Positions 1 to 64,000 of a stretch of 64,000 nucleotides of DNA are shown here, piece after piece. How positions within the stretch are numbered: position 1 is the stretch's first letter; the number at the start of each line of letters is the position of its first letter. The notes under the pieces were generated by a model. That model did no database searches. It was not told where the DNA came from and saw only the letters and a list, made by a program, of their open reading frames with translations. The stretch lies in assembly GCF_056712565.1 (NCBI RefSeq), contig NZ_CM160072.1, one strand, 5' to 3'. The position numbers were made by a program, and so were the translations under genes.

Positions 1-765
1 CGGGCATCGCCGTCCACTTTGGTCAACACTACACCGGTAAGCGGTAACGCTTCATTGAATGCTTTTGCCGTATTGGCCGCATCCTGACCGGTCATGGCAT
101 CGACCACAAACAGGGTTTCAACCGGATTAATCGACGCATGGACTTGTTTGATCTCGTCCATCATCGCTTCGTCAACGTGCAGACGACCGGCAGTATCCAC
201 CAGCAGCACGTCGTAGAATTTCAGTTTGGCTTCTTTCAGCGCCGCGTTAACGATATCTACCGGCTTCTGACCAACATCAGAAGGGAAGAAATCAACGCCC
301 ACCTGCTCTGCCAGCGTCTCAAGCTGTTTGATTGCCGCCGGGCGATAGACGTCGGCAGAAACCACCAGCACTTTCTTCTTGTGCTTCTCGCGCAGGAACT
401 TACCGAGTTTACCAACGCTGGTTGTTTTACCGGCACCTTGCAGGCCCGCCATCAGCACGACCGCAGGCGGTTGCGCAGCCAGGTTCAGGGTCTGGTTCTC
501 TTCGCCCATCGCCGCAACCAGTTCGTTACGGACAATTTTGACGAACTCCTGCCCCGGCGTCAGGCTCTTATTAACTTCATGACCAACCGCTTTCTCTTTT
601 ACGCGATTGATAAACTCACGCACTACCGGCAGAGCGACGTCCGCCTCCAGCAGCGCCATGCGCACTTCGCGCAGCGTATCTTTTACGTTGTCTTCAGTGA
701 GGCGTCCACGGCCACTGATATTGCGCAGCGTGCGCGACAAACGATCGGTTAAATTATCAAACATT
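1..765 (-). CDS. ffh: Signal recognition particle protein Ffh, N-terminal part (gene runs off the window start)
   Basis: Reverse complement of ~690-765 encodes MFDNLTDRLSRTLRNISGRGRLTEDNVKDTL, the Ffh N-terminus; the + strand ORF 138..752 is its antisense shadow. Confidence 0.9.
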
Positions 766-930
766 GTCTCTCGCCTGGGGTGGAAACGGTTGGCCGCAAT
801 CGCGACACATCATCAGTATTTTGCCGCAGTATAACATGAAGGCGTCTTTGTTGTTATGCAACGGTTGGAGCAGCGTTCACCTGACGCTATACTGCTTCTC
901 TTTCTTATTGCTCAAACTGTCGACATTACT

Positions 931-1722
931 ATGCCCGTTTTTGCTCTGCTCGCGCTTGTCGCCTACTCCGTCAGTCTTGCGCTGATTGTTCCCGGTCTGC
1001 TGCAAAAAAACGGCGGCTGGCGGCGCATGGCTATTATTTCTGCGGTCATCGCGCTGGTCTGCCACGCAATCGCTCTGGAAGCCCGCATCCTGCCCGACGG
1101 TGATAGCGGACAAAACCTCAGCCTGCTGAACGTTGGTTCATTGGTCAGTTTGATGATCTGTACGGTAATGACCATTGTGGCTTCTCGCAATCGTGGCTGG
1201 TTGTTGCTACCCATTGTCTATGCCTTTGCGCTTATCAACCTGGCGCTGGCGACCTTCATGCCCAATGAATACATCACCCATCTGGAAGCAACGCCGGGGA
1301 TGCTGGTGCACATTGGCTTATCGCTTTTTTCCTATGCCACGCTAATTATCGCTGCCCTGTACGCGCTGCAACTGGCGTGGATTGATTACCAACTGAAGAA
1401 CAAGAAGCTGGCGTTTAACCAGGAAATGCCTCCATTGATGAGTATCGAGCGTAAAATGTTCCATATCACGCAGATTGGCGTGGTGCTGCTAACGCTCACT
1501 CTTTGCACTGGCCTGTTCTACATGCACAACTTATTTAGCATGGAAAATATCGACAAGGCCGTGCTCTCTATCGTGGCGTGGTTTGTCTATATTGTGCTGC
1601 TGTGGGGACATTATCATGAAGGATGGCGTGGACGCCGCGTCGTCTGGTTTAACGTTGCGGGTGCAGTCATTCTGACACTGGCCTACTTCGGCAGCCGAAT
1701 TGTCCAGCAGTTAATCAGCTAA
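931..1722 (+). CDS. ypjD: Inner membrane protein YpjD (cytochrome c assembly family)
   Basis: ORF 856..1722; start taken at internal MPVFALLALVAYSV to give the 263-aa product I recall for YpjD; multi-TM hydrophobic sequence. Confidence 0.85.
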   Translation: MPVFALLALVAYSVSLALIVPGLLQKNGGWRRMAIISAVIALVCHAIALEARILPDGDSGQNLSLLNVGSLVSLMICTVMTIVASRNRGWLLLPIVYAFALINLALATFMPNEYITHLEATPGMLVHIGLSLFSYATLIIAALYALQLAWIDYQLKNKKLAFNQEMPPLMSIERKMFHITQIGVVLLTLTLCTGLFYMHNLFSMENIDKAVLSIVAWFVYIVLLWGHYHEGWRGRRVVWFNVAGAVILTLAYFGSRIVQQLIS

Positions 1723-1766
1723 CCCCAGAAAAGGAGTTTCCCCTGGAACACATTTCTACTACTACG

Positions 1767-3029
1767 TTGATCATTATTCTGATCATCATGGTGGTCATTT
1801 CAGCCTATTTTTCCGGTTCAGAAACTGGAATGATGACACTCAACCGCTATCGCCTGAGACACATGGCGAAGCAAGGTAATCGCTCGGCAAAACGCGTCGA
1901 AAAATTACTGCGCAAGCCAGACCGCCTGATAAGCCTGGTGTTAATCGGCAATAATCTGGTCAATATCCTTGCTTCCGCACTCGGCACTATTGTCGGGATG
2001 CGCTTGTATGGCGATGCTGGCGTGGCAATTGCGACTGGCGTGCTGACCTTCGTAGTGCTGGTTTTTGCTGAAGTATTGCCGAAAACCATTGCCGCGCTGT
2101 ACCCGGAAAAAGTCGCTTATCCGAGTAGTTTTCTACTGGCTCCGCTGCAAATTTTGATGATGCCGCTGGTCTGGTTGCTGAATGCTATTACCCGCATGTT
2201 AATGCGCATGATGGGCATCAAAACCGATATCGTGGTTAGCGGCTCTTTAAGCAAAGAAGAGTTGCGTACCATCGTGCACGAATCACGCTCACAAATTTCC
2301 CGTCGCAATCAGGATATGCTGCTGTCGGTGCTCGATCTGGAAAAGATGACCGTCGATGACATCATGGTGCCGCGCAGTGAAATTATCGGTATTGATATCA
2401 ACGATGACTGGAAATCGATTCTGCGCCAACTCTCCCACTCACCTCACGGGCGCATCGTGCTCTACCGTGATTCGCTGGACGACGCCATCAGTATGCTGCG
2501 TGTGCGTGAAGCCTGGCGACTCATGTCGGAGAAAAAAGAGTTCACCAAAGAAACCATGCTACGCGCCGCGGACGAGATCTATTTTGTCCCGGAGGGTACG
2601 CCGCTCAGCACACAGTTGGTGAAGTTTCAGCGCAACAAAAAGAAAGTCGGCCTGGTCGTCAACGAGTATGGAGACATTCAGGGACTGGTGACGGTCGAAG
2701 ATATTCTCGAAGAGATTGTCGGCGATTTCACCACGTCGATGTCGCCAACACTTGCCGAAGAGGTCACGCCGCAAAACGACGGGTCGGTGATTATCGATGG
2801 CACCGCCAACGTGCGAGAAATTAACAAAGCCTTTAACTGGCATCTACCGGAAGATGATGCTCGTACTGTTAACGGCGTCATTCTGGAAGCGCTGGAGGAG
2901 ATCCCGGTAGCAGGCACCCGCGTGCGTATAGGCGAGTACGATATCGATATTCTCGACGTACAGGACAATATGATTAAGCAGGTAAAAGTTTTTCCTGTAA
3001 AACCGCTGCGCGAGAGTGTGGCGGAGTAA
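1767..3029 (+). CDS. yfjD: CNNM/CorB-family transporter YfjD (DUF21 + CBS + CorC_HlyC)
   Basis: 420-aa ORF with N-terminal TM region and C-terminal CBS/CorC-like part; conserved position between ypjD and grpE. True start may lie upstream. Confidence 0.85.
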   Translation: MIIILIIMVVISAYFSGSETGMMTLNRYRLRHMAKQGNRSAKRVEKLLRKPDRLISLVLIGNNLVNILASALGTIVGMRLYGDAGVAIATGVLTFVVLVFAEVLPKTIAALYPEKVAYPSSFLLAPLQILMMPLVWLLNAITRMLMRMMGIKTDIVVSGSLSKEELRTIVHESRSQISRRNQDMLLSVLDLEKMTVDDIMVPRSEIIGIDINDDWKSILRQLSHSPHGRIVLYRDSLDDAISMLRVREAWRLMSEKKEFTKETMLRAADEIYFVPEGTPLSTQLVKFQRNKKKVGLVVNEYGDIQGLVTVEDILEEIVGDFTTSMSPTLAEEVTPQNDGSVIIDGTANVREINKAFNWHLPEDDARTVNGVILEALEEIPVAGTRVRIGEYDIDILDVQDNMIKQVKVFPVKPLRESVAE

Positions 3030-3033
3030 CGAA

Positions 3034-3061
3034 AACGGCCCGGCATTCGCATGCTGGGCCG
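3034..3061. terminator. Hairpin between convergent yfjD and grpE
   Basis: acggccc...gggccgt inverted repeat followed by T-rich run. Confidence 0.3.
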
Positions 3062-3083
3062 TGATTTATTACGAAAGCAGAAA

Positions 3084-3710
<627 letters not shown>

Positions 3711-3799
3711 CTAACTTCGCTTATTATGGGGATCAGTTTCAGGGTTTCAAGGGAAGCACTCACATTGTCATCAATCTTCGCAACAAGGACCTCGGAAAA

Positions 3800-4678
3800 A
3801 TGAATAATCATTTCAAGTGTATTGGCATTGTGGGACACCCACGGCACCCCACTGCACTGACAACACATGAAATGCTCTACCGCTGGCTGTGCACAAAAGG
3901 TTACGAGGTCATCGTTGAGCAACAAATCGCTCACGAACTGCAACTGAAGAATGTGAAAACTGGCACGCTCGCGGAGATTGGGCAACAGGCTGATCTCGCG
4001 GTTGTCGTTGGCGGCGACGGTAATATGCTGGGCGCGGCGCGCACGCTCGCGCGCTATGATATTAAAGTTATTGGAATCAACCGTGGCAACCTGGGTTTCC
4101 TGACTGACCTTGATCCCGATAACGCCCAGCAACAATTAGCCGATGTGCTGGAAGGCCACTACATCAGCGAGAAACGTTTTTTGCTGGAAGCGCAAGTCTG
4201 TCAGCAAGATTGCCAGAAACGCATCAGCACGGCGATTAACGAAGTGGTACTTCACCCTGGCAAAGTGGCGCATATGATTGAGTTCGAAGTGTATATCGAC
4301 GAGATCTTTGCGTTTTCGCAGCGTTCCGATGGACTGATTATTTCGACGCCAACAGGCTCCACCGCATATTCCCTCTCTGCGGGCGGTCCTATTCTGACAC
4401 CCTCTCTGGATGCGATTACCCTGGTGCCCATGTTCCCGCATACGTTGTCAGCACGACCACTGGTCATAAACAGCAGCAGCACGATCCGTCTACGTTTTTC
4501 GCATCGCCGTAACGACCTGGAAATCAGTTGCGACAGCCAGATAGCACTGCCGATTCAGGAAGGTGAAGATGTCCTGATTCGTCGCTGTGATTACCATCTG
4601 AATCTGATTCATCCGAAAGATTACAGTTATTTCAATACATTAAGCACCAAGCTCGGCTGGTCAAAAAAATTATTCTAA
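3800..4678 (+). CDS. nadK: NAD kinase
   Basis: 292 aa, [17 protein letters not shown]...[11 protein letters not shown] motif. Confidence 0.95.
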
Positions 4679-4763
4679 TTTTACGCCAGCCTCTTTACTG
4701 TATATAAAACCAGTTTATACTGTACACAATAACAGTAATGGTTTTTCATACAGGAAAACAACT

Positions 4764-6425
4764 ATGTTGGCACAACTGACCATCAGCAACTTTGCTATCG
4801 TTCGTGAGCTTGAGATTGATTTTCATAGCGGCATGACCGTAATAACTGGCGAGACCGGCGCGGGTAAATCTATTGCAATAGATGCCCTCGGCCTTTGTCT
4901 CGGTGGTCGCGCTGAAGCCGACATGGTGCGTACCGGCGCTGCTCGTGCCGACCTGTGCGCCCGTTTTTCTCTGAAAGATACGCCAGCGGCCCTGCGTTGG
5001 CTGGAAGAAAACCAGCTTGAAGACGGGCATGAATGTTTGCTTCGTCGCGTAATCAGCAGCGATGGTCGCTCCCGTGGTTTCATCAACGGTACAGCTGTTC
5101 CTCTGTCACAACTGCGCGAACTGGGTCAGTTGCTGATTCAGATCCATGGTCAGCACGCTCATCAGTTACTCACCAAACCCGAGCACCAAAAATTCCTGCT
5201 TGATGGCTATGCCAATGAAACCTCTCAGCTCCAGGAAATGACCGCACGTTATCAGTTGTGGCATCAAAGCTGCCGTGACCTCGCGCATCATCAGCAGTTA
5301 AGTCAGGAACGCGCCGCCCGTGCGGAGCTGCTGCAATACCAATTAAAAGAACTTAACGAATTTAATCCGCAGCCTGGAGAGTTTGAGCAAATCGACGAAG
5401 AGTACAAACGTCTGGCGAACAGCGGTCAATTGCTGACCACCAGCCAGAATGCATTGGCATTAATGGCTGACGGTGAAGACGCAAATCTGCAAAGTCAACT
5501 TTACACGGCTAAACAACTGGTGAGCGAATTGATTGGCATGGACAGCAAACTGTCCGGCGTACTTGATATGCTGGAAGAGGCTACCATCCAGATTGCTGAA
5601 GCCAGTGATGAACTACGCCACTACTGCGATCGTCTGGATCTCGATCCCAACCGACTGTTTGAACTTGAACAGCGCATCTCAAAACAGATTTCGCTGGCAC
5701 GTAAACATCACGTCAGCCCTGAGGCATTGCCACAGTATTACCAGTCGCTACTGGAAGAACAGCAGCAACTGGACGATCAGGCCGACTCACAAGAAACGCT
5801 CGCGCTGGCGGTAACGAAACATCATCAGCAGGCACTGGAAACGGCGCGCGCGTTACACCAGCAACGCCAGCATTATGCAAATGAGTTGGCACAGCTGATC
5901 ACCGATAGTATGCATGCACTCTCTATGCCACATGGGCAGTTTACGATCGATGTTAAATTTGACGAGCATCACCTGGGCGCTGACGGCGCTGATCGTATTG
6001 AGTTTCGGGTAACCACCAACCCAGGTCAGCCAATGCAGCCTATTGCCAAAGTCGCATCCGGTGGTGAGTTGTCCCGCATCGCATTGGCAATCCAGGTCAT
6101 TACCGCGCGTAAAATGGAAACCCCGGCACTGATTTTTGATGAAGTGGATGTAGGGATTAGCGGCCCAACAGCGGCAGTTGTCGGCAAACTGCTACGTCAA
6201 CTTGGCGAATCAACTCAGGTGATGTGTGTTACCCACCTGCCACAAGTCGCGGGATGTGGTCATCAACACTATTTTGTCAGCAAAGAAACCGATGGTGCGA
6301 TGACAGAAACGCATATGCAATCCCTGGATAAAAAAGCGCGGTTACAAGAGTTGGCGCGCCTGCTTGGTGGCAGTGAAGTCACACGTAACACACTGGCGAA
6401 TGCGAAAGAACTGCTTGCGGCGTAA
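4764..6425 (+). CDS. recN: DNA repair protein RecN
   Basis: 553 aa, [37 protein letters not shown] Walker A, coiled-coil middle, SMC-like C-terminus. Confidence 0.95.
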
Positions 6426-6573
6426 ACTTTTTTCCTGCTTCACGGTCAGAGTAAACAGCAAAACGCCGTAAGACCGGAAAGCAAAAGGTTTTAAAGTGAT
6501 GAAAGGTCTATTATCATCGGCATATTACAGATGAGCCACGTACTGCTCGGGCCCGAAAAGGAATCAAATCACT

Positions 6574-6915
6574 ATGCGCTGTAAAACGCTGACTGCTGCA
6601 GCAGCAGTACTATTGATGTTGACCGCAGGCTGTTCCACTCTGGAGCGAGTGGTTTACCGTCCTGACATCAACCAGGGGAACTATCTGACCGCTAACGACG
6701 TATCCAAAATACGTGTTGGCATGACGCAACAACAAGTTGCGTACGCATTGGGTACACCGCTGATGTCCGATCCATTTGGTACAAATACCTGGTTCTATGT
6801 CTTCCGCCAGCAACCTGGTCATGAAGGTGTAACGCAGCAAACGCTGACGCTGACCTTTAACAGTAGCGGTGTGTTGACCAACATTGATAACAAACCTGCG
6901 CTGAGTGGTAACTAA
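6574..6915 (+). CDS. bamE: Outer membrane protein assembly factor BamE (SmpA)
   Basis: 113 aa with lipoprotein signal ([11 protein letters not shown]). Confidence 0.9.
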
Positions 6916-6940
6916 TAATAAAGTTGCTCTCAAAGACGTT

Positions 6941-6970
6941 AAAAAAGGTGCTCAATGAGCACCTTTTTTC
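6941..6970. terminator. Bidirectional rho-independent terminator between bamE and ratB
   Basis: aaaaaaggtgctcaatgagcaccttttttc: perfect hairpin flanked by A-run and T-run. Confidence 0.6.
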
Positions 6971-6976
6971 TGTCTG

Positions 6977-7264
6977 TTATTTATTCGCTGATTTTTCTGC
7001 TCGTTGCCTGCGAAGCTCTTTCGGATCGGCAATGAGAGGACGATAAATCTCCACCCGATCGCCATCATGCACAATATCGCTGAGTTTTGCCGGACGGCTG
7101 TAAATGCCGACTTTGTTTTTAGTTAAATCGATATCGGTACGCAATTCCAGCAAACCACTGGCGCGAATAGCTTCTTCAACCGTCGCGCCCTCCTGCAACG
7201 TCACGCGCTGCAGGTACTGCTTCTCAGGTAGCGCATAAGCCACCTCAACGGCAATTTTACCTGG
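6977..7264 (-). CDS. ratB: RatB (YfjF, UPF0125)
   Basis: Translation (V)[26 protein letters not shown]...; probable GTG start, the ORF track extends further upstream. Confidence 0.8.
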
Positions 7265-7733
7265 CACTGTAGACCTCTTTTGCACGAACAGTAAAAGCCT
7301 GCACCATATTAGCTGCCAGCTCTTTAAACACACGACCAAAGGCGAGTTCAATCAACTTATTGGTAAACTCAAAGTCGAGATGAAACTCAATACGGCACGC
7401 GTCCTGGCTCAACGGCGTAAACTTCCAACCGCCGATCAATTTCTTAAACGGTCCATCAACCAGACTCATGAGAATACTTTGATTACTGGTCAACTGGTTG
7501 CGGGTTGTAAACGTTTTGCTGATCCCAGCCTTAGACACATCTACCGCAGCAGTCATCTGCCCAGGAGTGGACTCCAGAATCCGACTTCCGGTACAACCCG
7601 GCAAAAACTGAGGATAAGACTGAACGTCATTCACTAACTGATACATTTGCTCCGCGCTGTAGGGCACCAGTGCGGTCCGGCTAATCTGAGGCATAACAAT
7701 TTCCATCAACAAAAATCCAACAAATAATATCAT
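7257..7733 (-). CDS. ratA: Ribosome association toxin RatA (YfjG, SRPBCC family)
   Basis: 158-aa [50 protein letters not shown]... Confidence 0.9.
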
Positions 7734-7864
7734 TTATCCTGCTGTAAAAAAAACGCTATCCCGGCGCTGGGTAACATCGGGTTCATGCTAAGATAGAGCC
7801 TTGTCCCCCGCAGGATTGATATGGGGTGTTTTCGATTTCAGATTACCGATGATTCACGACGCTT

Positions 7865-8347
7865 ATGACGAAGAAAAAAGCACATAAACCTGGTTCAGCG
7901 ACCATCGCGCTTAACAAGCGCGCCCGTCACGAATACTTTATCGAAGAAGAGTTCGAAGCGGGACTTGCCCTGCAAGGCTGGGAGGTTAAATCCCTGCGCG
8001 CAGGAAAAGCCAATATCAGCGACAGCTATGTCCTTCTGCGCGACGGAGAGGCATTTCTGTTTGGCGCTAACATCACGCCAATGGCTGTGGCCTCCACGCA
8101 TGTGGTGTGCGATCCTACCCGTACCCGCAAGTTACTTCTCAACCAGCGCGAACTGGACTCATTGTACGGTCGCGTCAATCGAGAAGGCTATACCGTAGTG
8201 GCGCTCTCCCTGTACTGGAAAAATGCCTGGTGCAAAGTGAAAATCGGCGTCGCCAAAGGTAAGAAACAGCACGATAAACGTTCAGATATCAAAGAACGCG
8301 AATGGCAGGTGGATAAAGCGCGTATCATGAAAAATGCCCACCGTTAA
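7865..8347 (+). CDS. smpB: SsrA-binding protein SmpB
   Basis: 160 aa, [51 protein letters not shown]... Confidence 0.95.
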
Positions 8348-8561
8348 ACCTATATAAGCGATACTAATCAAATCCTCACCGCGCCTCCCTATCCGGTGGC
8401 GCGAATGAACATCTTATCGACTGTCAAATCTGACACAGATGTAGCCATCCCATTGCTTAATCGAAAAAAAATCATACTATGCAGGCGCTAATTCCAGGAT
8501 GATAACGCCTTTTGGGCTAGTCATGCTGCTCATAAATCTGGTATACTTACCGTTACACATT

Positions 8562-8924
8562 GGGGCTGATTCTGGATTCGACGGGATTTGCGAAACCCAA
8601 GGTGCATGCCGAGGGGCGGTTGGCCTCGTAAAAAGCCGCAAAAAATAGTCGCAAACGACGAAAACTACGCTTTAGCAGCTTAATAACCTGCTTAGAGCCC
8701 TCTCTCCCTAGCCTCCGCTCTTAGGACGGGGATCAAGAGAGGTCAAACCCAAAAGAGATCGCGTGGAAGCCCTGCCTGGGGTTGAAGCGTTAAAACTTAA
8801 TCAGGCTAGTTTGTTAGTGGCGTGTCCGTCCGCAGCTGGCAAGCGAATGTAAAGACTGACTAAGCATGTAGTACCGAGGATGTAGGAATTTCGGACGCGG
8901 GTTCAACTCCCGCCAGCTCCACCA
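8562..8924 (+). ncRNA. ssrA: tmRNA (SsrA, 10Sa RNA)
   Basis: Begins GGGGCTGATTCTGGATTCGACGGGATTTGCGAAACCCAAGGTGCATGCC, contains tag-peptide coding region, ends ...GGTTCAACTCCCGCCAGCTCCACCA; 363 nt. Confidence 0.95.
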
Positions 8925-9085
8925 ATCATGATTGGACGGTGTAAGGACAACACCAACAAAAACAGGAAGTTAGAAGTCTCAGCAGGACACCGACCAGACG
9001 GTGAGGAGACATAAAAGGATACGCAAAGGAGCCGCGGCTCCGAAGTGAAATGAAAGCCCGCTGATGCGGGCTTTTTTGCTTCTTC
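8898..9085 (+). repeat. attL: ssrA 3' core (cgggttcaactcccgccagc) plus ~170 bp similar to the attR copy
   Basis: Near-identical to 53357..53540 by direct comparison, including the terminator hairpin aaagcccgctgatgcgggctttttt. Confidence 0.7.
9055..9077 (+). terminator. Rho-independent terminator downstream of ssrA
   Basis: agcccgctgatgcgggct hairpin followed by TTTTTT. Confidence 0.6.
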
Positions 9086-9452
9086 TCTTTAGCCTGATTC
9101 GACACTCTCAATGCGGCCATAAACAACAACCCACTTTTCTTATACCGTAGCCTGTCCCCCTCTTCCTGCTTTCTAACCATAACAGATGTGAGCGTTTGCT
9201 ATGAGCGATATATAGTCATTCGTACCCTCCGATACTAATCATCACAGAAATTAATATATTCATTCCTTACTGAAAAGCTATGAAGTAGATATATAGGATT
9301 GGGGCGCGTATGGCACTGGACAGTTATGCATCTCCGAATATTATTCCGGAGCTAAGACAACTAGACTGGCCCCCTGAATCTCCAGACAACCAATATCACT
9401 TATTTAAGTGATAGTCTTAATACTAGTTTTTAGACTAGTCATTGGAGAGCAG

Positions 9453-9818
9453 ATGATTGATGTCTTAGGACCGGAGAAACGCAGACGGCGTACCACACAG
9501 GAAAAGATCGCAATTGTTCAGCAGAGCTTTGAACCAGGGATGACGGTCTCCCTCGTTGCCCGGCAACATGGTGTAGCAGCCAGCCAGTTATTTCTCTGGC
9601 GTAAGCAATACCAGGAAGGAAGTCTTACTGCTGTCGCCGCCGGAGAACAGGTTGTTCCTGCCTCTGAACTTGCTGCCGCCATGAAGCAGATTAAAGAACT
9701 CCAGCGCCTGCTCGGCAAGAAAACGATGGAAAATGAACTCCTCAAAGAAGCCGTTGAATATGGACGGGCAAAAAAGTGGATAGCGCACGCGCCCTTATTG
9801 CCCGGGGATGGGGAGTAA
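9453..9818 (+). CDS. insC: IS2 transposase OrfA (InsC)
   Basis: [56 protein letters not shown]... Confidence 0.85.
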
Positions 9819-10681
9819 GCTTAGTCAGCCGTTGTCTCCGGGTGTCGCGTGCGCAGTTGCACGTCATTCTCAGACGAACCGATGACTGGATGGATGGCCG
9901 CCGCAGTCGTCACACTGATGATACGGATGTGCTTCTCCGTATACACCATGTTATCGGAGAGCTGCCCACGTATGGTTATCGTCGGGTATGGGCGCTGCTT
10001 CGCAGACAGGCAGAACTTGATGGTATGCCTGCGATCAATGCCAAACGTGTTTACCGGATCATGCGCCAGAATGCGCTGTTGCTTGAGCGAAAACCTGCTG
10101 TACCGCCATCGAAACGGGCACATACAGGCAGAGTGGCTGTGAAAGAAAGTAATCAGCGATGGTGCTCTGACGGGTTCGAGTTCCGCTGTGATAACGGAGA
10201 AAAACTGCGAGTCACGTTCGCGCTGGACTGCTGTGACCGTGAGGCACTGCACTGGGCGGTCACTACGGGCGGCTTCAACAGTGAAACAGTACAGGACGTC
10301 ATGCTGGGAGCGGTGGAACGCCGCTTCGGCAACGAGCTTCCGGCGTCTCCAGTAGAGTGGCTGACGGATAATGGTTCATGCTACCGGGCTAATGAAACAC
10401 GGCAGTTTGCCCGGATGTTGGGGCTTGAACCGAAGAGCACGGCGGTGCGGAGTCCGGAGAGTAACGGCATAGCAGAGAGCTTCGTGAAAACGATAAAGCG
10501 TGACTACATCAGTGTCATGCCCAAACCAGACGGGTTAACGGCAGCAAAGAACCTTGCAGAGGCGTTCGAGCATTATAACGAATGGCATCCGCATAGTGCA
10601 CTGGGTTATCGCTCGCCACGGGAATATCTACGGCAGCAAGCCAGTAATGGGTTAAGTGATAACAGGTGTCTGGAAATATAG
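9776..10681 (+). CDS. insD: IS2 transposase OrfB (InsD), DDE integrase-like catalytic domain
   Basis: 301 aa overlapping orfA in another frame (frameshift fusion arrangement typical of IS3 family). Confidence 0.9.
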
Positions 10682-10839
10682 GGGCAAATCCAACAACCGA
10701 ATGCCGCAGCAGGTAAGATCACGCTAGGGGGGCTGGACAGAATGGCTGTTACGCCCAGTGTGAAGAAAAGAAGGCTAAGTATGGTAGAATTTCCATACGC
10801 ACAGACCTTGTTATCCGACTATACAGCCTGGAAGGCACT

Positions 10840-11628
10840 ATGACAAATCTACAACTGGAAGAAAGATTTAGGGCGCTTGAGAAAGATTACGATGCGCTCA
10901 TTTCCACAAAATATACTGCGCAGAACGTTCTCACTCACACTATGGAAACCTATGTTGATTCTGGTAAATATAAAAACTGGATCGCCAGAGTGAAAAAGTT
11001 AATAGAGGACAGCTACGGAAAAGAGTCTGATTATTACAATGACTTCAATACTGTAAACAGCAGGTGGTCTTCTAATTACAATACACTGATCAAAAGTTAT
11101 AAACCGTTGTTTGATGCGGCGAGAGATGATCTTGCGCACTCTGCTGTCAGTACTAATACTCCTCAAGAAGGTTCGCCGCTGAGCCTCGTACTTAATATTC
11201 TTAACAGGTTTCCGACCTTTGTTCGCCAGTTAAAGAGGCGGTACAACGGCCGTGCGCCGCTTGAAGTTAATGATGAGTATGACGTACAGGATTTGATTTA
11301 TGCACTGCTGACGCTTCATTTTAATGATATTAGGGCGGAAGAGTATACCCCCAGCTTTGCGGGCGCGGCCTCAAGACAGGACTTTCTTTTGAAAAAAGAG
11401 AAAATTGTGATAGAGGTGAAGAAAACCCGTGAATCTCTGGGAGCGGGTAAAGTTGGTGGAGAGTTGCTTATTGATATGGCGCGCTACCGCGCTCACCAAG
11501 ACTGCGATACGTTGATCTTGTTTGTATATGACCCGGATTGCTACATAAATAATCCTTTGGGCGTGAAAACCGATCTGGAATCTAAAGACGCGGAAGGAAA
11601 AGTGAAGGTTGTTATTGCGCAGTTCTGA
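10840..11628 (+). CDS. Hypothetical protein, helical N-terminus and possible PD-(D/E)xK nuclease-like C-terminus; defence candidate
   Basis: 262-aa ORF; C-terminal D...(D/E)xK-like motifs (DVQDLIYALL ... KEKIVIEVKKTRE); no family recognised; lies in the accessory islet. Confidence 0.5.
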   Translation: MTNLQLEERFRALEKDYDALISTKYTAQNVLTHTMETYVDSGKYKNWIARVKKLIEDSYGKESDYYNDFNTVNSRWSSNYNTLIKSYKPLFDAARDDLAHSAVSTNTPQEGSPLSLVLNILNRFPTFVRQLKRRYNGRAPLEVNDEYDVQDLIYALLTLHFNDIRAEEYTPSFAGAASRQDFLLKKEKIVIEVKKTRESLGAGKVGGELLIDMARYRAHQDCDTLILFVYDPDCYINNPLGVKTDLESKDAEGKVKVVIAQF

Positions 11629-11663
11629 CACGCTTAAGTGTCACCTTACAGGATTAGGTTTGC

Positions 11664-11709
11664 GGCCGTGCCAGCAGGACGAGCATGAAAAAGGCCGCTG
11701 GCACGGCCG
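11664..11709. terminator. Long hairpin between convergent ORFs
   Basis: cggccgtgccagc ... gctggcacggccg, 13-bp perfect inverted repeat. Confidence 0.4.
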
Positions 11710-11715
11710 GATTTG

Positions 11716-12009
11716 TCATCTTTGCCAGGTCAAATCAAAATCTACGTGAAAATCCGCAGGCTTAAGCTCGCAACTGCCACCACGCCCAATTAACGACGTT
11801 ATGTTTACAACGTTTGAACCTGTTGAGATGGCAAGTTGAGTGTCATCTGTAAACGTGATGATTAGCATTTCAGTCTGATGAACCTGTACTCCAGTTTTCT
11901 GAAAACCAATCTGGACAGATTTCACCGTTTTCCCAACCATTTCACGGGCTTGATTGATAGAGTAATTAGCTTCAACTTGTAGGTCATTCCTGAACTTGGG
12001 TAGTGTCAT
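11716..12009 (-). CDS. Small hypothetical protein (97 aa), downstream partner of the GIY-YIG gene
   Basis: ORF co-oriented with and downstream of 12220..13026; no recognisable motif. Confidence 0.45.
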   Translation of the reverse strand: MTLPKFRNDLQVEANYSINQAREMVGKTVKSVQIGFQKTGVQVHQTEMLIITFTDDTQLAISTGSNVVNITSLIGRGGSCELKPADFHVDFDLTWQR

Positions 12010-12219
12010 TTTACATCCTCTTTAGTGAAGTTTTCGCTATTTAAATCAGCAGCATTCCTTTTAAATCACTGGCATGTCAGCAGTGGATAGTCTGAGTGTA
12101 ACGTCCAGTGAGGGGAATAAATATTGGTCAGACTTTGCACAAAAGAGCCAACTATCGCGGGCTCTCTCTCATCATGTGCGAAAATTGACCACAATATGAA
12201 ATCCAGTTCCATTCCGAAA

Positions 12220-13044
<825 letters not shown>

Positions 13045-13152
13045 TCAATTGACAACTTATAATCCCTACTAGTTAGCATTATGATTTCCAGAGTGAGGAA
13101 TATAAAAATCTCTGTTTCTGGCACATAACAGCCCTTAAGATCGTAGCTCGCC

Positions 13153-13200
13153 ATCATGGGGTGTCGGGGGGCGGAGGTTCAAATCCTCTCGTGCCGACCA
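13153..13200 (+). other. Truncated tRNA 3' fragment (T-arm, acceptor, CCA), tRNA-Pro-like
   Basis: catggggtgtcggggggcggaggttcaaatcctctcgtgccgacca resembles the 3' half of tRNA-Pro as recalled; no matching 5' half upstream; followed by hairpin + T-run at 13215-13240. Confidence 0.55.
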
Positions 13201-13441
13201 AAAATCCCTTAAGAACCAGCCTATTATGGCTGGTTTTTTTATGATTGTTTTTTATGCGGAGAAATACCGGGGAATAATTGGGGTAAAACACCTTTAGGCT
13301 ATTCACTTAGCCTACCACCATCAAAATCTTTCCGAATGTATCCATCTCTTTTTTCTTATGCAGCTAAAACGAAGTCTTGATACTGTTTATTTACACAGAT
13401 AAGAATAATACTGTCTACAAACGCAGTACAAAAGAAGTGTT

Positions 13442-13620
13442 ATGCGTATTGAGATCTCCATAGCCAAAGACAAAATGACCAAATGCCAAACGGCGCTGTG
13501 GACGCGTTAAAGGAAGAATTAACCCAACACATTGGCAAGCGTTATGACGATGTGGAGATGATCGTAAAAGCCACCAGCAACGATAGTTTTTCAGTTAGAC
13601 ATACTGCAGATAAAGATTGA
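13442..13620 (+). pseudogene. DinI-like protein, frameshifted and C-terminally truncated
   Basis: Frame 1 [14 protein letters not shown] then stop; shifted frame continues [37 protein letters not shown], matching the DinI-family pattern MRIE..IAK...LP.GA.DAL..EL. Confidence 0.5.
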
Positions 13621-14044
13621 GCTAAAACTTTCGTTCAGGAAACTCTGAATGATACCTGAGAGTCTACTGAAGAGTTGTTTGTTCACTAGTTAGCACGTAG
13701 GAAATCATTCAATACTCGCACTATCGGAAGTTCACCAGCCAGTCGTAGCACGTCCTTGCAAACGACGTGCCTACGGTTTCAATCACCTCTCACCATCAAT
13801 TCTATCAATAATAATTAAACAGCGCCTAGACAAAATAAATAACAACAAGTCAACAACCTCGACAGGATGCCGATGGGATGATGAAGAGATAAGAAAGAAT
13901 AACCAGTAAAGCCCTAAAACGTCAGCGTTCAGACGCGTTTTTTACTTAATCGGTAACAAATACGTTGTATCATAGCAAAATAAAATGATTGTTCTAAATC
14001 AGATTAACTCCTCACTTTTGTACAATGTCGCTTACAGGTATACC

Positions 14045-15934
14045 ATGAAATCCGAGACGCTAACTGTCCAACAACTTTTTCAAGACCGCCGACAATACTG
14101 TGTTCCATTCTATCAACGTGCCTATGTATGGACTCAGCAAGACCAGTGGTCAGCTCTACTGGAGGATATCCTAGAGAAAGTACAATCCCGGCTCTCGGGT
14201 ACAAAACCAACTCCCCATTTCCTTGGTGCGGTTGTACTGGAACCTCAATCAAAAAAAGGATTATTAGGTGTAGATTCCATACATATTATTGATGGTCAGC
14301 AACGATTGACCACTCTTCAATATGTTCTGGCATCCATCCGATTAGCATTACGTGCTACGGATCTTTCCAGCTTAGAGGCTCTCATTTCGCCTTGCCTGAA
14401 AAACTCAAACGAAGACACAATGCGAAATAAAGAAGTAGAACGCTTCAAACTGTGGCCAACTTTTCGGGATCAAACTCATTTTATTCAAAGTTTTAATGTT
14501 GAAAATATTGACGATCTCCGGGACGTATTCTCTGATAGTTTCACGCAGCATGGTACGTTGCGTAAGCATTTTAATCACCCGCCATCACTAGAAGCATTAT
14601 GTTTTTTTACTGAAGCCTTTATAAAATGGATTAAAATAGAAAACCACTCACCACAAGAAAATGCTGTAGCTCTAATTGAGGCTGTCTTAACAGATCTGAA
14701 ACTGGTAAGCATATTTCTCGAAGCTGAAGATGATGCCCAAATAATTTTTGAAACATTAAATGGGCGAGGGGCGGAACTTCATGCTACGGATCTTATTCGC
14801 AACTATATCTTTATGTGCGCTGAGCATGAAAATATTAATGCTATTGAATTATATGAAAATGAGTGGAAGAGCTTTGAAGATAAATACTGGTCGGAAAAAC
14901 AACGCCGTGGACGTATTAATAAACCACGCATGGAGTGGCTAGTACATGCGACATTGCAATCAGAAAGGCAACGTGAAATTGATCTGTCTCGCCTTTACAA
15001 TGAGTATCGTGATTATGTAAGTAAGGACTTGTCTTCACAACGAGCAGATCTGCAAGTAAAGCGCCTCAAACAATATGCATCACAATATAAAGAATTGGTT
15101 GATGGTTTTGGCACAACCCCCATCTCACACTTTGGATATCGCATCGCAGACTATGATGTGACGACACTTTATCCGCTTGCTTTGTTCATTTCGATAGCTA
15201 ACATCGCTGATGATGAGAAAGCAGCCATGTATAATGATCTTGTCTCCTACGTAGTACGAAGAGCCGTATGTGGCCTGACGCCAAAGAATTACAACAATGT
15301 ATTTATGAATGTATTGCGGCACTTGGCTAAAACGGAAATTTCCAGTGTTGAGTTACGTAATATCCTCAATAACTTAAATGGCGAAGCCTCACGTTGGCCT
15401 GGTGACTCAGAATTTCTCAACGCTTGCATCAATGCTCCACTTTATCCTGGCAGGCTCGACGCACCGAAAATGCGCTCAATGTTAACGGAACTTGAAAGAG
15501 AACTTTGTCGCCAAGTAAAGACAGAAAAGCCTGATGTTCCAAATCTTTCTAATCTCGATATCGATCATCTTATGCCTCAAAGTTGGTATTCCTGTTGGCC
15601 TCTCGAAAATGGTCGTATGGTGACAAATTCAGATGCTACGGTATTGAACCAAATTGTTCTGTCTGGAACCGATCTTACCCCTGAACAGCTACTGGTAAGG
15701 AAACGGCAACAAGCGATATCTACTTTGGGAAATCTAACTTTGCTTAACCTTAGCGTAAACCGTTCTGTTCAGAATGCTGTATTTCTGAAAAAACGTGATG
15801 CTCTCATCGTCCACACCAATCTACGACTGAACATTCCACTTATAGTTAAGGATAAATGGGATGAGGATGAAATCCTGGAGCGGGGTAAAAAGTTGGGGGA
15901 AATTGCATTGAAAGTATGGCCAAAACACGATTAA
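14045..15934 (+). CDS. Type IV restriction endonuclease, GmrSD-like (N-terminal DUF262/ParB-like, C-terminal DUF1524/HNH-like)
   Basis: N-terminal DGQQRLTTL motif; C-terminal DIDHLMPQSW...N motif; start taken at MKSETLTVQQLF; AT-rich gene. Confidence 0.75.
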   Translation: MKSETLTVQQLFQDRRQYCVPFYQRAYVWTQQDQWSALLEDILEKVQSRLSGTKPTPHFLGAVVLEPQSKKGLLGVDSIHIIDGQQRLTTLQYVLASIRLALRATDLSSLEALISPCLKNSNEDTMRNKEVERFKLWPTFRDQTHFIQSFNVENIDDLRDVFSDSFTQHGTLRKHFNHPPSLEALCFFTEAFIKWIKIENHSPQENAVALIEAVLTDLKLVSIFLEAEDDAQIIFETLNGRGAELHATDLIRNYIFMCAEHENINAIELYENEWKSFEDKYWSEKQRRGRINKPRMEWLVHATLQSERQREIDLSRLYNEYRDYVSKDLSSQRADLQVKRLKQYASQYKELVDGFGTTPISHFGYRIADYDVTTLYPLALFISIANIADDEKAAMYNDLVSYVVRRAVCGLTPKNYNNVFMNVLRHLAKTEISSVELRNILNNLNGEASRWPGDSEFLNACINAPLYPGRLDAPKMRSMLTELERELCRQVKTEKPDVPNLSNLDIDHLMPQSWYSCWPLENGRMVTNSDATVLNQIVLSGTDLTPEQLLVRKRQQAISTLGNLTLLNLSVNRSVQNAVFLKKRDALIVHTNLRLNIPLIVKDKWDEDEILERGKKLGEIALKVWPKHD

Positions 15935-16029
15935 TGCAATTAATAAAATGATTATAGTGGCCTTACATTAGTAAGGCCGCTACTCACTATTAAATACTTT
16001 AATTTGCATCAAGAACAGCAGTGTCAGCC

Positions 16030-16158
16030 CTAGGTCTCGGACTTTGTACCGCTTATCTTGTCTTCAAAAATCAGCTCGCATCCTGCACAGTTCAGCGCAT
16101 TACGTTGTAGATCTGTGTTCTGGTCATTTGTTGACACACGTACATAGCCAATAAGCAT
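16030..16158 (-). pseudogene. DNA invertase (Pin/Gin/Hin family) truncated to an N-terminal ~41-codon fragment
   Basis: Reverse-strand translation MLIGYVRVSTNDQNTDLQRNALNCAGCELIFEDKISGTKSET then stop; N-terminus of serine invertases including the catalytic-Ser region. Confidence 0.75.
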
Positions 16159-16184
16159 GGTAGATCTCCCTGACAAAAGCAGGA

Positions 16185-16679
16185 ATGATGCCATTTGCTC
16201 GTTATTTCTGCATTTTCATAAACGTTGGTTTGGGAGAAGGCTCTGCATTACCTGTTGGTGTGCCTGTTCCATGGCCTTCAGCCACACCGCCAACAGGCTG
16301 GCTGAAATGCAACGGTGCGGCTTTTTCTGCTGAAGAATACCCGGAACTGGCAAAGGCTTATCCGACAAATAAATTGCCTGATTTACGTGGTGAGTTTATT
16401 CGTGGCTGGGATGATGGGCGCGGCGTTGATTCAAGGCGTGCGGTGCTGTCAACACAAGAGCCAACTGTAGGTACTTTTTATGTGGAGCTAGCTATCATCT
16501 CGGGAACTTTGAGCGGCTCAGGTGCTAAATTTACCGATTCAGTAGGGATTGGATCAACCAGTAGTAACATTACCGTTAGCAACGGTAATGACCAGTCCGT
16601 GTCGGGTACAGTGGCCGTTAACCCCGTCGATACCCGTCCACGCAACATTGCATTTAACTATATCGTGAGAGCAGCATAA
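16185..16679 (+). CDS. Alternative tail-fibre C-terminal cassette (Sv'-like), in the unexpressed orientation
   Basis: Contains phage tail-collar-like motif VPVPWPSATPPTGWLKCNGAAFSAEEYPELAKAYP; shares the LGLGE crossover sequence with the expressed tail-fibre gene. Confidence 0.7.
   Translation: MMPFARYFCIFINVGLGEGSALPVGVPVPWPSATPPTGWLKCNGAAFSAEEYPELAKAYPTNKLPDLRGEFIRGWDDGRGVDSRRAVLSTQEPTVGTFYVELAIISGTLSGSGAKFTDSVGIGSTSSNITVSNGNDQSVSGTVAVNPVDTRPRNIAFNYIVRAA
16226..16240. repeat. Left inverted repeat / crossover site of the invertible tail-fibre segment
   Basis: ttggtttgggagaag is the exact reverse complement of 18141..18155. Confidence 0.65.
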
Positions 16680-17281
16680 TGGATAAAGCAATATTAAATA
16701 GTGGACTTGTTGCTACAAAGGCAGGGGATATTACCGTTTATAACTATGATGGTGAAACTCGGGAATATATTTCCACTTCAAGTGAATATCTTGCCGTTGG
16801 TGTTGGTATCCCGGCATATTCCTGTCTGGATGCACCAGGTATACATAAGGCGGGTTATGCTATCTGTCGTTCTGTGAATTTAAATTCATGGGAATATGTG
16901 CCAGACCATCGCGGTGAAATCGTCTATAACACCGAAACGGGAGAATCAAAACAAATCACAGCACCGGGTGATTACCCCGAAAATACAACCACTATTGCCC
17001 CATTAACGCCATACGATAAATGGGATGGTGAGAAATGGGTGACCGATACTGAGGCACAGCATAGCGCCGCAGTAGACGCGGCAGAAGCACAGCGTCAGTC
17101 ACTGATTGATGCTGCAATGGCTTCCATCGGTCTGATTCAGCTGAAATTACAGGCCGGACGGAAGCTGATGCAGGCAGAAACAACCCGGCTTAACGCTGTG
17201 CTGGATTACATTGACGCGGTGACGGCAACAAATACCAGCACAGCGCCGGATGTCATCTGGCCTGAACTGCCGGAGGCGTAG
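16679..17281 (+). CDS. Tail fibre assembly protein (alternative Tfa, partner of the Sv'-like cassette)
   Basis: 200 aa; C-terminal LDYIDAVTATNTSTAPDVIWPELPE typical of Tfa chaperones; convergent with and overlapping the other tfa. Confidence 0.75.
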   Translation: MDKAILNSGLVATKAGDITVYNYDGETREYISTSSEYLAVGVGIPAYSCLDAPGIHKAGYAICRSVNLNSWEYVPDHRGEIVYNTETGESKQITAPGDYPENTTTIAPLTPYDKWDGEKWVTDTEAQHSAAVDAAEAQRQSLIDAAMASIGLIQLKLQAGRKLMQAETTRLNAVLDYIDAVTATNTSTAPDVIWPELPEA

Positions 17282-17696
17282 GCCATTCAATATCTGGCGC
17301 ACAGGAAGTATCGACCAGTTCCAGTGCGTCCAGATAATCCAGCCACGAATTATATTGCGCCAGTTCCTCGCCTTTCAGACGACCAATAGCAGCTTTGCCA
17401 GGCCACTGATGGGTATTGATGTAGGTATTGACTTCTGAAACCAAAGATATTTTTTTCATTTCAGCCGTCAACACCTCATCCTCTTTTGAAGGGGGTGGGG
17501 AATTAATCCATACTGGCCGTCCTGAACTGTCAGCGCCAATTTCTTTCCCTTCTGGATGCAGACCAAGAAATTGCTCATATGTTTCTCTGGTAATTTCAAT
17601 AACATCATCAGGAAGCGTTCCCGCATCCTCATATTCTGGAAACAATTCTTGCAGATAAAAACTTTTACTTCCGGGTGAAAAGAATACTGAGTTCAT
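17253..17696 (-). CDS. Tail fibre assembly protein (Tfa)
   Basis: 147 aa, C-terminal LDYLDALELVDTSCAPDIEWPTPP motif. Confidence 0.75.
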   Translation of the reverse strand: MNSVFFSPGSKSFYLQELFPEYEDAGTLPDDVIEITRETYEQFLGLHPEGKEIGADSSGRPVWINSPPPSKEDEVLTAEMKKISLVSEVNTYINTHQWPGKAAIGRLKGEELAQYNSWLDYLDALELVDTSCAPDIEWPTPPAVQAR

Positions 17697-17698
17697 TA

Positions 17699-18442
17699 TT
17701 ACCGTCCAATGATTAACGCTGAGACGCTGGTATCTGAAGGAAAGGCTGCATTCAGTGGTTTGTCGACTTTGAACACAATCGTATTATTCCCCCTGACAGC
17801 GGCAAAAGAACAAACCGCCGTCGCGTATGAACCTGTAATATTACTGGATACACCACCATAAGCTGTTGTTGATACCAGAGGGATAACGCCCAGCACCTTA
17901 TTAGGAAATACAAAGGGCAATGTGGCTGTGGCAATATAAGACTTATTAGAACCTGTGATGGCATAAGCATTATCAGTCATTCCATTCATCGCCACTGGGC
18001 CGCTTATACTTACAGTAACCATCTGAATGATTAGCCCGTCAGGTTGACGAATCACAAAATTTCCATTGCCACCAGTAACCGTCCAGAAAGACATATCAGG
18101 GATTTGGTTTTCCCCGTTGCCCACATTCCGTTTTGCCGCTTCTCCCAAACCAAGGTTTTCGAGAGCCGTTTTCACCGTGCCGTCCGATTTGATATCGCTA
18201 AACGGATTCTTGCGGCTTAACAGCAGCGCACGAAGCGCGGTAAGCAGCTGGTCGTGCCGCGCCTTCTCCAGACTGGCACCGGATGCCTCCACCACGCTGC
18301 AGAGTTCTTCCTGCAACATGTCAAAGTAGTCATCATCCAGATCGGTGGCAGGCGTGCCTGTCTGGGGGTTACCACGGGTAAAACCGTTCTTACCCGCGCC
18401 GAACTTATCCTTCTGCGCGGTTTTCGTGTCTATACGATGCAT
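17699..18442 (-). CDS. Tail fibre protein (constant N-terminus + currently expressed variable C-terminus)
   Basis: 247 aa [29 protein letters not shown]...; crossover LGLGE inside the gene; e14 StfP-like. Confidence 0.75.
18141..18155. repeat. Right inverted repeat / crossover site of the invertible tail-fibre segment
   Basis: cttctcccaaaccaa, reverse complement of 16226..16240. Confidence 0.65.
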
Positions 18443-18445
18443 GGA

Positions 18446-19030
18446 TTACTCCGGATATTTAAAAATTACGTAGGTATGCGAAGGGCAGAGTTTGTTAAGC
18501 ACACATTCGACGACGGTGTCGCCCCAGATACGCAGCGCGGAATCACAGGGATCGCCACATGTCATCCAGGTGCTGTTGGTGGCGGCTGGCATGTTGACCT
18601 GCCAGTAATACCGCCATTCCGGCGCATTCACCGCGTCAGTACAGGCCGATGAGCAGGTGAACGTGCTTTTGTCGTATCGCGTGATGGTGGCGTCTGGTCT
18701 GCCCAGGGCAGCAAGCTGTGCAAGGTAAAAATCCTCATTGATGCCGCCCGCCAGGTTAACCTTCGCATCCAGTCGTTGCTGACGCTGGCGAAGGGTCTGT
18801 GTTCCTGCGGGAATACATTCATCCGGCAGGCCGCACAGACGCTCCCAGCGATTTATCAGTTCGGTGGTGGTGCGCGGATCCAGCTCCCGCATCAGGGCAT
18901 CCGCACGCTGATGAACGCGGGTTAATGACTGTGCCGCACCGGCAATCGCCGGATCGCTGGCTGACCACGCCGGACCGGGCGGCAGCAGTGCCGACAACAG
19001 ACGGATGTAATCATCGTTTGTCACGCCCAT
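18446..19030 (-). CDS. Tail protein, Mu gp48 / YmfQ-like (DUF2313)
   Basis: 194 aa [29 protein letters not shown]...; located between baseplate J and the tail fibre. Confidence 0.65.
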
Positions 19031-20078
19031 GAAATCGTCCCCAGAACCGCCAGTTCATTTTTTGCAATGGAGATATTTTCCGCCGGTGCAAGCAATTGAT
19101 GGCTGTATTCCCCGTTCGCACCGGAAATCGCTTCACTGATACGCGACACCTTCAGTTCTCCCTGCGGATAACCATCACGCAGCAGGAACGAACGCAACTC
19201 CGCGGTGATGGCAGCCCGTATTTCCGGTGTATCCGGCGTCACACGGATATGAAAATCCACCGTATGCGCACCGGCCTGAACACATACAAATCAGAGCCTG
19301 CCACCGGGGCCAGTGGCCCGATATGTTGTCTTGCCGCCGTTTCCGTTGATTCTTCCGGAATGGGATTAATCAGGTCACTGCTGGCAATCATCACACCGAC
19401 AGTCCCCGTTCCCATCCAGTGACGGTATGCCCATGCGCGGGTAATGCCGGGCAATTCTTTAGCCCAGACAACATAGTCCCCGTCAGCCCCGCCCTGAGGC
19501 GTCCAGTAATACCGCTCAATGACGCGGGCGCGCCACGTTTCCAGCTCTTCAGTATCAAATCCACCTGTCAGAGTGTCTGCCACGCCGGAAGACGGCAGAC
19601 CATTAACCGGCGTGACCAGGATTAATGACGTACCGTCGTCAGCGTTACCGACCGCGCCTGCACTTGAGCAGGCGATCGGCACGCGCAGGACACCACCGGC
19701 GCTGGTTGCATCGGCAGTTGCCGTGTACTGAATCAGGTCATCGCGCTGAATAACACTCCCGGCGGTCACCTTCAGGCCATCGCTGACGCCTTCCCAGCGC
19801 ATATACCCGCTGGCAGTCGTGGCCCCCTTGCGCGGACACCGTTTCATCGCAGCATGTCGCGCCAGCCAGGACTCATCGCACAGGTCAGGCAGCATGTTCA
19901 TTGCCAGATAATCGATGTACCCGTAAACCGTATGCAGCGCCGCCGCATACACCTTTGCCCGCACGTCTTCATCCATGCGCCGGAGCGTGTCGCTGACGTC
20001 CAGCCTGGCGAATAAATCGTTACGGAGCATACTGATATTTTCTGCCAGCGTCGGGCGCTGAAATTCACTGTCCGCCAT
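19021..20078 (-). pseudogene. Baseplate J-like protein (Mu gp47-like), split by a frameshift
   Basis: N-terminal 279-aa ORF (19239..20078) and C-terminal 79-aa ORF (19021..19260) overlap in different frames; together ~350 aa. Confidence 0.55.
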
Positions 20079-20493
20079 GCGTTATCGCACTCCACAGATC
20101 ATCTAAAGAAATCATTACCGGTCCGTCACGACGCCAGAGAGTGATACTGTTACCCAGTTCATTAATCCCGGTGCGGAGGATATCCAGATCAATACGGGAC
20201 ACCACGCCGTCATCAATCATCCATTGCAGGCATTCGCGGATATACCCCCTTACCGTCTGCACCAGCTGATTGGTCAGTTTGCTGCGCTGAAGCAGCCACA
20301 GTCGGGAGCCGTAACGGTCATTCTGTACCGCAGGCCAGGTATCCCCCCACCATCCCATCGGGACGTCGGCGTTGTCATCAGGCTCCGCCCGCCGCCAGGT
20401 AAACAGGGAAATCACCACGGCGCGGGTCAGCGGATCCAGCGGTGCGCTGGCGCAGGTGCGTTTACCGTTCACCGTCAGCCACAGTTCCATCAT
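20065..20493 (-). CDS. Baseplate protein (Mu gp46 / GPW-gp25-like)
   Basis: 142 aa; position and size in a Mu-like baseplate cluster. Confidence 0.6.
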   Translation of the reverse strand: MMELWLTVNGKRTCASAPLDPLTRAVVISLFTWRRAEPDDNADVPMGWWGDTWPAVQNDRYGSRLWLLQRSKLTNQLVQTVRGYIRECLQWMIDDGVVSRIDLDILRTGINELGNSITLWRRDGPVMISLDDLWSAITHGGQ

Positions 20494-21038
20494 GCCTCCA
20501 TCGCTTTATCAGGTTTGTCGGTGTTACTGCCCTGACCGTTCTCTCTGTGACGATGCCCGTTATAGGCAAGCCGCATCGCTGACATGGTGGTGCCGCTGGA
20601 GTCGCACAGGTCTTTCACCTGTCCTGTCACTTCCAGGTCCATTTCAAAACGTGCTTCAGGTGCATTGCGAAACGTGATCGTTTTACCTGCACCGTCCACC
20701 ACGATCCCCTCCCGGGTCAGCGTCACAGACTGCCCCTGATCGTCATAGACCGCCACCTCACCCGTCTGCAGCCCTTTCAGGCGGTAGCGCCGGTCCGACA
20801 CCGTAACAACCACCGCATGAGAACGGTCACCATCCGGAAACAACACCACCGCTTCCGCACCGCTGTTTGCCCTTGCGGTAAAACCGTAGGGTTCAAGATG
20901 TTCAACCCCGGCTTTGGGTTCACCGGCAATCAGGGACACATCCACGGTCTGACATTTCGTGGCGGCACTGATGCTTTTCACCACTGCCCGCCCAATCAGG
21001 CCGAGGAGTTGTCGCTGCATGGCTTCAATCGTACTCAT
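20490..21038 (-). CDS. Baseplate assembly protein V (Mu gp45-like)
   Basis: 182 aa; synteny. Confidence 0.6.
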   Translation of the reverse strand: MSTIEAMQRQLLGLIGRAVVKSISAATKCQTVDVSLIAGEPKAGVEHLEPYGFTARANSGAEAVVLFPDGDRSHAVVVTVSDRRYRLKGLQTGEVAVYDDQGQSVTLTREGIVVDGAGKTITFRNAPEARFEMDLEVTGQVKDLCDSSGTTMSAMRLAYNGHRHRENGQGSNTDKPDKAMEA

Positions 21039-22117
21039 CAGAACGGGTCCTCCTGTACTCTGGCTTTTTTCTTTTTCCGCGCGCCGGGGGCTTCGGGTTC
21101 AGGCAGATAAGCATCAGGTGGGCCGACACGGATTTCCGTCAGGGTGCCGTTCTGGTCCTGAGTAAACGTGACTTCCGAGACAAGCAGTTCGGTATTGTCG
21201 AAACCACAGACCGGATCGAAGACAATCACCCGCTGGTTGGGCTGCCACAGCGTACCGTTACCCTGTCGCCAGCCCTGCACCACATAGGTGGTTTCATCCG
21301 TCCGCGCCGCCCGTTGTCGGGCTTCAAAGTCAGCACGCGCAATACAGCCTGCCCCCGTAGCCTGCCCTGTCTGCCTGATATACATCGGACGGTAACGGGC
21401 AATAAATGCGTCCTCTGTGCGGGCCCGCAGCGCGCTGGTGGTGGCCTCACCGAAATCATCGTCGTTTCCAGCACGCTGCCCCGCCACCTGGTAAACAGAA
21501 AACCGCTCCCGGATACTCTTCTCCGTATCGCAGGAAAGGATGTTTTCCCCGAGTACCAGCGCAGTATGTGCCCGCGTTGAGCCAATACCGCCAATCACCA
21601 GCCTGCCGTGTGGGTCGTCGTAAGCCAGTGCCTGCTGCTGACCGAGTATTTTGTTGATTACCTCAATCACCGTTTCACCGTGATCGGGCTGGACGTCAGG
21701 AATAACACCCGACGGCGCACCGTTGTTCACCACCTCAATGCCGAAAGGCGCAGCAAGCGCCTGCGCAATCTGTACCAGCGATCGTCCGTTAAACTGTGTC
21801 GGTTCGGCTGCACAGTCAATCAGGTCAGCGGTCAGACTGCGTCCGGCAATACCGGTGCTGACCGAACGGGCATCGTAACGAACGGGCGTCGCCTCCACCC
21901 AGCCGGTGATCACCAGCTCATCACCAATCAGCACCTCCACTTTTGAACCGTTTTTAATGCGCGGCTGAAGCGTGGTGATACCCTCATCACCCGGCCACTG
22001 GCGGGTGATCTCCACACTGAAATCCCGCGCCAGCCGTTCAATACCGGCACCGATGCGCACCGATGTCCAGCCATTCCACTCCCGGCCATTTACCCGTAGC
22101 GTGACGTTATCGTTCAT
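21038..22117 (-). CDS. Baseplate hub / late control D-like tail protein (Mu gp44-like)
   Basis: 359 aa; synteny with Mu-like tail genes. Confidence 0.6.
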   Translation of the reverse strand: MNDNVTLRVNGREWNGWTSVRIGAGIERLARDFSVEITRQWPGDEGITTLQPRIKNGSKVEVLIGDELVITGWVEATPVRYDARSVSTGIAGRSLTADLIDCAAEPTQFNGRSLVQIAQALAAPFGIEVVNNGAPSGVIPDVQPDHGETVIEVINKILGQQQALAYDDPHGRLVIGGIGSTRAHTALVLGENILSCDTEKSIRERFSVYQVAGQRAGNDDDFGEATTSALRARTEDAFIARYRPMYIRQTGQATGAGCIARADFEARQRAARTDETTYVVQGWRQGNGTLWQPNQRVIVFDPVCGFDNTELLVSEVTFTQDQNGTLTEIRVGPPDAYLPEPEAPGARKKKKARVQEDPF

Positions 22118-23484
22118 TGCACTGGCACCTTCAGAGGGATCACCGGCACAAAGCCGGGATGCGTAATGGCATTACGCCGGATAATGTCCGCGTCACGCGC
22201 CGCGTTATCAAACCAGGTCGCCGCCAGCACCAGCGCGGGTAAAACCTCATCCGGTGTGCGCTGAATGATCCGTGCAGACTGTTCAAGGCGCGTGTTGATA
22301 TCCGCATTCAGATCTGCTTTCACCCGGCGCAGCGCCAGAAACAGCACATCACTGGTTGTACGGGACAACTCCTTATCAATTGCCGTATTCAGTGTGTCGC
22401 GAATGTCGGTCAGTTCTTCCCACGTTGGCAGGTCAACCGTGTTTTTCACCGCCGGTGCATTGTTCAGTGCCGGATGCGTGACAGAAGGCCAGCCGGTGCT
22501 CTGCGCGGGTGTTGTTGACTGCCCCACTGTGGCATTCTGCATCACCGCGGAAGTTGTGGGCGCAGGCAATCGTGTGACGGCATACGCCGCTTCGCTGATT
22601 GCGGTCGTACGAAGGGTGCTGGCAACCACGTTACGCTGCTGCGTCGCCGTGGCGGTGGTTTTACTGTCCGTTTTCCAGACGCCGCGCGGTTGCAGATCGC
22701 TGCCGAGGCTGACACCGGAAAGCGTTTTGATCATGGTGACCAGGTCGCTGGCGTTACCATAAAGGCGTTTCCCGGTACGCCACATTTTCTGCACCTGCTC
22801 AACGAAATTTTTGCCTGACGATGGCGGCGGCAGAAGTACCGAGATATCCCCCTGCAACAGCCTGGCGGCATCCGATACGGCAGAATCCACCACTTTCATC
22901 GCATCAGAAACATACCCAAGCATTGTGCTGGCATTACCGACGACGTCGTTCTGCACAAAATCTGCCACGCCATCGATACTGAAACCACTGAAGCTGTCAC
23001 TGATGCAGTCATCCAGTGCAGAACAGGATGACATCAGCGTCTGCGCCGTCGCCGCACCTGAAGTGGGGTAAGAGAGTTCTCCCGCTTCGACAAACTTCAG
23101 GTCAAAGCGGACAATACGCCCTTCACTCTTCGATGTGCTGACCCGAACTTCCCCGTCAACACAGACTTTCAGCTCACCGTAAGTCGGATGGACAAGCGTG
23201 CCGGGACCGGGTTTATTCAGCGCGTCAATCAGGCGATCGCGCTGGTCAAAGCAGTCATCTCCCACCACATAAGCTGTGATGGACGGGCGGAAAGTGATTT
23301 TCCCCAGGTCTTCGGTATAGGGTTTGTCGCGGTTCGGGTATTCGTGCGTTTCCACACGACGACCGGTTCCCGCACTTTCTTCTTCAACCTTAAACGGCAC
23401 ACCGCGAAATGACGCGTCCTGAAGTCTGTCTTTCCACGTCATATAAACTCCGTACATAAAAAATCCCACCGGAGTGGGACTCAT
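22114..23484 (-). CDS. DNA circularisation protein-like tail component (Mu gp43-like)
   Basis: 456 aa immediately downstream of the tape measure gene. Confidence 0.55.
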   Translation of the reverse strand: MSPTPVGFFMYGVYMTWKDRLQDASFRGVPFKVEEESAGTGRRVETHEYPNRDKPYTEDLGKITFRPSITAYVVGDDCFDQRDRLIDALNKPGPGTLVHPTYGELKVCVDGEVRVSTSKSEGRIVRFDLKFVEAGELSYPTSGAATAQTLMSSCSALDDCISDSFSGFSIDGVADFVQNDVVGNASTMLGYVSDAMKVVDSAVSDAARLLQGDISVLLPPPSSGKNFVEQVQKMWRTGKRLYGNASDLVTMIKTLSGVSLGSDLQPRGVWKTDSKTTATATQQRNVVASTLRTTAISEAAYAVTRLPAPTTSAVMQNATVGQSTTPAQSTGWPSVTHPALNNAPAVKNTVDLPTWEELTDIRDTLNTAIDKELSRTTSDVLFLALRRVKADLNADINTRLEQSARIIQRTPDEVLPALVLAATWFDNAARDADIIRRNAITHPGFVPVIPLKVPVQ

Positions 23485-34801: not shown

Positions 34802-35301
34802 GATTCGATGATTTTCAGAAACGGGTTAGTGGCTTTCTTCTGCCCCGCCAGGCCAATCAGACGCTGACGGCTGCTGGGGTCGAGTCCGAGCATTGCCCCC
34901 GTGCTGCTCATCTCGGACTCCTGTTCTTTTTTGGCTGTCAGCTCCGGATTTTTGACCCTGCCGCCCATTGCGCCGGTGATGGTATTGCCCTGTATGGCAA
35001 TATTTTTCACAGCACGTAGCCAGAACTCATAGGCCACGCACCACCGCTCAAGCACCGCGAGGTCAGTCACGCACAGCAGGCCCTGACCGCAGAGTTCTTT
35101 GGTTGTCAGTTGCCACATGATCGTGGCGAGAGGGAGATCTTCTTCAGCGAACCACTCCGGTGGCTCAACACCTTTGATGGGCGTAAAAACAGGTTCATCT
35201 TTGTTCAGGGCTCGCTTGCCGGGGTTTCCGGCCAGCGCCTTGCGCGCCGTTGGCTTGGGGCGACGCCCGGAACGCCCCGCCGTTCCAGCCATATGCGGCA
35301 C
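34798..35301 (-). CDS. Terminase small subunit (P27-like)
   Basis: 167 aa with basic N-terminus, immediately upstream of the large subunit. Confidence 0.7.
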
Positions 35302-35417
35302 TCCTGGTTAAATTTCATTTTTCGCGGGTATAAAAAAACGATGGGGCGGGCAGTCCGGAAGACGTCAGGTCACAGGGATTTGACCCGCCCCTCCCCTCAG
35401 AAAGTTGAGAATTATTA

Positions 35418-35768
35418 TCACTTCAGTCGTTCACGGGCCGTCTTCGCCTTATGACACGGCCAGCACAGGCTCTGCAGATTGCAGTCTGCATCAGTGCCGC
35501 CATGCGCTTTAGGGATGATGTGGTCAACGGTTTTCGCCTCACGCACCACACCGACATGCAGGCACAACTGACACAGGCCTTTGTCACGCTTCAGCACGCG
35601 CGCGCGGATAACATCCCACTTCGAACCGTAGCCGCGCTGGTGACGGGATTGTCCTGGCTTGTATTGTTTCCAGCCTTCGCTTTTGTGGCTTTCACAATAG
35701 CCTGACGGATCAGTGGTGGTTTGGCGGCAGCCGCGAACGCGGCAGGCTTTTGGGGTTCGTGGGGGCAT
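35418..35768 (-). CDS. HNH endonuclease (terminase-associated)
   Basis: 116 aa with CxxC ... DHIIPKAHGG ... N ... CWPCH motifs. Confidence 0.75.
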   Translation of the reverse strand: MPPRTPKACRVRGCRQTTTDPSGYCESHKSEGWKQYKPGQSRHQRGYGSKWDVIRARVLKRDKGLCQLCLHVGVVREAKTVDHIIPKAHGGTDADCNLQSLCWPCHKAKTARERLK

Positions 35769-35870
35769 TTAAAGTGGGATCTAACTCTAATAATTTAAAA
35801 AATTTAATTGGGTCTTGATATTAATCACATAGACTCAATGCTCTTTAGTTCTTACATAGGTGGTTGTATT

Positions 35871-36311
35871 ATGAGTATCCCCAGTTTAGATGTTCATAAA
35901 GTTGTTAAGTGCGCAGAGCATAAAAAGGCTTTAGATGCAATATCTCTCAAACTTAAGAATAACATTATTGACTCAAGCTCTGAATACGATTTTCTTGGCG
36001 ACACAATAATTTTCAATAAAGATAAAAAAAATAGGTTAACCCTCAAACTTTCAACATATGAACTAGAACTTATTTTCAAAGAAACACTGCTAGTCATTGA
36101 TGAAGCTCCTGTATTGAAGTTTGCTGCCATTGACCCAACCGATGAAAATAACAACGAGCTGATTGATTTATTTTTATCCAAAGGTGGATTTATTTATATT
36201 AGAGAATACAAATCCGAGCCACATTATGAGTATGGCGACACTTCTCTATTTTTACATATACTTGACGCTACTCTTAAAGAGCTTAAATCTGCAAACAAAA
36301 TATCCTATTAA
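35871..36311 (+). CDS. Hypothetical protein (AT-rich moron)
   Basis: ORF on the opposite strand to the flanking structural genes; start taken at MSIPSLDVH; strongly AT-rich. Confidence 0.45.
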   Translation: MSIPSLDVHKVVKCAEHKKALDAISLKLKNNIIDSSSEYDFLGDTIIFNKDKKNRLTLKLSTYELELIFKETLLVIDEAPVLKFAAIDPTDENNNELIDLFLSKGGFIYIREYKSEPHYEYGDTSLFLHILDATLKELKSANKISY

Positions 36312-36417
36312 ATAAATTTTTGCTAACATAGCCCCGCGCCATGACAAGATTTTCTGTTCTAGATGCAAGGGCTATGTGTGAATATCTATAAACAAAAACC
36401 CCATCCGGTGATTTTTG

Positions 36418-36669
36418 TCATTTTTTAGCCATCTCAATTGCGGCATCAAAAAGTCGTTCAAGAATAAAATCAGGGTACTGTAATTTTTCTTGCTCGATAT
36501 GAAGCTCATAAATTTTCCCTTCCCACTCCCATTTAAAATTAAATCCAGAAGCAGAAGGTGCGAAATGTGTTTTAGCTTTAGGGTTAGCGTAACCAGCAAC
36601 AGTCAACACATCAAACTTAAAATCTTGAGGTTTAATACGCATAATCATATCCTTTGCCAAGTTCATCAT
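36418..36669 (-). CDS. Small hypothetical protein (moron)
   Basis: 83-aa ORF, AT-rich. Confidence 0.4.
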   Translation of the reverse strand: MMNLAKDMIMRIKPQDFKFDVLTVAGYANPKAKTHFAPSASGFNFKWEWEGKIYELHIEQEKLQYPDFILERLFDAAIEMAKK

Positions 36670-36739
36670 TATTCTTCGCGATTATAAAACAATGAATAAA
36701 ATCATTAAAGCATAGACGTTAAATATCCTCAAAATGTGA

Positions 36740-37177
36740 TTAGTTGGGACATTGCGTCCTGATATACTCCTGCAAGTAATTGACCTGTGAGGTTATCTTG
36801 TCGATTCCACTTCGGAGACGGTAATAATGGAGTTCAGCATCTGCTGTAAGTCTAGGGCTTTCTCCATCGCCCATGCCGCTGGCTCCGGTCGTTGACTTTG
36901 TACAGGTGGCGGCGACTTGCAGGCGCTTATGCCCAGCAGAAACATCAGCACGAAGACTTTCGATAGTCGCATTAGCATCAGCAAGCTCCTTTGTATATCT
37001 GGCATCGAGTTCAGCTACATTACGTTGACGCTTCTGCATATCAGCGATGATGGATGTGGCTTTATCGCGCTGTACTTTGTAGACGATGGCGTCATCACGG
37101 TAATTATCAACAGCCCATGACAAGCAGACGATGATGCAGATAACCAGAGCGGATATAATCACCGTTACTCTGCTCAT
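36740..37177 (-). CDS. i-spanin Rz
   Basis: [23 protein letters not shown]... closely resembles lambda Rz. Confidence 0.8.
36793..36981 (-). CDS. o-spanin Rz1 (lipoprotein embedded in Rz in another frame)
   Basis: [20 protein letters not shown] lipobox followed by Pro-rich sequence. Confidence 0.65.
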
Positions 37178-37650
37178 ACCTGAATCTCTTTGACCGTTCC
37201 GCCGGCTTCTTTGAATTTTGCAATCAGGCTGTCAGCCTTATGCTCAAACTGACCATAACCAGCTCCCGGCAGTGAAGCCCAGATATTGCTGCAACGGTCG
37301 ATAGCCTGACGAATATCACCGCGATCAATCATCGGTAAAGCACCACGCTCTTTAATCTGCTGCAGTGCAACAGCATCCTGGCTTTTTGGAGAGAAGTCTT
37401 TCAGTCCAAGCTGTTTACGGTATGCATCCCACCAGCGGGAAAGAAGCTGGTAGCGCCCGGCAGCCGTTGATTTGAGTTTTGGGTTTAGCGTGACAAGTCT
37501 GCGAGGGTGATCGGAGTAATCAGTGAATATTTCTCCGCCCACAATGACGTCATAACCATGATTACGTGTCGGTTGTAGCCCATTATCCGTTCCTTCTGAC
37601 CAGGCCACCATATCGAGGAAAGCTTTACGCTGAGGATTAAGATTTTGCAT
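37174..37650 (-). CDS. Endolysin, lambda R-like lytic transglycosylase
   Basis: [18 protein letters not shown]...[10 protein letters not shown]...[18 protein letters not shown]... near-identical to lambda R as recalled. Confidence 0.9.
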
Positions 37651-38041
37651 TTTTCACCCCTGTCAGTCGTTCCCAGAAGTACGTCAGTGCAACCGAACCC
37701 ATCGCACCACTAATCCCCGCAGTTGCGAGAATCATGTAAATACTGAATCCACTTTCGATACTGATTAGGCCACCAATAACACCGGTGAATCCTGATACAA
37801 CTATCTGAGCGAGGGCATTTATCCAGCTCCACGTTGCTTTACTCTGCTTCACATCAATCAGGTAACGGACAAGCCCCCCCCAACCTGCGATGATCAGCAA
37901 AACAAGCCAGAACGCTCCGGCAAGATTCTCTTTTTCGTGCATATGAATAGCCGCAGTTTCGCCTCCGACAGAAAATCGGAGCGTGAAATGATATGTTGAT
38001 TTATTATTAATTCGAAAATTACATTCTAATTCATCAGGCAT
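37637..38041 (-). CDS. Holin (3 predicted TM segments); true start may be internal
   Basis: Three hydrophobic helices, immediately upstream of the endolysin. Confidence 0.6.
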   Translation of the reverse strand: MPDELECNFRINNKSTYHFTLRFSVGGETAAIHMHEKENLAGAFWLVLLIIAGWGGLVRYLIDVKQSKATWSWINALAQIVVSGFTGVIGGLISIESGFSIYMILATAGISGAMGSVALTYFWERLTGVKNAKS

Positions 38042-38093
38042 TGATGATTTTATAATAATAAAGGCCGTTCGTTACGGCCTTTATTATTGATAT

Positions 38094-38429
38094 TTATTTT
38101 ACATCCCAAGGTAGTTCCTCAAGAGAGAAGACTAATTCATTATCAATAATTTCGTATTCTGCATAACCTTCAACCTCTCCTGAGAAGTTATTGTCAACGC
38201 ATCCTTCATAATAGCTATATGGTGCTATAAAGTGAAACCCATATTCATCTATCTCTGTGATTTCAAAATTGTAGTAATCGTAAGAATATCGAATATCATC
38301 ATCAGAAATAGAACTAAGTACATAGTTATTAAATTTATCGGAATGCTTAACGATAAGTTCTGACAACGCGTCAAGATTCTCTGGAGAGATATTTCCTAAC
38401 GGTAATCTGTACTCAACGGCATTAATCAT
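38094..38429 (-). CDS. Highly acidic, Tyr-rich hypothetical protein (111 aa), first gene of the late transcript
   Basis: About 24 Asp/Glu versus 5 Lys/Arg; lies between the tR'-like terminator and the holin. Confidence 0.45.
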   Translation of the reverse strand: MINAVEYRLPLGNISPENLDALSELIVKHSDKFNNYVLSSISDDDIRYSYDYYNFEITEIDEYGFHFIAPYSYYEGCVDNNFSGEVEGYAEYEIIDNELVFSLEELPWDVK

Positions 38430-38481
38430 ACAACCTCCTTTTTAACTGATATGAGGTTATATAATGTGTTTCAGTACAAGT

Positions 38482-38508
38482 AAATAAAAACCCGCTCAAC
38501 AGCGGGTT
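38482..38508 (-). terminator. tR'-like rho-independent terminator downstream of the late promoter
   Basis: Minus strand reads aacccgctgttgagcgggtt followed by TTTTTATTT. Confidence 0.5.
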
Positions 38509-38554
38509 CGTGAAAATTATCAACGGCAGACATACAAAGCCCATCGTTGAGAAA

Positions 38555-38583
38555 ATCTTATCCATATTTTTTGAAAAATGCAA
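38555..38583 (-). promoter_or_regulatory. Candidate late promoter (pR'-like) downstream of Q
   Basis: Minus strand TTGCAT-N17-TAAGAT about 30 bp after the Q stop and ~45 nt before the terminator. Confidence 0.35.
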
Positions 38584-38614
38584 GCTTCATGTCACTATCT
38601 TCGGCGAAAATCAC

Positions 38615-39367
38615 TTATCTCGTCACCTTTCTCAATTGTGTTTCAGCATATGCTTCTTCCTGCCAGCACTTTGTTACTAGTTTATCAATTACGTCTGCAT
38701 ATCCTTTGTACCACTGATAATCAGTCAGGTCTGGAACCAGCTTCTGGACATGACGTCGTGCCAGTGTAGTCGGTAAACGGCTAAACCGGTTTCCATTGCA
38801 ACGCCCACAAGTCTTATAAACAGGCGTGCCATGAAGCCGGGTTCTTTTTTCATCCAGGACAATACCTTTACCCTTACACCCTCTGCACGCCGTGCTGACT
38901 TCTCCCTTGCCATGACAATGCTGACACAGTTCCTTCACCCACTCTTCTTTGATAACGGATTCCCCGCTTCTGGAATGTTTCACCACTTCGCGCAATACAT
39001 TATGAAATCCAGTACCAGTACAATGCTCACAGCGAGCCTTACTTGCCGCAGACCTGGAATAATCAGCAAAGGCAAAATTCACAAGGTAAGGGATGATCTG
39101 TAACCGGGTTTCTTCACTCAATTTGTTCAATGTCGGGTTATCCAGTGCCATCGCGTAATTGAGCAGGCCTTCAATCGCAAACTGAGGATCCTGAACACCA
39201 ACTTTTGCCAGGAATAAGGCAAACCCAAGCGGTGCTTTCGACTGCACCATCCCCTGCGCAGCCATTACATCCGTAATTGTTAAACCACCCGAGCCTGTCG
39301 CCGATGCGTCATCGCTCAATTTTGGAGATTTTGGGGAGTAATATTTCGGTAAGGCTTCAAGGTTCAT
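38615..39367 (-). CDS. Antitermination protein Q (multi-CxxC, phage 21/82-type)
   Basis: Start at MNLEALPKYY; C-terminal CEHCTGTG...CQHCHGKG...CRGCKGKG...CGRCNG zinc-binding motifs; position before the lysis genes. Confidence 0.65.
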   Translation of the reverse strand: MNLEALPKYYSPKSPKLSDDASATGSGGLTITDVMAAQGMVQSKAPLGFALFLAKVGVQDPQFAIEGLLNYAMALDNPTLNKLSEETRLQIIPYLVNFAFADYSRSAASKARCEHCTGTGFHNVLREVVKHSRSGESVIKEEWVKELCQHCHGKGEVSTACRGCKGKGIVLDEKRTRLHGTPVYKTCGRCNGNRFSRLPTTLARRHVQKLVPDLTDYQWYKGYADVIDKLVTKCWQEEAYAETQLRKVTR

Positions 39368-39380
39368 GCTCGTTCTCCAC

Positions 39381-40376
39381 TTACACCAGTACGCCAATTG
39401 CCAGCGCACGATCGATAAAACGAAATATCAGCTCCAGCTGGGAGCCATACATCTCTTCAAATGCCACGGTATCCGCATGCAGCTCGTCGTGATGCTTTCT
39501 GCACAAAGGCAACACAAAAAGGTCATGCGCTTTTGTACCCATTCCACCCTGTCCGTGGCCTATCAGGTGGTGGGGATCATCAGCGGGCTTTCCACAACAT
39601 GCACACGACTGTGTCTTAACCCAGCGCGTGTACTTTTCATTAACCCAGCGGCGACGTTTTGGGCGTAACATAAAAGACTCCGGCGACTCCGGATCCACTT
39701 TCAGCGCCAGCACCTTTTTCGCCTTATCCTGGATGATGCTGGTGGCAGGAACCGAAGGCACAAGGTCACTTTCCCGGGTGACAGACGGCACAACAGGCTT
39801 CGGTAATCTCAGTGCCTTACGGGCTGCACTTTCCGGTAAGGCATCCGCCAGATCATTACGAACCAGCCACCAGCACAGTTCCGGCATTGTCACAACGTGA
39901 CTGTCATCAAAACCGAGATCCCGACGCACAACAGACAACACCCAGCGGGCACAGTTATCCGTTGCCATTGATTCCAGCCGTTCCGTGAACTGATCGCGAA
40001 GCAGGTTATCGCAGTGCCAGCACAGACGGATTGCGCCCGGCGCGTGTCGCATTGTGGTCATGTTCTCGCTGTGCCATCCGGAATGAGGCCACTGACAGCC
40101 CTTTTCACGAAGTAACCAGCTTTCAAGACATTCCACACCCCCCGCACGACGAATAACTGCCTCATTGCGGAACACGGCCCGAATGGCAGGATCATCCGCC
40201 AGCGGTTGTGATGCCGCCGGAACGGCACCACTGGCAAAAGATGAATAACGTTCCGGCTCAGGCTCCAGCAGGACACGCCCCTGCATAAACAGGGGCATCA
40301 GCTCTGAACCGGGCCTGAACAATACGATCCCCATACGCGGGGCAATTTCAGGGGTCAGTAGTGCTCTCACGGTCAC
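39381..40376 (-). CDS. DUF968-family phage protein
   Basis: 331 aa; C-terminal Cys/His-rich region (CACCGKPADDPHHL...CRKHHDELH); Nin-region position. Confidence 0.55.
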   Translation of the reverse strand: MTVRALLTPEIAPRMGIVLFRPGSELMPLFMQGRVLLEPEPERYSSFASGAVPAASQPLADDPAIRAVFRNEAVIRRAGGVECLESWLLREKGCQWPHSGWHSENMTTMRHAPGAIRLCWHCDNLLRDQFTERLESMATDNCARWVLSVVRRDLGFDDSHVVTMPELCWWLVRNDLADALPESAARKALRLPKPVVPSVTRESDLVPSVPATSIIQDKAKKVLALKVDPESPESFMLRPKRRRWVNEKYTRWVKTQSCACCGKPADDPHHLIGHGQGGMGTKAHDLFVLPLCRKHHDELHADTVAFEEMYGSQLELIFRFIDRALAIGVLV

Positions 40377-40377
40377 C

Positions 40378-41175
40378 TCAATGAACGGTATCGAGCAGCT
40401 TTAACAGCTCAGGGAATCGGGATTCGAAGAAATGCGGCTGCGTCTCGCGCGGATTTGCAGGACTGGTGATGTTCTTGCCGAACATGCAGCCTTTCGCCGT
40501 CAGCGACCAGAATTTTTTGATGTTGTTAATCGCTGTACGGCTGTATCGTTCGCGCTGTTCGACGATCCCCAGCTTCGCCATCTGGTGATATGCCTGATTA
40601 GCCGTAAGGCGGATACCATACTGTTTCAGCAGTGCACTCAGCGACAGTGTCGGGCGACTTGAGCCATCAGGCGCGTCAGCAGGAGCATCAATGGCATAGC
40701 GCGGTGCCAGATTCGGTAAGCCAACAGCCTCCTGAAGCTTCTGACAGGCTCCAAGCACTGATGAGTTAGACAGGTTTAATTCCCGGCGCATAAAGTCCAG
40801 CAGGATCACGCCAGCCTGCATCTTGTCAGCAGCCTGCCCGGATAATTTTTCCGGTGTGCTGGTTACCATATCGAAAGTACGGATCACCTTCAGATGGAAT
40901 GACGGGCTTATCCACATTGCATAGGCATACACCAGTTCTTTGCAGACATACGTCCCCTGGTTATTTCCGCCACGAATAACGTTAACTGGCTCTATATTGA
41001 CCGAGTTGCAAATCTGCAACTCGCTTATTAAACGTTCAGTTTGCTCATTGCGGAGCCAGAATGCAGGCTTATGCTTATCCAGAGAACCGGCAGCCCTGTG
41101 CAGATCGTTCAGGCTGTAACGCCCATAAGCATCACGACGAACTTCAATACCATCAATAACCATCAGATTATTCAT
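40378..41175 (-). CDS. KilA-N domain protein
   Basis: N-terminus MVIDGIEVRRDAYGRYSLNDLHRAAG resembles KilA-N DNA-binding domain. Confidence 0.6.
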   Translation of the reverse strand: MNNLMVIDGIEVRRDAYGRYSLNDLHRAAGSLDKHKPAFWLRNEQTERLISELQICNSVNIEPVNVIRGGNNQGTYVCKELVYAYAMWISPSFHLKVIRTFDMVTSTPEKLSGQAADKMQAGVILLDFMRRELNLSNSSVLGACQKLQEAVGLPNLAPRYAIDAPADAPDGSSRPTLSLSALLKQYGIRLTANQAYHQMAKLGIVEQRERYSRTAINNIKKFWSLTAKGCMFGKNITSPANPRETQPHFFESRFPELLKLLDTVH

Positions 41176-41194
41176 ACTTCGTTTCTCCTCTTAA

Positions 41195-41584
41195 TCAGGC
41201 AGCTGCACCCGCCGTTTTCTCGTACTTACTGATAGTGATCTCGACCTTCCCTTCCGGGATAACCGGTCCCCACTCCACCAGCATTCTTTTCACCTGACTG
41301 TCGTCTTCCCACACACCCGCGTGGGTCAGGGCGTCAAACAGCGCCTTGTTATAGTTGTCCAGATCGCGGATCCGGTTATCCGGAGGAAACAACACGATCT
41401 CCACTGAAGCAGGTGCCGACGTTGGTTTTGGCAGACGACGTAACTGCTCAACTATTGCTGCACACGCCGCGCTCTGGAATTTGCGCCCCGCCGCGCTTAT
41501 CAGGCTCTTACCAGCAAACGCCCCTTTGTTGGGGTGTCGCCAGTACGTGTTCACGCTGGGCGGAAACGGCAGAATCAGCTTCAT
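41195..41584 (-). CDS. rusA: Holliday junction resolvase RusA
   Basis: 129 aa with LPFPPSVNTYWRH and DLDNYNKALFDALT motifs. Confidence 0.8.
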   Translation of the reverse strand: MKLILPFPPSVNTYWRHPNKGAFAGKSLISAAGRKFQSAACAAIVEQLRRLPKPTSAPASVEIVLFPPDNRIRDLDNYNKALFDALTHAGVWEDDSQVKRMLVEWGPVIPEGKVEITISKYEKTAGAAA

Positions 41585-41907
41585 ACTTTCAGGCCCCTCT
41601 CATGTAACCAGTGGGCTGCACGCAGCCTGGCGTTTTCCTTACCGGCAAGCAGTGAGCGGATAATCCCGACCGCCTCGCTGTCGTCGTCCTTCACCGCGGT
41701 ATGAAGAGTGATACCCCGGGCCACGCCACGCTTTATCGTGATGACGCCTTTTTTCTCCAGTGCTCGAAGATGCTCCACCGCTGCATTCACTGAACGGTAT
41801 CCCAGCATGGTTGCCACCTCCTGATTGGTTGGCGGGAAGCCACGTTCTTTCTGATAAGAAATCAGCATATCCAGCACCTGCTGCTGGCATTGAGTTAACG
41901 TCGTCAT
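41581..41907 (-). CDS. LexA-like DNA-binding domain protein
   Basis: 108 aa; LTQCQQQVLDMLISYQKERGFPPTNQEVATMLGYRSVNAAVEHLRALEKKGVI resembles the LexA N-terminal winged helix. Confidence 0.5.
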   Translation of the reverse strand: MTTLTQCQQQVLDMLISYQKERGFPPTNQEVATMLGYRSVNAAVEHLRALEKKGVITIKRGVARGITLHTAVKDDDSEAVGIIRSLLAGKENARLRAAHWLHERGLKV

Positions 41908-42557
41908 GCCGCCATCTCCCTGAGCAGTTTTTCCGCCTGCTGGCGAACCTGCGCCAGAAACGCCTCACCACATGCCTCAAGTTCATCGCGCCCGATGTAG
42001 CTGATTGCCGGTCCCTTCCAGGTCTTGTCAAAAACAGCAATAGCACCAGCGAAGAAAGCTCCTGTCGGCACCTGCTTCTCGTCTTTCGGGATAAACCAGA
42101 CAGGCAGTTCAAAACCAATACGCCCGCGAATAAAAGCAATATGATCTGCATCTTCCGGCCACCACACTTCGCTGGTGGCAGCTTTGATCAGGAAAACATA
42201 GCGCCCGCCTTTATCACGCATGGCACTGGCATGCTTCATGATGTAACGCATGCCGGTGATGTATTGCCCCTCATGCTGACTGGCGCGGCTGTATGGGGGA
42301 TTACCAAAGGCAGCACCTTTAAGCTCCGCAAGACGTTCTGACCAGTCATGCGCCAGCGCATTGTCTTCCGCCGTGTAATACGCGGCACATTTGGCGTTAC
42401 CACCGTCGGTGAACAGATCCAGAACAAACGGGCCAAACAGGGTGTTAATTCCCCAGAAAATGTTGTCCGGCGTGCGCCACTGATCGCCCACTTCCTTCAG
42501 TTCATGGGCTGGTTTGTTCCGCAGCTCCACCAGCACCTGGCAATATTTATTACTCAT
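41904..42557 (-). CDS. Phage N-6-adenine DNA methyltransferase (Dam-like)
   Basis: Start at MSNKYCQ; contains NPPY catalytic motif (GNPPYSRAS). Confidence 0.7.
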   Translation of the reverse strand: MSNKYCQVLVELRNKPAHELKEVGDQWRTPDNIFWGINTLFGPFVLDLFTDGGNAKCAAYYTAEDNALAHDWSERLAELKGAAFGNPPYSRASQHEGQYITGMRYIMKHASAMRDKGGRYVFLIKAATSEVWWPEDADHIAFIRGRIGFELPVWFIPKDEKQVPTGAFFAGAIAVFDKTWKGPAISYIGRDELEACGEAFLAQVRQQAEKLLREMAA

Positions 42558-43051
42558 TAAGCCCCCACGTAATTCCCTGACAGATACCACTCTTCACCCG
42601 ATGCAGCGCGCTTGCTGCTTTTCCGTAAGCACCGCTCACGACGCGCCAGAAAATTGTTTCGTTCTGGCTGGGAGTGGCTTTCACGGAATGCCGCCATCCA
42701 CACGGTTGCAGCACGACGGTATAAACCCCTGGACTCCAGTTCTTCAGCCTGGCGGGTCAGGCACAAAATCACCCGTGGATCGTTAGTGCCGACATAGAAA
42801 TTGCGCACAGGTCTGGTTTCTCGAACTGGTTGTGGTTCCGGTTCCTGCGCTCTCTCAGTCAGGCGCGGGAAATGTCTGCGTGTATCTCCTTCACAACGGT
42901 GAGCCACACGCCCACTCTGACGTAACTTGCTTGCTGACTGCAGAACGCGCTGTCGTGAGTAACCTGCAAAAGCATCCGCAATGTCACCGGAAGTACACCC
43001 CGGATGGGCTTCAATGAATTTCTGAACGTCATTTAACAGACTCATGATCAC
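42557..43051 (-). CDS. Putative PerC/ANR-like transcriptional regulator
   Basis: 164 aa; AEELESRGLYRRAATVWMAAF resembles the PerC-family signature as recalled; uncertain. Confidence 0.4.
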   Translation of the reverse strand: MIMSLLNDVQKFIEAHPGCTSGDIADAFAGYSRQRVLQSASKLRQSGRVAHRCEGDTRRHFPRLTERAQEPEPQPVRETRPVRNFYVGTNDPRVILCLTRQAEELESRGLYRRAATVWMAAFRESHSQPERNNFLARRERCLRKSSKRAASGEEWYLSGNYVGA

Positions 43052-43989
43052 CCCCTGAATCCTGCCGGGATCTGGCTGTAGTCCACGTTGTCGTAACTGG
43101 CTTTGAAGTACGGGTCCTCGCGTTTTTCGGTGTACGTACTTACGGACGGCGATAAGCGCAGGGAAAGCTCATCCCATTTTTCCCGCAGCTTCGACGGGCT
43201 GAGCACGTTACGGCACCAGAACGGATCGCGGCTGACGCGGCTGTACATCTCGCAGATTTGTTTGTGAGTACGACCATCCTGCACACACATCAGGCGAATT
43301 TCGTTTGCCCAGGCTGTCCAGTTCGGTTCTTTGGGACGAACCACCTCGCCGTCACATTCGGCAGCCTGCTCGTACAGGGCGATGATTTTTTTCCAGAGCC
43401 ACTGTGCGCAGGTCAAATCATCCTGCGTTCCCCACTGGCGCTTTTTAGGGCTGAATACAACAGCATCAGGATGGCGAGTTAAAAACTCCTGTTCAGCCGT
43501 CTGCGTGTCCGGTTGCGAAGCGTCCGGACGAGAAGTTTTTTTATCTGACGGATCATGTTTTGATTTTACTGACGGATCCCCGCCAGATTCTGACGGGTGA
43601 AAACCCGCTTTTTTGCCAGATTTCGACGCATCAAATTTTGACGGGGCAGATTTTGATGCGTCAGATTTTGACGGGTCAGAATCTGACAGTTGAGAAAATG
43701 CCGCTGCCTGAAGCTTCGCAACGTTAAGCTGATAAACATTCGACGCATTGCGGTTACCCTGGCGACGCGCCTTACGCGTTAACCAGCCTTCTGCTTCCAG
43801 CCGTGCGATAGCCGTTCTGACGGTACTCATCCCCGCGCCAATCTGGCGGGCAATGGTTTCAATTGATGGCCAGCACACACCTTCGTCATTACTGAAATCA
43901 GCCAGGCGGGCCATAATTGCCACGCTGGATAACTTCATGCCTGACGCAGCGCAACCATCCCATACATAGCCGGTTAATTTAGTGCTCAT
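43048..43989 (-). CDS. Replication initiation protein (O-like; N-terminal HTH, internal iteron-encoded repeat region)
   Basis: 313 aa; N-terminal winged-helix-like region; middle low-complexity SKSDASKSAPSKFDASKSGKK encoded by tandem DNA repeats. Confidence 0.6.
   Translation of the reverse strand: MSTKLTGYVWDGCAASGMKLSSVAIMARLADFSNDEGVCWPSIETIARQIGAGMSTVRTAIARLEAEGWLTRKARRQGNRNASNVYQLNVAKLQAAAFSQLSDSDPSKSDASKSAPSKFDASKSGKKAGFHPSESGGDPSVKSKHDPSDKKTSRPDASQPDTQTAEQEFLTRHPDAVVFSPKKRQWGTQDDLTCAQWLWKKIIALYEQAAECDGEVVRPKEPNWTAWANEIRLMCVQDGRTHKQICEMYSRVSRDPFWCRNVLSPSKLREKWDELSLRLSPSVSTYTEKREDPYFKASYDNVDYSQIPAGFRG
43541..43695. repeat. Iteron-like tandem repeats (~8 copies of ~15 bp, GAtTtTGACGgntCA) inside the replication gene; candidate origin
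   Basis: ttatctgacggatca / gattttactgacgga / gattctgacgggtga / gatttcgacgcatca / aattttgacggggca / gattttgatgcgtca / gattttgacgggtca / gaatctgacagttga. Confidence 0.55.
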
Positions 43990-43998
43990 GACCGACCT

Positions 43999-44337
43999 CT
44001 ATTTCCCTGAATTTACGACGAAACTGTTCGAGCGGACTGAAGCATTCATGCTCATAGCCTTCGCGGAGGTAGATAACCCGTTGTGTTTCCGGTTCCCAAC
44101 GAATGACTCTGACGGGCACTCCGTAGTGATCTTTGAACCAGCGGTTAACTTGTCGCAAAGGACTGTCTCCTTCTGCCGGTTGAAATCACCCACAGCCCAC
44201 TCAGCAAAGCTGTGGGTTACAATTTCCCTGTCACCTGGTACATTTACTGCATAGCAATACTCCACCTTCGCTTTTCCACCCGGTACAGGAAGCGCAATCA
44301 GTTGCGAGCGACGGTAGTGTGTTGTTAAACTGTTCAT
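43999..44337 (-). CDS. Hypothetical early protein
   Basis: 112-aa ORF whose ATG overlaps the upstream stop (ATGA), filling the gap before the replication gene. Confidence 0.4.
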
Positions 44338-44897
44338 GCGTTAGTTTCTCCACAGTCACGACACGCCACGGCGCCCGGAGCTGCACACTCGCGGGCGTCA
44401 CTACTTTCTGAAACGCAAAAGATTTTGTAGACCAGTGCTGCATGCTCCTGCAGCTTCGAAATTGAGAGGTACAGCTCATCGTTAATTGCTGTCTTCTCAT
44501 GCGGTTCCACTACACCGTCTTCAATTGCTGAACGAATCTGTTTTGAATAACTGCCGATCTGTTCAATGACCTCCAGCAGGCGTTGGTTGATATCGGCGTT
44601 GTCCACATCCTCGACGTCAGGAAGAGACACAAAGACGCCATTTGCAGACTGCGCCACAGCATCAGCAATGAAGTGAGTGCCACCAGCACGCTGTAAAACC
44701 ATTGCCCATCCCAGCGGGAAAATCTGATCGCCATCTGCACGAAGGCGGTTGAATAAAGCGTTTTCTGTTACATCGAGCCAGTCAGCCGCTTCAGCGTAAC
44801 CACCCGGCAACGCCGCGATCGTTTTTCTGGCAGCTTTCACGTACCACTCAGGCTGTTTTTCTATTTTCCAGTGATGCTTACCCACGATTAGCCTCAT
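44334..44897 (-). CDS. Early regulatory protein (CII-like, tentative)
   Basis: 187 aa immediately downstream of cro; family assignment from position and weak recollection only. Confidence 0.4.
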
Positions 44898-44928
44898 CGT
44901 TCTGTGGTTAAAAATTGAAAGTGTTCTG

Positions 44929-45129
44929 CTAATCTTTCGGATAGATATCCGGTCTTAAGTCAGATTTCGTAATTGCACCTGACGTGCATTGCTCAAGTTT
45001 TTTAGCCAGCACAAAACTGGCTTTTTTATAGCCATTGAAAACCAGCCGTAAGTAGCCAGGTGTTGAGCCAACTTTTCCGGCCAACTCGCCCTGCTGTTCT
45101 TTGGTTAAAGAGTCCCAATACGCTTTCAT
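44929..45129 (-). CDS. Cro-like HTH repressor
   Basis: 66 aa, divergent from the CI gene across an operator-containing 90-bp region. Confidence 0.6.
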   Translation of the reverse strand: MKAYWDSLTKEQQGELAGKVGSTPGYLRLVFNGYKKASFVLAKKLEQCTSGAITKSDLRPDIYPKD

Positions 45130-45135
45130 ACAATG

Positions 45136-45202
45136 TGTACCTCAGGTGTACATATTACATGATTGAAATGAACCTTCAAGATACTTGTACCTTAACGGTA
45201 CA
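45136..45202. promoter_or_regulatory. OR-like operator region: two copies of TGTACC-N5-(G/T)GTACA between cro and cI
   Basis: tgtacctcaggtgtaca (45136-45152) and tgtaccttaacggtaca (45186-45202). Confidence 0.5.
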
Positions 45203-45219
45203 AGGGTTTTAATTTCGTT

Positions 45220-45894
45220 ATGAAAACAATCCATGACATCCGGCGGTCTAACGCCAGAAAACTGAGAGATGGTGTTGGCGGGAATTCTTCCTTTGCCACT
45301 ATGATTGATCGCGAGCCAACCCAGACCAGCAGGTTTATGGGAGATGGTGCTACTAAAAATATCGGTGACAGCATGGCACGACACATCGAAAAATGTTTCG
45401 ACCTGCCTGTCGGATGGCTCGATCAAGAACACCAGACAACGAACATCACAAAAAAACCTGATGTTTCAATCACTAATAAACAAATCACATTAGTCCCTGT
45501 CATATCATGGGTACAGGCCGGAGCATGGAAAGAAGTTGGATATTCTGAGGTTGATTTGAGCACAGCAGAAACGTATCCCTGCCCTGTACCCTGTGGGGAA
45601 ATGACTTATATCTTGCGGGTGATAGGTGATTCAATGATTGATGAGTACCGCCCGGGAGACATGATTTTTGTCGATCCTGAAGTACCTGCCTGCCACGGTG
45701 ACGACGTTATTGCATTGATGCACGATACAGGTGAAACCACCTTCAAAAGGTTGATAGAAGATGGGACACAGCGTTATCTCAAAGCGTTAAACCCAAACTG
45801 GCCTGAGCCTTACATTAAGATCAACGGTAATTGCTCTATAATTGGTACTGTGATTTTCTCAGGAAAACCAAGAAGATACAAAATCAAAGCCTAA
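45220..45894 (+). CDS. CI-like repressor (HTH + S24 LexA-like autopeptidase domain)
   Basis: 224 aa; C-terminal RVIGDSMIDEYRPGDMIFVDPE ... TFKRL gives Ser/Lys dyad. Confidence 0.8.
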   Translation: MKTIHDIRRSNARKLRDGVGGNSSFATMIDREPTQTSRFMGDGATKNIGDSMARHIEKCFDLPVGWLDQEHQTTNITKKPDVSITNKQITLVPVISWVQAGAWKEVGYSEVDLSTAETYPCPVPCGEMTYILRVIGDSMIDEYRPGDMIFVDPEVPACHGDDVIALMHDTGETTFKRLIEDGTQRYLKALNPNWPEPYIKINGNCSIIGTVIFSGKPRRYKIKA

Positions 45895-45905
45895 TCAATG
45901 TTTAT

Positions 45906-45930
45906 GAACCTGCTTCGGCAGGTTTTTTTA
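45906..45930 (+). terminator. Rho-independent terminator after cI
   Basis: aacctgcttcggcaggtt hairpin followed by TTTTTTT. Confidence 0.6.
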
Positions 45931-45933
45931 TAC

Positions 45934-45966
45934 TTGACAATGTACCTTTGGGATACATAATGTACC
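45934..45966 (+). promoter_or_regulatory. pL/OL-like promoter with overlapping operator
   Basis: TTGACA-N16-CATAAT overlapping tgtacctttgggataca (same consensus as OR sites) plus an extra tgtacc half-site. Confidence 0.4.
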
Positions 45967-46096
45967 CAAGAGAAACAACAAACAGGCAGGACGCCCACGA
46001 AGTAGCCGCCTGGGGCATATGAAGTCCAGGATGATTCGTTAGCAACAAAAAAGCGCCCTATAGGACGCTTCGCTCTTTAACAATCTGGATGACTTA

Positions 46097-46609
46097 TTAC
46101 TCAGATTTGAACTTTGGTTCTGGCAAAAGAGGAGGAGTTGAGTCCTCGAATCGTAGCCAGTGCTCCCAGATATCGTGGGATTGTAATTCCAGAAGACCAA
46201 TTTGACGTGATGCAACTGCAGTGCCAGCTATAGTTCCTCCTGCATAATCAACCTGGACGGACTTTGACGCTTTCTCAATTAATTCTGTCCAAGCTTCACT
46301 TTCCGCGTTAAAAGAAGCAGTTAATTCCTGCAGACGCTGTGGATCATCCTTGTTGTCTTGTTTCAAACGATTCAGGGCGGCCACCGAATACTTATTCTTA
46401 ACCCAACTAACCTGAGCTAACTGAACTCTCTGACAAGCGTCCATATCAGTAGTTGTTTCCTGAGGCATATCAAAGCAGGAAATAAAAAAAGTCTCAACAC
46501 CATCATTTAGACTACTGCTCGGCTGGTTCAAAGCATCAGAAGCATTGGATGCTATCGGTATTATCAGTGCTACCGACAGAATCAAACGTTTAACATAAAT
46601 CGCTCCCAT
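46097..46609 (-). CDS. Secreted hypothetical protein (signal peptide), moron
   Basis: 170 aa; N-terminal KRLILSVALIIPIASNA signal peptide; opposite strand to flanking early genes. Confidence 0.5.
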   Translation of the reverse strand: MGAIYVKRLILSVALIIPIASNASDALNQPSSSLNDGVETFFISCFDMPQETTTDMDACQRVQLAQVSWVKNKYSVAALNRLKQDNKDDPQRLQELTASFNAESEAWTELIEKASKSVQVDYAGGTIAGTAVASRQIGLLELQSHDIWEHWLRFEDSTPPLLPEPKFKSE

Positions 46610-46895
46610 TTAATTATCCCCTCTAAGAACAGAGTCATCCAGATTAGCCGAATCCTTGTTGTTGGGGAATAACCAGGCCCACCTCGCCTGATGTGGCTAA
46701 AAGCAGGCACATAACAGCTAAGTATTTTCAACCAGAGAGAATCCTTAGCGTTGTGGTGAATGCGGCTCAGCGCACGCGGGTTAAGGTTGAGGCTGACAGT
46801 CGACCTTCTGTGGATACCCACCCGCCTGGTGTGCAACCTTCGCCAGGCACCGGGAGGCACCCGGCACCACAACTTTATGCTGTGTGTAGTCCTGG

Positions 46896-47029
46896 CGGTA
46901 CCAGCTTGTACCCTTGCTTCCGGCTGGTACCGCTCTTTTTACAAAACAGAGAAGAGCATCACCGGACGACGGGCTCATAACCCAATCCACCCGGGCGGCT
47001 GCCACCGCAGGTGTTCTTCTCTGTTTTGT
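46896..47029 (+). promoter_or_regulatory. GC-rich structured leader with two long perfect inverted repeats upstream of the yfdP-like gene
   Basis: cggtaccagc(46896-46905)/gctggtaccg(46923-46932) and acaaaacagagaaga(46941-46955)/tcttctctgttttgt(47015-47029). Confidence 0.45.
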
Positions 47030-47077
47030 GGAGAAACCAACCGACCTTGCAGGGTCGATATGATGAGGAGCAGCAAA

Positions 47078-47440
47078 ATGGCTAGCGAACGCAGTACCAA
47101 CGTGCAGGAATTTATCGGGGAGCTGGACGGCGGCGTATTTGAAACCAAAATCGGCGCAGTTCTCAGTGAAGTCGCTTCCGGTGTGATGAACACGAAAACC
47201 AAAGGTAAGGTCTCGCTCAACCTGGAAATCGAACCGTTTGATGAGAACCGTGTGAAAATAAAACACAAACTCTCATATGTTCGTCCGACTAACCGCGGGA
47301 AAATTTCCGAAGAAGACACCACCGAAACGCCGATGTATGTCAATCGCGGTGGTCGCCTGACTATTCTGCAGGAAGACCAGGGACAATTACTGACTCTTGC
47401 CGGTGAACCTGACGGAAAACTCCGCGCAGCAGGTCATTAA
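47078..47440 (+). CDS. YfdP-like prophage protein
   Basis: 120 aa from MASERSTNVQEF with GAGGAG RBS 8 nt upstream; followed by YfdQ/YfdR-like genes as in CPS-53. Confidence 0.5.
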   Translation: MASERSTNVQEFIGELDGGVFETKIGAVLSEVASGVMNTKTKGKVSLNLEIEPFDENRVKIKHKLSYVRPTNRGKISEEDTTETPMYVNRGGRLTILQEDQGQLLTLAGEPDGKLRAAGH

Positions 47441-47505
47441 TATCGTTCTTAATTAACTGATTATTTATCTCATCACTGAATATCTTTATATAGTGAGGAC
47501 TTATT

Positions 47506-48330
47506 ATGTCTCAGAACTTAGACGCAACCGCAATTAATCAAATCCATGCCCTTATTTCTGCTCAGGGTGTTAATGAAATTATCAGTAAGATTGGTGCCGA
47601 CGCAGTGGCATTACCTGAAAATTTCCGCATTCATGATCTGGAAAAATTTAATTTAAATCGCTTCCGTTTCCGTGGTGCGCTTTCCACTGCCAGCATCGAT
47701 GACTTTACCCGTTATTCTAAAGATCTTGCGGATGAAGGCACCCGCTGCTTTATCGATGCCGATAATATGCGTGCCGTCAGTGTGCTTAACCTGGGTACTA
47801 TTGATGAGCCTGGTCACGCAGATAACACCGCCACTCTCAAACTGAAAAAGACAGCACCGTTCTCTGCTCTGTTGTCTGTTAACGGCGAGCGTAACTCCCA
47901 GAAGTCACTGGCAGAATGGATTGAAGACTGGGCCGACTACCTTGTGGGCTTTGATGCTAATGGTGATGCCATTCAGGCAACAAAAGCGGCTGCGGCAGTC
48001 CGTAAAATCACGATTGAAGCAAACCAGACCGCTGATTTTGAAGACAATGACTTCAGCGGCAAACGCTCCCTGATGGAGTCTGTCGAAGCGAAGACCAAAG
48101 ATATTATGCCAGTGGCATTTGAATTTAAATGCGTTCCGTTTGAAGGCCTGAAAGAACGTCCGTTTAAATTACGCCTCAGCATTATCACTGGCGATCGTCC
48201 TGTACTGGTTCTGCGCATTATTCAGCTGGAAGCAGTGCAGGAAGAAATGGCTAACGAATTTCGTGATCTGCTTGTTGAGAAATTCAAGGACAGCAAAGTA
48301 GAAACCTTTATTGGTACTTTTACCGCCTGA
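47506..48330 (+). CDS. YfdQ-like protein (DUF2303)
   Basis: 274 aa; size and synteny match K-12 CPS-53 yfdQ as recalled. Confidence 0.6.
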
Positions 48331-48457
48331 TTTCATTACTGCAAATGCCCCTGCGGGGGCATTTATGGAAACGTAATTGACTCAATAATCGCCGGATGGT
48401 GAGGGCTTTCTTTTACCAGAATTCAGCGCGGTGCAGCGCATATACGTGGAGAACAAA

Positions 48458-48982
48458 ATGTCATTTATTAAAACTTTTTCCGGGAAGCATTTTTATTATG
48501 ACAGGATAAATAAAGACGACATCGTTATTAACGATATCGCGGTTTCTCTTTCAAATATCTGTCGCTTTGCAGGACATCTTTCACATTTCTACAGCGTCGC
48601 CCAACATGCGGTGCTTTGCAGCCAACTGGTACCGCAGGAATTTGCTTTTGAAGCGTTAATGCATGATGCAACAGAAGCGTATTGCCAGGACATCCCGGCG
48701 CCACTGAAACGCCTTCTTCCTGACTATAAACGGATGGAAGAAAAAATAGACGCCGTAATCCGTGAGAAATACGGGTTACCCCCGGTTATGAGTACGCCCG
48801 TGAAATATGCCGATCTCATCATGCTGGCAACCGAACGCCGCGATCTCGGGCTTGATGATGGCTCTTTCTGGCCCGTACTGGAAGGTATCCCGGCAACAGA
48901 GATGTTCAAAGTTATTCCACTGTCGCCAGGCCATACCTATGGGATGTTTATGGAACGCTTTAAAGAGTTAACTGAGTCGTAA
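48458..48982 (+). CDS. YfdR-like HD-domain phosphohydrolase (5'-deoxynucleotidase-like)
   Basis: HxxxxxxH...HD-like motifs (FAGHLSHFYSVAQHAV ... MHDATEAY). Confidence 0.6.
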   Translation: MSFIKTFSGKHFYYDRINKDDIVINDIAVSLSNICRFAGHLSHFYSVAQHAVLCSQLVPQEFAFEALMHDATEAYCQDIPAPLKRLLPDYKRMEEKIDAVIREKYGLPPVMSTPVKYADLIMLATERRDLGLDDGSFWPVLEGIPATEMFKVIPLSPGHTYGMFMERFKELTES

Positions 48983-49090
48983 AAATCAGCACGTACGAAT
49001 TCAAACTCTGCCATAAAAGAACATATAAGTAATTTATTAACATATAGATATAGGTTATATTACAAATTGAAAAATTATTGGAGAGCAACA

Positions 49091-49957
49091 ATGAATCAAA
49101 ATCCATTCTCATTCTATGACTTTCTTGGATATTTAATACCAGGTGGTTTTTTTATCCTATTAATGTATTTCTGTGGTTTGACATTCGATCTAGATATTGT
49201 TATTGACTTAAGTGAATTGCTCAGAGGTCAAAGTCAAATCTTTGGCATTTTGAACTACGCTTCAATAGTTATTATATCTTATATAGCTGGACATTTTATT
49301 TCTATCACGTCAGCATTTTTTATCGAAAAATACATGAATAAAGAATTAGGATATCCTTCCAAATATCTATTTAAAAAATTGATAGATACCTCAGAAAGCA
49401 TTTGTAGCCCATCATGCGATGAGAGAAGCGCTGATAAAAAAACAAAAATAAAGAATCGCATAATCAAATGCGTATTATGTCCAATAATACTATGGGATTT
49501 TATAACACAAAAACTATGTTATTCTCAATCTCTACCATTTCATTTAGCTAATACAACATGGTTAATGATCAAAGAAGGTTATGAGAAAAAGTTCATAACA
49601 AATCGCCAATTATTACAAGATAAAAACGGACTTGATGATGATCTCTTCAGATTGGCATATCATTATGTTTATGAGTTTTCAAAACAACATCAAACAAAAA
49701 TTCAAAACTATGTTGCATTATATGGTTTTTGCAGAAACATATGTTTAATCTTTATAATTTCATTTTGGGTATCAGTTCCAACCTTTATTTATCGATTATG
49801 TACTCATAGTGATTATCTTTATAGTTTACTTTCAATAATGCTTAGCTTTTTCTTCGTCTATGTTTTCTATGTTGGTTTTGTTAAATTTTATAGAAGATAT
49901 ACTTTAGAAGTATTAATGGCATTTGCTGTACTTCAAAGTAACGACACTATTCGTTAA
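49091..49957 (+). CDS. AT-rich multi-TM membrane protein of unknown function, next to xis; candidate exclusion/abortive-infection gene
   Basis: 288 aa from MNQNPFSFYD with GGAGAG RBS; hydrophobic helices at both ends; markedly AT-rich versus flanks. Confidence 0.5.
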   Translation: MNQNPFSFYDFLGYLIPGGFFILLMYFCGLTFDLDIVIDLSELLRGQSQIFGILNYASIVIISYIAGHFISITSAFFIEKYMNKELGYPSKYLFKKLIDTSESICSPSCDERSADKKTKIKNRIIKCVLCPIILWDFITQKLCYSQSLPFHLANTTWLMIKEGYEKKFITNRQLLQDKNGLDDDLFRLAYHYVYEFSKQHQTKIQNYVALYGFCRNICLIFIISFWVSVPTFIYRLCTHSDYLYSLLSIMLSFFFVYVFYVGFVKFYRRYTLEVLMAFAVLQSNDTIR

Positions 49958-49998
49958 TAATGTTGCTCCCGTGTGCAGACGGGATAATGGAGAAACGT

Positions 49999-50205
49999 AT
50001 GCTGAACCTCGATTGTGTTCCTATCTCAACTTATTGCAAAGAAACTGGCGAAACTCCTGAAGCAATAAACAAACGTGTACAGCGCGGTGTTTGGCGTGAA
50101 GGTGTTCAGGTTTTAAAGGTTGAAGGCGTTAAGGAGAGGTGGATTGATCTTAGTGAGGTTGCAAAATGGGCCAGACAAAACTGCTCAAACTACCGCGCGG
50201 CGTAA
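49999..50205 (+). CDS. Excisionase (Xis-like DNA-binding protein)
   Basis: Small basic protein immediately upstream of and overlapping the integrase; start at MLNLDC with GGAG RBS. Confidence 0.5.
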   Translation: MLNLDCVPISTYCKETGETPEAINKRVQRGVWREGVQVLKVEGVKERWIDLSEVAKWARQNCSNYRAA

Positions 50206-51338
50206 CAATCAGGAAACACCACCAGGGAGAAACGATCAATATAACTTTCACCTACAAAGGAGTTAGATGTCGTGAGCCGCTTTCCAATCTGGAAGTAACA
50301 CCAAAGAACATTAAATACGCCGAGCGTACACTCGGCGAAATCCATAATAAGATCGAAAGGGGAACATTCATTTATGCAGAATATTTTCCCCGTTCTGCTC
50401 GTTTGAAAATTTTTGGTAATGCTGCTGCAAGCAAAACGGTAAAGATGTACCTGGACGAATATCTTGAAATCTGCGAAACAAGAAAACTTTCACCCTCTAC
50501 GATTGGTGGCTATAAAAAATGCCGTAGTGCGTTAGCCTCACTTCACATTTGCCCTGCAAGTGAATTAACACCAGCAACCCTGAAAGCGTGGATTCAAAGC
50601 CAGAAAACAACCTTAAAAACCATTCGCAACCAGTTATCTTTCCTACGGTCAGCACTTGATGAAGCCGTGACCGATGGGGTACTTCAAATTAACCCCGTAT
50701 CGTTAGTAACAGCTTCGCGCTACCAAAGTGATAAGTCAGAAGCAGAAAGCAGCTATGTGGTTGATCCGCTATCACCAGCAGAAGTTGATGCATTACTAGC
50801 AGCAGCCGGAAACAAACAATGGGAAAATCTGTTCCGGTTCGCCATACATACAGGCCTGCGTAGTTCTGAATTATGTGCCCTACGATGGCATGATATCGAC
50901 TTTGTTGGAAAAACAGCCCATGTTCAGAGCGCAAGTGTTGTCGGAGTTATCAAAGGAACAAAGACAAAAGCCGGTACCCGTAAAGTTGAACTGACTGAAG
51001 AAGCAATGTTGGCGTTGATAAACCAGAAGCCATTTACATTCATGAAGGATGCTACTGTCTTTGAAGATCCAAAGACCAATAAACCCTGGGCAAGTGCTGA
51101 TGCAATTAGGAAAAAAGCATGGGTGCCAACATTGCGAAAAGCAGGTATTCGTTACAGAAACCCATATCAAACCAGGCATACATTCGCCACCAGCCATATC
51201 AGCCGGGGAGCAAACCTGTTTTGGCTTGCGGCTCAAATGGGCCATAAAGGGCCTGAAATGTTATTCAGGCACTATGGACAATACTTGAAAGAGTATGATG
51301 GGAGGGCAAGTATCAAGGATAAAAAGGCTTTATTTTAA
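50166..51338 (+). CDS. Tyrosine-type phage integrase
   Basis: 390 aa; C-terminal R...HTFATSH...GHKGPEMLFRHYGQY gives the R-H-R-Y catalytic signature. Confidence 0.85.
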   Translation: MGQTKLLKLPRGVTIRKHHQGETINITFTYKGVRCREPLSNLEVTPKNIKYAERTLGEIHNKIERGTFIYAEYFPRSARLKIFGNAAASKTVKMYLDEYLEICETRKLSPSTIGGYKKCRSALASLHICPASELTPATLKAWIQSQKTTLKTIRNQLSFLRSALDEAVTDGVLQINPVSLVTASRYQSDKSEAESSYVVDPLSPAEVDALLAAAGNKQWENLFRFAIHTGLRSSELCALRWHDIDFVGKTAHVQSASVVGVIKGTKTKAGTRKVELTEEAMLALINQKPFTFMKDATVFEDPKTNKPWASADAIRKKAWVPTLRKAGIRYRNPYQTRHTFATSHISRGANLFWLAAQMGHKGPEMLFRHYGQYLKEYDGRASIKDKKALF

Positions 51339-51947
51339 GTCATTATGCCAATCGTCTACTGTTTGAAACCAAATTTTTAACCTTTGCATAAAGGTACGAT
51401 CCTTTTTGGGAGGGTGGTACCTTTGAAAAGAAGTATGTAACGCTTCGATAACTCCCATACAAGCATCAATTACTTCTTGTGCTTTAACCGGGCGATCGGC
51501 ATCTGAAAGCTTGTGAGCGACCTCACAATCCAGAGTTGCTTTCTCTAGTACAGATGAGAACACCTCGTCAGGTATATACAGTCCTCTGCTTTCCAAAATG
51601 CAAATCAGTTTGGAAACTTGTTGAGCTTTAGCCAAGATAGTTAACAAGTATGAAACAGAAGCCTTTGTTCTATCCTTTTGCAACCTTAACAATCGATGCT
51701 TTGATGCTCTAATTTTAGGTTGAGTTGTCTGACTGAGCCAATAGTTAGAAGAAATATCAGAAATTTCAATAACTAACTTTGAAATAGCATCAATAATTGA
51801 TTTCGATTCAGAACGTGTCGCCAGTTTTACAGAATTATTGTACGCAACTCGCCATCCAATGAAAACTAAGCAGACGCTAACTACTGTGATACACCACGAA
51901 TACTGTCCTATTTGTGCTACTAATGACATTGGTTCCGTACTGATCAA
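51330..51947 (-). CDS. Single-TM hypothetical protein; third gene of candidate defence operon
   Basis: 205 aa with N-terminal TM helix (YSWCITVVSVCLVFIGW); 10 bp downstream of the STAS-like gene. Confidence 0.5.
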   Translation of the reverse strand: MISTEPMSLVAQIGQYSWCITVVSVCLVFIGWRVAYNNSVKLATRSESKSIIDAISKLVIEISDISSNYWLSQTTQPKIRASKHRLLRLQKDRTKASVSYLLTILAKAQQVSKLICILESRGLYIPDEVFSSVLEKATLDCEVAHKLSDADRPVKAQEVIDACMGVIEALHTSFQRYHPPKKDRTFMQRLKIWFQTVDDWHNDLK

Positions 51948-51957
51948 CTATCGCCTC

Positions 51958-52284
51958 TTATACTCTTTCTGGTTGTGCTAAATCAATAAATTTATCAATC
52001 TGTTCTTTGTAGAACGGAACATCACTTTTTATAATCAAACGTGCTTTAACGTTGGCTTTAGGTATCCCTTCCTTACGGATGAGACCTCCAAACGCCTCTT
52101 CTAAGAAAGAGGAACCAACACCCAGTGCTATACCGCGAAAATCAACCACAATCTCCTGTTCAGTACCCTTCAGCGCAGGCACCAAAAACTCTCTACGAAA
52201 TCTTTCCGCACTGTGTGGGCTATCCGTTGTGTAACGTCCGAAAGGTGTTCTGGAGAACTCCTTCGCTATGACGATATTTCTCAT
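51958..52284 (-). CDS. STAS-like (DUF4325-like) protein; second gene of candidate defence operon
   Basis: 108 aa with VVDFRGIALGVGSSFLEEAFGGL, matching the DUF4325 core motif as I recall it. Confidence 0.5.
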   Translation of the reverse strand: MRNIVIAKEFSRTPFGRYTTDSPHSAERFRREFLVPALKGTEQEIVVDFRGIALGVGSSFLEEAFGGLIRKEGIPKANVKARLIIKSDVPFYKEQIDKFIDLAQPERV

Positions 52285-52288
52285 AAAA

Positions 52289-53200
52289 TCATCTCCTGGG
52301 AACCAGCGACCATTGTAGTAAAGTACCCGGTATGTACTCAGCTAGCTTCTCACATCGAGGACTACTGTCATTAGAATTATAGCTATAACGAGCCCTTCCT
52401 ATTAGTATCAGAAGTGTCTCATTATCCTCACAACCTGCCCCAATAGGTCTCTTGATATCTTCAGAGCCATTTCCCCGTCCGGAACCAACAAAGCGGGATT
52501 CCCCTACTAACATAGCTCTTTCCACAGAAGATACTTCGTTTTGAATGCTATGACCATCACCATTAGGCACGAAACTTCTATAAATCCCCAATCCAAGGTC
52601 ACAAACGATAAAAACGACTTTATTTTCATCACGATTGAACCAAGCGCACTGCCACCATCGTTTACCTTTGAGAAGCTGAATATCTGACTCGAACCCCTCA
52701 TCTTCATACGCATGATGAGAAACATTGAGCAAAGCTTCACTAATCGCTGTCAGCAGTAAGCCTAACTGTTCATTATTAAGCAGAGCACTTTTCTGCAGCA
52801 TGAGTACTGTTTCAACAATATGCTCGTAAGGTTCGACAGCTGACTGAAAGTATCGTTCCTCCCTCGTAAGTGCATTCAGTTTCTCTTCTGTGCCAGCAAG
52901 CAAAGCACGAGCAAGTCCAGTACCAACGATCCATCTATGCCCAGATGGGTTATCATCCTTTTTAGGCCATTTAAAACGTATAAAATTAGGGTCCCGGGTT
53001 AAAAATTGAGCTCTATTTACTATGGCAAAGAACAGTACCGATGCCGCAGCTGAGGCAAATTTTACCTTGGACAAATCAACTATAACTCGACCTTTATTTT
53101 TTACTCCAATCGATTCAATCGAGTTGATGAAGTTCAATGTCCCAGCCCTAGAATCATCTGAGTAAATGCAAAATTTGCTTGGGGGTACCAGTATGGTCAT
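52289..53200 (-). CDS. GHKL-type ATPase (histidine kinase/anti-sigma kinase-like fold); first gene of candidate defence operon
   Basis: N-box EALLNVSHHAY, G1 box CDLGLG, G2-like GSGRGNG; 303 aa; AT-rich. Confidence 0.6.
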   Translation of the reverse strand: MTILVPPSKFCIYSDDSRAGTLNFINSIESIGVKNKGRVIVDLSKVKFASAAASVLFFAIVNRAQFLTRDPNFIRFKWPKKDDNPSGHRWIVGTGLARALLAGTEEKLNALTREERYFQSAVEPYEHIVETVLMLQKSALLNNEQLGLLLTAISEALLNVSHHAYEDEGFESDIQLLKGKRWWQCAWFNRDENKVVFIVCDLGLGIYRSFVPNGDGHSIQNEVSSVERAMLVGESRFVGSGRGNGSEDIKRPIGAGCEDNETLLILIGRARYSYNSNDSSPRCEKLAEYIPGTLLQWSLVPRR

Positions 53201-53356
53201 AGCGATGTCATTCTTATACGATGGATTTATAGATTATCTACTATTCATAGTTGGTTATGAAGACTGGGATATAACAGTAAAAGATACGTGTAAGATCCGC
53301 AAGATAGTTAATGTCGAAAAAATCATTAATTACATCAAGTTAGTGATATTTGGACT

Positions 53357-53540
53357 CGGGTTCAACTCCCGCCAGCCAATCATGATTGGACGGTGTAAGG
53401 ACTACACCAACAAAAACAGGAAGTTATAAGTCTCAGCAGGACACCGACCAGACGGTGAGGAGACAAAAAAGGATACGCAACGGAGTCGCGACTCCCTATG
53501 ACATTAAAGCCCGCTGATGCGGGCTTTTTTATTGGTCCTG
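53357..53540 (+). repeat. attR: second copy of the ssrA 3' core plus ~170 bp flanking sequence, with terminator
   Basis: cgggttcaactcccgccagc followed by sequence ~90% identical to 8918-9085 (5-bp tccac indel) and hairpin aaagcccgctgatgcgggctttttt. Confidence 0.7.
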
Positions 53541-53961
53541 ACCCGCCCTGAATAGAATTCATCCAATTACAGTCCAGACATATACAGTATCCCTCAGCTC
53601 AGTATCAGCTTCTCGACAAATGGTCACTGTTATTTACCCGTTGCCAGAAAGAGAATAATTTGCCCCCATAGCCAGCCTTCCCGGAATCTGTATATTCATT
53701 AATATTGTTATCGATTCCATCAAGTAACATAGGTTGGATGCGATTGATCTTACTCACATTAGTCGACACGGAACTCAGTAAGTTGAACTCTGAAAAAGCA
53801 GTTTAAATAGCATTTAAACAAATGCCACCAGTTCGAAAAAGAGTATAAGCACACTTAATATATTGTTTTAATTATTCATTTCCTTTCAACCCAATTCTTA
53901 TCCCTCACATTATTTGTTATTAATTTGTTGTTTTTGATCACAATAAGAAAACAATATGTAA

Positions 53962-55038
<1,077 letters not shown>

Positions 55039-55057
55039 GCGCAAAGGAATTGAGCGG

Positions 55058-56326
55058 ATGTATGATTTTTTGATTATTGGCGGCGGCATCATCGGCATGT
55101 CGACCGCCATGCAACTAATTGATGTTTATCCGGATGCCCGCATAGCGTTGCTGGAAAAAGAGCCCGGCCCGGCCTGTCACCAGACGGGCCGCAACAGTGG
55201 CGTAATCCATGCCGGGGTCTATTACACGCCCGGCAGCCTGAAGGCGCAGTTTTGCCTGGCAGGAAACCGCGCCACCAAAGCCTTTTGCGATCAAAACGGT
55301 ATTCGCTACGACAACTGCGGCAAGATGCTGGTCGCCACGTCTGAACTCGAAATGGAACGGATGCGCGCCTTATGGGAACGCACGGCGGCGAACGGAATCG
55401 ATCGCGAGTGGTTAAACGCCGAAGAGCTGCGCGAGCGCGAACCAAATATCACCGGGCTGGGCGGTATTTTTGTGCCGTCCAGCGGCATTGTCAGCTACCG
55501 CGAAGTGACGGCGGCAATGGCAAAAATTTTTCAGGCCAGAGGCGGTGAGATTATCTATAACGCCGAAGTCAGCGCCCTCAGTGAGCATAAAAACGGCGTG
55601 GTGATATGTACCCGTCAGGGCGGTGAATATGAAGCATCGACGCTGATTAGCTGTTCCGGGCTGATGGCTGACCGGCTGGTGAAAATGCTCGGCCTCGAAC
55701 CGGGCTTTATTATCTGCCCGTTCCGCGGCGAGTATTTCCGCCTTGCGCCGGAGCATAACCAGATTGTTAACCACCTGATTTACCCCATTCCCGACCCGGC
55801 AATGCCGTTTTTGGGCGTGCATCTCACCCGCATGATCGACGGCAGTGTGACCGTCGGGCCAAACGCGGTGCTGGCTTTCAAACGCGAAGGCTATCGTAAG
55901 CGCGACTTCTCATTTAGCGACACGCTGGAAATTTTGGGCTCGTCGGGGATTCGCCGGGTGCTGCAAAACCATCTACGCTCAGGACTGGGCGAGATGAAAA
56001 ACTCGCTGTGCAAAAGCGGCTATCTGCGGCTGGTGCAAAAGTATTGTCCCCGGCTTTCGTTAAGCGATCTCCAGCCCTGGCCCGCCGGTGTGCGGGCGCA
56101 GGCGGTATCGCCGGACGGCAAGCTGATTGACGATTTTCTGTTTGTCACCACCCCGCGCACGATCCACACCTGTAATGCGCCCTCCCCGGCAGCGACATCA
56201 GCAATTCCTATTGGTGCGCATATTGTCAGCAAGGTACAAACGCTGTTGGCAAGCCAGAGTAACCCCGGACGCACGCTGCGAGCGGCACGTAGTGTGGATG
56301 CCTTACACGCCGCATTTAATCAATAA
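55058..56326 (+). CDS. lhgO: L-2-hydroxyglutarate dehydrogenase/oxidase LhgO (YgaF)
   Basis: MYDFLIIGGGIIGMSTAMQL FAD-binding N-terminus; 422 aa. Confidence 0.9.
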   Translation: MYDFLIIGGGIIGMSTAMQLIDVYPDARIALLEKEPGPACHQTGRNSGVIHAGVYYTPGSLKAQFCLAGNRATKAFCDQNGIRYDNCGKMLVATSELEMERMRALWERTAANGIDREWLNAEELREREPNITGLGGIFVPSSGIVSYREVTAAMAKIFQARGGEIIYNAEVSALSEHKNGVVICTRQGGEYEASTLISCSGLMADRLVKMLGLEPGFIICPFRGEYFRLAPEHNQIVNHLIYPIPDPAMPFLGVHLTRMIDGSVTVGPNAVLAFKREGYRKRDFSFSDTLEILGSSGIRRVLQNHLRSGLGEMKNSLCKSGYLRLVQKYCPRLSLSDLQPWPAGVRAQAVSPDGKLIDDFLFVTTPRTIHTCNAPSPAATSAIPIGAHIVSKVQTLLASQSNPGRTLRAARSVDALHAAFNQ

Positions 56327-56348
56327 CCTTTGAAAACAGGATGTAGCG

Positions 56349-57797
56349 ATGAAACTTAACGACAGTAACTTATTCCGCCAGCAGGCGTTGATTAACGGGG
56401 AATGGCTGGACGCCAACAATGGCGAGGTCATCGACGTCACCAATCCGGCGAACGGCGACAAGCTGGGTAGCGTGCCGAAAATGGGCGCTGATGAAACCCG
56501 CGCCGCTATCGACGCCGCCAACCGCGCCCTGCCCGTCTGGCGTGCGCTCACTGCCAAAGAACGCGCCAACATTCTGCGCAACTGGTTCAATTTAATGATG
56601 GAGCATCAGGACGATTTAGCGCGCCTGATGACCCTCGAACAGGGCAAACCACTGGCTGAAGCGAAAGGCGAAATCAGCTACGCCGCCTCATTTATTGAGT
56701 GGTTTGCAGAAGAAGGCAAACGTATTTATGGCGACACCATTCCCGGTCATCAGGCCGATAAACGCCTGATTGTTATCAAGCAGCCGATTGGCGTCACCGC
56801 GGCTATCACGCCGTGGAACTTCCCGGCGGCGATGATTACCCGTAAAGCCGGTCCGGCGCTGGCGGCAGGCTGCACGATGGTGCTGAAGCCCGCCAGTCAG
56901 ACGCCGTTCTCTGCGCTGGCGCTGGCAGAACTGGCGATTCGCGCGGGCGTTCCGGCTGGCGTGTTTAACGTAGTCACCGGTTCGGCGGGCGCGGTCGGTA
57001 ACGAACTGACCAGCAACCCGCTGGTGCGCAAGCTGTCGTTTACCGGCTCGACCGAAATTGGCCGTCAGTTAATGGAACAGTGCGCGAAAGACATCAAAAA
57101 AGTGTCGCTGGAGCTGGGCGGCAACGCACCGTTTATTGTCTTTGACGATGCCGATCTCGATAAAGCCGTGGAAGGCGCGCTGGCCTCGAAATTCCGTAAC
57201 GCCGGGCAAACCTGCGTCTGCGCCAACCGCCTGTATGTGCAGAACGGCGTGTATGACCGCTTTGCCGAAAAATTGCAGCAGGCGGTGAGCAAACTGCACA
57301 TCGGCAACGGGCTGGAGAAAGGCGTCACCATCGGGCCGCTGATCGATGAAAAAGCGGTAGCAAAAGTGGAAGAGCATATTGCCGATGCGCTGGAGAAAGG
57401 CGCGCGCGTGGTTTGCGGCGGTAAAGCACATGAACGCGGCGGTAACTTCTTCCAGCCGACCATTCTGGTGGACGTTCCGGCTAACGCCAAAGTGTCGAAA
57501 GAAGAGACGTTTGGCCCCCTCGCCCCGCTGTTCCGTTTTAAAGATGAAGCCGATGTGATTGCGCAAGCCAATGACACCGAATTTGGCCTTGCAGCCTATT
57601 TCTACGCCCGTGATTTAAGCCGCGTCTTCCGCGTGGGCGAAGCACTGGAGTACGGCATCATCGGCATCAACACCGGCATTATTTCCAATGAAGTGGCCCC
57701 GTTTGGCGGCATTAAAGCCTCGGGTCTGGGTCGTGAAGGTTCGAAGTATGGCATCGAAGATTACTTAGAAATCAAATATATGTGCATCGGTCTTTAA
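56349..57797 (+). CDS. gabD: Succinate-semialdehyde dehydrogenase GabD
   Basis: 482 aa aldehyde dehydrogenase (ELGGNAP, catalytic Cys region). Confidence 0.95.
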   Translation: MKLNDSNLFRQQALINGEWLDANNGEVIDVTNPANGDKLGSVPKMGADETRAAIDAANRALPVWRALTAKERANILRNWFNLMMEHQDDLARLMTLEQGKPLAEAKGEISYAASFIEWFAEEGKRIYGDTIPGHQADKRLIVIKQPIGVTAAITPWNFPAAMITRKAGPALAAGCTMVLKPASQTPFSALALAELAIRAGVPAGVFNVVTGSAGAVGNELTSNPLVRKLSFTGSTEIGRQLMEQCAKDIKKVSLELGGNAPFIVFDDADLDKAVEGALASKFRNAGQTCVCANRLYVQNGVYDRFAEKLQQAVSKLHIGNGLEKGVTIGPLIDEKAVAKVEEHIADALEKGARVVCGGKAHERGGNFFQPTILVDVPANAKVSKEETFGPLAPLFRFKDEADVIAQANDTEFGLAAYFYARDLSRVFRVGEALEYGIIGINTGIISNEVAPFGGIKASGLGREGSKYGIEDYLEIKYMCIGL

Positions 57798-57810
57798 CTG
57801 GAGAATGCGA

Positions 57811-59091
57811 ATGAGCAGCAATAAAGAGTTAATGCAGCGCCGCAGTCAGGCGATTCCCCGTGGCGTTGGGCAAATTCACCCGATTTTCGCTGACCGCGCG
57901 GAAAACTGCCGGGTGTGGGACGTTGAAGGCCGTGAGTATCTTGATTTCGCGGGCGGGATTGCGGTGCTCAATACCGGGCACCTGCATCCGAAAGTGGTTG
58001 CGGCGGTGGAAGCGCAGTTGAAAAAACTGTCGCACACCTGCTTCCAGGTGCTGGCTTACGAGCCGTATCTTGAACTGTGCGAGATTATGAATCAGAAGGT
58101 GCCGGGCGATTTTGCCAAGAAAACTCTGCTGGTTACGACCGGTTCCGAAGCGGTGGAAAATGCGGTGAAAATCGCCCGCGCCGCCACTAAACGTAGCGGT
58201 ACTATCGCCTTTAGCGGTGCGTATCACGGGCGCACGCATTACACACTGGCGCTGACCGGCAAGGTGAATCCATACTCTGCGGGCATGGGGCTGATGCCGG
58301 GTCATGTTTATCGCGCGCTTTATCCTTGCCCGCTGCACGGCATAAGCGAGGATGACGCTATCGCCAGCATCCACCGGATCTTCAAAAATGACGCCGCGCC
58401 GGAAGATATCGCCGCCATCGTGATTGAGCCCGTTCAGGGCGAAGGCGGTTTCTACGCCGCGACGCCAGCCTTTATGCAGCGTTTACGCGCGCTGTGTGAC
58501 GAGCACGGGATCATGCTGATTGCCGATGAAGTGCAGAGCGGCGCAGGGCGTACCGGCACGCTGTTTGCGATGGAGCAAATGGGCGTGGCACCAGATCTCA
58601 CCACCTTTGCGAAATCGATCGCGGGCGGCTTCCCGCTGGCGGGCGTCACCGGGCGCGCGGAAGTGATGGATGCCGTCGCTCCAGGCGGTCTGGGCGGCAC
58701 CTATGCCGGTAACCCGATTGCCTGCGTAGCGGCGCTGGAAGTGTTAAAAGTGTTTGAGCAGGAAAATCTGCTGCAAAAAGCCAACGATCTGGGGCAGAAA
58801 CTGAAAGACGGATTGCTGGCGATAGCCGAAAAACATACTGAGATCGGCGACGTACGCGGGCTGGGAGCGATGATTGCCATCGAGCTGTTTGAAGATGGCG
58901 ATCACAGCAAACCGGACGCCAAACTCACCGCCGAGATCGTGGCGCGTGCCCGCGATAAAGGCCTGATTCTTCTCTCCTGCGGCCCGTATAACAACGTGCT
59001 GCGCATCCTTGTACCGCTCACCATTGAAGACGCTCAGATCCGTCAGGGTCTGGAGATCATCAGCCAGTGTTTTGCTGAGGCGAAGCAGTAG
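57811..59091 (+). CDS. gabT: 4-aminobutyrate aminotransferase GabT
   Basis: 426 aa from MSSNKELMQRRSQAIPRGVGQIHPIF; class III aminotransferase. Confidence 0.95.
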   Translation: MSSNKELMQRRSQAIPRGVGQIHPIFADRAENCRVWDVEGREYLDFAGGIAVLNTGHLHPKVVAAVEAQLKKLSHTCFQVLAYEPYLELCEIMNQKVPGDFAKKTLLVTTGSEAVENAVKIARAATKRSGTIAFSGAYHGRTHYTLALTGKVNPYSAGMGLMPGHVYRALYPCPLHGISEDDAIASIHRIFKNDAAPEDIAAIVIEPVQGEGGFYAATPAFMQRLRALCDEHGIMLIADEVQSGAGRTGTLFAMEQMGVAPDLTTFAKSIAGGFPLAGVTGRAEVMDAVAPGGLGGTYAGNPIACVAALEVLKVFEQENLLQKANDLGQKLKDGLLAIAEKHTEIGDVRGLGAMIAIELFEDGDHSKPDAKLTAEIVARARDKGLILLSCGPYNNVLRILVPLTIEDAQIRQGLEIISQCFAEAKQ

Positions 59092-59103
59092 ATCCGTACC
59101 CAT

Positions 59104-59138
59104 GCCGGAGGCGACGCTGCGCGTCTTGTCCGGCCTAC
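59104..59138. repeat. REP (repetitive extragenic palindrome) element between gabT and gabP
   Basis: gccggaggcgacgctgcgcgtcttgtccggcctac; a second partial copy (gtcggccggataaggcg) lies ~100 bp downstream. Confidence 0.45.
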
Positions 59139-59328
59139 GCGAATCCAGGTCGGATAAAGCGTTTACGCTGCATCCGACAATCTGTATGTGAACAGGAATA
59201 AATCTATGTCGGCCGGATAAGGCGGAGCCGCTCTCCGGTAAAAAGAATCAATAACAATTACACGCGTGACCCGACGCGGGAAATGTCGGGGCGCTCTCCC
59301 AAGTGACACACTTTCGAGAGGATTCAGG

Positions 59329-60729
59329 ATGGGGCAATCATCGCAACCACATGAGTTAGGCGGCGGGCTGAAGTCACGCCACGTCACCATGTTGTCTATT
59401 GCCGGTGTTATCGGCGCAAGTCTGTTTGTCGGTTCCAGCGTCGCCATCGCCGAAGCGGGCCCGGCGGTATTACTGGCCTATCTGTTCGCCGGATTACTGG
59501 TGGTTATGATTATGCGGATGTTGGCGGAAATGGCAGTTGCCACGCCCGATACCGGTTCGTTTTCCACCTATGCCGATAAAGCCATTGGCCGCTGGGCGGG
59601 CTATACCATCGGCTGGTTGTACTGGTGGTTTTGGGTACTGGTTATCCCACTTGAAGCCAACATCGCCGCCATGATCCTGCACTCGTGGGTTCCAGGCATT
59701 CCCATCTGGTTATTTTCCCTCGTCATTACCCTCGCCTTAACCGGCAGTAATTTATTAAGCGTTAAAAACTACGGCGAATTTGAGTTCTGGCTGGCGCTGT
59801 GTAAAGTCATCGCTATCCTGGCCTTTATTTTCCTTGGTGCAGTCGCAATTAGCGGTTTTTACCCGTATGCCGACGTGAGCGGTATTTCAAGATTGTGGGA
59901 TAGCGGCGGCTTTATGCCCAACGGCTTCGGTGCGGTATTAAGCGCGATGTTGATCACCATGTTCTCGTTTATGGGCGCAGAAATTGTCACCATTGCCGCC
60001 GCGGAATCCGACACGCCGGAAAAACATATTGTCCGCGCCACCAACTCGGTTATCTGGCGTATCTCTATTTTCTATTTGTGTTCTATTTTTGTCGTTGTGG
60101 CATTAATCCCGTGGAATATGCCAGGGCTGAAAGCCGTTGGTTCTTATCGCTCGGTTCTGGAATTGCTCAATATTCCTCATGCGAAATTAATCATGGACTG
60201 CGTGATATTACTTTCCGTAACCAGTTGCCTGAACTCGGCGCTGTATACCGCTTCCAGGATGCTCTACTCCTTAAGCCGTCGCGGTGATGCTCCCGCGGTA
60301 ATGGGTAAAATCAACCGCAGTAAAACCCCGTACGTAGCGGTGTTACTCTCCACCGGCGCGGCATTCTTAACGGTGGTGGTGAACTATTACGCGCCTGCGA
60401 AGGTGTTTAAATTTCTGATCGACAGCTCCGGCGCTATCGCCCTGCTGGTTTATTTAGTCATCGCCGTTTCACAATTGCGGATGCGCAAAATTCTGCGAGC
60501 AGAAGGAAACGAAATTCGCCTGCGGATGTGGCTTTATCCGTGGCTCACCTGGCTGGTAATCGGTTTTATTACCTTTGTGTTGGTAGTGATGCTATTCCGC
60601 CCGGCGCAACAGTTAGAAGTGCTCTCCACCGGCTTATTAGCGATTGGGATTATCTGTACCGTGCCAATTATGGCTCGCTGGAAAAAGCTGATAATGTGGC
60701 AAAAAACACCCATTCATAATACGCGCTGA
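59329..60729 (+). CDS. gabP: GABA permease GabP
   Basis: 466 aa from MGQSSQPHELGGGLKSRHVTMLSIAGVIGASLFVGS; APC-family transporter. Confidence 0.95.
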   Translation: MGQSSQPHELGGGLKSRHVTMLSIAGVIGASLFVGSSVAIAEAGPAVLLAYLFAGLLVVMIMRMLAEMAVATPDTGSFSTYADKAIGRWAGYTIGWLYWWFWVLVIPLEANIAAMILHSWVPGIPIWLFSLVITLALTGSNLLSVKNYGEFEFWLALCKVIAILAFIFLGAVAISGFYPYADVSGISRLWDSGGFMPNGFGAVLSAMLITMFSFMGAEIVTIAAAESDTPEKHIVRATNSVIWRISIFYLCSIFVVVALIPWNMPGLKAVGSYRSVLELLNIPHAKLIMDCVILLSVTSCLNSALYTASRMLYSLSRRGDAPAVMGKINRSKTPYVAVLLSTGAAFLTVVVNYYAPAKVFKFLIDSSGAIALLVYLVIAVSQLRMRKILRAEGNEIRLRMWLYPWLTWLVIGFITFVLVVMLFRPAQQLEVLSTGLLAIGIICTVPIMARWKKLIMWQKTPIHNTR

Positions 60730-60749
60730 TAATGATCAGGAGTCACACC

Positions 60750-61412
60750 ATGACCATTACCTCTCTGGATGGCTATCGCTGGCTGAAGAACGATATTATT
60801 CGCGGCAATTTTCAGCCGGATGAAAAATTACGGATGAGTTTGCTGACATCGCGTTATGCACTTGGCGTCGGACCGTTGCGGGAGGCGCTTTCGCAACTGG
60901 TGGCAGAACGACTGGTCACGGTGGTGAATCAAAAAGGGTATCGGGTGGCGTCTATGTCAGAGCAGGAGCTGCTCGATATTTTCGACGCCCGCGCCAATAT
61001 GGAAGCGATGCTGGTGAGTCTGGCGATTGCCCGCGGTGGCGATGAATGGGAGGCAGACGTTCTTGCGAAGGCGCATCTGCTCAGTAAGCTTGAGGCCTGT
61101 GACGCCAGTGAGAAAATGCTTGATGAGTGGGATCTGCGTCATCAGGCGTTTCATACTGCAATTGTGGCGGGCTGTGGTTCTTACTATTTGCTGCAAATGC
61201 GTGAACGGTTGTTTGATCTGGCAGCGCGTTATCGATTTATCTGGCTGCGGCGAACAGTGCTTTCGGTGGAAATGCTGGAAGATAAACACGATCAGCACCA
61301 GACCCTGACTGCGACGGTACTGGCGCGAGATACCGCGCGCGCCAGTGAGTTAATGCGCCAGCATTTACTGACGCCAATTCCCATTATCCAGCAGGCGATG
61401 GCTGGCAATTAA
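60750..61412 (+). CDS. csiR: GntR-family repressor CsiR (YgaE)
   Basis: 220 aa from MTITSLDGYRWLKNDIIRGNF. Confidence 0.9.
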   Translation: MTITSLDGYRWLKNDIIRGNFQPDEKLRMSLLTSRYALGVGPLREALSQLVAERLVTVVNQKGYRVASMSEQELLDIFDARANMEAMLVSLAIARGGDEWEADVLAKAHLLSKLEACDASEKMLDEWDLRHQAFHTAIVAGCGSYYLLQMRERLFDLAARYRFIWLRRTVLSVEMLEDKHDQHQTLTATVLARDTARASELMRQHLLTPIPIIQQAMAGN

Positions 61413-61862
61413 CTACTCTTCAGGAATACGCAACACTTGCCCCGGGTAAATTTTATCCGGGCTTTTTAGCATCGGTTTATTCGCTTCGAAGATTTTATTG
61501 TACAGATTAGCGTTACCGTAGACCTGTTTGGAAATGGCACTCAGAGTGTCGCCAGACTTAACGGTATAAAACTGGCTGGCAGTGGCTGGTGTCGCCGTTT
61601 TCACCTGATCATCGACACTGGCAATACCGGAAATATTCCCCACCGCAACAAGGATTTTCTCCTTCGCCTCCTGACTTAAGCCGTCACCCGTGACCGTCGC
61701 TTTGCCGTCGGCAATTTGAATGTTCACTTTATCGGCATCAGGTATACCGGTTTTGTTCAGATGCTCCTGCACCTTCTTCGCCTGATCGTCTTTATCGTGC
61801 TGACCTGTAACCGCGTCCCAGAGTTTTTCTCCGGCATCTTTCACAAAATTGAACAGACCCAT
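61413..61862 (-). CDS. ygaU: Potassium-binding protein Kbp/YgaU (BON + LysM domains)
   Basis: 149 aa from [21 protein letters not shown]; C-terminal LysM ([32 protein letters not shown]). Confidence 0.9.
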
Positions 61863-61945
61863 AGCTACCTCATTCGTTAACGGAAACACTCAGAAAGTGT
61901 AGCAGAGGAACGCGGCGCGTTAACGCCGCGGGGGTGAACACAGGT

Positions 61946-62104
61946 TTAATCGCGGGTTTGCACCCAGAACGCGTGAATCAAACCGGGGATATACCCAAGC
62001 AGTGTCAGCAGAATATTAATAATGAACGCCCAACCGAACCCTTTACCGAGCAGCACGCCGAGCGGCGGCAGAATGATGGTGATGACGATTCTCCAGAAAC
62101 CCAT
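61946..62104 (-). CDS. yqaE: Small membrane protein YqaE (UPF0057/Pmp3 family)
   Basis: 52-aa reverse-strand ORF MGFWRIVITIILPPLGVLLGKGFGWAFIINILLTLLGYIPGLIHAFWVQTRD. Confidence 0.8.
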   Translation of the reverse strand: MGFWRIVITIILPPLGVLLGKGFGWAFIINILLTLLGYIPGLIHAFWVQTRD

Positions 62105-62286
62105 ATGTACTCCCTATAAGAAAATTACTCATTGTTTAAAAAGAGATTTTATCTCTTAAGCGTAGTAATTTTAGCGGAGCCTGCCAGTTTCAGCTTACGC
62201 TTTTACTCTCATTTACGCTGCTGAGGCTGGTATATGTTGCATTTTTAGTTTAGAGTTTACTTAATTTAGAAAATACTTAAATATCT

Positions 62287-62586
62287 ATGACTGAACTCGC
62301 GCAATTACAGGCTAGTGCCGAACAGGCAGCGGCCTTATTGAAAGCAATGAGCCACCCTAAACGGTTGCTGATTCTGTGCATGCTTAGCGGTTCCCCCGGC
62401 ACCAGTGCGGGAGAGCTGACGCGCATTACCGGACTAAGTGCCTCTGCAACATCACAGCATCTCGCTCGTATGCGGGACGAAGGGCTTATCGACAGCCAAC
62501 GGGATGCCCAACGCATTCTATATTCCATTAAAAATGAGGCGGTAAATGCCATTATCGCCACCCTGAAAAATGTCTATTGTCCGTAA
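62287..62586 (+). CDS. ygaV: ArsR-family transcriptional regulator YgaV
   Basis: 99 aa with HTH; upstream of ygaP. Confidence 0.85.
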   Translation: MTELAQLQASAEQAAALLKAMSHPKRLLILCMLSGSPGTSAGELTRITGLSASATSQHLARMRDEGLIDSQRDAQRILYSIKNEAVNAIIATLKNVYCP

Positions 62587-62595
62587 GGAGTCACT

Positions 62596-63120
62596 ATGGC
62601 TTTGACAACCATTTCGCCGCATGATGCACAAGAATTAATCGCACGCGGCGCAAAGTTAATCGATATTCGTGACGCTGATGAATATCTTCGTGAACATATT
62701 CCTGAAGCAGATCTGGCTCCATTATCCGTGCTGGAACAGTCAGGTCTTCCGGCTAAATTACGTCGCGAGCAAATAATATTCCACTGCCAGGCAGGTAAAC
62801 GCACCAGTAATAACGCCGATAAATTAGCAGCGATTGCCGCCCCCGCAGAAATCTTTTTACTCGAAGATGGGATTGATGGCTGGAAAAAAGCAGGATTACC
62901 AGTAGCGGTAAATAAATCTCAACCCTTGCCGTTAATGCGCCAGGTGCAGATCGCTGCGGGTGGTTTAATATTAATCGGCGTTATACTAGGTTATACCGTA
63001 AATAGCGGTTTCTTCTTATTAAGCGGCTTTGTTGGTGCCGGGTTACTGTTTGCAGGAATTAGCGGTTTTTGTGGGATGGCAAGGTTGTTAGATAAGATGC
63101 CGTGGAACCAACGAGCTTGA
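62596..63120 (+). CDS. ygaP: Rhodanese-domain inner membrane sulfurtransferase YgaP
   Basis: 174 aa; rhodanese active-site Cys (FHCQAGKRT) and C-terminal TM helices. Confidence 0.85.
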
Positions 63121-63166
63121 GAAGCGACGCCGGACGCGCCATAGCAGCAACATCCGGCCTCAGTAA

Positions 63167-63571
63167 TTAGATCAGGAAATCGTCGAGAGATTTACCTTCT
63201 GCCAGCGCCTGAGCGATTGGCTTCGGTGTACGGCCCTGACCGGTCCAGGTTTTAGTTTCACCGTTAACATCGATGAATTTATATTTCGCCGGACGCGGCT
63301 GGCGTTTTTTACCAGCGCGTGGTGCCGCAGCAGAGCTATCACCCAATAACTCTTCCGGGTTAATTCCGTCAGCTTTCATCAGCTCCAGCCAGGTGCTAAT
63401 TTTTTCCTGGCGCTCTGCCAGTTCACGCTGCTGTTGTTCTTCTTCTTCACGTCTTTCTTTAGTGACAACCCTGAATTTTTCGAGCATTTCTTCAAGAACG
63501 TCAATGGAGAATTCGCGAGCCATCGCACGGAGGGTGCGAATGTTATTTAAACTTTGTAACATTACGGACAT
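63167..63571 (-). CDS. stpA: H-NS paralogue StpA
   Basis: 134 aa [45 protein letters not shown]... Confidence 0.95.
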
Positions 63572-64000
63572 AATAAAGAAAACCTTTTAACGCCAAAACA
63601 AAAAAGTATTTCGTCGCGTAGTGTAAGCGATCACTTATTATATTTCCACAAAATTTAATCTATTTACAGTCCTGCACGAGATTATTTCAGCTGTTATTTT
63701 CTGAAACTCTCAGAATAATTTCAAGATTATATATTAGCCATTTTGATGAGTAATTTAGGTTATTGGTGAACAGAGCGGCGCTCTCTGCTCGCTAATTCCG
63801 CAAGCCCGACAAAACCAAAGTGAATAAAAATGCAACTCAACAGAATAAAAGAAAACATCTATCACTGGTGCTTTCTGCTGTCAATGTACATTATCTGGCA
63901 TAAAAAATGCTGAAAATGACCCGATCACTACATACACCGAATTCTCTACGCTTATAGCGTTACCTCCCCCCAAACCTTCATGAGTGAAAATAAAGGTAAA

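What the first reader, a model, noticed from the sequence alone, without database searches (positions are those of the whole stretch)
9357..10697. IS2 inserted with intact 5-bp target-site duplication inside the prophage accessory region
ACAAC directly flanks both IS2 ends, indicating a simple, probably recent transposition rather than a recombination-generated junction. It lies ~430 bp from the ssrA end, next to the defence-like genes, where it could affect their expression or promote further rearrangement.
Basis: seen in the sequence. Interest (0 to 1): 0.3.

Follow-up and report, generated by a model that had tools for sequence, protein, structure and literature searches.

The report
IS2 insertion upstream of prophage nuclease
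This is an ordinary, intact copy of the well-known E. coli jumping gene IS2 that recently hopped into a prophage next to the tmRNA gene; the only notable point is that the same short stretch in front of one prophage nuclease gene has been hit by insertion sequences several separate times in related strains.

Summary
A complete 1331-bp IS2 lies at 9362-10692, + orientation. It is flanked by a perfect ACAAC direct repeat at 9357-9361 and 10693-10697. Joining the flanks with one ACAAC gives a 1039-bp sequence found uninterrupted at 100% identity in all 40 listed complete E. coli genomes (UTI89, S88, APEC O1, IHE3034, ATCC 11775). This proves a simple transposition.

The window is otherwise 99.97-100% identical to UTI89. 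None of 5,426 complete genomes has IS2 at this site, but four metagenome contigs carry the left-junction ORF, and the one read matches exactly. The insertion is therefore real and recent.

IS2 sits 437 bp past ssrA, inside the cargo end of a ~44-kb ssrA prophage. It is 147 bp before a solitary DpnII/MboI-fold nuclease gene, which neighbours the known defence gene PD-T4-3.

A family-conserved extended -10 (TGGTAGAAT, 10782-10790) remains attached to the nuclease gene. No IS2-flank fusion promoter is formed, so any expression effect is probably small; this was not tested.

New here: at least seven other independent IS insertions hit this nuclease gene or the 143 bp before it in other strains, while an adjacent control segment is never interrupted. 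Overall this is a known element and ordinary biology.

The parts
8562..8924 (+). ssrA (tmRNA) gene, the prophage integration site (attL side).
   Evidence: ARAGORN finds a tmRNA with tag ANDENYALAA. The Rfam tmRNA model scores 295.8 bits on the identical UTI89 locus.
9317..9344 (+). Sigma-70 promoter-like site (TGGACA-16-TATTAT, 10/12) that ends 17 bp before IS2. It is lineage-specific, and if active it is cut off from the nuclease gene by IS2.
   Evidence: Found by the consensus scan. It is not conserved in homologous loci. Its function is inferred only.
9357..9361 (.). Left copy of the 5-bp target-site duplication, ACAAC.
   Evidence: A single ACAAC is present in empty sites.
9362..10692 (+). 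Complete IS2, 1331 bp.
   Evidence: It is 100% identical over 1331 bp to IS2 copies in many E. coli genomes. It is 97.75% identical, with no gaps, to K-12 IS2A.
9362..9403 (+). IRL, the 42-bp imperfect terminal inverted repeat that starts with TA.
   Evidence: It aligns with the reverse complement of IRR with one gap. The 42/41-bp lengths match PMC3299598.
9453..9818 (+). orfA (InsC/TnpA, 121 aa), an HTH repressor.
   Evidence: Pfam HTH_Tnp_1 E 1.8e-19. NCBIfam 'IS2 repressor TnpA' scores 276 bits against a cut-off of 229. The protein is identical to K-12 InsC1.
9770..9776 (+). A6G slippery heptamer (AAAAAAG) for the programmed -1 frameshift that yields the OrfAB transposase.
   Evidence: The sequence is read directly. 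The mechanism is from PMC3299598. PGAP annotates the identical element in SCU-116 as a 'programmed frameshift' transposase.
9776..10681 (+). orfB (InsD/TnpB, 301 aa), the DDE catalytic part of the transposase.
   Evidence: Pfam HTH_21, rve and rve_3. NCBIfam 'IS2 transposase TnpB' scores 713 bits against a cut-off of 597. It has no internal stop and differs from K-12 InsD1 at 8 aa.
10652..10692 (+). IRR, the 41-bp terminal inverted repeat that ends in CA. It contains the outward -35-like TGGAAA at 10671-10676.
   Evidence: The role of the IRR -35 in Pjunc and fusion promoters is from PMC3299598 and PMC9330008.
10693..10697 (.). Right copy of the 5-bp target-site duplication, ACAAC.
10782..10790 (+). 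Extended -10-like element TGGTAGAAT, the likely native promoter of the nuclease gene. It starts 89 bp right of IS2 and is left intact.
   Evidence: TG(G/A)TAGAAT is conserved in 8 of 9 homologous loci from chromosomes and plasmids, down to about 64% protein identity. Promoter function is inferred.
10840..11628 (+). 262-aa solitary nuclease gene (C-terminal REase_DpnII-MboI, PD-(D/E)XK fold). It is the gene downstream of IS2.
   Evidence: Pfam PF18742 E 9.5e-49. PADLOC pAgo-associated 'Aga_Helical-REase' E 1e-26. The only PDB sequence relative is EcbAgaN, E 1.9e-4.
12220..13026 (-). PD-T4-3 single-gene anti-phage defence protein (GIY-YIG). Listed as context.
   Evidence: PADLOC PDLC04031 E 8.6e-137. 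Pfam LEM-3_GIY-YIG.

Best explanation
A resident, fully functional-looking IS2 (IS3 family) transposed into the cargo end of the ssrA-integrated prophage of a UTI89-like (B2/ST95-type) E. coli. The known IS3-family route is copy-out/paste-in: a figure-of-eight, then a minicircle, then staggered attack on the target. Repair of the 5-bp stagger duplicated ACAAC. The insertion point lies in a lineage-specific 83-bp spacer within the upstream region of a solitary DpnII/MboI-fold nuclease gene, 147 bp before its ATG. The gene's conserved proximal promoter block (extended -10 TGGTAGAAT) is left attached, and more distal upstream DNA is moved 1.3 kb away. Shown: the identity of the element, its intactness, the TSD, the empty site, its recency, and recurrence of IS hits at this locus in other strains. 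Inferred: the transposition pathway (from the literature), and that the effect on the nuclease gene is small. At most, a non-conserved distal promoter-like site is lost, and weak read-through from the OrfA-repressed IS2 promoter may be added.
For: The element is 1331 bp with a perfect ACAAC TSD.

The reconstructed empty site is found uninterrupted at 100% identity in all 40 listed complete genomes, and 109 genomes hold it at >=80% coverage in one place. The window is collinear with UTI89 at 99.97-100%, with IS2+TSD as a clean insertion.

OrfA and OrfB score above the curated NCBIfam IS2 cut-offs, and the Pfam HTH/rve domains are present. The A6G site and the 42/41-bp IRs are present. Identity to K-12 IS2A is 97.75%.

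Identical IS2 copies sit elsewhere in genomes that have the empty site here, for example MS8345 and SF-468.

No complete genome shares the site. Four ENA metagenome contigs carry the exact 33-aa left-junction ORF, and the one read matches the window over 3191 nt with 0 mismatches.

The conserved extended -10 block lies downstream of the insertion. The candidate -10 hexamers at the IRR junction are ACAACC, CAACCG and AACCGA, so there is no fusion promoter. The pathway and the 5-bp stagger are described in PMC3299598.
Against: Nothing argues against the structural reading.

The functional part is untested. The distal promoter-like site at 9317-9344 (10/12 match) could be the real promoter in this lineage. 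In that case IS2 would uncouple it, and the effect would not be small.

Seven further independent IS hits at the same gene in other strains hint that insertions here may not be neutral.
Confidence: 0.93

Rival explanations
1. The insertion is not neutral. It is one of a series of selected IS hits that silence or re-tune a costly prophage nuclease (self-damage or fitness cost). This allele persists because it changes expression of the gene at 10840-11628.
For: There are eight independent IS insertions in about 1 kb. Four are IS2, at -143 (this window), -105, -92 and -38 from the ATG. They represent three IS2 sequence variants and both orientations, and each has its own perfect 5-bp TSD. One is an IS100-like element at about -79. 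Three lie in the coding sequence: ISEc52 and another IS3-family element at two different positions.

Among complete genomes, 10 of 116 have the nuclease segment interrupted or truncated, against 0 of 112 for the adjacent equal-length PD-T4-3 segment. Fisher p = 0.0016, not corrected for phylogeny.

Half of 367 plasmid-borne homologues are truncated remnants.
Against: This window's insertion leaves the family-conserved promoter block and the coding sequence intact, unlike the -38 and in-gene insertions.

The detection methods were unequal. Upstream hits were found across a 15-billion-protein collection, while coding-sequence hits came from only 116 genomes.

Several interrupted genomes are clonal. 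No expression or fitness data exist.
Confidence: 0.3
2. The recurrence reflects target preference, not selection. The promoter-proximal DNA before the nuclease gene is a regional hot target for IS2, which is reported to prefer intrinsically curved DNA, and this insertion is a neutral by-product.
For: All four IS2 insertions fall within a 110-bp stretch just upstream of, or at, the conserved promoter. None is in the 789-bp coding sequence, where the hits are other IS types.

Two IS2 insertions used the same pentamer GGCTG, 13 bp apart.

PMC3299598 reports that IS2 inserts near curved regions and cites non-random IS2 insertion.

The region has 44.8% G+C against 50% for the window.
Against: Curvature was not computed here. 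Non-IS2 elements also hit the locus, which a purely IS2-specific preference does not explain. The four TSDs share no consensus (ACAAC, GGCTG, GGCTG, CGCAC).
Confidence: 0.45
3. The junctions arose by homologous recombination between IS2 copies, by IS-mediated deletion, or by misassembly, rather than by simple insertion.
For: None was found. It is considered because IS copies often mark rearrangement or assembly breakpoints.
Against: There is a perfect TSD, and both flanks are contiguous in IS2-free genomes with exactly one ACAAC. An independent metagenome contig reproduces the left junction base for base. There is no second IS2 in the window.
Confidence: 0.01

Closest known systems
IS2 of E. 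coli K-12 (IS2A, insC1/insD1; IS3 family, IS2 group)
   Same: The length is the same (1331 bp). The 42/41-bp imperfect IRs are the same (TA... at IRL...CA at IRR). The orfA/orfB layout, the A6G -1 frameshift site and the 5-bp TSD all match. The OrfA protein is identical. Nucleotide identity is 97.75% with no indels.
   Different: There are 30 nucleotide substitutions and 8 OrfB amino-acid differences from IS2A. These include 3 changes at IS positions 42-44, next to or within the reported OrfA-binding region (PMC3299598). This variant is itself common: 100%-identical copies are found in many genomes.
IS2 insertions that activate neighbouring genes by fusion promoters (ampC, Jaurin & Normark 1983; acrEF; neoR), as reviewed in PMC9330008
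   Same: IRR faces the downstream gene and carries the outward -35-like hexamer TGGAAA.
   Different: No -10-like hexamer lies at the required 16-18-bp spacing in the flank; the candidates are ACAACC, CAACCG and AACCGA. The gene's own conserved promoter starts 89 bp further on. The fusion-promoter mechanism is therefore not expected here.
IS2 at the neighbouring site in E. coli SCU-116, MS20673 and Eco_23-2678
   Same: The IS2 sequence is 100% identical, in the same orientation, in the same prophage and before the same gene, with a perfect 5-bp TSD.
   Different: It is inserted 105 bp further right (TSD CGCAC = window 10798-10802). That is between the conserved -10 and the ATG, so the promoter is uncoupled there. 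In SCU-116 the gene also carries a second IS at its 3' end.

Membership tests
IS2 (IS3 family) | Element length of about 1.33 kb with imperfect terminal inverted repeats of 42 bp (IRL) and 41 bp (IRR). | tested here: met
   The element is 1331 bp. IRL and IRR align with one gap. The lengths match PMC3299598.
IS2 (IS3 family) | At least 95% nucleotide identity to the reference IS2. This is the ISfinder iso-form convention, recalled from my own knowledge. | tested here: met
   Identity to K-12 IS2A (NC_000913.3 381260-382590) is 97.75%, with 0 gaps.
IS2 (IS3 family) | Two overlapping ORFs (orfA with HTH; orfB with a DDE/rve catalytic core) in 0/-1 phases, with an A6G slippery site. | tested here: met
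   The ORFs are at 9453-9818 and 9776-10681. AAAAAAG is at 9770. Pfam finds HTH_Tnp_1, HTH_21, rve and rve_3. NCBIfam IS2 TnpA and TnpB both score above their curated cut-offs.
IS2 (IS3 family) | A 5-bp direct target-site duplication. | tested here: met
   ACAAC lies on both sides. A single copy is present in the empty sites of all 40 listed genomes.
IS2 (IS3 family) | Transposition competence (minicircle formation, frameshifted OrfAB production). | not testable with these tools
   Only intactness of all sequence features can be shown. Identical copies at different sites in related genomes imply recent activity of this variant.
PD-T4-3 defence system (neighbouring gene 12220-13026, context only) | A single GIY-YIG protein matching the PADLOC PD-T4-3 model. 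| tested here: met
   PDLC04031 E 8.6e-137 over 254/256 profile positions. Anti-phage activity was not tested here.
Type II restriction enzyme DpnII/MboI (downstream gene 10840-11628) | REase_DpnII-MboI catalytic domain together with a cognate methyltransferase partner. | tested here: not met
   The domain is present (PF18742 E 9.5e-49). No adjacent methyltransferase is present in the window or in UTI89. The N-terminus is a helical domain like that of pAgo-associated nucleases. I therefore file it only as a solitary PD-(D/E)XK-fold nuclease of unknown role.

The most novel reading that the evidence does not exclude
The 143 bp in front of, and the body of, this solitary DpnII/MboI-fold prophage/plasmid nuclease gene may be a recurrent, possibly selected target of IS-mediated disruption across E. 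coli lineages. Eight independent hits were seen here, against 0 of 112 interruptions in the neighbouring PD-T4-3 segment. That would mark the nuclease as a costly (autoimmune?) defence-type cargo gene whose expression is repeatedly switched off or re-tuned by IS2 and other ISs.
Probability: 0.3. Interest if true: 0.35.

Novelty: already known. Interest (0 to 1): 0.15.

Why it matters
As an IS2 insertion it matters little. It is a strain-level polymorphism that can serve as a lineage marker: the same left junction recurs in metagenome assemblies.

The modest added value is the locus, not the element. The DpnII/MboI-fold nuclease module is widespread on enterobacterial prophages and conjugative plasmids and is often mis-annotated as 'malate dehydrogenase'. 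It is uncharacterised. It appears unusually prone to IS disruption, whereas the adjacent validated defence gene PD-T4-3 is not.

If that asymmetry reflects selection, it would be a small natural experiment on the cost of carrying a solitary nuclease.

Tried and rejected
1. A 65-aa ORF (window 9310... in the empty-site form) spans the insertion point and ends in an ATGA overlap with the nuclease ATG. I tested whether IS2 disrupts a real gene. It has only near-identical E. coli homologues. It has no Pfam or PADLOC hit. Its first ~42 codons lie in an 83-bp segment absent from the homologous Morganella module. I rejected it as a conserved gene. Its chimeric variants were useful, however, because they exposed other IS insertions.

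2. An Rfam search of the empty site and of four homologous loci found no RNA family in the upstream region. It found only tmRNA and sub-threshold noise.

3. An IRR-flank fusion promoter was rejected because no -10-like hexamer lies at the right spacing. The consensus scan finds no outward + strand promoter between 9345 and 11053.

4. A tblastn search with the nuclease protein against phage genomes gave no match.

5. Searching the literature for the REase_DpnII-MboI family gave nothing useful.

6. I tried to enumerate IS-truncated variants of the nuclease protein through the protein database. This failed because 90% clustering hides them.

7. Recombination and misassembly origins were rejected.

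Full report
**1. The observation**

Reading the sequence and checking it by script places IS2 at 9362-10692, exactly 1331 bp. The left end starts TAGACTGGCCCCC (IRL) and the right end finishes GGGGCAAATCCA (IRR). ACAAC occupies 9357-9361 and 10693-10697. The match does not extend to a sixth base on either side. ARAGORN places ssrA at 8562-8924, so IS2 begins 437 bp downstream of it.

**2. It is IS2, and it is intact**

- The element is 100% identical over its full length to IS2 copies in many E. coli genomes. IS2-like matches occur in 4,898 of 5,426 complete genomes.
- It is 97.75% identical to K-12 IS2A, with 30 substitutions and no indels. OrfA is identical and OrfB differs at 8 residues, with no internal stops.
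- orfA (9453-9818) has the HTH_Tnp_1 domain. It scores 276 bits on NCBIfam 'IS2 repressor TnpA' against a cut-off of 229.
- orfB (9776-10681) has HTH_21, rve and rve_3. It scores 713 bits on 'IS2 transposase TnpB' against a cut-off of 597.
- The A6G slippery heptamer lies at 9770.
- The terminal repeats align as 42 bp versus 41 bp with one gap. This matches the description of IS2 in PMC3299598.

**3. It is a simple insertion**

I joined the flanks with a single ACAAC (window 8926-9361 + 10698-11300) and searched all complete E. coli genomes. The 1039-bp reconstruction is present as one uninterrupted 100%-identical match in every one of the 40 genomes listed. These include UTI89, S88, APEC O1, IHE3034, NU14 and the type strain ATCC 11775. 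In all, 109 genomes have it at >=80% coverage in one place.

Aligning the whole window to UTI89 shows 99.97-100% identity throughout. Window 1-9361 maps to UTI89 2891120-2900480, and window 10693-16239 maps to 2900476-2906022. The two blocks overlap by exactly the 5-bp ACAAC. Nothing is deleted or rearranged at the junctions. Recombination-generated junctions and IS-mediated deletion are therefore excluded.

**4. It is recent, and it is real**

- Junction-spanning queries found no complete genome with IS2 at this position.
- The flanks are essentially identical to IS2-free relatives: 1 mismatch in 9361 bp on the left and 0 in 5547 bp on the right.
- Genomes with the empty site, such as MS8345 and SF-468, carry 100%-identical IS2 copies elsewhere. 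A resident donor copy is therefore plausible.
- The chimeric 33-aa ORF created by the left junction exists verbatim in the public protein collection on four ENA metagenome contigs. The one contig read is identical to window 6310-9500 over 3191 nt and stops 139 bp into IS2.
- The allele is thus not an assembly artefact of the window and circulates in sampled populations.

**5. Context**

- A 188-bp copy of the ssrA 3' end plus terminator (8890-9077) recurs at 53349-53530 at 90% identity.
- The UTI89 annotation shows a complete-looking myovirus-type prophage between ssrA and an integrase at the far end.
- IS2 therefore lies within the prophage, in the cargo region between attL and the tail-fibre genes.
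- The next gene (10840-11628) encodes a 262-aa protein with a C-terminal REase_DpnII-MboI PD-(D/E)XK domain (E 9.5e-49). It resembles pAgo-associated 'Aga helical-REase' nucleases, and its only PDB sequence relative is EcbAgaN.
- Two genes further on is PD-T4-3, a described single-gene defence system (E 8.6e-137). A DUF262 protein follows.
- 'Defence-like neighbours' is therefore accurate.

**6. Likely effect on the neighbouring gene (inference)**

I compared the upstream regions of nine homologous nuclease genes. They came from unrelated contexts: Pectobacterium, Morganella, Klebsiella and Salmonella chromosomes, plus IncF, IncX1, IncX4 and mobilisable plasmids.

A block of about 105 bp directly before the ATG is conserved. 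Within it, an extended -10 motif TG(G/A)TAGAAT is retained in 8 of 9 loci, down to about 64% protein identity. In the window this is TGGTAGAAT at 10782-10790, starting 89 bp to the right of IS2, so it stays attached to the gene.

IS2 lies in an 83-bp segment bounded by 8-bp direct repeats CTGGACAG (9316 and 10733). This segment is specific to this lineage and absent from the Morganella module.

A second promoter-like site (TGGACA-16-TATTAT, 9317-9344, 10/12) lies just left of IS2 and would be uncoupled by it. It is not conserved.

IS2 is known to supply an outward -35 from IRR for fusion promoters at ampC, acrEF and neoR (PMC9330008). Here the hexamers at 16-18-bp spacing from the IRR TGGAAA are ACAACC, CAACCG and AACCGA, so no fusion promoter forms. 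The scan found no terminator-like site on the + strand between IS2 and the gene. Weak read-through from the OrfA-repressed IS2 promoter is therefore possible.

My best estimate is a small effect on expression. This is not demonstrated.

**7. What the follow-up added: a recurrent IS target**

Searching with the spurious 65-aa ORF that spans the site returned chimeric proteins. Their contigs reveal further independent insertions:

| Strain or sample | Element | Position and TSD |
|---|---|---|
| HVH 126 | IS2, opposite orientation, 29 mismatches to the window copy | TSD GGCTG at window-equivalent 10744-10748 |
| UMEA 3834-1 | IS2, opposite orientation, 59 mismatches | TSD GGCTG at 10731-10735 |
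| One metagenome contig | IS100-like (IS21-family) element | About 10761 |
| SCU-116, MS20673, Eco_23-2678 | IS2 identical to the window's, same orientation | TSD CGCAC at 10798-10802, 38 bp before the ATG |

Inside the coding sequence:

- AH21I008 carries ISEc52.
- NCTC11151 carries another IS3-family element.
- The SCU-116 annotation shows that same IS3-family transposase gene overlapping the gene's 3' end, at a different position.

That makes eight independent events, including the window's.

Among complete genomes, 116 carry the nuclease segment at >=99% identity, but only 106 carry it uninterrupted. The adjacent equal-length segment (the 97-aa ORF plus PD-T4-3) is uninterrupted in all 112 genomes that carry it at >=99%. 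Fisher p = 0.0016, uncorrected for shared ancestry. On plasmids, half of 367 homologues are truncated remnants.

Two explanations remain open, and they are not exclusive. One is a regional IS2 target preference; IS2 is reported to favour intrinsically curved DNA (PMC3299598). The other is selection against an expensive nuclease. I could not separate them with these tools.

**8. Comparison with the known, and verdict**

Every defining feature of IS2 that can be tested in silico is met, so this is a member of IS2 and not a variant of interest. The mechanism is the textbook IS3-family copy-out/paste-in pathway, taken from the literature and not tested here.

The finding is correct but ordinary. 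Interest is low. The only mildly interesting lead is the repeated IS disruption of the uncharacterised solitary nuclease module.

Noticed in passing
window 16220-18158: A 1.9-kb segment carrying tail-fibre and tail-fibre-assembly genes is inverted relative to UTI89. It is bounded by inverted ~20-bp sites (AAAC(G/C)TTGGTTTGGGAGAAG) of the Gin/Cin/Pin crossover type. The adjacent invertase gene is only a remnant in UTI89 ('recombinase family protein, incomplete'), so inversion presumably depends on an invertase supplied in trans.
   Followed up: partly
window-equivalent 10731-11509; loci L001, L003-L007: At least seven further independent IS insertions hit the same nuclease gene or its upstream 143 bp in other E. 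coli strains or samples: IS2 x3, IS100-like, ISEc52, and another IS3-family element x2. The adjacent PD-T4-3 segment is uninterrupted in 112 of 112 complete genomes.
   Followed up: partly
window 9316-9323 and 10733-10740 (adjacent parts of one 83-bp unit in the IS2-free form): The UTI89 lineage has an 83-bp segment bounded by 8-bp direct repeats CTGGACAG. It is absent from the homologous Morganella module, and it is replaced by a different ~190-bp segment in Klebsiella aerogenes and Salmonella. This is a variable spacer of unknown nature between two conserved upstream blocks of the nuclease module, and it has no Rfam match.
   Followed up: partly
window 10840-11628 and homologues: The solitary REase_DpnII-MboI nuclease family is widespread in Enterobacterales chromosomes, prophages and 367 plasmids, mostly conjugative. 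It is frequently mis-named 'malate dehydrogenase' in public records. It often sits next to Abi-family or other defence-type genes, and it has no cognate methylase next to it.
   Followed up: partly
window 10727-10732: Some Logan short-read assemblies show length variants of a G6 run in the nuclease upstream region. These shift the spurious upstream ORF into the nuclease reading frame (P0008-P0010). They are most likely sequencing or assembly errors, and were not checked further.
   Followed up: no
window 8890-9077 and 53349-53530: There is a 188-bp duplication (90% identity) of the ssrA 3' end plus its terminator hairpin. It marks the two ends of the ~44-kb prophage. The phage-borne copy restores the ssrA 3' end and terminator at attL.
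   Followed up: partly
window 9403-9405 (IS2 positions 42-44): This IS2 variant reads TTA where K-12 IS2A reads AAA. The change lies in or next to the region reported to bind the OrfA repressor (residues 39-48 in PMC3299598). The effect on IS2 regulation is unknown, and the variant is common.
   Followed up: no

Follow-up and report, generated by a model that had tools for sequence, protein, structure and literature searches.

The DNA at positions 13110–13289 of the window (the whole 64,000-nucleotide stretch analysed here) is probably, at about 0.8, an orphan and truncated phage attachment site of the proL type, left behind by a swap of the integrase/att module of the phage that carries it.

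Genomic setting

The window was identified as E. coli chromosome, identical to ATCC 11775 and to the ST95-type strains UTI89, APEC O1 and UM146, except for an IS2 at about 9360–10700. It contains a prophage bounded by ssrA sequences, with the following features.

8562–8924 (+): ssrA (tmRNA), the actual target of the resident prophage (ARAGORN; Rfam, 295.8 bits)
8890–9077 (+): left ssrA att repeat (direct-repeat families D1, D3 and D13, and alignment)
8925–53348 (no strand): SfV/e14-like myovirus prophage at ssrA (annotation of the identical ATCC 11775 region)
9360–10700 (+): IS2 in the cargo region (lacking in the ATCC 11775 reference; the spacing differs by 1,336 bp from that in L001)
50166–51338 (+): sole prophage integrase, a tyrosine recombinase of the ssrA-associated type (phrog_1 integrase, E = 1.9e-63)
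53349–53530 (+): right ssrA att repeat, without 5 nt (CTCCA) of the ssrA 3' end (direct repeats, alignment)

The prophage measures about 43 kb plus the IS2, 44 kb in all, and has an ssrA repeat of about 185 nt at both ends. The left repeat is made up of about 35 nt of the ssrA 3' end and about 150 nt of downstream DNA including the terminator. The relic lies 4.2 kb inside the left end of the prophage, in the accessory region where an earlier note on this DNA had placed it, and 37 kb away from the integrase gene, which is followed by three cargo genes. A repeat search of the window found no second proL-like or ssrA-like copy inside the prophage (8925–53348). The proL-like core, present as a single copy in the window, is not repeated at the prophage ends, which carry the ssrA repeats.

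The integrase is unrelated to the proL-type integrases (E = 0.057 in BLASTP against the proL integrase of APEC E19057). Its gene is 95.7% identical in a lambdoid prophage located at ssrA in ST131 strain 4433, a prophage that is otherwise different and in which attL and attR have the same sequences as in the window prophage. In strain C1 the entire prophage unit, relic included, is again found at ssrA, with a different right-hand chromosomal neighbour. The ssrA boundaries, the unrelated integrase, its counterpart in strain 4433 and the recurrence of the unit in strain C1 lead to the conclusion that this phage integrates at ssrA and that the proL site within it is an orphan. The fragment was also considered as a displaced 3' end of the nearby ssrA; this was ruled out, since ssrA ends in another sequence and the second copy of that end is the repeat at 53349–53530.

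Anatomy of the relic

The relic consists of a short leader, an 82-nt tRNA-Pro-like sequence, a terminator and a proximal P' arm with repeats.

13110–13289 (+): whole probable proL-type attachment-site relic, about 180 nt (gapless alignment to the element of E. coli AR_0128, 150/180 identical, 83%, E = 6e-52)
13119–13200 (+): degenerate full-length tRNA-Pro(GGG)-like sequence of 82 nt, a pseudo-tRNA (alignments, MFE fold)
13132–13140 (+): left 9-mer CCCTTAAGA, in the degenerate D-loop region
13143–13200 (+): clean proL match, tRNA positions 20–77 (54/58 identical to native E. coli proL)
13154–13209 (+): identity block common to attB (proL), attL, attR and phage attP (alignments with APEC E19057, Flotzy and Eeyore)
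13206–13214 (+): right 9-mer CCCTTAAGA, in the proL-like 3' trailer
13211–13241 (+): intrinsic-terminator-like hairpin and T-run (terminator scan; 11 pairs at 13211–13238, then the T-run)
13258–13286 (+): putative P'-arm direct repeats of the GGGGAAT type (position and repetition as in the attP of Flotzy and Eeyore)

In the pseudo-tRNA the acceptor and T arms are retained and a longer variable segment stands in place of the D arm. The alignments indicate derivation from tRNA-Pro(GGG). The clean match to proL spans the anticodon arm (GGG), the variable loop, the T arm, the acceptor 3' strand and CCA, and its four mismatches fall at 13148, 13150, 13153 and 13171. The 28-mer GGAGGTTCAAATCCTCTCGTGCCGACCA at 13173–13200 occurs once in the window, and shuffles gave no match. 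By BLAST, 13143–13242 aligned at 86–89% identity to proL together with the DNA 3' of it in each of the 5,425 E. coli genomes that gave a match (E about 1e-26 against 28 Gb), the alignments beginning at 13143. The tRNA similarity reported in the earlier note is thus far beyond chance and, among the proline tRNA loci it had proposed for comparison, is assigned to proL; its extent had been put too short, as the match covers 58 nt, anticodon arm included, rather than about 47.

The same note had described the fragment as having no 5' half. A degenerate 5' half is in fact present at 13119–13142, recognised through phage homologues only and not by direct comparison with native proL, against which its similarity is not significant (shuffle p about 0.07; 22% of window tiles score equally). 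It is clearly homologous to the 5' halves of phage-borne 82-nt tRNA-Pro-like elements, as the gapless AR_0128 alignment illustrates. The acceptor strand TGGCACA pairs at 6 of 7 positions with the 3' strand, the D region exceeds that of an ordinary tRNA by 5 nt, and 13143–13156 is identical to native proL at 11 of 14 positions.

The block 13154–13209 reaches from the anticodon loop to 9 nt past CCA, with one mismatch in 56 nt (13171), and would be the segment in which proL-type integrases must cross over. The hairpin and T-run seen by the earlier reader directly after the fragment were recovered. This terminator, predicted from sequence, is homologous to that of native proL with both stem arms changed (ACCAGCC/GGCTGGT versus ACCAACC/GGTTGGT), and the hairpin forms in the MFE structure as well. 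Further downstream, GGGGAAT at 13269–13275 and GGGGTAA at 13280–13286 are spaced as in the attP of Flotzy and Eeyore and are accompanied by a degenerate third repeat at 13258–13264; from their position and repetition they are putative arm-type binding sites of an integrase. The P-arm repeat expected at about −176 and the conserved P-arm sequence are missing, and no GGGGAA motif was found upstream of 13110. The DNA to the left of about 13110 is the promoter/upstream region of the PD-T4-3 gene, homologous to a locus in an unrelated prophage of E24377A.

No tRNA was called at the relic by ARAGORN, and the Rfam tRNA model (RF00005) scored 15–15.5 bits, below its gathering score of 29. All that a narrower Rfam scan kept was a partial match of the tmRNA-like 3' type. 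In the MFE fold an acceptor-like stem of 6 bp and the T arm are present and the D arm is lacking; a variable hairpin in the D region showed inconsistent covariation between members when inspected by eye. ARAGORN called none of the 27 tested phage-borne copies, and it called the native gene. A functional tRNA was ruled out on these results (no ARAGORN call, sub-threshold Rfam score, uncalled phage-borne copies). Comparison with tRNA models, suggested earlier as a check, gave a negative outcome (15.5 bits against 29), whereas direct alignment to proL (54/58) upheld the tRNA relationship. In annotation the proper label is pseudo-tRNA/att relic, neither a tRNA gene nor a prophage boundary.

The 9-bp repeats

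The 9-mer CCCTTAAGA stands at 13132 and 13206, as the earlier note had stated, and nowhere else in the 64 kb; the pair is not conserved in homologues and does not speak for a target-site duplication or a mechanism of capture. Some 9-mer direct repeat is found in 3.6% of 110-nt window tiles, and the corresponding positions in related sequences read as follows.

AR_0128: left copy CCTTCATGG, right copy CCCTTAAGA
IMG/VR locus L114: left copy CCCTTAAGA, right copy CCTCGAAGA
APEC E19057: left, native proL 5' half; right copy CCCTTAAAA

Given this background and the independent variation of the two copies, the pair is weak as evidence, and its perfect form in the window lineage is probably a coincidence. 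A target-site duplication was ruled out by the same independent variation in the three homologues. A reading of the left 9-mer as the terminal part of a decayed tandem repeat of the 3' trailer was likewise rejected on homologue comparison.

Working proL-type attachment sites

Phages whose attP sites target the anticodon-loop sublocation of tRNA genes carry the gene from this loop to its 3' end, and integration restores the gene. In the free phages Flotzy (PP925827) and Eeyore (PP925821) the order is integrase, about 137 nt, proL core, terminator, repeats, umuD/dinI, invertase and tail fibres. The attP has three GGGGAAT-type repeats at +58, +69 and +80 after CCA, at a spacing of 10–11 nt, and the P arm holds one further repeat at −176 together with a conserved sequence; the attR of APEC E19057 has a similar GGGGAGA at that place. 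This arrangement is that of a standard tRNA-targeting attP. The Flotzy/Eeyore integrase is 76% identical to that of the proL remnant in APEC E19057.

In APEC E19057, the DNA directly after an intact proL holds the same set of genes as the window: dinI pseudogene, DUF262 gene, invertase remnant, tail-fibre genes. The integrase, two small genes and a second tRNA-Pro-like copy come some 16 kb later and precede the normal proL neighbour; the proL prophage of this strain is a remnant flanked by two tRNA-Pro copies. Alignment of native proL, the two APEC E19057 junctions and the window gave a common block from CATGGGG to 9 nt past CCA. The flanks of the block in APEC E19057 are either bacterial or phage-derived, matching the expectation for attL and attR.

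The DNA after proL in APEC E19057 is 98.9% identical to 13143–13882 of the window (740 nt) and 98.6% identical to 13878–16239 (2,362 nt). The first 740 nt contain eight mismatches, and three of these lie at 13148–13153, within the first 11 nt (P about 1e-4); this clustering implies that the common ancestry with the APEC E19057 attL starts in the core. Such a start would be expected when an attL is compared with an unrecombined site that keeps its own 5' flank.

The window relic resembles these anticodon-loop attP sites in its identity block to beyond CCA and in the arm-type repeats around the core, as seen in Flotzy, Eeyore and APEC E19057. It also shares with the three the terminator type, the P' repeats as such and the position beside dinI, invertase and tail fibres. 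It differs in having neither a cognate integrase nor a P arm and in lying inside a prophage integrated elsewhere: PD-T4-3 cargo occupies the place that the proL-type integrase and the conserved P arm occupy in the others. The match to proL and to these sites corroborates the earlier proposal of a fossil tRNA-Pro attachment site.

Relatives of the 180-nt element

A search with the left junction, as the earlier note had advised, led to 11 E. coli genomes, among them AR_0128, that contain an 82-nt sequence labelled tRNA-Pro by PGAP. In AR_0128 this copy is part of the accessory region of an SfV-like prophage remnant within a tandem array at thrW. The divergence between the window and AR_0128 changes along the element.

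5' half: 26%
Anticodon loop to CCA: 2%
Trailer and terminator: 9%
Distal P' arm: 30%

A relic that was old and evolved neutrally would not show so low a divergence of core and terminator (2–9%) against that of the flanks (26–30%). The contrast calls for another explanation, which may be recent orphaning, residual function, or conversion of the element by proL or by proL-type phages.

An IMG/VR scan that required the exact 46-nt core returned at least 120 loci. At least about 37 have P arms like those of Flotzy and APEC E19057, and nearly all of these have a proL-type integrase 132–3168 nt upstream; among the matches listed, the few without an integrase have little upstream DNA. At least about 25 have a window-like 'TGGCACATA...' 5' half, a short conserved leader, the terminator and P' repeats. 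Among the matches listed, a proL-type integrase stands beside none of these roughly 25 loci; their upstream DNA is variable, defence-like cargo, with the contig end 0.04–3.6 kb away in most and 4.5–10 kb of upstream DNA in three. The gene yejM, the chromosomal neighbour of proL, was found only beside native-type 5' halves (among the matches listed).

The left boundary is near-identical in all window-like elements among the matches listed, which suggests one old truncation that later spread rather than an exchange specific to the window prophage. In the IMG/VR loci L087 and L126 the left side is 98% AR_0128-type and the right side 95% window-type, which places mosaic joints within the element. 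A mutated copy, truncated at its 3' end, occupies the same position in the cultured lambdoid phage PhiR11_1, and in E24377A the leader and 7 nt (TGGCACA) are shared before the sequences diverge. The E24377A stretch is read as a further-truncated copy of the same element and not as part of the PD-T4-3 module, and with PhiR11_1 it would form a decay series. None of 5,426 E. coli genomes had a proL-integrated prophage with the exact 5' half of the window, so that the direct functional ancestor was not observed, and no cultured-phage record had the junction from PD-T4-3 to the relic. In a limited search of the literature on proL prophage integration and orphan att sites, neither the relic nor the 'TGGCACATA' family was found described.

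Probable origin by module exchange

The early region, yfdPQR and the integrase of the window prophage resemble the ST131 phage, and its accessory arm resembles the proL-integrated phage; such a split resemblance is the signature of a module swap. The attP of a proL phage normally consists of a proL copy from the anticodon loop to past CCA, with a terminator of its own and arm-type repeats; as it carries both the proL part and the terminator, integration rebuilds an intact, terminated proL. The homologies, the surrounding genes and the ssrA repeats at the ends are observed; from them we infer the direction and mechanism of the exchange as follows. An ancestor of the SfV/e14-like prophage would have used proL, with the integrase on one side of this site and the accessory arm (dinI, tail fibres) on the other. 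A second temperate phage, of the ssrA type, would then have recombined with it, and a module of ssrA-specific integrase, ssrA-type attP and its own cargo would have taken the place of the former integrase, P arm and neighbouring cargo, with one exchange junction at or just left of the tRNA-like sequence. As a result the phage uses ssrA, and the proL site persists inside it as a relic.

Module exchange had already been proposed in the earlier note, as the capture of a site from a different element. The exchange is supported, but in the reverse sense: since 13143–16239 is 98.6–98.9% identical to the arm after proL in APEC E19057, the relic belongs to the phage's own tail-fibre-proximal arm, and the integrase/att module was the part exchanged. 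With no cognate integrase and no P-arm sites, the relic cannot direct integration by itself. Its remaining roles are probably passive, as a stretch of homology for phage mosaic joins, and it may act as a terminator.

Alternative explanations

The relic might owe its 5' half to an attL, if a proL prophage had excised aberrantly or recombined upstream of proL and carried over the bacterial 5' half and leader, which later decayed. The tRNA-like character of the 5' half (the 6/7 pairing of TGGCACA and the 11/14 match of 13143–13156 to proL) would fit, as would the different look of the P arms of integrase-linked attPs and the absence of the P-arm integrase site. Against this, none of the roughly 25 window-like loci (among the matches listed) has yejM or a leader recognisable as that of native proL upstream, the 5' half is about 26% diverged between relatives next to about 2% in the adjoining core, and the D region longer by 5 nt in all members points to one ancestral phage-borne copy rather than repeated captures; we regard this origin as rather unlikely. 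Continued activity of the site is a shade less likely still: a proL-type integrase acting in trans from a co-resident or infecting phage, or RecA acting on the conserved block of 50–90 nt, would recombine it with proL or with further att sites of the proL type and make it a portable junction at which cargo cassettes are shuffled between phages with different integrases. It would account for the nearly intact core, with its one mismatch in 56 nt, for the two good P' repeats that are kept, for the conservation of core and terminator far above that of the flanks, and for the reassortment of the arms (left/right: AR/AR, AR/window in L087 and L126, window/window, native/window). Yet the P-arm sites of all integrase-linked attPs are missing, the window-type left junction is constant in 5,426 genomes with no sign of ongoing rearrangement with proL, and reassortment could come about by ordinary homologous recombination at any conserved stretch. 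The core conservation in IMG/VR is moreover partly ascertainment, the exact core having been required, and PhiR11_1 shows that the element can decay. A broader proposal may tentatively be entertained, with somewhat better prospects than either of these, namely that the relic represents a conserved element, widespread in temperate phages of enterobacteria, that forms a junction at one edge of an anti-phage cargo hotspot and is still recombinogenic, through homologous exchange or an integrase in trans. If so, defence cassettes would be swapped there between phages with different integrases and chromosomal sites.

Two further explanations have little in their favour. That the element yields a functional RNA, either an expressed tRNA-like RNA or a tRNA-like 3' end with terminator that ends or processes cargo transcripts, is very improbable. 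The terminator is predicted to be strong, the fold is more stable than shuffles (z = −3.1), in several IMG/VR loci an upstream cargo ORF points at the element and stops 22–123 nt before it, and PGAP annotates the AR_0128 copy as a tRNA; the ARAGORN and Rfam results given above nevertheless oppose it, together with the lack of a canonical D arm and of G18/G19. In relatives, substitutions in the 5' strand of the acceptor stem often destroy pairing, the adjacent gene in the window is on the opposite strand, and there is no promoter-like site within about 100 nt upstream, the nearest on the + strand being at 12983–13010. Hardly credible is a tandem arrangement in which the fragment marks the boundary between a small island (8925–13142) and the prophage. 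Tandem arrays are common at tRNA and tmRNA genes, the AR_0128 thrW locus being one, and the cargo left of the relic differs from that of related prophages, but the left segment has neither an integrase nor ssrA or proL repeats of its own, the only repeats flank the entire 44 kb, and the whole unit is intact in the other chromosomal background of strain C1. Having no internal repeats and no second integrase, the tandem-island model was ruled out. Replacement of the integrase/att module in a former proL phage remains the preferred reading.

Cargo around the relic

The cargo on both sides of the relic is predicted to be anti-phage.

12220–12993 (−): GIY-YIG nuclease gene PD-T4-3 (CMoRE), immediately left of the relic (PADLOC PD-T4-3, E = 8.6e-137)
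13442–13659: dinI pseudogene, between the relic and the DUF262 gene
14045–15934 (+): DUF262 protein, type IV methyl-directed restriction enzyme (PADLOC mREase_IV, 1415 bits; annotation)

A 262-aa ORF has an REase-like domain. APEC O1 carries the PD-T4-3 segment with 100% identity; PD-T4-3/CMoRE has been characterised and the structure of the APEC O1 protein solved (PMC12923530). The relic would separate newer cargo, PD-T4-3/CMoRE and two small ORFs, from an older accessory arm with the dinI pseudogene, the type IV restriction enzyme, the invertase remnant and the tail fibres.

The relic is an ordinary by-product of phage module swapping and marks the edge of a small anti-phage gene cluster. 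For phage evolution it would record a change from a proL to an ssrA integrase/att module in an otherwise conserved phage, with the breakpoint located to a few tens of bases. The occurrence of the 180-nt element beside variable cargo in many phages could anchor the mining of defence-gene hotspots, and this recurrence is the sole aspect that might repay further work. Current understanding is not overturned.

Comparison with known relics

Relics in the form of pseudo-tRNAs, the mosaic make-up of prophages and attP sites directed at tRNA genes are all known biology. In E. coli K-12, ptwF (CP4-6) and pawZ (CPS-53) are tRNA 3' fragments produced by site-specific integration of cryptic prophages and are annotated as pseudo-tRNAs. 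Each of these is an attR copy displaced to the border of the very element that gave rise to it, whereas the window relic is internal and its site is disused by the resident element. The b region of lambda is non-essential accessory DNA between the tail-fibre genes and attP-int, with one attP at its end. The relic occupies the equivalent of this region, filled here with anti-phage cargo; unlike in lambda, the region holds the remnant of an old attP, and the new attP lies beyond additional cargo.

An orphan proL-like fragment was also found near sseI in Salmonella phage Gifsy-2 (NC_010393, 44256–44334). It shares with the window relic the core variant (variable-loop G), the presence of a terminator and repeats of the GGGG type, and it lies near the prophage end beside cargo in a phage that integrates elsewhere; it differs in being without any tRNA-like 5' half and in belonging to a different genus and phage type.

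Anti-phage genes around the proL relic

The orphan proL-type attachment site within the prophage, here called the relic, lies amid a group of nuclease-type anti-phage genes that together span 10840-15934 of the window:

10840-11628, 262-aa ORF with an Aga helical-REase-like domain
12220-12993, minus strand, PD-T4-3/CMoRE
14045-15934, DUF262 type IV methyl-directed restriction enzyme

Both PD-T4-3/CMoRE and the DUF262 type IV restriction enzyme target modified phage DNA. A PD-T4-3 homologue with 89% DNA identity was found in E. coli E24377A (7760-8125 of the extracted locus, L009), where a lambdoid prophage carries it in its nin-like region. Because this homologue is accompanied by the leader of the relic and its first seven nucleotides (TGGCACA) and by no further relic sequence, the comparison of the two sequences suggests that the PD-T4-3 defence gene and the relic stub moved as one.

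proL-like copies in other prophages

Sequences related to the relic were located at the following positions:

Gifsy-2 (Salmonella phage, NC_010393), 44256-44334, orphan proL-like 3' fragment near the effector gene sseI
E. coli AR_0128 (NZ_CP021722), 5008-5089 of locus L013, copy of the relic element in a thrW prophage array, annotated in RefSeq as an 82-nt tRNA-Pro
E. coli APEC E19057, 104-180 and 16189-16266 of locus L005, two annotated tRNA-Pro genes flanking a proL prophage remnant

The Gifsy-2 fragment possesses a terminator and GGGG repeats, and shares with the relic a T-to-G change in the variable loop. For the AR_0128 element, neither ARAGORN nor Rfam supported a tRNA, and the tRNA-Pro call in RefSeq is probably an annotation false positive.

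The distal tRNA-Pro of APEC E19057 measures 78 nt and its 5' half is phage-derived. Since the acceptor strand of this half still pairs with the 3' strand, lysogens may carry a second, hybrid proL-like gene. ARAGORN made no call on the IMG/VR copies similar to this distal tRNA-Pro.

Attachment repeats and accessory genes of the prophage

The following features lie within the prophage or at its ends:

8890-9077 and 53349-53530, two copies of the ssrA att repeat (about 185 nt)
about 9360-10700, IS2, in the cargo region directly past the ssrA repeat
43617-43691, tandem repeat of five 15-nt units (CAGATTTTGACGnGn; repeat family D2), in the early region
49067-49957, 296-aa predicted membrane protein (phrog_12528), directly upstream of the integrase
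51330-53200, minus strand, three cargo genes (205 aa; 108 aa, STAS-like; 303 aa), in the stretch from the integrase to the right-hand ssrA repeat

The ssrA att repeat extends about 150 nt past ssrA and includes the terminator. Five nucleotides, CTCCA, are missing from the right-hand copy, and the CCA end can therefore not be encoded there. The ATCC 11775 reference lacks this IS2, and the full arrangement is common to only about five of 5,426 complete genomes.

The three cargo proteins matched PHROG families of unknown function, with no matches in PADLOC or NCBIfam, and could constitute an uncharacterised accessory system; the related ST131 prophage carries a single, different gene at the same position. 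Neither the APEC nor the ST131 relative has the 296-aa predicted membrane protein, which showed a weak Csx27-like match in PADLOC (E=1.4e-5). The 15-nt units of the early region may represent iterons, or they may be repeats that form part of a coding sequence.

Follow-up and report, generated by a model that had tools for sequence, protein, structure and literature searches.

The window analysed here is a 64,000-nucleotide stretch of E. coli DNA in which the remains of a DinI-like gene lie at the edge of a prophage. The tail, head, lysis, regulatory and integrase genes of the prophage span approximately 16-51 kb of the window. The relic lies in a small cluster of defence genes between ssrA, the tmRNA gene at 8562-8924, and the prophage tail genes. 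The cluster includes:

10840-11628: a protein with a DpnII/MboI-type restriction endonuclease domain
12220-13026, minus strand: PD-T4-3 (GIY-YIG, 8.6e-137), to the left of the relic
14045-15934: GmrSD, a type IV methyl-directed restriction enzyme (PADLOC mREase_IV, 1415 bits), to the right of the relic

Two other features of this neighbourhood were noted. An insertion sequence of 1331 bp (9362-10692), located between ssrA and the defence genes, contains two overlapping transposase ORFs (136 and 301 amino acids) and has a 5-bp target duplication, ACAAC. Neither UTI89 nor any of the best-matching complete genomes, each with 89% coverage of the 8500-20500 query, has this element. We take it to resemble IS2 based on its length and terminal sequences. 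Further to the right, a 1.9-kb segment of tail-fibre and tail-fibre-assembly genes (16220-18158) is inverted with respect to UTI89 and is flanked by 20-bp imperfect inverted repeats, AAACGTTGGTTTGGGAGAAG and AAACCTTGGTTTGGGAGAAG. This segment looks like a Gin/Pin-type invertible host-range switch. As the RefSeq annotation shows the adjoining recombinase gene reduced to a 123-bp remnant, the inversion either needs an invertase in trans or predates the loss of the recombinase.

The extent of the DinI-like pseudogene was set by codon-by-codon alignment to the intact 82-amino-acid genes of the O157:H7 ssrA prophage and phage cdtI. Lesions were called against the same two 82-codon relatives, namely the ssrA-adjacent DinI-like gene of O157:H7 (WP_001217542) and gp30 of phage cdtI, using an alignment that also took in the closest non-identical copy, a proL-linked gene of strain DETEC-P169 (92% identity). 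The gene and its lesions are as follows:

13442-13689, plus strand: DinI-like pseudogene, full extent, 82 codons minus 1 nt, with a terminal TAG at 13687-13689
13481-13483, plus strand: lesion 1, a run of three A where intact alleles have four; a 1-nt deletion in codon 14 and a -1 frameshift (alignment)
13618-13620, plus strand: lesion 2, TCA (Ser60) to TGA (codon table against intact relatives)
13657-13659, plus strand: lesion 3, TGG (Trp73, the equivalent of DinI W71) to TGA (codon table and DinI alignment)
13675-13677, plus strand: lesion 4, TGG (Trp79, the equivalent of DinI W77) to TTG, Leu (codon table and DinI alignment)

An uninterrupted ORF of approximately 80 codons is thus absent, the frame being broken by the deletion in codon 14 and by TGA at codons 60 and 73. 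The first frame, from the ATG at 13442, yields a 22-amino-acid ORF (13442-13510, stop at 13508-13510), and the -1 frame yields a 45-amino-acid ORF (13483-13620) that ends at the TGA of lesion 2. Past this codon, the -1 frame reads AKTFVQETLNDT*ESTEELFVH*, which is colinear with the C-terminal helix of DinI; the relic therefore extends to 13689. According to the codon table, the terminal TAA of the intact alleles is TAG in the window allele, which has 11 more private amino-acid replacements, 10 of them at codons 29-77.

A sequence-only reading had described a gene at 13442-13620 with a frameshift after 14 codons and a truncated C-terminus. Indeed, the relic is present in that interval, and comparison with intact relatives confirmed a 1-nt deletion in codon 14 (ACT AAA ATG CCA in intact alleles, ACC AA- ATG CCA in the window). 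However, the relic continues to 13689 and contains a second in-frame TGA. The C-terminus is not missing: its coding sequence is present up to 13689 but is cut off by the change of Ser60 to TGA, beyond which lie the changes at Trp73 and Trp79.

Membership of the DinI family was evaluated using the conceptually repaired protein of 82 residues. This protein matched Pfam DinI, PF06183 (43.7 bits, 3.5e-11; cutoff 24.2), and PHROG 189, 'RecA filament binding protein DinI' (1.9e-22), and its residues 1-81 aligned to residues 1-79 of the solved E. coli DinI, 1GHH (1GHH/7YWA, 2.4e-7). Its identity to intact phage DinI-like genes was 78-82% across all 82 residues. For the NCBIfam equivalog NF007893, whose cutoff is 111 bits, the repaired protein scored 52.8 bits and the intact O157 relative 69.9 bits. 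Based on these scores, the gene is a prophage paralogue and not an orthologue of chromosomal dinI.

The RecA-DinI cryo-EM structure provides a basis for judging the lesions: F203 of RecA enters a DinI pocket of L13, L21, W71, W77 and F78, an acidic patch of E24, E69 and D76 touches the RecA groove, and substitutions at the RecA-contact residues of DinI impair filament stabilisation (PMC9926225). Alignment to the solved DinI places W71 at codon 73, which has become TGA, and W77 at codon 79, which now encodes Leu. All of the C-terminal RecA-contact residues are positioned beyond the first stop of the relic. As judged from these reading frames, no translation product of the relic can include the C-terminal helix with its RecA-contact residues, and no product of the 13442-13689 locus would be able to act as a DinI protein. 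Because the helix would be missing from any such product, binding and stabilisation of the RecA filament are predicted to be absent.

Homology to the proL-linked copy spans 13143-13782, delimiting a phage cassette of approximately 640 bp, and homology to other dinI cassettes stops at ~13782-13795. The elements of the cassette that flank the gene are as follows:

13143-13200, plus strand: 3' fragment of a tRNA-Pro (proL type, tRNA positions ~20-77), a phage att-type relic and non-functional as a tRNA (BLAST/MAFFT)
13211-13238, plus strand: intrinsic-terminator hairpin and T-run, 3' of the tRNA-Pro fragment (terminator scan)
13377-13406, plus strand: sigma-70-like promoter, TTGATA - 18 - AAGAAT (promoter scan, 9/12)
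13381-13398, plus strand: predicted LexA (SOS) box 1, TACTGTTTATTTACACAG (pattern TACTGT-N9-CAG)
13409-13426, plus strand: predicted LexA (SOS) box 2, TACTGTCTACAAACGCAG(TA) (pattern TACTGT-N9-CAG)
13743-13776, plus strand: hairpin with a weak U-tract in the conserved 3' untranslated tail (RNA fold)

The tRNA-Pro fragment is located 4.2 kb downstream of ssrA. Its 58 nt end in ...CGTGCCGACCA and are identical at 54 positions to the intact tRNA-Pro beside the DETEC-P169 copy; the segment matches tRNA-Pro in essentially all E. coli genomes. ARAGORN called no tRNA at 13143-13200, and an Rfam scan of 9500-14500 gave no hit to a tRNA or other RNA family within the module. When a second tRNA-Pro/att copy was sought near the prophage integrase (~50.2-51.4 kb), no direct repeat of at least 16 nt was found. 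The terminator, an 11-pair stem followed by TTTTTTTAT, is identical in the proL-linked copy. At the other end of the cassette, alignment with the proL and O157 copies revealed a 15-nt deletion just 3' of the stop codon of the relic.

The promoter region of the cassette is conserved in intact relatives. LexA box 1 is kept in all relatives, and the intact ones have TACTGTATACAAACACAGTA at the position of box 2. The pattern TACTGT-N9-CAG occurs at four sites in the 64 kb (five matches on both strands), compared with 0.27 expected by chance. The only other sites are two adjacent boxes upstream of recN (4696-4737, TACTGTATATAAAACCAG and TACTGTACACAATAACAG), which served as a positive control. Scanning with the full 20-mer LexA consensus at up to 3 mismatches gave no match, the sites being those of the looser core pattern. 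With two LexA-box matches, the promoter of the relic would be subject to SOS-type regulation.

The position of related genes bears on the origin of the cassette. The order in phage cdtI is int-attP-dinI, the gene being beside the integrase/att region, and in O157 and DETEC-P169 the dinI-like gene directly follows the tmRNA (ssrA) or a tRNA gene. Based on this att-, tRNA- or tmRNA-adjacent position in all three, the ancestral unit was probably an accessory cassette under SOS regulation, carried near the att site by lambdoid or mosaic prophages.

Comparison of the window with DETEC-P169 revealed that the relic is a mosaic. Identity was 99-100% at 13201-13441, 96% at 13442-13524, 85% at 13525-13689 and 84% at 13690-13782. 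Thus, the 5' part, comprising the tRNA-Pro fragment, the promoter and codons 1-28, is near-identical to the frameshifted proL-type copy, and the 3' part, from codon 29 to the 3' tail, is an allele diverged by approximately 15%. All 23 of the window-specific substitutions fall in 13526-13689, and the 3' half of the DETEC-P169 copy is 97% identical to intact alleles. The substitutions of the window allele are AT-biased (14 GC>AT versus 5 AT>GC).

Selection on the diverged 3' part was evaluated using the Nei-Gojobori method. Its dN/dS was 0.23-0.27 (dS 0.39-0.49), compared with a dN/dS of 0.09-0.13 for intact pairs. The nonsynonymous fraction, calculated from small numbers, was above that of the purifying selection typical of the family (p=0.013) and below neutrality (binomial p=0.003). 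Pure neutral decay, at first read from the 14 nonsynonymous and ~6 synonymous changes, was rejected based on the dN/dS, and a mosaic allele with partial relaxation is favoured. As the dN/dS is well under 1, most of the divergence arose either while the allele was functional or in an unsampled lineage. The most likely origin of the 3' half is a separate allele lineage in which the gene remained functional through most of its history and decayed later, recombination inside dinI having attached it to the frameshifted 5' part.

Recombinant metagenomic contigs support this mosaicism. The P0032 variant combines an intact, O157-like 5' part with the same two-stop 3' half and GmrSD, and the P0014 variant combines the frameshifted 5' part of the window type with a 3' half of the intact type (recombinants at L007 621-800 and L006 297-503). 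The P0041 variant has a 7-nt tandem duplication, CCAAATG, which re-phases the frame, and keeps both TGA stops (L008 1391-1576). Lesion 2 was found in every contig bearing the window-type 3' half, and no intact protein with this 3' half was found among 5.8e9 protein clusters. In two of the three P0041 contigs, an AbiTii-domain gene takes the place of PD-T4-3 on the left (L008 180-1100, L009 290-1210); GmrSD is on the right in L008, and L009 ends just past the relic. Defence genes thus appear to have been swapped around a constant relic.

These contigs raise the question of whether the cassette, although dead as a coding sequence, is kept for a non-coding role: as an SOS promoter reading into GmrSD, as a site of LexA binding or titration, or as a homology anchor for the exchange of defence genes. 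Counter to a view of the locus as a pseudogene and nothing else, no damage is seen in the promoter or in either LexA box, and the promoter region (13376-13441) is 100% identical to that of the proL copy, whereas the coding 3' half is 15% diverged. In addition, the terminator scan called no canonical terminator on the plus strand from 13690 to the start of gmrSD, the U-tract of the 3' hairpin being weak. In all contigs seen, GmrSD is linked to the window-type 3' half, whereas the gene on the left is either PD-T4-3 or AbiTii, and the recombination breakpoints lie inside dinI. However, recent recombination without selection explains the uneven divergence equally well, the metagenomic L011 variant has several substitutions in the -35 element and LexA box 2, and approximately 350 nt, including the hairpin, separate the relic from gmrSD. 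It is therefore conceivable, but unlikely, that the dead dinI cassette persists for its flanks, acting as a recombination anchor by which PD-T4-3 or AbiTii and GmrSD are swapped between prophage ends, and that its LexA-controlled promoter could put GmrSD under SOS control.

It is considerably less probable that the 45-amino-acid ORF (13483-13620) or the 22-amino-acid ORF (13442-13510) encodes a functional short DinI-family protein or micropeptide. The 45-amino-acid ORF alone does score above the Pfam gathering cutoff for PF06183 (31.9 versus 24.2 bits), some gene callers predict it (P0107, 19 member sequences), and the SOS promoter upstream looks intact. Nevertheless, the ATG at 13483 is not preceded by a Shine-Dalgarno sequence, and the ORF is without the first beta-strand and without the C-terminal helix, which includes the equivalents of DinI E69, W71, D76, W77 and F78. 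It contains eight of the window-specific amino-acid changes and is not preserved as a unit, as variants have a 7-nt duplication at the start context or a swapped 5' part. Finally, the sequence-only reading had named an intact shorter DinI-family member as the finding that would speak against a degraded gene; every intact family member found was 82 amino acids long.

The distribution of the relic was evaluated using 13100-13950 (851 bp). Among the matches listed, this stretch was 100% identical in 20 of 20 complete E. coli genomes, including UTI89, S88, APEC O1, IHE3034, NU14 and ATCC 11775, and 117 records were at least 99% identical; for a 371-bp core, 172 records were. The disabling lesions, as defined against intact homologues, thus recur across independent assemblies, and the codon-14 frameshift is not private to this locus, being shared with the proL-linked copy of DETEC-P169 and with metagenomic variants. 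Finding the same sequence in many independent assemblies rules out a sequencing artefact. That the gene is intact and its frameshift and stops arose through errors of sequencing or assembly is a reading we dismiss: the frameshift does sit in a short A-run (A3 versus A4), a classic site of homopolymer miscalls, but the 20 identical complete genomes were sequenced independently, on several platforms and in several years, the three further independent lesions (two TGA and W79L) are not homopolymer errors, and the same lesions occur in unrelated metagenome assemblies.

Expression by recoding, in which a programmed frameshift and read-through of TGA as Trp or Sec would restore the protein, is just as implausible. 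Both internal stops are TGA, one of them in place of a Trp codon, and a database protein, P0004, has Trp at all of the TGA positions. This protein (84 amino acids, 96% identity) was considered as an intact homologue and rejected, as it is the same pseudogene DNA read with code 4, TGA being taken as Trp. Its source is a 583-bp metagenome contig (L011 282-536) whose DNA has TGA at all three positions, and it is not translatable from its own contig under code 11. Moreover, the other TGA replaces Ser and not Trp, the host E. coli uses the standard code, no slippery heptamer is present at ACC-AAA-TGC, three events would be required within 82 codons, and W79L would still cost a required RecA-contact residue. 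Metagenome-derived protein databases include a spurious "intact" version of this gene, which is a trap for homology-based checks of intactness. Separately, the E. coli DinI-like proteins P0001-P0003 (NCBI/UniRef) are 108-112 amino acids long and have internal tandem duplications of ~26-30 residues.

We conclude with high confidence that 13442-13689 is a non-functional pseudogene of a prophage-borne DinI paralogue. PGAP/RefSeq annotates the identical UTI89 locus, which sits downstream of ssrA, as a pseudogene, "DinI-like family protein; frameshifted; internal stop", in agreement with the earlier description of a degraded DinI-family gene in a decaying accessory region. The locus is an ordinary pseudogene, part of a prophage remnant in E. 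coli of phylogroup B2, already annotated by the NCBI pipeline and hence already known. In E. coli 98E11, a different DinI-like allele occupies the same chromosomal site, directly after ssrA (L012 1567-1815); it too is a pseudogene, has an internal stop and arose independently. This suggests that prophage remnants repeatedly lose their att-proximal DinI-like genes to decay.

From these comparisons we infer an ancestral function, regulation by LexA and an order of events. The ancestor would have been a self-contained cassette in which an 82-codon ORF was preceded by a promoter that two LexA boxes overlap and was followed by a 3' hairpin. Its place would have been the att-proximal end of a lambdoid or mosaic prophage, beside the integration site at a tRNA or tmRNA gene. 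Judged by homology, the protein would have bound the groove of the RecA filament in the SOS response and modulated filaments. As for the relic, loss of one nucleotide from the A-run shifts the frame at codon 14, and the changes at Ser60, Trp73 and Trp79 lie downstream. The 5' part closely matches the proL-linked copy, likewise frameshifted, and the 3' part is a diverged allele, always found with both stops and linked to the GmrSD gene. Mosaic halves of this kind imply recombination within dinI between prophage ends.

As a routine pseudogene, the relic is of little importance in itself. It is usable as a marker, since recombination of the prophage ends at proL and ssrA has left its trace in the shared frameshift and the mosaic 5' and 3' halves, and it marks the border of the small defence-gene cluster (PD-T4-3, GmrSD).

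Of the known systems compared, the dinI-gfoA operon of the Salmonella Gifsy prophages likewise contains a prophage-borne dinI paralogue, and its promoter is under LexA control. In Gifsy, the paralogue shares its transcript with gfoA, a gene required for induction, whereas the cassette of the relic is monocistronic and dead, with no antirepressor after it. Chromosomal E. coli DinI (1GHH; RecA-DinI cryo-EM structure, 7YWA) belongs to the same family, PF06183, and has the same length; the relic can be aligned to it from residue 1 up to 79-81, with the MRIE N-terminus and the ETWES..(D/E)WFV C-terminal helix both covered, but is a paralogue, not an orthologue, in which the equivalents of W71 and W77 are destroyed. 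The DinI-like proteins of E. coli lambdoid, Stx and cdt phages (cdtI gp30, YP_001272543; O157:H7 WP_001217542; PHROG 189) are colinear with the relic over all 82 codons, and their genes share with it the two-LexA-box promoter, the 3' tail and the att-proximal site next to a tRNA or tmRNA gene. These phage genes are intact, whereas the relic carries a frameshift, two TGA codons and W79L, along with 11 further replacements that are private to its 3' half. Finally, the proL-linked DinI-like pseudogene of DETEC-P169 (PID12_RS08110), itself annotated as frameshifted, has the same A-run deletion, promoter and tRNA-Pro-derived upstream sequence as the relic; unlike the relic, it directly follows an intact tRNA-Pro and contains no internal stops.

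Follow-up and report, generated by a model that had tools for sequence, protein, structure and literature searches.

A GmrSD restriction gene, a pin remnant and an invertible tail-fibre segment in an e14-like prophage of Escherichia coli

The window analysed here is a stretch of 64,000 nt (NCBI RefSeq assembly GCF_056712565.1, contig NZ_CM160072.1). It contains a prophage whose att pair is formed by ssrA at 8562–8924 and an att repeat at 53349–53530, and segments of which are 95–98% identical to e14. Structural, lysis and packaging modules are all present according to the annotation of the identical IHE3034 sequence. The order baseplate J, ymfQ, tail fibre, tfa, tfa′, fibre′, pin, cargo and att is followed, as judged from the IHE3034 annotation, e14 identity and seven comparison loci. 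An e14/SfII-like myovirus prophage of intact appearance most probably sits at ssrA, the region under study being its att-proximal cargo end with the single-chain GmrSD enzyme known from the UTI89 lineage; we put the probability of this explanation as a whole at about 0.85. The cargo end comprises the following features.

13142–13242, plus strand: relic of tRNA-Pro(GGG) proL, from proL nt 20 to the 3′ end, with the downstream terminator (local alignment with K-12 proL)
13443–13660, plus strand: DinI-like pseudogene between the proL relic and the GmrSD block (RefSeq annotation, identical IHE3034/UTI89 sequence)
13701–14044, plus strand: upstream part of the shared GmrSD block, presumably with its own promoter region (homology to the carrier loci L004 and L005)
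14045–15934, plus strand: gmrSD, 629 aa, single-chain type IV modification-dependent restriction endonuclease (ORF and domain matches)
15935–16036, no strand: 3′ spacer of the GmrSD block, a GC-rich hairpin followed by the junction zone (sequence reading and alignments)
16030–16158, minus strand: remnant of the Pin invertase, 41 codons of PinE followed by a single foreign codon and a stop

Homology of the window to other carriers begins at 13701 in L004 and L005 and at 13834 in L006. In L004 and L005 a distance of 32 nt separates degenerate copies of proL from the GmrSD block downstream, and the relic in the window looks like an old attachment site at the border of the cargo region. A tRNA-like stretch at about 13150–13200 had been considered as an end of the prophage and was rejected: it is the proL relic inside the element, and the true att pair lies elsewhere. 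A promoter and terminator scan around gmrSD gave nothing above background and no better than shuffled sequence. The hairpin of the 3′ spacer, GGCCTTAC...GTAAGGCC, is found at about 15959–15980.

The restriction gene and its product

A reading of the sequence alone had proposed a nuclease with a ParB-like DGQQR N-domain and an HNH-like C-domain, and the profile searches agree with it. In Pfam, GmrSD_N (PF03235) matches residues 8–256 (E = 6.8e-34) and GmrSD_C (PF07510) matches residues 451–619 (E = 9.4e-20). The DGQQR motif of the DUF262/GmrSD_N (ParB/Srx-like) domain occupies residues 83–87, and the (D/E)H...N signature of the DUF1524/GmrSD_C His-Me (HNH) domain is kept as D507-H508...N522. 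The PADLOC model mREase_IV PDLC03655 matches the product from end to end (1–629/629, 1415 bits). The length, which had been taken as 630 aa, is 629 aa for the ORF 14045–15934. The sole match in a PDB sequence search was a distant DUF262 protein (9jfl), and in the sequenced-phage collection no close homologue was found, the best identity being about 25%.

The gene itself is nothing new. It is 100% identical at the nucleotide level to the UTI89 gene, and its protein, WP_000834402.1, is UTI89_C2960, the "UT" enzyme published for the UTI89/ST95 lineage, as identified by its position at about 2.90 Mb, by the single copy in UTI89 and by its 93% identity to Eco94-type GmrSD. In UTI89 the gene occupies the same place beside the tail-fibre genes of the same prophage. 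Phages restricted by the UT enzyme include T2, T6 and other members of the T-even-like group; T4 is spared, and IPI* has no effect on the enzyme (PMC4437046). A restriction test that had been suggested for the gene in the window has in essence already been performed, the UT enzyme being the same protein (PMC4437046). Eco94GmrSD, 93% identical to UT, cuts hmC/ghmC DNA in vitro, and mutation of D507-H508-N522 abolishes its activity (PMC4437046). Like the protein in the window, Eco94GmrSD (ECSTEC94C_1402) and EcoCT596GmrSD are single chains of 629 aa with the same D507-H508-N522, and are prophage-borne, directly after tail-fibre genes; T4 IPI* blocks both of them but not UT, which is insensitive to it and yet leaves T4 unrestricted (PMC4437046). 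The location of such genes beside tail-fibre and invertase ORFs is likewise on record: PMC4619093, citing Bair & Black 2007, places the CT596 locus between tail-fibre assembly and invertase ORFs.

The enzymatic mechanism is inferred here from the literature on GmrSD. The DUF262 N-domain (ParB-like, NTP-binding) and the DUF1524 HNH C-domain would together cleave incoming phage DNA bearing hmC or glucosyl-hmC, and the lysogen would thereby be protected against T-even phages. Alternatively, the gene could be a decaying passenger with no present role in defence. Some relatives have the gene interrupted by insertion sequences (IS3 in MS20654, IS66 in APEC IMT5155), an IS5 lies near gmrSD in GN05064, and high-level expression is toxic to recA-deficient hosts (PMC4437046). 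Against decay, the ORF in the window is intact with every catalytic motif present, its sequence is that of the allele that restricts T-even phages (PMC4437046), and among the 305 complete E. coli genomes in which gmrSD is present, 299 keep it at 80% coverage or more. The window allele and the Eco94-type allele are separated by 43 substitutions (93% aa identity), 26 of which fall in the N-terminal 150 residues, a distribution that fits an arms race rather than decay. A passenger without function is thus improbable, and a working restriction enzyme is the preferred reading.

The pin junction and the cargo slot

The e14 pinE-mcrA module of E. coli K-12 provides the closest comparison. It belongs to the same prophage family with the same gene order and crossover repeats, and both elements carry a type IV HNH nuclease as cargo. 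The order stfE-pinE-mcrA-attR(icdC) cited for e14 in the sequence-only reading is correct, and a GmrSD-type type IV enzyme does take the slot of mcrA. The two modules differ in that e14 lies at icd with an intact pinE and an mcrA co-directional with it, whereas the element in the window lies at ssrA, has pin cut at codon 41, and carries the unrelated GmrSD convergent with pin.

The minus strand from 16158 to 16030 reads MLIGYVRVSTNDQNTDLQRNALNCAGCELIFEDKISGTKSE followed by T and a stop. These 41 codons are identical to PinE; about 41 codons of a Pin-like invertase had been counted from the sequence alone. A full-length serine recombinase has about 185–190 aa, with a catalytic domain and a C-terminal helix-turn-helix; of the 184 codons of PinE only 41 are left, so that most of the catalytic domain and the whole DNA-binding domain are gone. 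The remnant bears the RefSeq label "recombinase family protein, incomplete, missing C-terminus" in both IHE3034 and UTI89. The junction was mapped by alignment to e14 and six intact pinE alleles. Over its nucleotides 1–122 the remnant matches intact pinE alleles at 100% identity, and identity to e14 pinE is 94.7% across a wider aligned stretch. High identity to pin stops at 16037, and about 30 more bases, to roughly 16005, are about 60% similar (18/30); this patchy junction zone at roughly 16005–16036 corresponds to pin codons 42–52. The junction placed near 16030 in the first reading is thus off by no more than about 30 nt. By comparison with other carriers, a 1-nt deletion gives rise to the stop at 16030–16032, and in L005 and L006 the frame of the remnant runs on further before its stop.

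The same junction is spanned in 303 complete E. coli genomes, compared with the 305 that have gmrSD. It is seen in at least four contexts: ssrA, paoD/ydfV, retron-Ec67/int with a different baseplate, and icd. When four carriers of 90–100% identity were aligned, the breakpoint in pin was the same, and carriers that share the junction, including the patchy zone of about 30 nt, have GmrSD genes up to 7% apart. The cargo replacement had been read as a deletion/insertion within this very prophage, in which the 3′ part of pin and an mcrA-like gene were exchanged for GmrSD. The layout does mirror that of e14, and pinE homology ends abruptly at 16037. However, an identical junction in diverged carriers, in varied contexts and in 303 genomes indicates that the event is older than this prophage lineage, and a local origin is accordingly given very little credence. 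One ancestral fusion followed by spread is the simplest reading. What does stand of the proposal is the replacement itself: in strain 1190, at the icd site, a GmrSD block of 2.8 kb takes exactly the place of e14 pin from nt ~137 to its end together with mcrA, up to attR. Judged by the aligned sequences, strain 1190 differs from e14 by a true cassette swap.

A course of events can be suggested from these comparisons. An old illegitimate recombination would have fused a GmrSD block of roughly 2.3 kb to pin at codon ~41–52, with deletion of the remainder of pin and any cargo beyond it. The fused unit of GmrSD and pin stub then spread as one piece among related prophages, whose integration sites differ. 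It probably did so by homologous recombination with anchors on one side in the conserved 5′ end of pin and the tail-fibre region, and on the other in the att end. By the same homologous route mcrA, PD-T4-3 and other cargo could alternate between pin and att. This recombination route is inferred.

The variability of the slot is observed directly. Downstream of intact pinE lie mcrA, genes of the PD-T4-3-type GIY-YIG family (three cases), a DUF4145 gene and ORFs of unknown function. The uncharacterised cargo ORFs, at least three in number, measure 215, 234/259 and 281 aa; the 215-aa ORF belongs to ECONIH2, the 281-aa ORF to MS20658, and a 259-aa ORF accompanies the DUF4145 gene in EC11. Those of 215 and 281 aa had no match in Pfam or PADLOC, and no cargo protein had a match in NCBIfam. 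A second, independent truncation of pin is seen in MS20658 compared with ECONIH2. The first reading regarded the pin-proximal site as a swap hotspot for type IV restriction genes. Recurrent exchange of cargo is confirmed, but the restriction to type IV genes is not, as PD-T4-3, DUF4145 and unknown ORFs occur there too; the pin-att slot is a hotspot for cargo in general. Temperate phages such as P2 have defence-gene hotspots, reportedly a subject of Rousset et al. 2022. The slot resembles P2-type hotspots in its fixed place in a conserved phage backbone with alternating anti-phage genes, and differs in its e14/SfII-like backbone and its position between pin and att. A limited literature search found no paper on the pin-att slot. 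As a recurrent exchange point of anti-phage genes in e14-like prophages, the slot could yield new ones, the three unannotated ORFs being the candidates.

The invertible tail-fibre segment

On the other side of the pin remnant lies a segment bounded by Pin-type crossover sites.

16213–16238, no strand: pin-proximal crossover site (pix), 26 bp, TTTTCATAAACG-TT-GGTTTGGGAGAA; inverted-repeat arm 16220–16239; UTI89 breakpoint
16227–18151, no strand: invertible tail-fibre segment, about 1.93–1.94 kb, with two alternative fibre C-termini and two tail-fibre assembly genes
16240–16679 (plus), 16679–17281 (plus), 17253–17696 (minus) and 17699–18151 (minus): ORFs of the invertible segment (ORFs, RefSeq annotation)
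17699–18442, minus strand: tail-fibre gene expressed in the window orientation, a 247-aa ORF with a constant N-terminal part connected to a variable part (IHE3034 annotation)
18140–18165, no strand: distal crossover site within the tail-fibre gene, TTCTCCCAAACC-AA-GGTTT...; inverted-repeat arm 18139–18158; UTI89 breakpoint

The two arms, 16220–16239 and 18139–18158, are complementary at 19 of 20 positions, giving the pair of sites of a Pin-type segment, and the core of the pix repeat is that reported for the P segment of e14 (PMC12529663). As in the Hin, Gin, Cin and Pin systems, a tail-fibre segment lies between 26-bp inverted crossover sites, 67 nt separate the proximal site from the start of the invertase gene, and both orientations of the segment occur. 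Unlike those systems, the one in the window lacks its own invertase. A tblastn search with PinE detected no second invertase within the 64-kb window, the stub alone being matched, and no intact invertase lies in the element. The segment is therefore left as an orphan substrate, and its inversion needs a recombinase whose gene lies elsewhere.

In UTI89 the segment is inverted relative to the window, with 99.9–100% identity in the segment, 100% in the flanks and breakpoints within the 20-bp inverted repeat. The fibre C-terminus differs accordingly between IHE3034 (WP_000554664.1) and UTI89 (WP_000554665.1). The window orientation occurs in 22 genomes at 99.8% identity or more (22 of a wider set of 67 that takes in other GmrSD lineages), and the UTI89 orientation in about 79. 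Both orientations are present among O18:K1:H7 strains (UTI89 and NU14 versus IHE3034 and PMV-1) and among O1:K1:H7 strains (DSM 30083 versus APEC O1). Since the segment is inverted between otherwise 100% identical loci, it flipped after the loss of pin; and because the truncation is common to all carriers, any flip postdates it. This inversion after pin loss is the new point of the present analysis: a tail-fibre switch can last and flip without an invertase of its own. Presumably an invertase acting in trans was responsible, for which the inversion of the e14 P segment by PinQ/PinR is a precedent (PMC12529663).

The source of such an invertase was sought by blastn with chimeric queries, in which the 3′ end of GmrSD was joined to the 3′ part of pinE or to pinQ. 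One extra pinE-like place was detected in each of IHE3034, UTI89 and NU14. Many ST95-type chromosomes (e.g. DSM 30083, ZJ3920, ExPEC XM, SF-166, PMV-1 and GN06489) showed neither a further pinE-like 3′ region nor a gene resembling pinQ in this nucleotide-level search; divergent or plasmid-borne serine recombinases may be present all the same. The flips could be few and old. This brings in another explanation, in which the two orientations go back to imported regions of differing donors, to one or two flips long ago, or to recombination by RecA. The greater rarity of the window orientation (22 versus about 79), which includes runs of kindred isolates such as the N-series, is also in keeping with it. 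On the other hand, between the two orientations the flanks are 100% and the segment interior 99.9–100% identical, the breakpoints lie precisely within the 20-bp pix repeats, any flip is later than the shared truncation, and both orientations coexist inside each of the two serotypes. Repeats of 20 bp are too short for efficient RecA recombination. Taken together, import, ancient flips or RecA appear rather unlikely as the source of the polymorphism, and inversion after the loss of pin, presumably in trans, is preferred.

The pin stub may itself have a part in this. In the Hin system the enhancer is 65 bp long and lies about 100 bp from hixL (PMC3798978). The pin stub spans 67–188 nt from the pix centre, and by position a Fis-dependent recombinational enhancer would still lie inside it. 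Conservation of the stub between lineages is 92–96%, compared with 90–93% in the neighbouring block, which is no clearer sign of constraint. Both 26-bp crossover sites survived the deletion, as by position would the enhancer in the 5′ end of pin, and the segment would therefore still be invertible given a Pin-family invertase in trans. We tentatively suggest, with the odds somewhat against the proposal in all its parts, that the stub is not mere debris: crossover site and enhancer would be kept as an orphan switch flipped by foreign invertases of prophage, plasmid or phage origin, and the 5′ end of pin would serve as an anchor for the exchange of anti-phage cassettes. If this is true, the unknown ORFs of the slot (215, 234/259 and 281 aa) would be new defence genes. 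The orphan switch bears on how recombinases encoded elsewhere control the host range of the prophage and, in view of the work on PinQ, the blocking of adsorption. Besides the orientation of the segment, the window strain differs from UTI89 in an extra IS2 at 9362–10692.

The enzyme and its prophage

A GmrSD-like type IV enzyme had been placed at 14045 by the sequence-only reading. This is borne out by the product of the gene, which carries the GmrSD_N (residues 8–256, E = 6.8e-34) and GmrSD_C (residues 451–619, E = 9.4e-20) domains of Pfam, matches the PADLOC model mREase_IV PDLC03655 end to end with 1415 bits, and has the DGQQR motif at residues 83–87. The observation was right, its sole error being a protein length of 630 aa where the open reading frame gives 629 residues. 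The gene and the remnant of the pin invertase beside it, as read from the sequence, are:

14045–15934, + strand: intact gmrSD open reading frame, 629 codons
16158–16030, − strand: pin stub, MLIGYVRVSTNDQNTDLQRNALNCAGCELIFEDKISGTKSE-T-stop, beginning with 41 PinE codons

The enzyme is already known and experimentally studied. Its gene is 100% identical in DNA to that of E. coli UTI89, and the protein accession is also the same (WP_000834402.1). The published UTI89_C2960, or UT enzyme, is a single-chain fused GmrSD with 93% identity to the 629-aa Eco94GmrSD (He et al. 2015, PMC4437046). Because the window protein is identical at 586/629 positions, exactly 93%, to WP_000834396.1, the Eco94-type protein found in strain 1190, matching the published value, and because UTI89 holds a single copy of the gene, at 2.90 Mb, the product is very probably UTI89_C2960. 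The residues D507-H508...N522 are present as in Eco94GmrSD, where D507A, H508A and N522A abolish cleavage (PMC4437046). The UT enzyme is prophage-borne and adjoins tail-fibre genes; it restricts T2, T6 and other T-even-like phages, not T4 or T4 ip1-, and the T4 inhibitor IPI* is without effect on it (PMC4437046). The neighbourhood of the gene has also been noticed in print (Machnicka et al.).

Amino acid differences between alleles are concentrated in the N-terminal 150 residues (26/43 against strain 1190, 25/41 against TUM17668), and the HNH part is nearly invariant among the alleles of the window, YF-1, TUM17668 and strain 1190. This clustering fits a diversification of the part that would meet phage inhibitors or substrates. 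Among close relatives, the gene is split by IS3 in MS20654 and by IS66 in APEC IMT5155, and an IS5 lies within the gmrSD region of GN05064.

The gmrSD region forms the left arm of an ssrA-integrated prophage whose head, tail, lysis and packaging modules are all complete. E. coli IHE3034, APEC O1, UTI89 and many further genomes carry the region at 100% identity. From their names, these and similar carriers are presumably of the ST95 lineage. Segments of the cryptic prophage e14 match the window prophage at 95–98% identity, so that "e14-type" is a fair label, and e14 has the appearance of a relative reduced by deletion. The order stfE-pinE-mcrA-attR had been given correctly for e14. Between ssrA and a proL relic lie further defence-type cargo genes, at 10840–12993 in this list of prophage features:

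8562–8924: ssrA (tmRNA gene)
9362–10692: IS2-type insertion, 1.33 kb, just downstream of ssrA, with InsC/InsD-like ORFs at 9408–9818 and 9776–10681
10840–11628, + strand: 262-aa protein, C-terminal part matching PADLOC Aga_Helical-REase (E = 1e-26)
11716–12009, − strand: 97-aa ORF, no PADLOC match
12220–12993, − strand: full-length PD-T4-3 GIY-YIG homologue (PADLOC, E = 8.6e-137)
13142–13242: tRNA-Pro(GGG) proL relic, nt 20 to the 3′ end, with downstream terminator, inside the prophage
13443–13660: DinI-like pseudogene with frameshift and internal stop (RefSeq), flanked by the proL relic and the GmrSD block
53349–53530: copy of the ssrA 3′ end, 90% identical

UTI89 and IHE3034, in other respects 100% identical there, lack the IS2-type insertion, at whose junction a few bases are duplicated. 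In YF-1 and TUM17668, neither of which has the DinI-like pseudogene, a degenerate copy of the proL relic precedes the GmrSD block by 32 nt. The equivalent place in strain 1190 holds an ssrA-att-like stretch (73% to window 53358–53470). The relic and this stretch look like old attachment sites travelling with the cargo.

The gmrSD-pin junction and its probable origin

The invertase is truncated as had been noted, to 41 PinE codons followed by T and a stop, and tblastn detects no other invertase-like sequence in the 64-kb window. Nucleotides 1–122 of the stub (16158–16037) are 100% identical to the intact pinE alleles of four other E. coli prophages, and over a wider aligned stretch the stub is ~95% identical to e14 pinE. 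Past 16037 the identity falls to ~60% over ~30 nt, then to background. The TAG at 16030–16032 arises from a 1-nt deletion just after ...TCCGAGA that is common to the window and YF-1; the frame of TUM17668 and of strain 1190 remains open for ~20 further codons, which are non-Pin-like.

Three carriers were compared, with GmrSD genes 96.7%, 93.6% and 93.4% identical to that of the window. In YF-1 the gene has paoD/ydfV as its neighbour; in TUM17668 it adjoins a retron-Ec67 gene and an integrase, and the baseplate module is a different one; strain 1190 carries it at icd, where e14 is integrated in K-12. The pin breakpoint is base-for-base the same in all three and the window, and the shared block begins ~340 nt upstream of gmrSD (210 nt in strain 1190). 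A 166-nt query across the junction (coverage ≥80%) finds it in 303 complete genomes, against 305 with the gmrSD gene. The simplest reading of these sequences is a single ancestral fusion that would then have spread. Cargo replacement at pin thus stands in outline; its placement in this prophage does not, the same junction occurring in other contexts and in 303 genomes. The postulated replacement is seen at e14's own site in strain 1190, where the sequence follows K-12 across the chromosome and icdC as far as the e14 attR boundary and is homologous again from pin nt ~136, with 2.8 kb including GmrSD in place of the 1.6 kb of e14 (pin 3′ part and mcrA).

Inversion of the tail-fibre segment

Relative to UTI89, the segment 16220–18158 is inverted at 99.9% identity between flanks that are both 100% identical. 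The alignments overlap within a 20-bp inverted repeat (16220–16239 and 18139–18158), and the core of this repeat recurs in those of the e14 P segment (PMC12529663). Which tail-fibre protein is annotated depends on the orientation: WP_000554664.1 gives way to WP_000554665.1 in UTI89. Among near-identical loci, 22 genomes (≥99.8% identity) have the window orientation and ~79 that of UTI89. Both orientations occur in O18:K1:H7 strains (IHE3034 and PMV-1 vs UTI89 and NU14) and in O1:K1:H7 strains (APEC O1 vs DSM 30083). Since the loci of both orientations all share the truncated pin, the invertase would already have been lost when the segment inverted, once at least and probably several times.

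The 42-residue stub cannot catalyse inversion. The e14 segment can also be inverted by other serine recombinases, PinQ and PinR, which share only 38% identity with PinE (PMC12529663). Chimeric blastn finds no second pinE-like 3′ region or pinQ-like gene in many carrier chromosomes, in which both orientations are represented, and one extra pinE-like place each in IHE3034 and UTI89. The catalyst may be a divergent or plasmid-borne invertase, or one from a transient donor, such as an infecting or since-lost phage; possibly the flips are merely rare old events. The Hin system has its 65-bp Fis-dependent enhancer within the invertase gene, ~100 bp from hixL (PMC3798978). Measured from the midpoint of the proximal crossover site, the stub covers nt 67–188, and by position an equivalent enhancer would be retained. 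Lineage alignments show stub conservation no higher than that of the surroundings, and selection for an enhancer is thus not supported.

Cargo of the pin-to-att slot

The cargo found in this slot of other e14-like prophages is varied:

K-12, 00-3076: mcrA, after intact pinE
FY10, O157:H7 F8952, 1604D011: PD-T4-3-type GIY-YIG gene (PADLOC, E ~1e-140), after intact pinE
ECONIH2, L010:5217–5864, − strand: 215-aa ORF without Pfam/PADLOC match, after intact pinE
EC11, L011:5512–6216 and 6578–7357, + strand: 234-aa DUF4145 gene (RefSeq) and 259-aa ORF, after intact pinE
MS20658, L015:5402–6247, − strand: 281-aa ORF, after clipped pin

In MS20658 (L015:5083–5350) pin has been clipped a second time, independently, and its homology ends at nt ~261. 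This prophage shares the yfhH site and backbone of ECONIH2, and a different 1.2-kb insert with the 281-aa ORF substitutes for the pin 3′ part and the 215-aa gene. Given the varied cargo and the second clip, the idea of a hotspot holds if widened to any anti-phage or unknown cargo. The restriction to type IV genes does not, as PD-T4-3-type and DUF4145 genes and unknown ORFs are also present. The sequence-only interpretation was therefore right in outline, and wrong on the local event and on this specificity. P2-like prophages have no such slot, because there the invertase is directly followed by the tail sheath gene.

The cargo ORFs of ECONIH2, MS20658 and EC11 have no match in PADLOC, Pfam or NCBIfam and are, by position, candidate anti-phage genes. 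The value for follow-up lies in this slot with its unannotated ORFs and in the orphan invertible segment. The PD-T4-3 family, whose window member lies at 12220–12993, occupies the slot in other prophages.

Follow-up and report, generated by a model that had tools for sequence, protein, structure and literature searches.

The closest described relatives of the locus studied here are the P segment of the e14 element of Escherichia coli K-12 (stfP-tfaP-tfaE-stfE-pinE-mcrA) and the G segment of phage Mu and C segment of P1, which are inverted by Gin and Cin, belong to the same mechanism class, and carry S/S'-U/U'-type alternative fibre C termini with chaperones. The invertases Gin, Cin, Hin, and Pin cross-complement one another, and the recombinational enhancer of the family is a Fis-bound stretch of approximately 60 bp in the 5' end of the invertase gene, approximately 100 bp from one of the sites; Kahmann is said to have placed the enhancer within the 5' end of that gene in 1985. 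In Salmonella, Kutsukake et al. reportedly found in 2006 that Fin, a Gin-family enzyme of the Fels-2 prophage, acts in trans on a distant chromosomal segment, which differs from the present locus in retaining its own invertase, Hin, and in carrying a promoter instead of fibre cassettes. Kirigo et al. 2025 (PMC12529663) described PinQ from one prophage flipping the e14 P segment of another and proposed that the pin-proximal chimeric open reading frame (ORF) blocks phage adsorption, a host-level function. That K-12 case differs from the present one in that the cognate PinE is intact, the effect of PinQ requires over-production or phage induction, and StfE2 owes its activity to a C-terminal domain other than the one found here.

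A prophage of ExPEC (ST95-type) E. coli carries an e14-type invertible tail-fibre segment, analyzed here within a 64-kb stretch of DNA (the window). It is probable, in our judgment, that this is an orphaned e14-type switch that inverts in any cell having a compatible Gin-family invertase. Apart from its orphaned, trans-dependent state, the switch is an ordinary one of a well-understood kind.

Crossover sites and fibre cassettes

An exact 15-bp inverted repeat, TTGGTTTGGGAGAAG, lies at 16225-16239 on the plus strand, with its reverse complement at 18139-18153. A search of the 64 kb allowing up to two mismatches returned the two repeat arms only, against 0.13 matches expected by chance, and none of 100 shuffles gave two matches. 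The repeat lengthens to 20 nt at 95% identity, and each arm sits within a 26-bp site fitting the Gin/Hin/Pin consensus TTNTCNNAAACCNNGGTTTNNGANAA, for which the window contains these two sites only (0.04 expected). As in the Gin, Hin, Cin, and Pin systems, the sites are paired, imperfectly palindromic, and inverted, and they have a central dinucleotide in common, here AA/TT. The left site has one mismatch to the family consensus and shares its full sequence with the pin-proximal e14 site in K-12; the right site, which we take to resemble hixL closely, is identical to the K-12 e14 site within stfP. The e14 repeat is given as TTGGTTTGGGAGAAGG in PMC12529663, and the crossover sites here are identical to those of e14.

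Table 1. Features of the invertible tail-fibre locus, in window coordinates
Feature	Position	Strand	Evidence or remark
Type IV methyl-directed restriction enzyme gene (DUF262/GmrSD-like)	14045..15934	+	PADLOC mREase_IV, 1415 bits, full length
pin' remnant, PinE-type serine invertase codons 1 to ~41	16036..16158	-	Homology to intact pinE
Putative Fis-dependent recombinational enhancer, inside pin'	16062..16136		90-165 bp from crossover; inferred
pin-proximal ORF, variable C terminus 2 (tail-collar fibre domain)	16188..16679	+	PHROG 523 "tail collar fiber protein", E = 7e-69
Left 26-bp crossover site, TTTTCATAAACG-TT-GGTTTGGGAGAA	16213..16238		Central dinucleotide 16225-16226
Invertible segment, 1929 bp including both central dinucleotides	16225..18153		Exact in-silico flip found in genomes
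tfaE, chaperone gene for variable C terminus 2	16679..17281	+	PHROG 105, E = 3e-95
tfa, chaperone gene for variable C terminus 1	17253..17696	-	PHROG 188 "tail fiber assembly protein", E = 3e-55
stf, expressed tail-fibre gene, 247 aa	17699..18442	-	
Right 26-bp crossover site, TTCTCCCAAACC-AA-GGTTTTCGAGAG	18140..18165		Central dinucleotide 18152-18153

The crossover falls within the fibre ORF, and the two C-terminal cassettes each adjoin a tfa gene, as in the e14 P segment. The stf gene consists of a constant N terminus (18154-18442) and variable C terminus 1 (17699-18138); its residues 1-102 were assigned to PHROG 1396 ("tail fiber protein") and residues 101-247 to phrog_12714, and over residues 1-106 the identity to K-12 StfP is 95%. 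At the other end of the segment, the pin-proximal ORF has its own ATG and a leader of 13 to 14 codons, followed by the repeat and then by variable C terminus 2, and it is annotated as a protein in RefSeq (WP_001115587.1; the ORF also goes under WP_001115559.1). A scan for consensus sigma-70 promoters found none around 16100-16225, and matches overall were as numerous as expected from shuffles. In-silico inversion at the central dinucleotides joins the constant part to C terminus 2 in an in-frame fusion of 248 aa, so that both fibre states (247 and 248 aa) are in frame, and RefSeq proteins cover the two states (WP_000554664.1 and WP_000554665.1). Conservative site-specific inversion at the 26-bp sites would thereby swap the receptor-binding C terminus joined to the constant fibre N terminus, and each swapped C terminus would come with its own Tfa chaperone.

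Much of the initial annotation of this region stood. The Mu G/e14 P arrangement that it proposed was borne out, the alternative C-terminal cassette does fuse in frame, and its segment of approximately 1.9 kb containing two convergent, overlapping tfa genes proved to be 1.93 kb long with an overlap of 29 bp. The exact 15-bp repeats exist as it had described them, although its positions for them (16226-16240 and 18141-18155) were 1 to 2 nt off. It was also right that the repeat lies inside both coding sequences; its claim that both encode LGLGE needs to be amended to (L/V)GLGE, because the two ORFs read differently across the repeat (a different run of 10 residues in the expressed fibre frame and INVGLGEGS in the pin-proximal ORF).

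Gene order is the same as in e14, and the two elements have a common pin-proximal ORF leader (MPFA.YF.IFINVGLGE) and a type IV restriction gene at the same element end. Nucleotide identity to e14 is 94.7% for the constant Stf N terminus plus ymfQ, 89% for tfaE (the product of which is 90.5% identical to K-12 TfaE), and 94.7% for pin' plus its site. The locus departs from e14 in that pin ends at about codon 41, a DUF262/GmrSD-type mREase_IV takes the place of mcrA, the expressed C-terminal cassette with its chaperone shows either no relationship or just 54% identity to StfP/TfaP, and the segment is 1929 bp long versus 1797 bp. Also unlike e14, the prophage is complete, with an HK97-type head and a Mu-type tail, and in ST95 it lies beside ssrA, not in icd; in other strains, the same module does occupy icd, where e14 is attached. 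The distance from the site to the invertase ATG is 67 bp, likewise the distance in Mu G and P1 C, from which the locus differs in its dead linked invertase, its much shorter cassettes, and a constant part of only about 100 aa.

A truncated invertase gene with a putative enhancer

The homology to pinE ends abruptly at approximately 16036, and what remains, as the initial annotation had recognized in calling the cognate invertase truncated, is codons 1 to about 41; RefSeq likewise labels the gene "recombinase family protein, incomplete, missing C-terminus." The remnant is not catalytically competent. No other serine recombinase was found within the 64-kb window. The restriction gene has replaced the 3' portion of pin and lies where e14 has mcrA, and in the icd-site prophages the restriction gene is likewise at the mcrA position and the pin breakpoint is the same as that in the window. 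We propose that one ancient event would have exchanged the prophage end (the 3' part of pinE and mcrA) for another type IV restriction gene and truncated pin at about codon 41, which would have left the switch orphaned.

The cis-acting elements have survived, namely, the two sites of crossover together with 123 bp from the start of pin, the place of the Fis-dependent enhancer in this family, including Mu gin and hin. The retained 5' 123 bp end at a break 190 bp from the crossover. The putative enhancer aligns with a stretch of Mu gin holding two Fis-like 15-mers 48 bp apart, and the native hin enhancer begins approximately 100 bp from hixL. The matches to the Fis consensus in pin' are weak (13/15) and are 96.5 and 156.5 bp away from the core; by best motif matches they are 60 bp apart, versus 48 bp in Mu, so that the spacing is ambiguous. 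The pin' remnant may supply the enhancer in cis, as its position and alignment suggest. APEC IMT5155, in which an IS66 element lies between pin' and the left site, was considered as an enhancer-less control and set aside as uninformative, since pin' is still in cis.

Both orientations on one truncation junction

The e14-like family with truncated pin occupies two attachment sites and was found in approximately 295 of 5,426 complete E. coli genomes (~5%), including those of UTI89, IHE3034, S88, APEC O1, and the type strain. The initial annotation took the segment to be frozen in one orientation, and as a general statement this is contradicted by the occurrence of both orientations on an identical truncation junction and by inversion in cultures of UTI89. 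The exact flipped form, with the same junction, is present at 100% identity and coverage in at least 60 complete genomes (among them UTI89, S88, and ATCC 11775), the orientation of the window is present in 22 genomes at 100% coverage, and the two are related by precise reciprocal exchange at the sites. Both orientations also occur among icd-site prophages that have the same breakpoint and form an independent lineage. An assembly artefact was rejected as the source of these differences: a 15-bp repeat is harmless to assemblers, both states are found in long-read genomes, and a flip has been confirmed by PCR.

A single-nucleotide-polymorphism (SNP) tree was built from 50 kb of nine genomes with eight mutually compatible informative characters, and it contained the groups ((window, AH21G053, SF-468), APEC O1), (IHE3034, N21), and (N58, MS20655). 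Orientation is homoplastic on this tree, requiring at least two independent flips, or three if the pair joined by a single SNP is counted, and it conflicts with six or more of the mutually compatible characters. AH21G053 and SF-468 are identical over the 50 kb save for orientation, and no SNPs were found inside the segment in the nine-genome comparison.

In UTI89, inversion has been published. In their text on the locus, Russell et al. 2019 (PMC6458436) report an inversion "at 2.9 Mb" in the wild-type strain that was detected with SVRE and validated by PCR, the flip having been called from paired-end reads of 48-h control cultures. Their primers map exactly to 15421-15440 (restriction gene), 17073-17092 (tfaE, in the segment), and 18984-19003 (ymfQ) of the window, and by this match the 2.9 Mb inversion is the locus studied here. 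Those parts of the paper that treat the 2.9 Mb locus present it solely as a Fim-independent structural variant, with the truncated pin and a trans-acting enzyme going unremarked.

It could be argued that the loss of Pin did lock the segment and that the two orientations are a polymorphism that predates the truncation or that was moved between lineages by recombination. Such a reading would suit the truncation of pin, the lack of a second chromosomal Pin-family gene in many genomes, the K-12 pinE deletion that is reported to be locked (PMC12529663), and the agreement in orientation of near-clonal isolates (the three 729_* isolates, GN06489/GN06758, and E16002/E18006), from which it follows that switching is not fast. 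We consider it very unlikely, since the one junction common to all carriers means that the truncation preceded the flips, since haplotypes identical over 50 kb differ by orientation alone, and since orientation conflicts with the tree characters; for UTI89 it is contradicted by the reads and PCR that, in the published account of the locus, reveal both orientations within cultures. A pseudogenized invertase beside an invertible segment is no proof of locking. Individual genomes that lack a Gin-family gene may nonetheless hold the segment locked.

Candidate sources of the recombinase

The reservation made in the initial annotation, that another Gin/Pin/Hin-family invertase might act in trans, appears to hold. 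A P2-like prophage at 0.92 Mb in UTI89 encodes (NC_007946 918974-919573) an intact Gin-like invertase of 199 aa, WP_000905061.1, that is 85% identical to Gin and 76.5% identical to PinE, and its gene adjoins an actively inverting cassette of its own. This gene is the sole additional pinE-like place detectable by blastn on the UTI89 chromosome, the replicon searched. The segment would invert by means of a Gin-family invertase supplied by another prophage, and the Gin-like enzyme of the P2-like prophage is the most likely catalyst in UTI89.

Carriage of such genes varies among strains, with UTI89, NU14, and SF-468 each having a Gin-like gene. No chromosomal Gin-like or PinR-like gene was found in PMV-1, GN06489, and GN06758, which have the orientation of the window, or in many flipped genomes, e.g., ZJ3920 and SF-166; the orientation of these carriers would go back to a time when an invertase was present, to a plasmid, or to some other mechanism. 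The IHE3034 chromosome has a second pinE-like place; its serS region and its P2-like prophage at pflA/pflB yielded no Gin/Pin homologue, just an unrelated 153-bp "integrase" remnant.

Where a genome has no detectable invertase, a change of orientation would be accounted for by RecA-dependent homologous recombination between the 15- to 20-bp inverted repeats. This route would need no site-specific enzyme, and its products are the same in sequence as those of site-specific recombination, so that genome comparison cannot separate the two. In E. coli, however, efficient recombination through RecA usually takes approximately 20 to 30 bp; the identity here falls under that length and matches precisely one half-site and the core of an invertase site of the consensus type. 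The minority orientation is also enriched where a second pin-like gene exists (7/10 versus 15/46; p = 0.04, without phylogenetic correction), and the UTI89 flip, as described in the account of the locus by Russell et al., was common enough in 48-h cultures for paired-end reads to detect it. On these grounds we regard the RecA route as improbable. An enzyme of the PinQ/PinR type (~38% identity to PinE), or one carried on a plasmid, might act in trans instead of the Gin-like prophage enzyme, given that PinQ, when over-produced, flips the e14 P segment, which has the same sites (PMC12529663), and that some ST95 genomes (S88, MS7163, FY26, and 729_*) contain pinR-like sequence, which in S88-type strains is the only invertase sequence of either kind. 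Yet the chromosome of UTI89, in which flipping is documented, has no pinR-like sequence and does have the Gin-like gene, and a K-12 pinE mutant is reported to be locked despite pinQ and pinR (PMC12529663), which makes this source highly improbable.

With a Gin-family enzyme from a co-resident prophage as the preferred explanation, Gin-family switches can use the enzymes of other mobile elements, so that phase-variable content depends on the whole prophage load of a genome. Annotation pipelines and inversion surveys that look only for segments with an intact recombinase alongside would overlook or misannotate the locus. As a simple natural system, it lends itself to studying how one prophage controls another and whether an enhancer is required in cis. 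A further reading, which we hold to be unlikely, is that pin' has been kept as a working enhancer and that the fibre switch of this prophage family is run by the invertases of unrelated co-resident prophages. On this reading, what maintains the switch would be a function at the level of the host and not the host range of the phage, an example being an StfE2-like receptor-masking protein produced from the pin-proximal ORF.

Crossover sites and fibre genes

The locus is a genuine fibre switch of the e14 type whose linked invertase is dead. It is orphaned rather than frozen: a switch of known type that here probably depends on an enzyme supplied in trans. The 15-mer TTGGTTTGGGAGAAG occurs at 16225-16239 and, as its reverse complement, at 18139-18153; the 64-kb window has no further copy at up to two mismatches (0.13 expected; two copies in 0 of 100 shuffles). 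Each 15-bp arm comprises a half-site and the core of a 26-bp crossover site, and the left and right sites are the only consensus matches in the window (0.04 expected). Identity between them stops one base beyond the central dinucleotide, as expected where sites exchange at a 2-bp core. The initial annotation correctly recognized an e14-type fibre switch, as seen from the paired crossover sites, the in-frame fusion, and the stf/tfa gene content, including the overlapping tfa pair, in which tfa (-) and tfaE (+) share 29 bp. Its exact 15-bp inverted repeats are present, but its coordinates were off by 1 to 2 nt, and the motif LGLGE that it placed in both coding sequences is found in the expressed tail-fibre gene stf, whereas the pin-proximal open reading frame (ORF) encodes VGLGE.

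Features of the fibre segment, the defence-gene cluster, and the primers of the UTI89 inversion assay
Feature	Coordinates	Strand	Description
PD-(D/E)XK nuclease-like protein	10840-11628		C-terminus resembling Aga helical-REase; pin end of prophage
PD-T4-3 homologue	12220-13026		GIY-YIG domain; 453 bits
DinI-like pseudogene	about 13483-13620
mREase_IV	14045-15934		type IV restriction enzyme
"2.9 Mb" primer 1	15421-15440		restriction gene, outside left
Left crossover site	16213-16238		TTTTCATAAACG-TT-GGTTTGGGAGAA; fits 26-bp Gin/Hin/Pin consensus
Pin-proximal ORF	16188-16679	+	tail-collar fibre domain, PHROG 523
tfaE	16679-17281	+	PHROG 105
"2.9 Mb" primer 2	17073-17092		tfaE, inside segment; opposite strand in UTI89
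tfa	17253-17696	-	PHROG 188
stf	17699-18442	-	247 aa; residues 1-102 PHROG 1396 tail fibre, 101-247 phrog_12714
Right crossover site	18140-18165		TTCTCCCAAACC-AA-GGTTTTCGAGAG; fits 26-bp Gin/Hin/Pin consensus
"2.9 Mb" primer 3	18984-19003		ymfQ, outside right

Flipping 16225-18153 in silico produced a 248-aa fusion in frame (...ENLGLGE joined to GSALPVGVPVPWP...). The pin-proximal ORF, which is annotated as a protein, starts with an ATG and a leader of its own that are conserved in K-12 stfE; a promoter scan for this ORF found no promoter evidence. The activity claimed for K-12 StfE2 was seen on over-production and rests on a C-terminal domain absent from the window's ORF. The crossover sites are identical to those of K-12 e14, and the reported e14 P-segment repeat, TTGGTTTGGGAGAAGG, is the same sequence as the window's (PMC12529663). 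Identity to e14 is 94.7% over ymfQ and the constant part of Stf, 89% over tfaE, and 94.7% over the pin remnant and its site, whereas the expressed C-terminal cassette, like its chaperone, is a different module. Over the region described here, the window is 100% identical to IHE3034, APEC O1, and other ST95-type ExPEC.

Two other genomes differ at or near the sites. In 20KM0223N, one substitution in the right crossover site (L019 7276-7301; TTCTCCAAAACC replacing TTCTCCCAAACC) leaves the 15-bp repeats imperfectly matched and turns LGLGE in the fibre into LGFGE, which may be an initial step to real locking in that strain. In APEC IMT5155, an IS66-family element (ISCro1; L017 1332-3947) lies between the pin remnant and the left crossover site, about 15 bp or less from the site, and the restriction gene is itself truncated by a further IS66 copy.

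Truncation of pin and orientation of the segment

The truncation of the cognate invertase gene, as first annotated, is borne out. An ORF at 16030-16194 (-) includes MLIGYVRVSTNDQNTDLQRNALNCAGCELIFEDKISGTKSE, corresponding to codons 1 to about 41 of PinE. This remnant, pin', is almost identical base by base to the intact pinE of strain KE58 until homology ends abruptly at about 16036; a tblastn search with PinE across the window gave no match besides pin', and all carriers have pin' in RefSeq as "recombinase family protein, incomplete".

The window's orientation, together with the restriction-gene/pin' junction, was found in 22 complete genomes at full coverage. With 16225-18153 alone reverse-complemented, the query gave 100% coverage and 100% identity in at least 60 genomes, among them UTI89, S88, NU14, APEC O18, and ATCC 11775, and 80% coverage or more in 111 genomes. 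Because the junction is identical in both orientation classes, the truncation is older than the orientation differences. When about 50 kb around the locus was aligned for nine sequences, with the segment flipped back beforehand, eight informative characters were mutually compatible and gave the groupings ((window, AH21G053, SF-468), APEC O1), (IHE3034, N21), and (N58, MS20655), with UTI89 unresolved. The segment has the window's orientation in the window, AH21G053, IHE3034, N21, APEC O1, and MS20655 and is flipped in SF-468, UTI89, and N58; this distribution conflicts with the tree and needs at least two inversions, or three if the single-SNP pairing of N58 with MS20655 is accepted. The segment interior carries no SNPs in the nine-sequence alignment, and orientation is the sole difference between AH21G053 and SF-468 over 50 kb. 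The segments of two genomes with the prophage at the icd site, 20KM0223N and SOI121, are 99.7% identical and mutually inverted.

Inversion in UTI89 and a candidate trans-acting enzyme

Russell et al. (2019) scanned UTI89 cultures for structural variants and validated inversions at 0.9, 2.1, and 2.9 Mb by PCR, control cells included (PMC6458436). The three "2.9 Mb" primers map within and on either side of the window's segment, so that the assay tests inversion of exactly this segment, which therefore flips inside UTI89 cultures despite the truncated linked pin. According to the Fig. S1 legend of that paper, panels D, E, and F show 0.9, 2.1, and 2.9 Mb, respectively; its main text describes D and E as prophage inversions and F as an asn tRNA inversion, and states that only one prophage inversion adjoins an invertase. 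Primer mapping settles this mismatch and fixes the locus identities. The inversion is thus already in the literature, apparently without the orphaned-switch interpretation. The proposal that the segment is frozen in one orientation is not supported, given both orientations with the same junction, repeated inversions on the tree, and the PCR in UTI89. RecA-dependent exchange across 15 to 20 bp could also invert the segment but is unlikely, as the flip is abundant in cultures and the repeats coincide exactly with invertase sites.

Site-specific inversion of the Gin/Hin/Pin type needs in cis two 26-bp sites and a Fis-bound enhancer of about 60 bp "within the invertase gene" (Johnson and Simon 1985; Kahmann et al. 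1985, as quoted in a citing paper). In hin, about 100 bp separate the enhancer from the site closest to it; in the window, pin breaks 190 bp from the crossover, and 67 bp lie between site and ATG, as they do in Mu. In alignment, the remnant corresponds to the gin stretch bearing two Fis-like 15-mers 48 bp apart, and it has weak Fis-consensus matches 96.5 and 156.5 bp from the core, from which we infer that pin' keeps the enhancer.

The enzyme could be supplied by another prophage. In UTI89, what inverts at "0.9 Mb" is the tail-fibre cassette in a P2-like prophage next to serS. This prophage has gix-like sites and encodes an intact invertase of 199 aa that shares 85% identity with Mu Gin and 76.5% with PinE. 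Pin-family genes were counted with a chimeric probe joining a restriction-gene anchor to pinE; the anchor alone, as a control, hit exactly one place in each listed genome. The UTI89 chromosome has exactly one extra pinE-like place, the Gin-like invertase gene of the P2-like prophage, and no pinR/pinQ-like sequence. Members of the Gin/Hin/Cin/Pin family are known to stand in for each other. Cross-prophage flipping of sites the same as the window's has been shown (PMC12529663), and the Gin-like invertase of the P2-like prophage is the candidate trans enzyme for the UTI89 segment. Similar P2-like invertase loci occupy different positions in other ST95 genomes, indicating that the enzyme has been gained and lost within the lineage. 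Among the matches listed, an extra pinE-like place was present in 7 of 10 genomes in the window's orientation versus 15 of 46 others (odds ratio, 4.8; p = 0.04, uncorrected for phylogeny). On the chromosomes of PMV-1, GN06489, and GN06758, no Gin-like and no PinR-like gene was found, and genomes of this kind may at present have a locked segment. The position of the extra pin-like place on the IHE3034 chromosome was sought and not found.

In the UTI89 P2-like prophage (L012 31459-50000), the ogr/D genes and the block from tail sheath to gpU depart from the canonical P2 order, the Gin-like invertase lies between gpU and the fibre cassette, and a partial ORF adjoins the D-like gene, itself annotated as shortened. 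IHE3034 carries an element of about 10 kb between cspD/yljB and clpS (L013 15457-25644) with an integrase, a primase, a major capsid protein, a head decoration protein, and a small terminase; it looks like a phage satellite and is missing from the same site in UTI89. The adjoining clpA is annotated as frameshifted in IHE3034.

Prophage boundaries, cargo, and private changes

A 38-bp exact direct repeat, AAGTCTCAGCAGGACACCGACCAGACGGTGAGGAGACA, at 8974-9011 and 53428-53465 flanks the whole 44.5-kb element. The first copy begins 50 bp past the end of ssrA (8562-8924); the second comes after the integrase and another three cargo genes, among them a STAS-like one. The two copies are probably attL and attR. 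Since the repeat flanks the element, the restriction, PD-T4-3, and nuclease-like genes are prophage cargo, and 10840-15934 forms a small defence-gene cluster at its pin end. Left of pin' is a full-length type IV methyl-directed restriction enzyme, DUF262/GmrSD-like (PADLOC mREase_IV, 1415 bits), at the position occupied in K-12 e14 by pinE-mcrA. 20KM0223N and SOI121 carry this mREase_IV-pin' module, breakpoint included, in a prophage of e14 type at the classic icd/iraM site, indicating that pin was cut by one ancient cargo swap, the product of which is now in about 295 of 5,426 complete E. coli genomes (92.5 to 100% identity). The restriction gene is frameshifted in APEC O1.

The baseplate J/gp47 gene is frameshifted by a 1-bp deletion at about 19268 (ORFs 19021-19260 and 19239-20078), a lesion common to AH21G053 and SF-468, where RefSeq notes it as "frameshifted"; the gene is intact in IHE3034, UTI89, N21, N58, APEC O1, and MS20655. 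The prophage tail of the window/AH21G053/SF-468 sub-lineage is therefore probably defective, in which case fibre switching there cannot serve phage host range. The window also has four private SNPs relative to the compared genomes and, in the interval from ssrA to the first cargo gene of the prophage, a 1336-bp IS2 insertion (9357-10692) with full-length NCBIfam IS2 TnpA and TnpB; missing in 8 of 8 compared genomes, it is private to the window's strain.

Follow-up and report, generated by a model that had tools for sequence, protein, structure and literature searches.

A variable slot between the lysis and packaging genes of an e14/SfV-like Escherichia coli prophage carries two independent accessory genes

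Introduction

What are two small, AT-rich open reading frames doing between the lysis cassette and the packaging genes of a prophage, and do they belong together? The question is raised by the DNA analysed here, a stretch of 64,000 nucleotides (contig NZ_CM160072.1 of assembly GCF_056712565.1), which is called the window throughout. A sequence-only reading of this DNA had described the two ORFs as a pair of convergent, AT-rich morons interrupting the leftward late genes, and had placed them between an HNH/terminase module and the lysis genes. It added that such morons often encode functions in host interaction or exclusion that are expressed from the prophage. We refer to the larger gene as A and to the smaller one as B.

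Results

The two genes occupy a variable slot in an apparently complete prophage

The host element is an apparently complete e14/SfV-like prophage that contains an integrase, a LexA-like repressor, Q, a lysis cassette, an HNH gene with a P27-family terminase, an HK97-type head and a contractile tail. Its late genes are read leftward in the order Q, an AT-rich 111-aa ORF, holin, lysozyme, Rz/Rz1, B, A (antisense), HNH, TerS and TerL. The two small ORFs are convergent, as had been described, with 106 nt between their stop codons, and the flanks are the expected ones: HNH, a P27-family TerS and TerL on one side and Rz/Rz1, lysozyme and holin on the other. The proposed interruption of the leftward late genes holds for A, which opposes them, but not for B, which runs with them. 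The landmarks of the slot and its surroundings are as follows.

35418..35768, minus strand: gene for an HNH endonuclease, which opens the packaging module and forms the left flank of the slot (Pfam HNH, E = 5e-14; RefSeq)
35769..36749: variable cargo slot, 981 bp long with a GC content of about 0.33, bounded by the HNH start codon and the Rz 3' end
36740..37177, minus strand: Rz i-spanin, end of the lysis cassette and right flank of the slot (Pfam Phage_lysis, E = 8e-37)
36793-37005: Rz1, embedded in Rz, with a lipobox in the embedded ORF
38615-39409: Q, at the late-operon start of the local gene order

The borders of the slot were defined by blastn against sister prophages that share both flanks (L011-L014). 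Homology to these prophages stops at position 35768, at the HNH start codon, and resumes at position 36750, which lies 10 nt inside the 3' end of Rz. The low GC content attributed to the block was confirmed by composition: it is 0.32-0.37 over positions 35850-36750, compared with 0.50-0.59 on either side, and the two genes themselves have values of 0.32 and 0.36. In other E. coli prophages the same slot is filled by iss (antisense, like A), by a gene for a DUF6236 protein or by a different 83-aa ORF, or is essentially empty. What the block holds is accessory cargo, and the contents of this variable slot are presumably exchanged by recombination in the conserved flanks. When the surroundings of the block were searched for repeats and for traces of a transposon, short chance matches were all that was returned, and an Rfam scan of the region from 34 to 40 kb gave matches at chance level only.

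At an identity of at least 99%, the block is found in 104 of 5426 complete E. coli genomes. The carriers are E. coli ATCC 11775 and about 100 further genomes, mostly of ExPEC/APEC type. Among 50,697 phage records, the DNA of the block had no match.

Two features that characterize morons are evident at this locus. The genes are present in some and absent from other homologous phages, with sharp boundaries, and their base composition deviates from that of the surroundings, the homologues having a GC content of 0.30-0.43 within loci of 0.44-0.56. A and B are ordinary moron-type cargo, and the hot spot itself is already known. The moron reading stands to the extent that both genes are accessory cargo of a variable slot, but an antisense layout like that of bor and iss is found for A only.

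Gene A encodes a soluble acidic protein and is inactivated in many carriers

The sequence elements of gene A are listed below.

35858..35863, plus strand: Shine-Dalgarno sequence AGGTGG of A, read from the sequence, 7 nt before the ATG
35871..36311, plus strand: gene A (WP_000026993.1), 146 aa, antisense to the late operon, with the ATG at 35871 and the stop codon at 36309-36311
36024..36031, plus strand: A8 tract in the coding sequence of A, which has lost 1 nt in UTI89
36326..36377: extended, imperfect hairpin in the space between A and B, a candidate terminator of A (z = -2.2 on the plus and -3.5 on the minus strand)

The reading frame had been sized correctly at 147 codons; this number counts the stop, and the protein has 146 aa. 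When the 981-bp slot was shuffled 2000 times with dinucleotide frequencies preserved, only 0.15% of the shuffles contained an ORF of 146 aa or more, and the length of A is therefore beyond chance. In codon-level comparisons with its homologues, dN/dS was 0.17-0.32 where dS was not saturated. Judged by these comparisons, A is a genuine gene under purifying selection.

A motif of the AGGAG type is present at the position equivalent to the Shine-Dalgarno sequence in two homologues of A (L002 and L019). Upstream of A in the window, no convincing match to the sigma-70 consensus was detected; the homologues in L015 and L030 have good -10 boxes. The hairpin 3' of A has no clean U-tract. A hairpin or terminator also follows just past the stop codon of the homologues and differs from one homologue to the next; in L015 and L019 it is a canonical terminator.

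The deduced protein is acidic (pI approximately 5.1-5.4) and was predicted to have no transmembrane segment, signal peptide or lipobox, with a highest Kyte-Doolittle average over 19 residues of 1.12. Among the columns that are invariant across the A family there is no Cys/His or other recognizable catalytic motif, which favours a role in binding over an enzymatic one. An AlphaFold2 model built from an alignment of three sequences reached a pLDDT of 39 and was unusable.

Not all carriers have an intact gene. In UTI89, alignment with the window revealed the loss of one nucleotide in the A8 tract, by which A is cut to 55 aa while B remains intact. About 25 of 60 listed carrier genomes (approximately 40%), among them IHE3034, APEC O1, NU14 and PMV-1, gave a match of 771 nt that is 1 nt short, and A is unannotated in them; the position of the deletion was established for UTI89 alone among these carriers. 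Since A is frameshifted in so many carriers, it is dispensable to, or without strong selection in, these lysogens (UTI89, IHE3034, APEC O1).

Gene B is a strongly conserved gene of 74 codons

For gene B, the following elements were assigned.

36391..36419, minus strand: weak hairpin with a U-run over the stop codon of B, the degenerate counterpart of a terminator
36418..36642, minus strand: gene B (WP_001220676.1), 74 aa, co-directional with the late operon (RefSeq and starts of the homologues)
36650..36655, minus strand: Shine-Dalgarno sequence AAAGGA of B, invariant in the alignment of the homologues, 7 nt before the ATG
36681..36686, minus strand: TATAAT, a candidate -10 box of B's own, 38 nt upstream of the ATG

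The 83-aa ORF reported earlier (positions 36418-36669 of the minus strand) is the longest reading of B and has to be shortened. All full-length homologues have 72-74 aa, and in them as in the RefSeq entry the start codon is the inner ATG (36642). Because of this uniform length and the invariant AAAGGA upstream, the inner start is preferred, and B most likely has 74 rather than 83 aa.

The length of B is no argument for a gene, as an ORF of at least 74 aa was obtained in 20% of the 2000 shuffles of the slot; B is validated by its conservation and by its dN/dS, which was 0.03-0.07 in the codon-level comparison with the homologues. These values indicate a genuine gene under purifying selection. 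At 54-78% identity, B is more conserved than the adjacent Rz (44-52%).

A hexamer TATAAT, GATAAT or TAGAAT is located 25-41 nt upstream of the ATG of B in eight of nine loci, even amid diverged sequence, and the accompanying -35 elements are weak. Downstream of the stop codon, a GCCGCC-loop-GGCGG-TTTTTT arrangement is kept in the alignment of L003, L005, L006 and L008. In these homologues it forms a strong intrinsic terminator, with an energy of -17 kcal/mol in L003 compared with -10.8 for the degenerate copy in the window.

The B protein is near-neutral and, like A, was predicted to be devoid of transmembrane segments, signal peptides and lipoboxes, its highest 19-residue Kyte-Doolittle average being 0.44. 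To judge from these predictions, both A and B are soluble proteins. An AlphaFold model of B (pLDDT 68) has an alpha-beta3-alpha topology. B also occurs in an inactivated form: in one lineage (L010/P0013) a nonsense codon cuts it to 50 aa and A is intact.

Could the two ORFs simply be non-functional remnants in decaying AT-rich DNA? The frequency with which an ORF of the size of B arises by chance, the frameshifts in A in many genomes and the presence of other spurious ORFs that overlap the region would fit this view. However, both frames have stayed under purifying selection while synonymous divergence has become saturated, homologues of full length were found in seven genera, the translation signals are conserved and an ORF as long as A is rarely obtained by shuffling. 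For the families as wholes the remnant explanation is refuted, and as an account of the locus we regard it as very improbable; it is true of decayed alleles such as gene A of UTI89. The sequence-only reading had named a lack of conservation across related prophages, together with a lack of expression, as the outcome that would speak against it. For conservation we found the opposite, with A and B kept across seven genera under purifying selection.

A and B have fixed orientations and independent distributions

An exhaustive HMMER search of 1.84 billion proteins yielded an A family of six representative clusters, and word-indexed searches yielded approximately 15 clusters for B. The members of both families are annotated as 'hypothetical protein' only. 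Homologues of A were found in Escherichia, Salmonella, Citrobacter and Atlantibacter, with protein identities down to 30%, and those of B in Escherichia, Enterobacter, Lelliottia, Citrobacter, Salmonella and Pantoea. Neither family had a member in 50,697 isolated phage genomes searched at the DNA and the protein level. That A and B have been seen in prophages alone counts against the explanation preferred below.

The gene neighbourhood of A was compared in eight contexts (the window, L010, L002, L024, L025-29, L030, L015-18/31/32 and L019). In all eight, A is antisense to the HNH-TerS-TerL module and abuts it, sometimes with one 85-aa ORF in between. This position is fixed although TerL is only 24-62% identical to that of the window and the lysis cassettes differ.

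For B, approximately ten contexts were available. B is always on the strand of Rz, downstream of the spanin genes and upstream of TerS, and in most contexts it is separated from the spanin gene by 58-120 nt. What follows on its 3' side varies: A, a DUF2158 gene with an 80-aa ORF, a 206-aa ORF, a Tai-like fragment (L040), sense ORFs or TerS directly. The contexts span three unrelated terminase types as well as two types each of spanin and holin. No remote homology was detected between B and other small sense ORFs of the slot (orf83 of L011 and orf76 of L002).

The constant place of B among the late genes, after the spanins and before TerS, together with the very strong purifying selection by which B is even more conserved than the adjacent Rz, would also suit a late accessory of lysis or packaging, for instance a modulator of lysis timing or of the terminase. 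In that case B would not be a moron and A would be the sole cargo. We consider this doubtful. B is missing from the close relatives L011-L014, which have the same lysis and packaging genes, as well as from all isolated phages searched, and the diversity of terminases, spanins and holins around it leaves no fixed partner. Moreover, B has a -10-like box and a candidate terminator of its own, as an insulated moron would, and the nonsense-truncated allele described above exists in one lineage.

A occurs without B in six of the eight contexts (L002, L015, L019, L024, L025 and L030). B lies beside A in only two closely related E. coli alleles and is found without A in L003, L005, L006-8 and L033-L040, including all non-E. 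coli contexts. This independent distribution, together with the natural single-gene inactivations in both directions, argues that the two genes do not form a unit. On the comparative evidence, A and B are independent single-gene accessory modules and not a two-gene system. The description of A and B as a pair has accordingly to be given up.

Two small neighbouring genes of foreign composition in a prophage might also suggest a toxin-antitoxin or addiction module that stabilizes the prophage. Type II modules are co-transcribed and strictly co-inherited, whereas A and B are convergent and do not form a co-transcribed bicistron, and their families are distributed independently. Neither gene can be the antidote of the other, given the reciprocal natural knock-outs (A in UTI89, B in L010/P0013), and no toxin-antitoxin family in Pfam, NCBIfam or PADLOC was matched. 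The natural inactivation of either gene and the convergent layout exclude such a pair for practical purposes, and we regard this explanation as extremely improbable.

Searches for a function

The homology and structure searches that the sequence-only reading had proposed as a check were carried out, and no family, fold or PDB match that points to a function was returned. A, B and their aligned homologues had no usable match in Pfam, PHROGs, NCBIfam or PADLOC. The sole match in PADLOC-DB v2 was below the threshold and covered 31 residues of PDC-M24A (E = 0.011-0.016); it was obtained with two of eight A homologues and with none of B. Profiles of A and B searched against the PDB sequences gave noise only (E at least 0.05).

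With the model of B, the best Foldseek match in the PDB had E = 0.098, and in BFVD only uncharacterized phage proteins were matched (E at least 0.006). A dsRBD-like reading of the predicted alpha-beta3-alpha fold was rejected, as the TM score was 0.35. A search of the literature by the accessions of the A and B proteins found no mention of either. That the two proteins match no defence, anti-defence or other family, nor any solved structure, also weighs against the explanation that we prefer. The same is true of the failure to find a convincing sigma-70 promoter before A, of the hairpin behind A that has no clean U-tract, of the unusable model of A, of the merely generic fold matches of B and of the frameshifts of A in roughly 40% of the listed carriers.

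Discussion

Comparison with other genes of the hot spot

In lambda, bor sits between Rz and the packaging genes. It is reportedly expressed in the lysogen, a finding attributed to Barondess and Beckwith. A shares the slot and the antisense orientation with lambda bor and iss, the latter being present in a sister prophage whose flanks are the same. The products are of a different kind: Bor and Iss are lipobox-containing lipoproteins of the outer membrane (in Iss of L013 the lipobox is at residue 14), whereas A is predicted to be soluble, acidic and cytoplasmic. No homology of A or B to the Bor/Iss family was found in Pfam, NCBIfam or PHROG, and bor and iss have no counterpart of B next to them.

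This neighbourhood raises the possibility that A is a lysogenic-conversion or virulence factor that targets the animal host or alters the physiology of the bacterium, comparable to the serum resistance of iss and bor, and not an anti-phage gene. Besides the slot and orientation shared with iss of the sister prophage, this view could draw on the concentration of the E. coli allele in strains of ExPEC/APEC type (UTI89, IHE3034, APEC O1, O2:K1 and O18 isolates). However, A has no signal peptide, lipobox or transmembrane segment and is hence not surface-exposed like Bor and Iss; the frameshift is found in UTI89, IHE3034 and APEC O1, which are prototype pathogens; and its homologues reside in many prophages of non-pathogenic Enterobacterales. 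The enrichment in ExPEC may reflect clonal inheritance of one prophage. Such a role of A is improbable.

The closest functional analogue is found in phi80, where taiEcA (orf63) and atiEcA (orf64) form a 'noncontiguous operon' for a tail-assembly-inhibition defence and its counter-defence (PMC11364771). taiEcA is antisense, is expressed in the lysogen and is lowered when Q is expressed; atiEcA encodes a counter-defence protein of approximately 75-76 aa and is located in sense orientation inside the Q operon (PMC11364771). As in the window, a larger antisense gene adjoins a small sense gene in the slot between Rz and the packaging genes, and position and orientation agree. The two phi80 genes are divergent or overlapping, whereas A and B are convergent, and TaiEcA has 204 aa compared with 146 aa for A. 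Homology was not detectable between A and TaiEcA (hhalign probability 0.1%) or between B and AtiEcA (0.5%), nor between TaiEcA and orf206 of L008. A Tai-like ORF is present in L040 in the same slot as a distant B homologue. A and B, which are not co-inherited, resemble the tai/ati architecture without belonging to these families.

By extension of this likeness, A and B might be a cognate pair of defence and counter-defence like TaiEcA and AtiEcA, with a late B that neutralizes A made in the lysogen. The phi80-like slot with its larger antisense gene and small late sense gene would agree with such a pair, as would the adjacency and equally low GC content of A and B, which are carried jointly as one block of 99% identity in 101 E. 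coli genomes. Their weak co-occurrence is not fatal to it either, since a recognizable Ati was found beside only 5 of 57 Tai homologues (PMC11364771). On the other hand, sequence similarity to TaiEcA and AtiEcA is lacking, and B is far more conserved than A while the neighbours of B are unrelated, which would be unexpected for a cognate binder. The distribution of A without B and of B without A, the natural inactivation of either gene and the convergent instead of divergent layout weaken this explanation further, and it appears rather unlikely.

Classical morons such as HK97 gene 15 (Juhala/Hendrix; Cumby et al. 2012) share general features with A and B: they are small extra genes of deviant composition that are present or absent between otherwise similar phages. 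The promoter-like box and candidate terminator of B would correspond to canonical moron anatomy. HK97 gp15, a membrane protein encoded among the tail genes, reportedly prevents the entry of DNA, whereas A and B are predicted to be soluble, lie elsewhere and are unrelated in sequence.

A model for the two accessory modules

The explanation that we prefer, with a probability of about one half, is that the block is cargo of the lysis-to-packaging hot spot of e14/SfV-like prophages and consists of two independent accessory modules. This hot spot is the same one that holds bor in lambda, iss in the sister prophages and tai/ati in phi80. The expression timing and the biochemistry of A and B given in the following are what we infer.

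A has the layout of bor, iss and taiEcA: it possesses a ribosome-binding site, is followed by a hairpin and opposes the Q-dependent late operon. It would be made in the lysogen. From the gene order, with HNH and the terminase genes lying beyond the block, late transcription must pass both hairpins and run through A in antisense. During lytic growth, this terminator-resistant transcription would turn A down; such a regulatory effect of antisense read-through on A is suggested by analogy with phi80, where Q lowers TaiEcA. The protein may act by binding to another protein, and its most likely effect would be the exclusion or abortion of competing phages.

B would be made at least late, by Q-dependent read-through, and perhaps also constitutively. 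It is a small, highly constrained protein with a predicted alpha/beta fold and probably binds or inhibits a protein of the host or of a phage. One could go further and view A as an unrecognized single-protein anti-phage immunity gene, maintained in antisense next to the HNH-terminase modules of Enterobacterales prophages and silenced in cis by Q-driven late transcription, and B as a widespread late counter-defence or self-immunity protein by which resident phages would evade defences encoded in the slot, so that both would represent a new family pair of the Tai/Ati hot spot; this proposal is speculative and, in our estimation, unlikely.

What do these genes mean for the prophages that carry them? 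If no function emerges for A and B, the block would be a routine example of prophage cargo. The junction between lysis and packaging genes of lambdoid prophages is a proven source of conversion and immunity genes (bor, iss, tai/ati). At this junction, two 'hypothetical proteins' can now be regarded as genuine, selected and positionally fixed families, A always in antisense and B always in sense orientation. They are two cheap and concrete candidates for screens of phage defence and counter-defence, for which natural knock-out alleles of A (UTI89) and of B (another lineage) are available for comparison.

Allelic variation and disruption of gene A

Two kinds of lesion were found in gene A, the orphan ORF antisense to the late operon. 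The first maps to a homopolymer:

36024-36031, A8 tract within gene A

In UTI89 this tract is A7 instead of A8, which shortens the gene A protein to 55 aa. A match that is 1 nt short, with gene A unannotated, was also found in IHE3034, APEC O1, NU14, PMV-1 and many ST95-type genomes, the A7 site itself having been checked in UTI89. P0002, a related gene A allele, carries a 3-nt change at the position of the tract. This variation may point to a hot spot of slippage at the A8 tract, or it may simply reflect a single clonal event. The second lesion is an IS1 insertion after 85 nt of gene A (window ~35955), present in two genomes, E. coli ZJ3920 (locus L022) and APEC E18006. In both, the IS1-cut gene A is fused to the yfdR region, and the remaining slot, the lysis cassette and the prophage early region are deleted at the junction.

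Neighbouring ORFs in related prophages

In the prophage loci L002, L024, L025 and L029, a sense ORF of 85-95 aa (orf85) lies between the gene A homologue and HNH. It is conserved (76-83% identity among the four), and its carriers are several Salmonella/Citrobacter-type prophages; it is missing from the window and had no match in Pfam. A different arrangement was seen in L040, an IMG/VR prophage:

L040:4850-5137, minus strand, Tai-like antisense ORF of 95 aa, identified by similarity to phi80 TaiEcA
L040:4001-4219, plus strand, distant homologue of gene B (33% identical), the second orphan ORF of the slot

With TaiEcA of phi80 the Tai-like ORF shares 36% identity (E = 5e-16); it immediately precedes TerS, in the slot that also contains the gene B homologue.

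The region between Q and the lysis genes

A third AT-rich orphan ORF (GC ~0.34) was recognized in the window between Q and holin, with one terminator-like hairpin on each side:

38094-38429, minus strand, 111-aa orphan ORF
38053-38089 and 38488-38509, terminator-like hairpins
37637-38041, minus strand, holin ORF, longest reading of 134 aa from the first ATG

The sole match of the 111-aa ORF was phrog_13663 (E = 9e-54), whose function is unknown. The Q-to-holin slot is the site of stx in Stx phages. The adjacent holin is just 101 aa (306 nt) in RefSeq, compared with 134 aa in the longest reading, and the Pfam LydA-holin match begins at residue 47 of the latter. The N-terminal extension is probably untranslated or reflects an alternative start.

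AT-rich regions at the prophage ends

AT-rich DNA was also found at the prophage ends:

~14044-15933, DUF262-domain protein
~51330-53200, AT-rich three-gene cluster (ATCC 11775 EAS44_RS06740-06750), with a GC minimum of 0.29 at 49201-49800

The DUF262-domain protein is encoded in a stretch of 0.38-0.42 GC just beyond the tail-fibre/invertase end; its family includes GmrSD-type restriction enzymes. The cluster, located past the integrase at the attachment-site end, encodes a hypothetical protein, a STAS-like domain protein and a second hypothetical protein, and looks like additional accessory or defence-type cargo.
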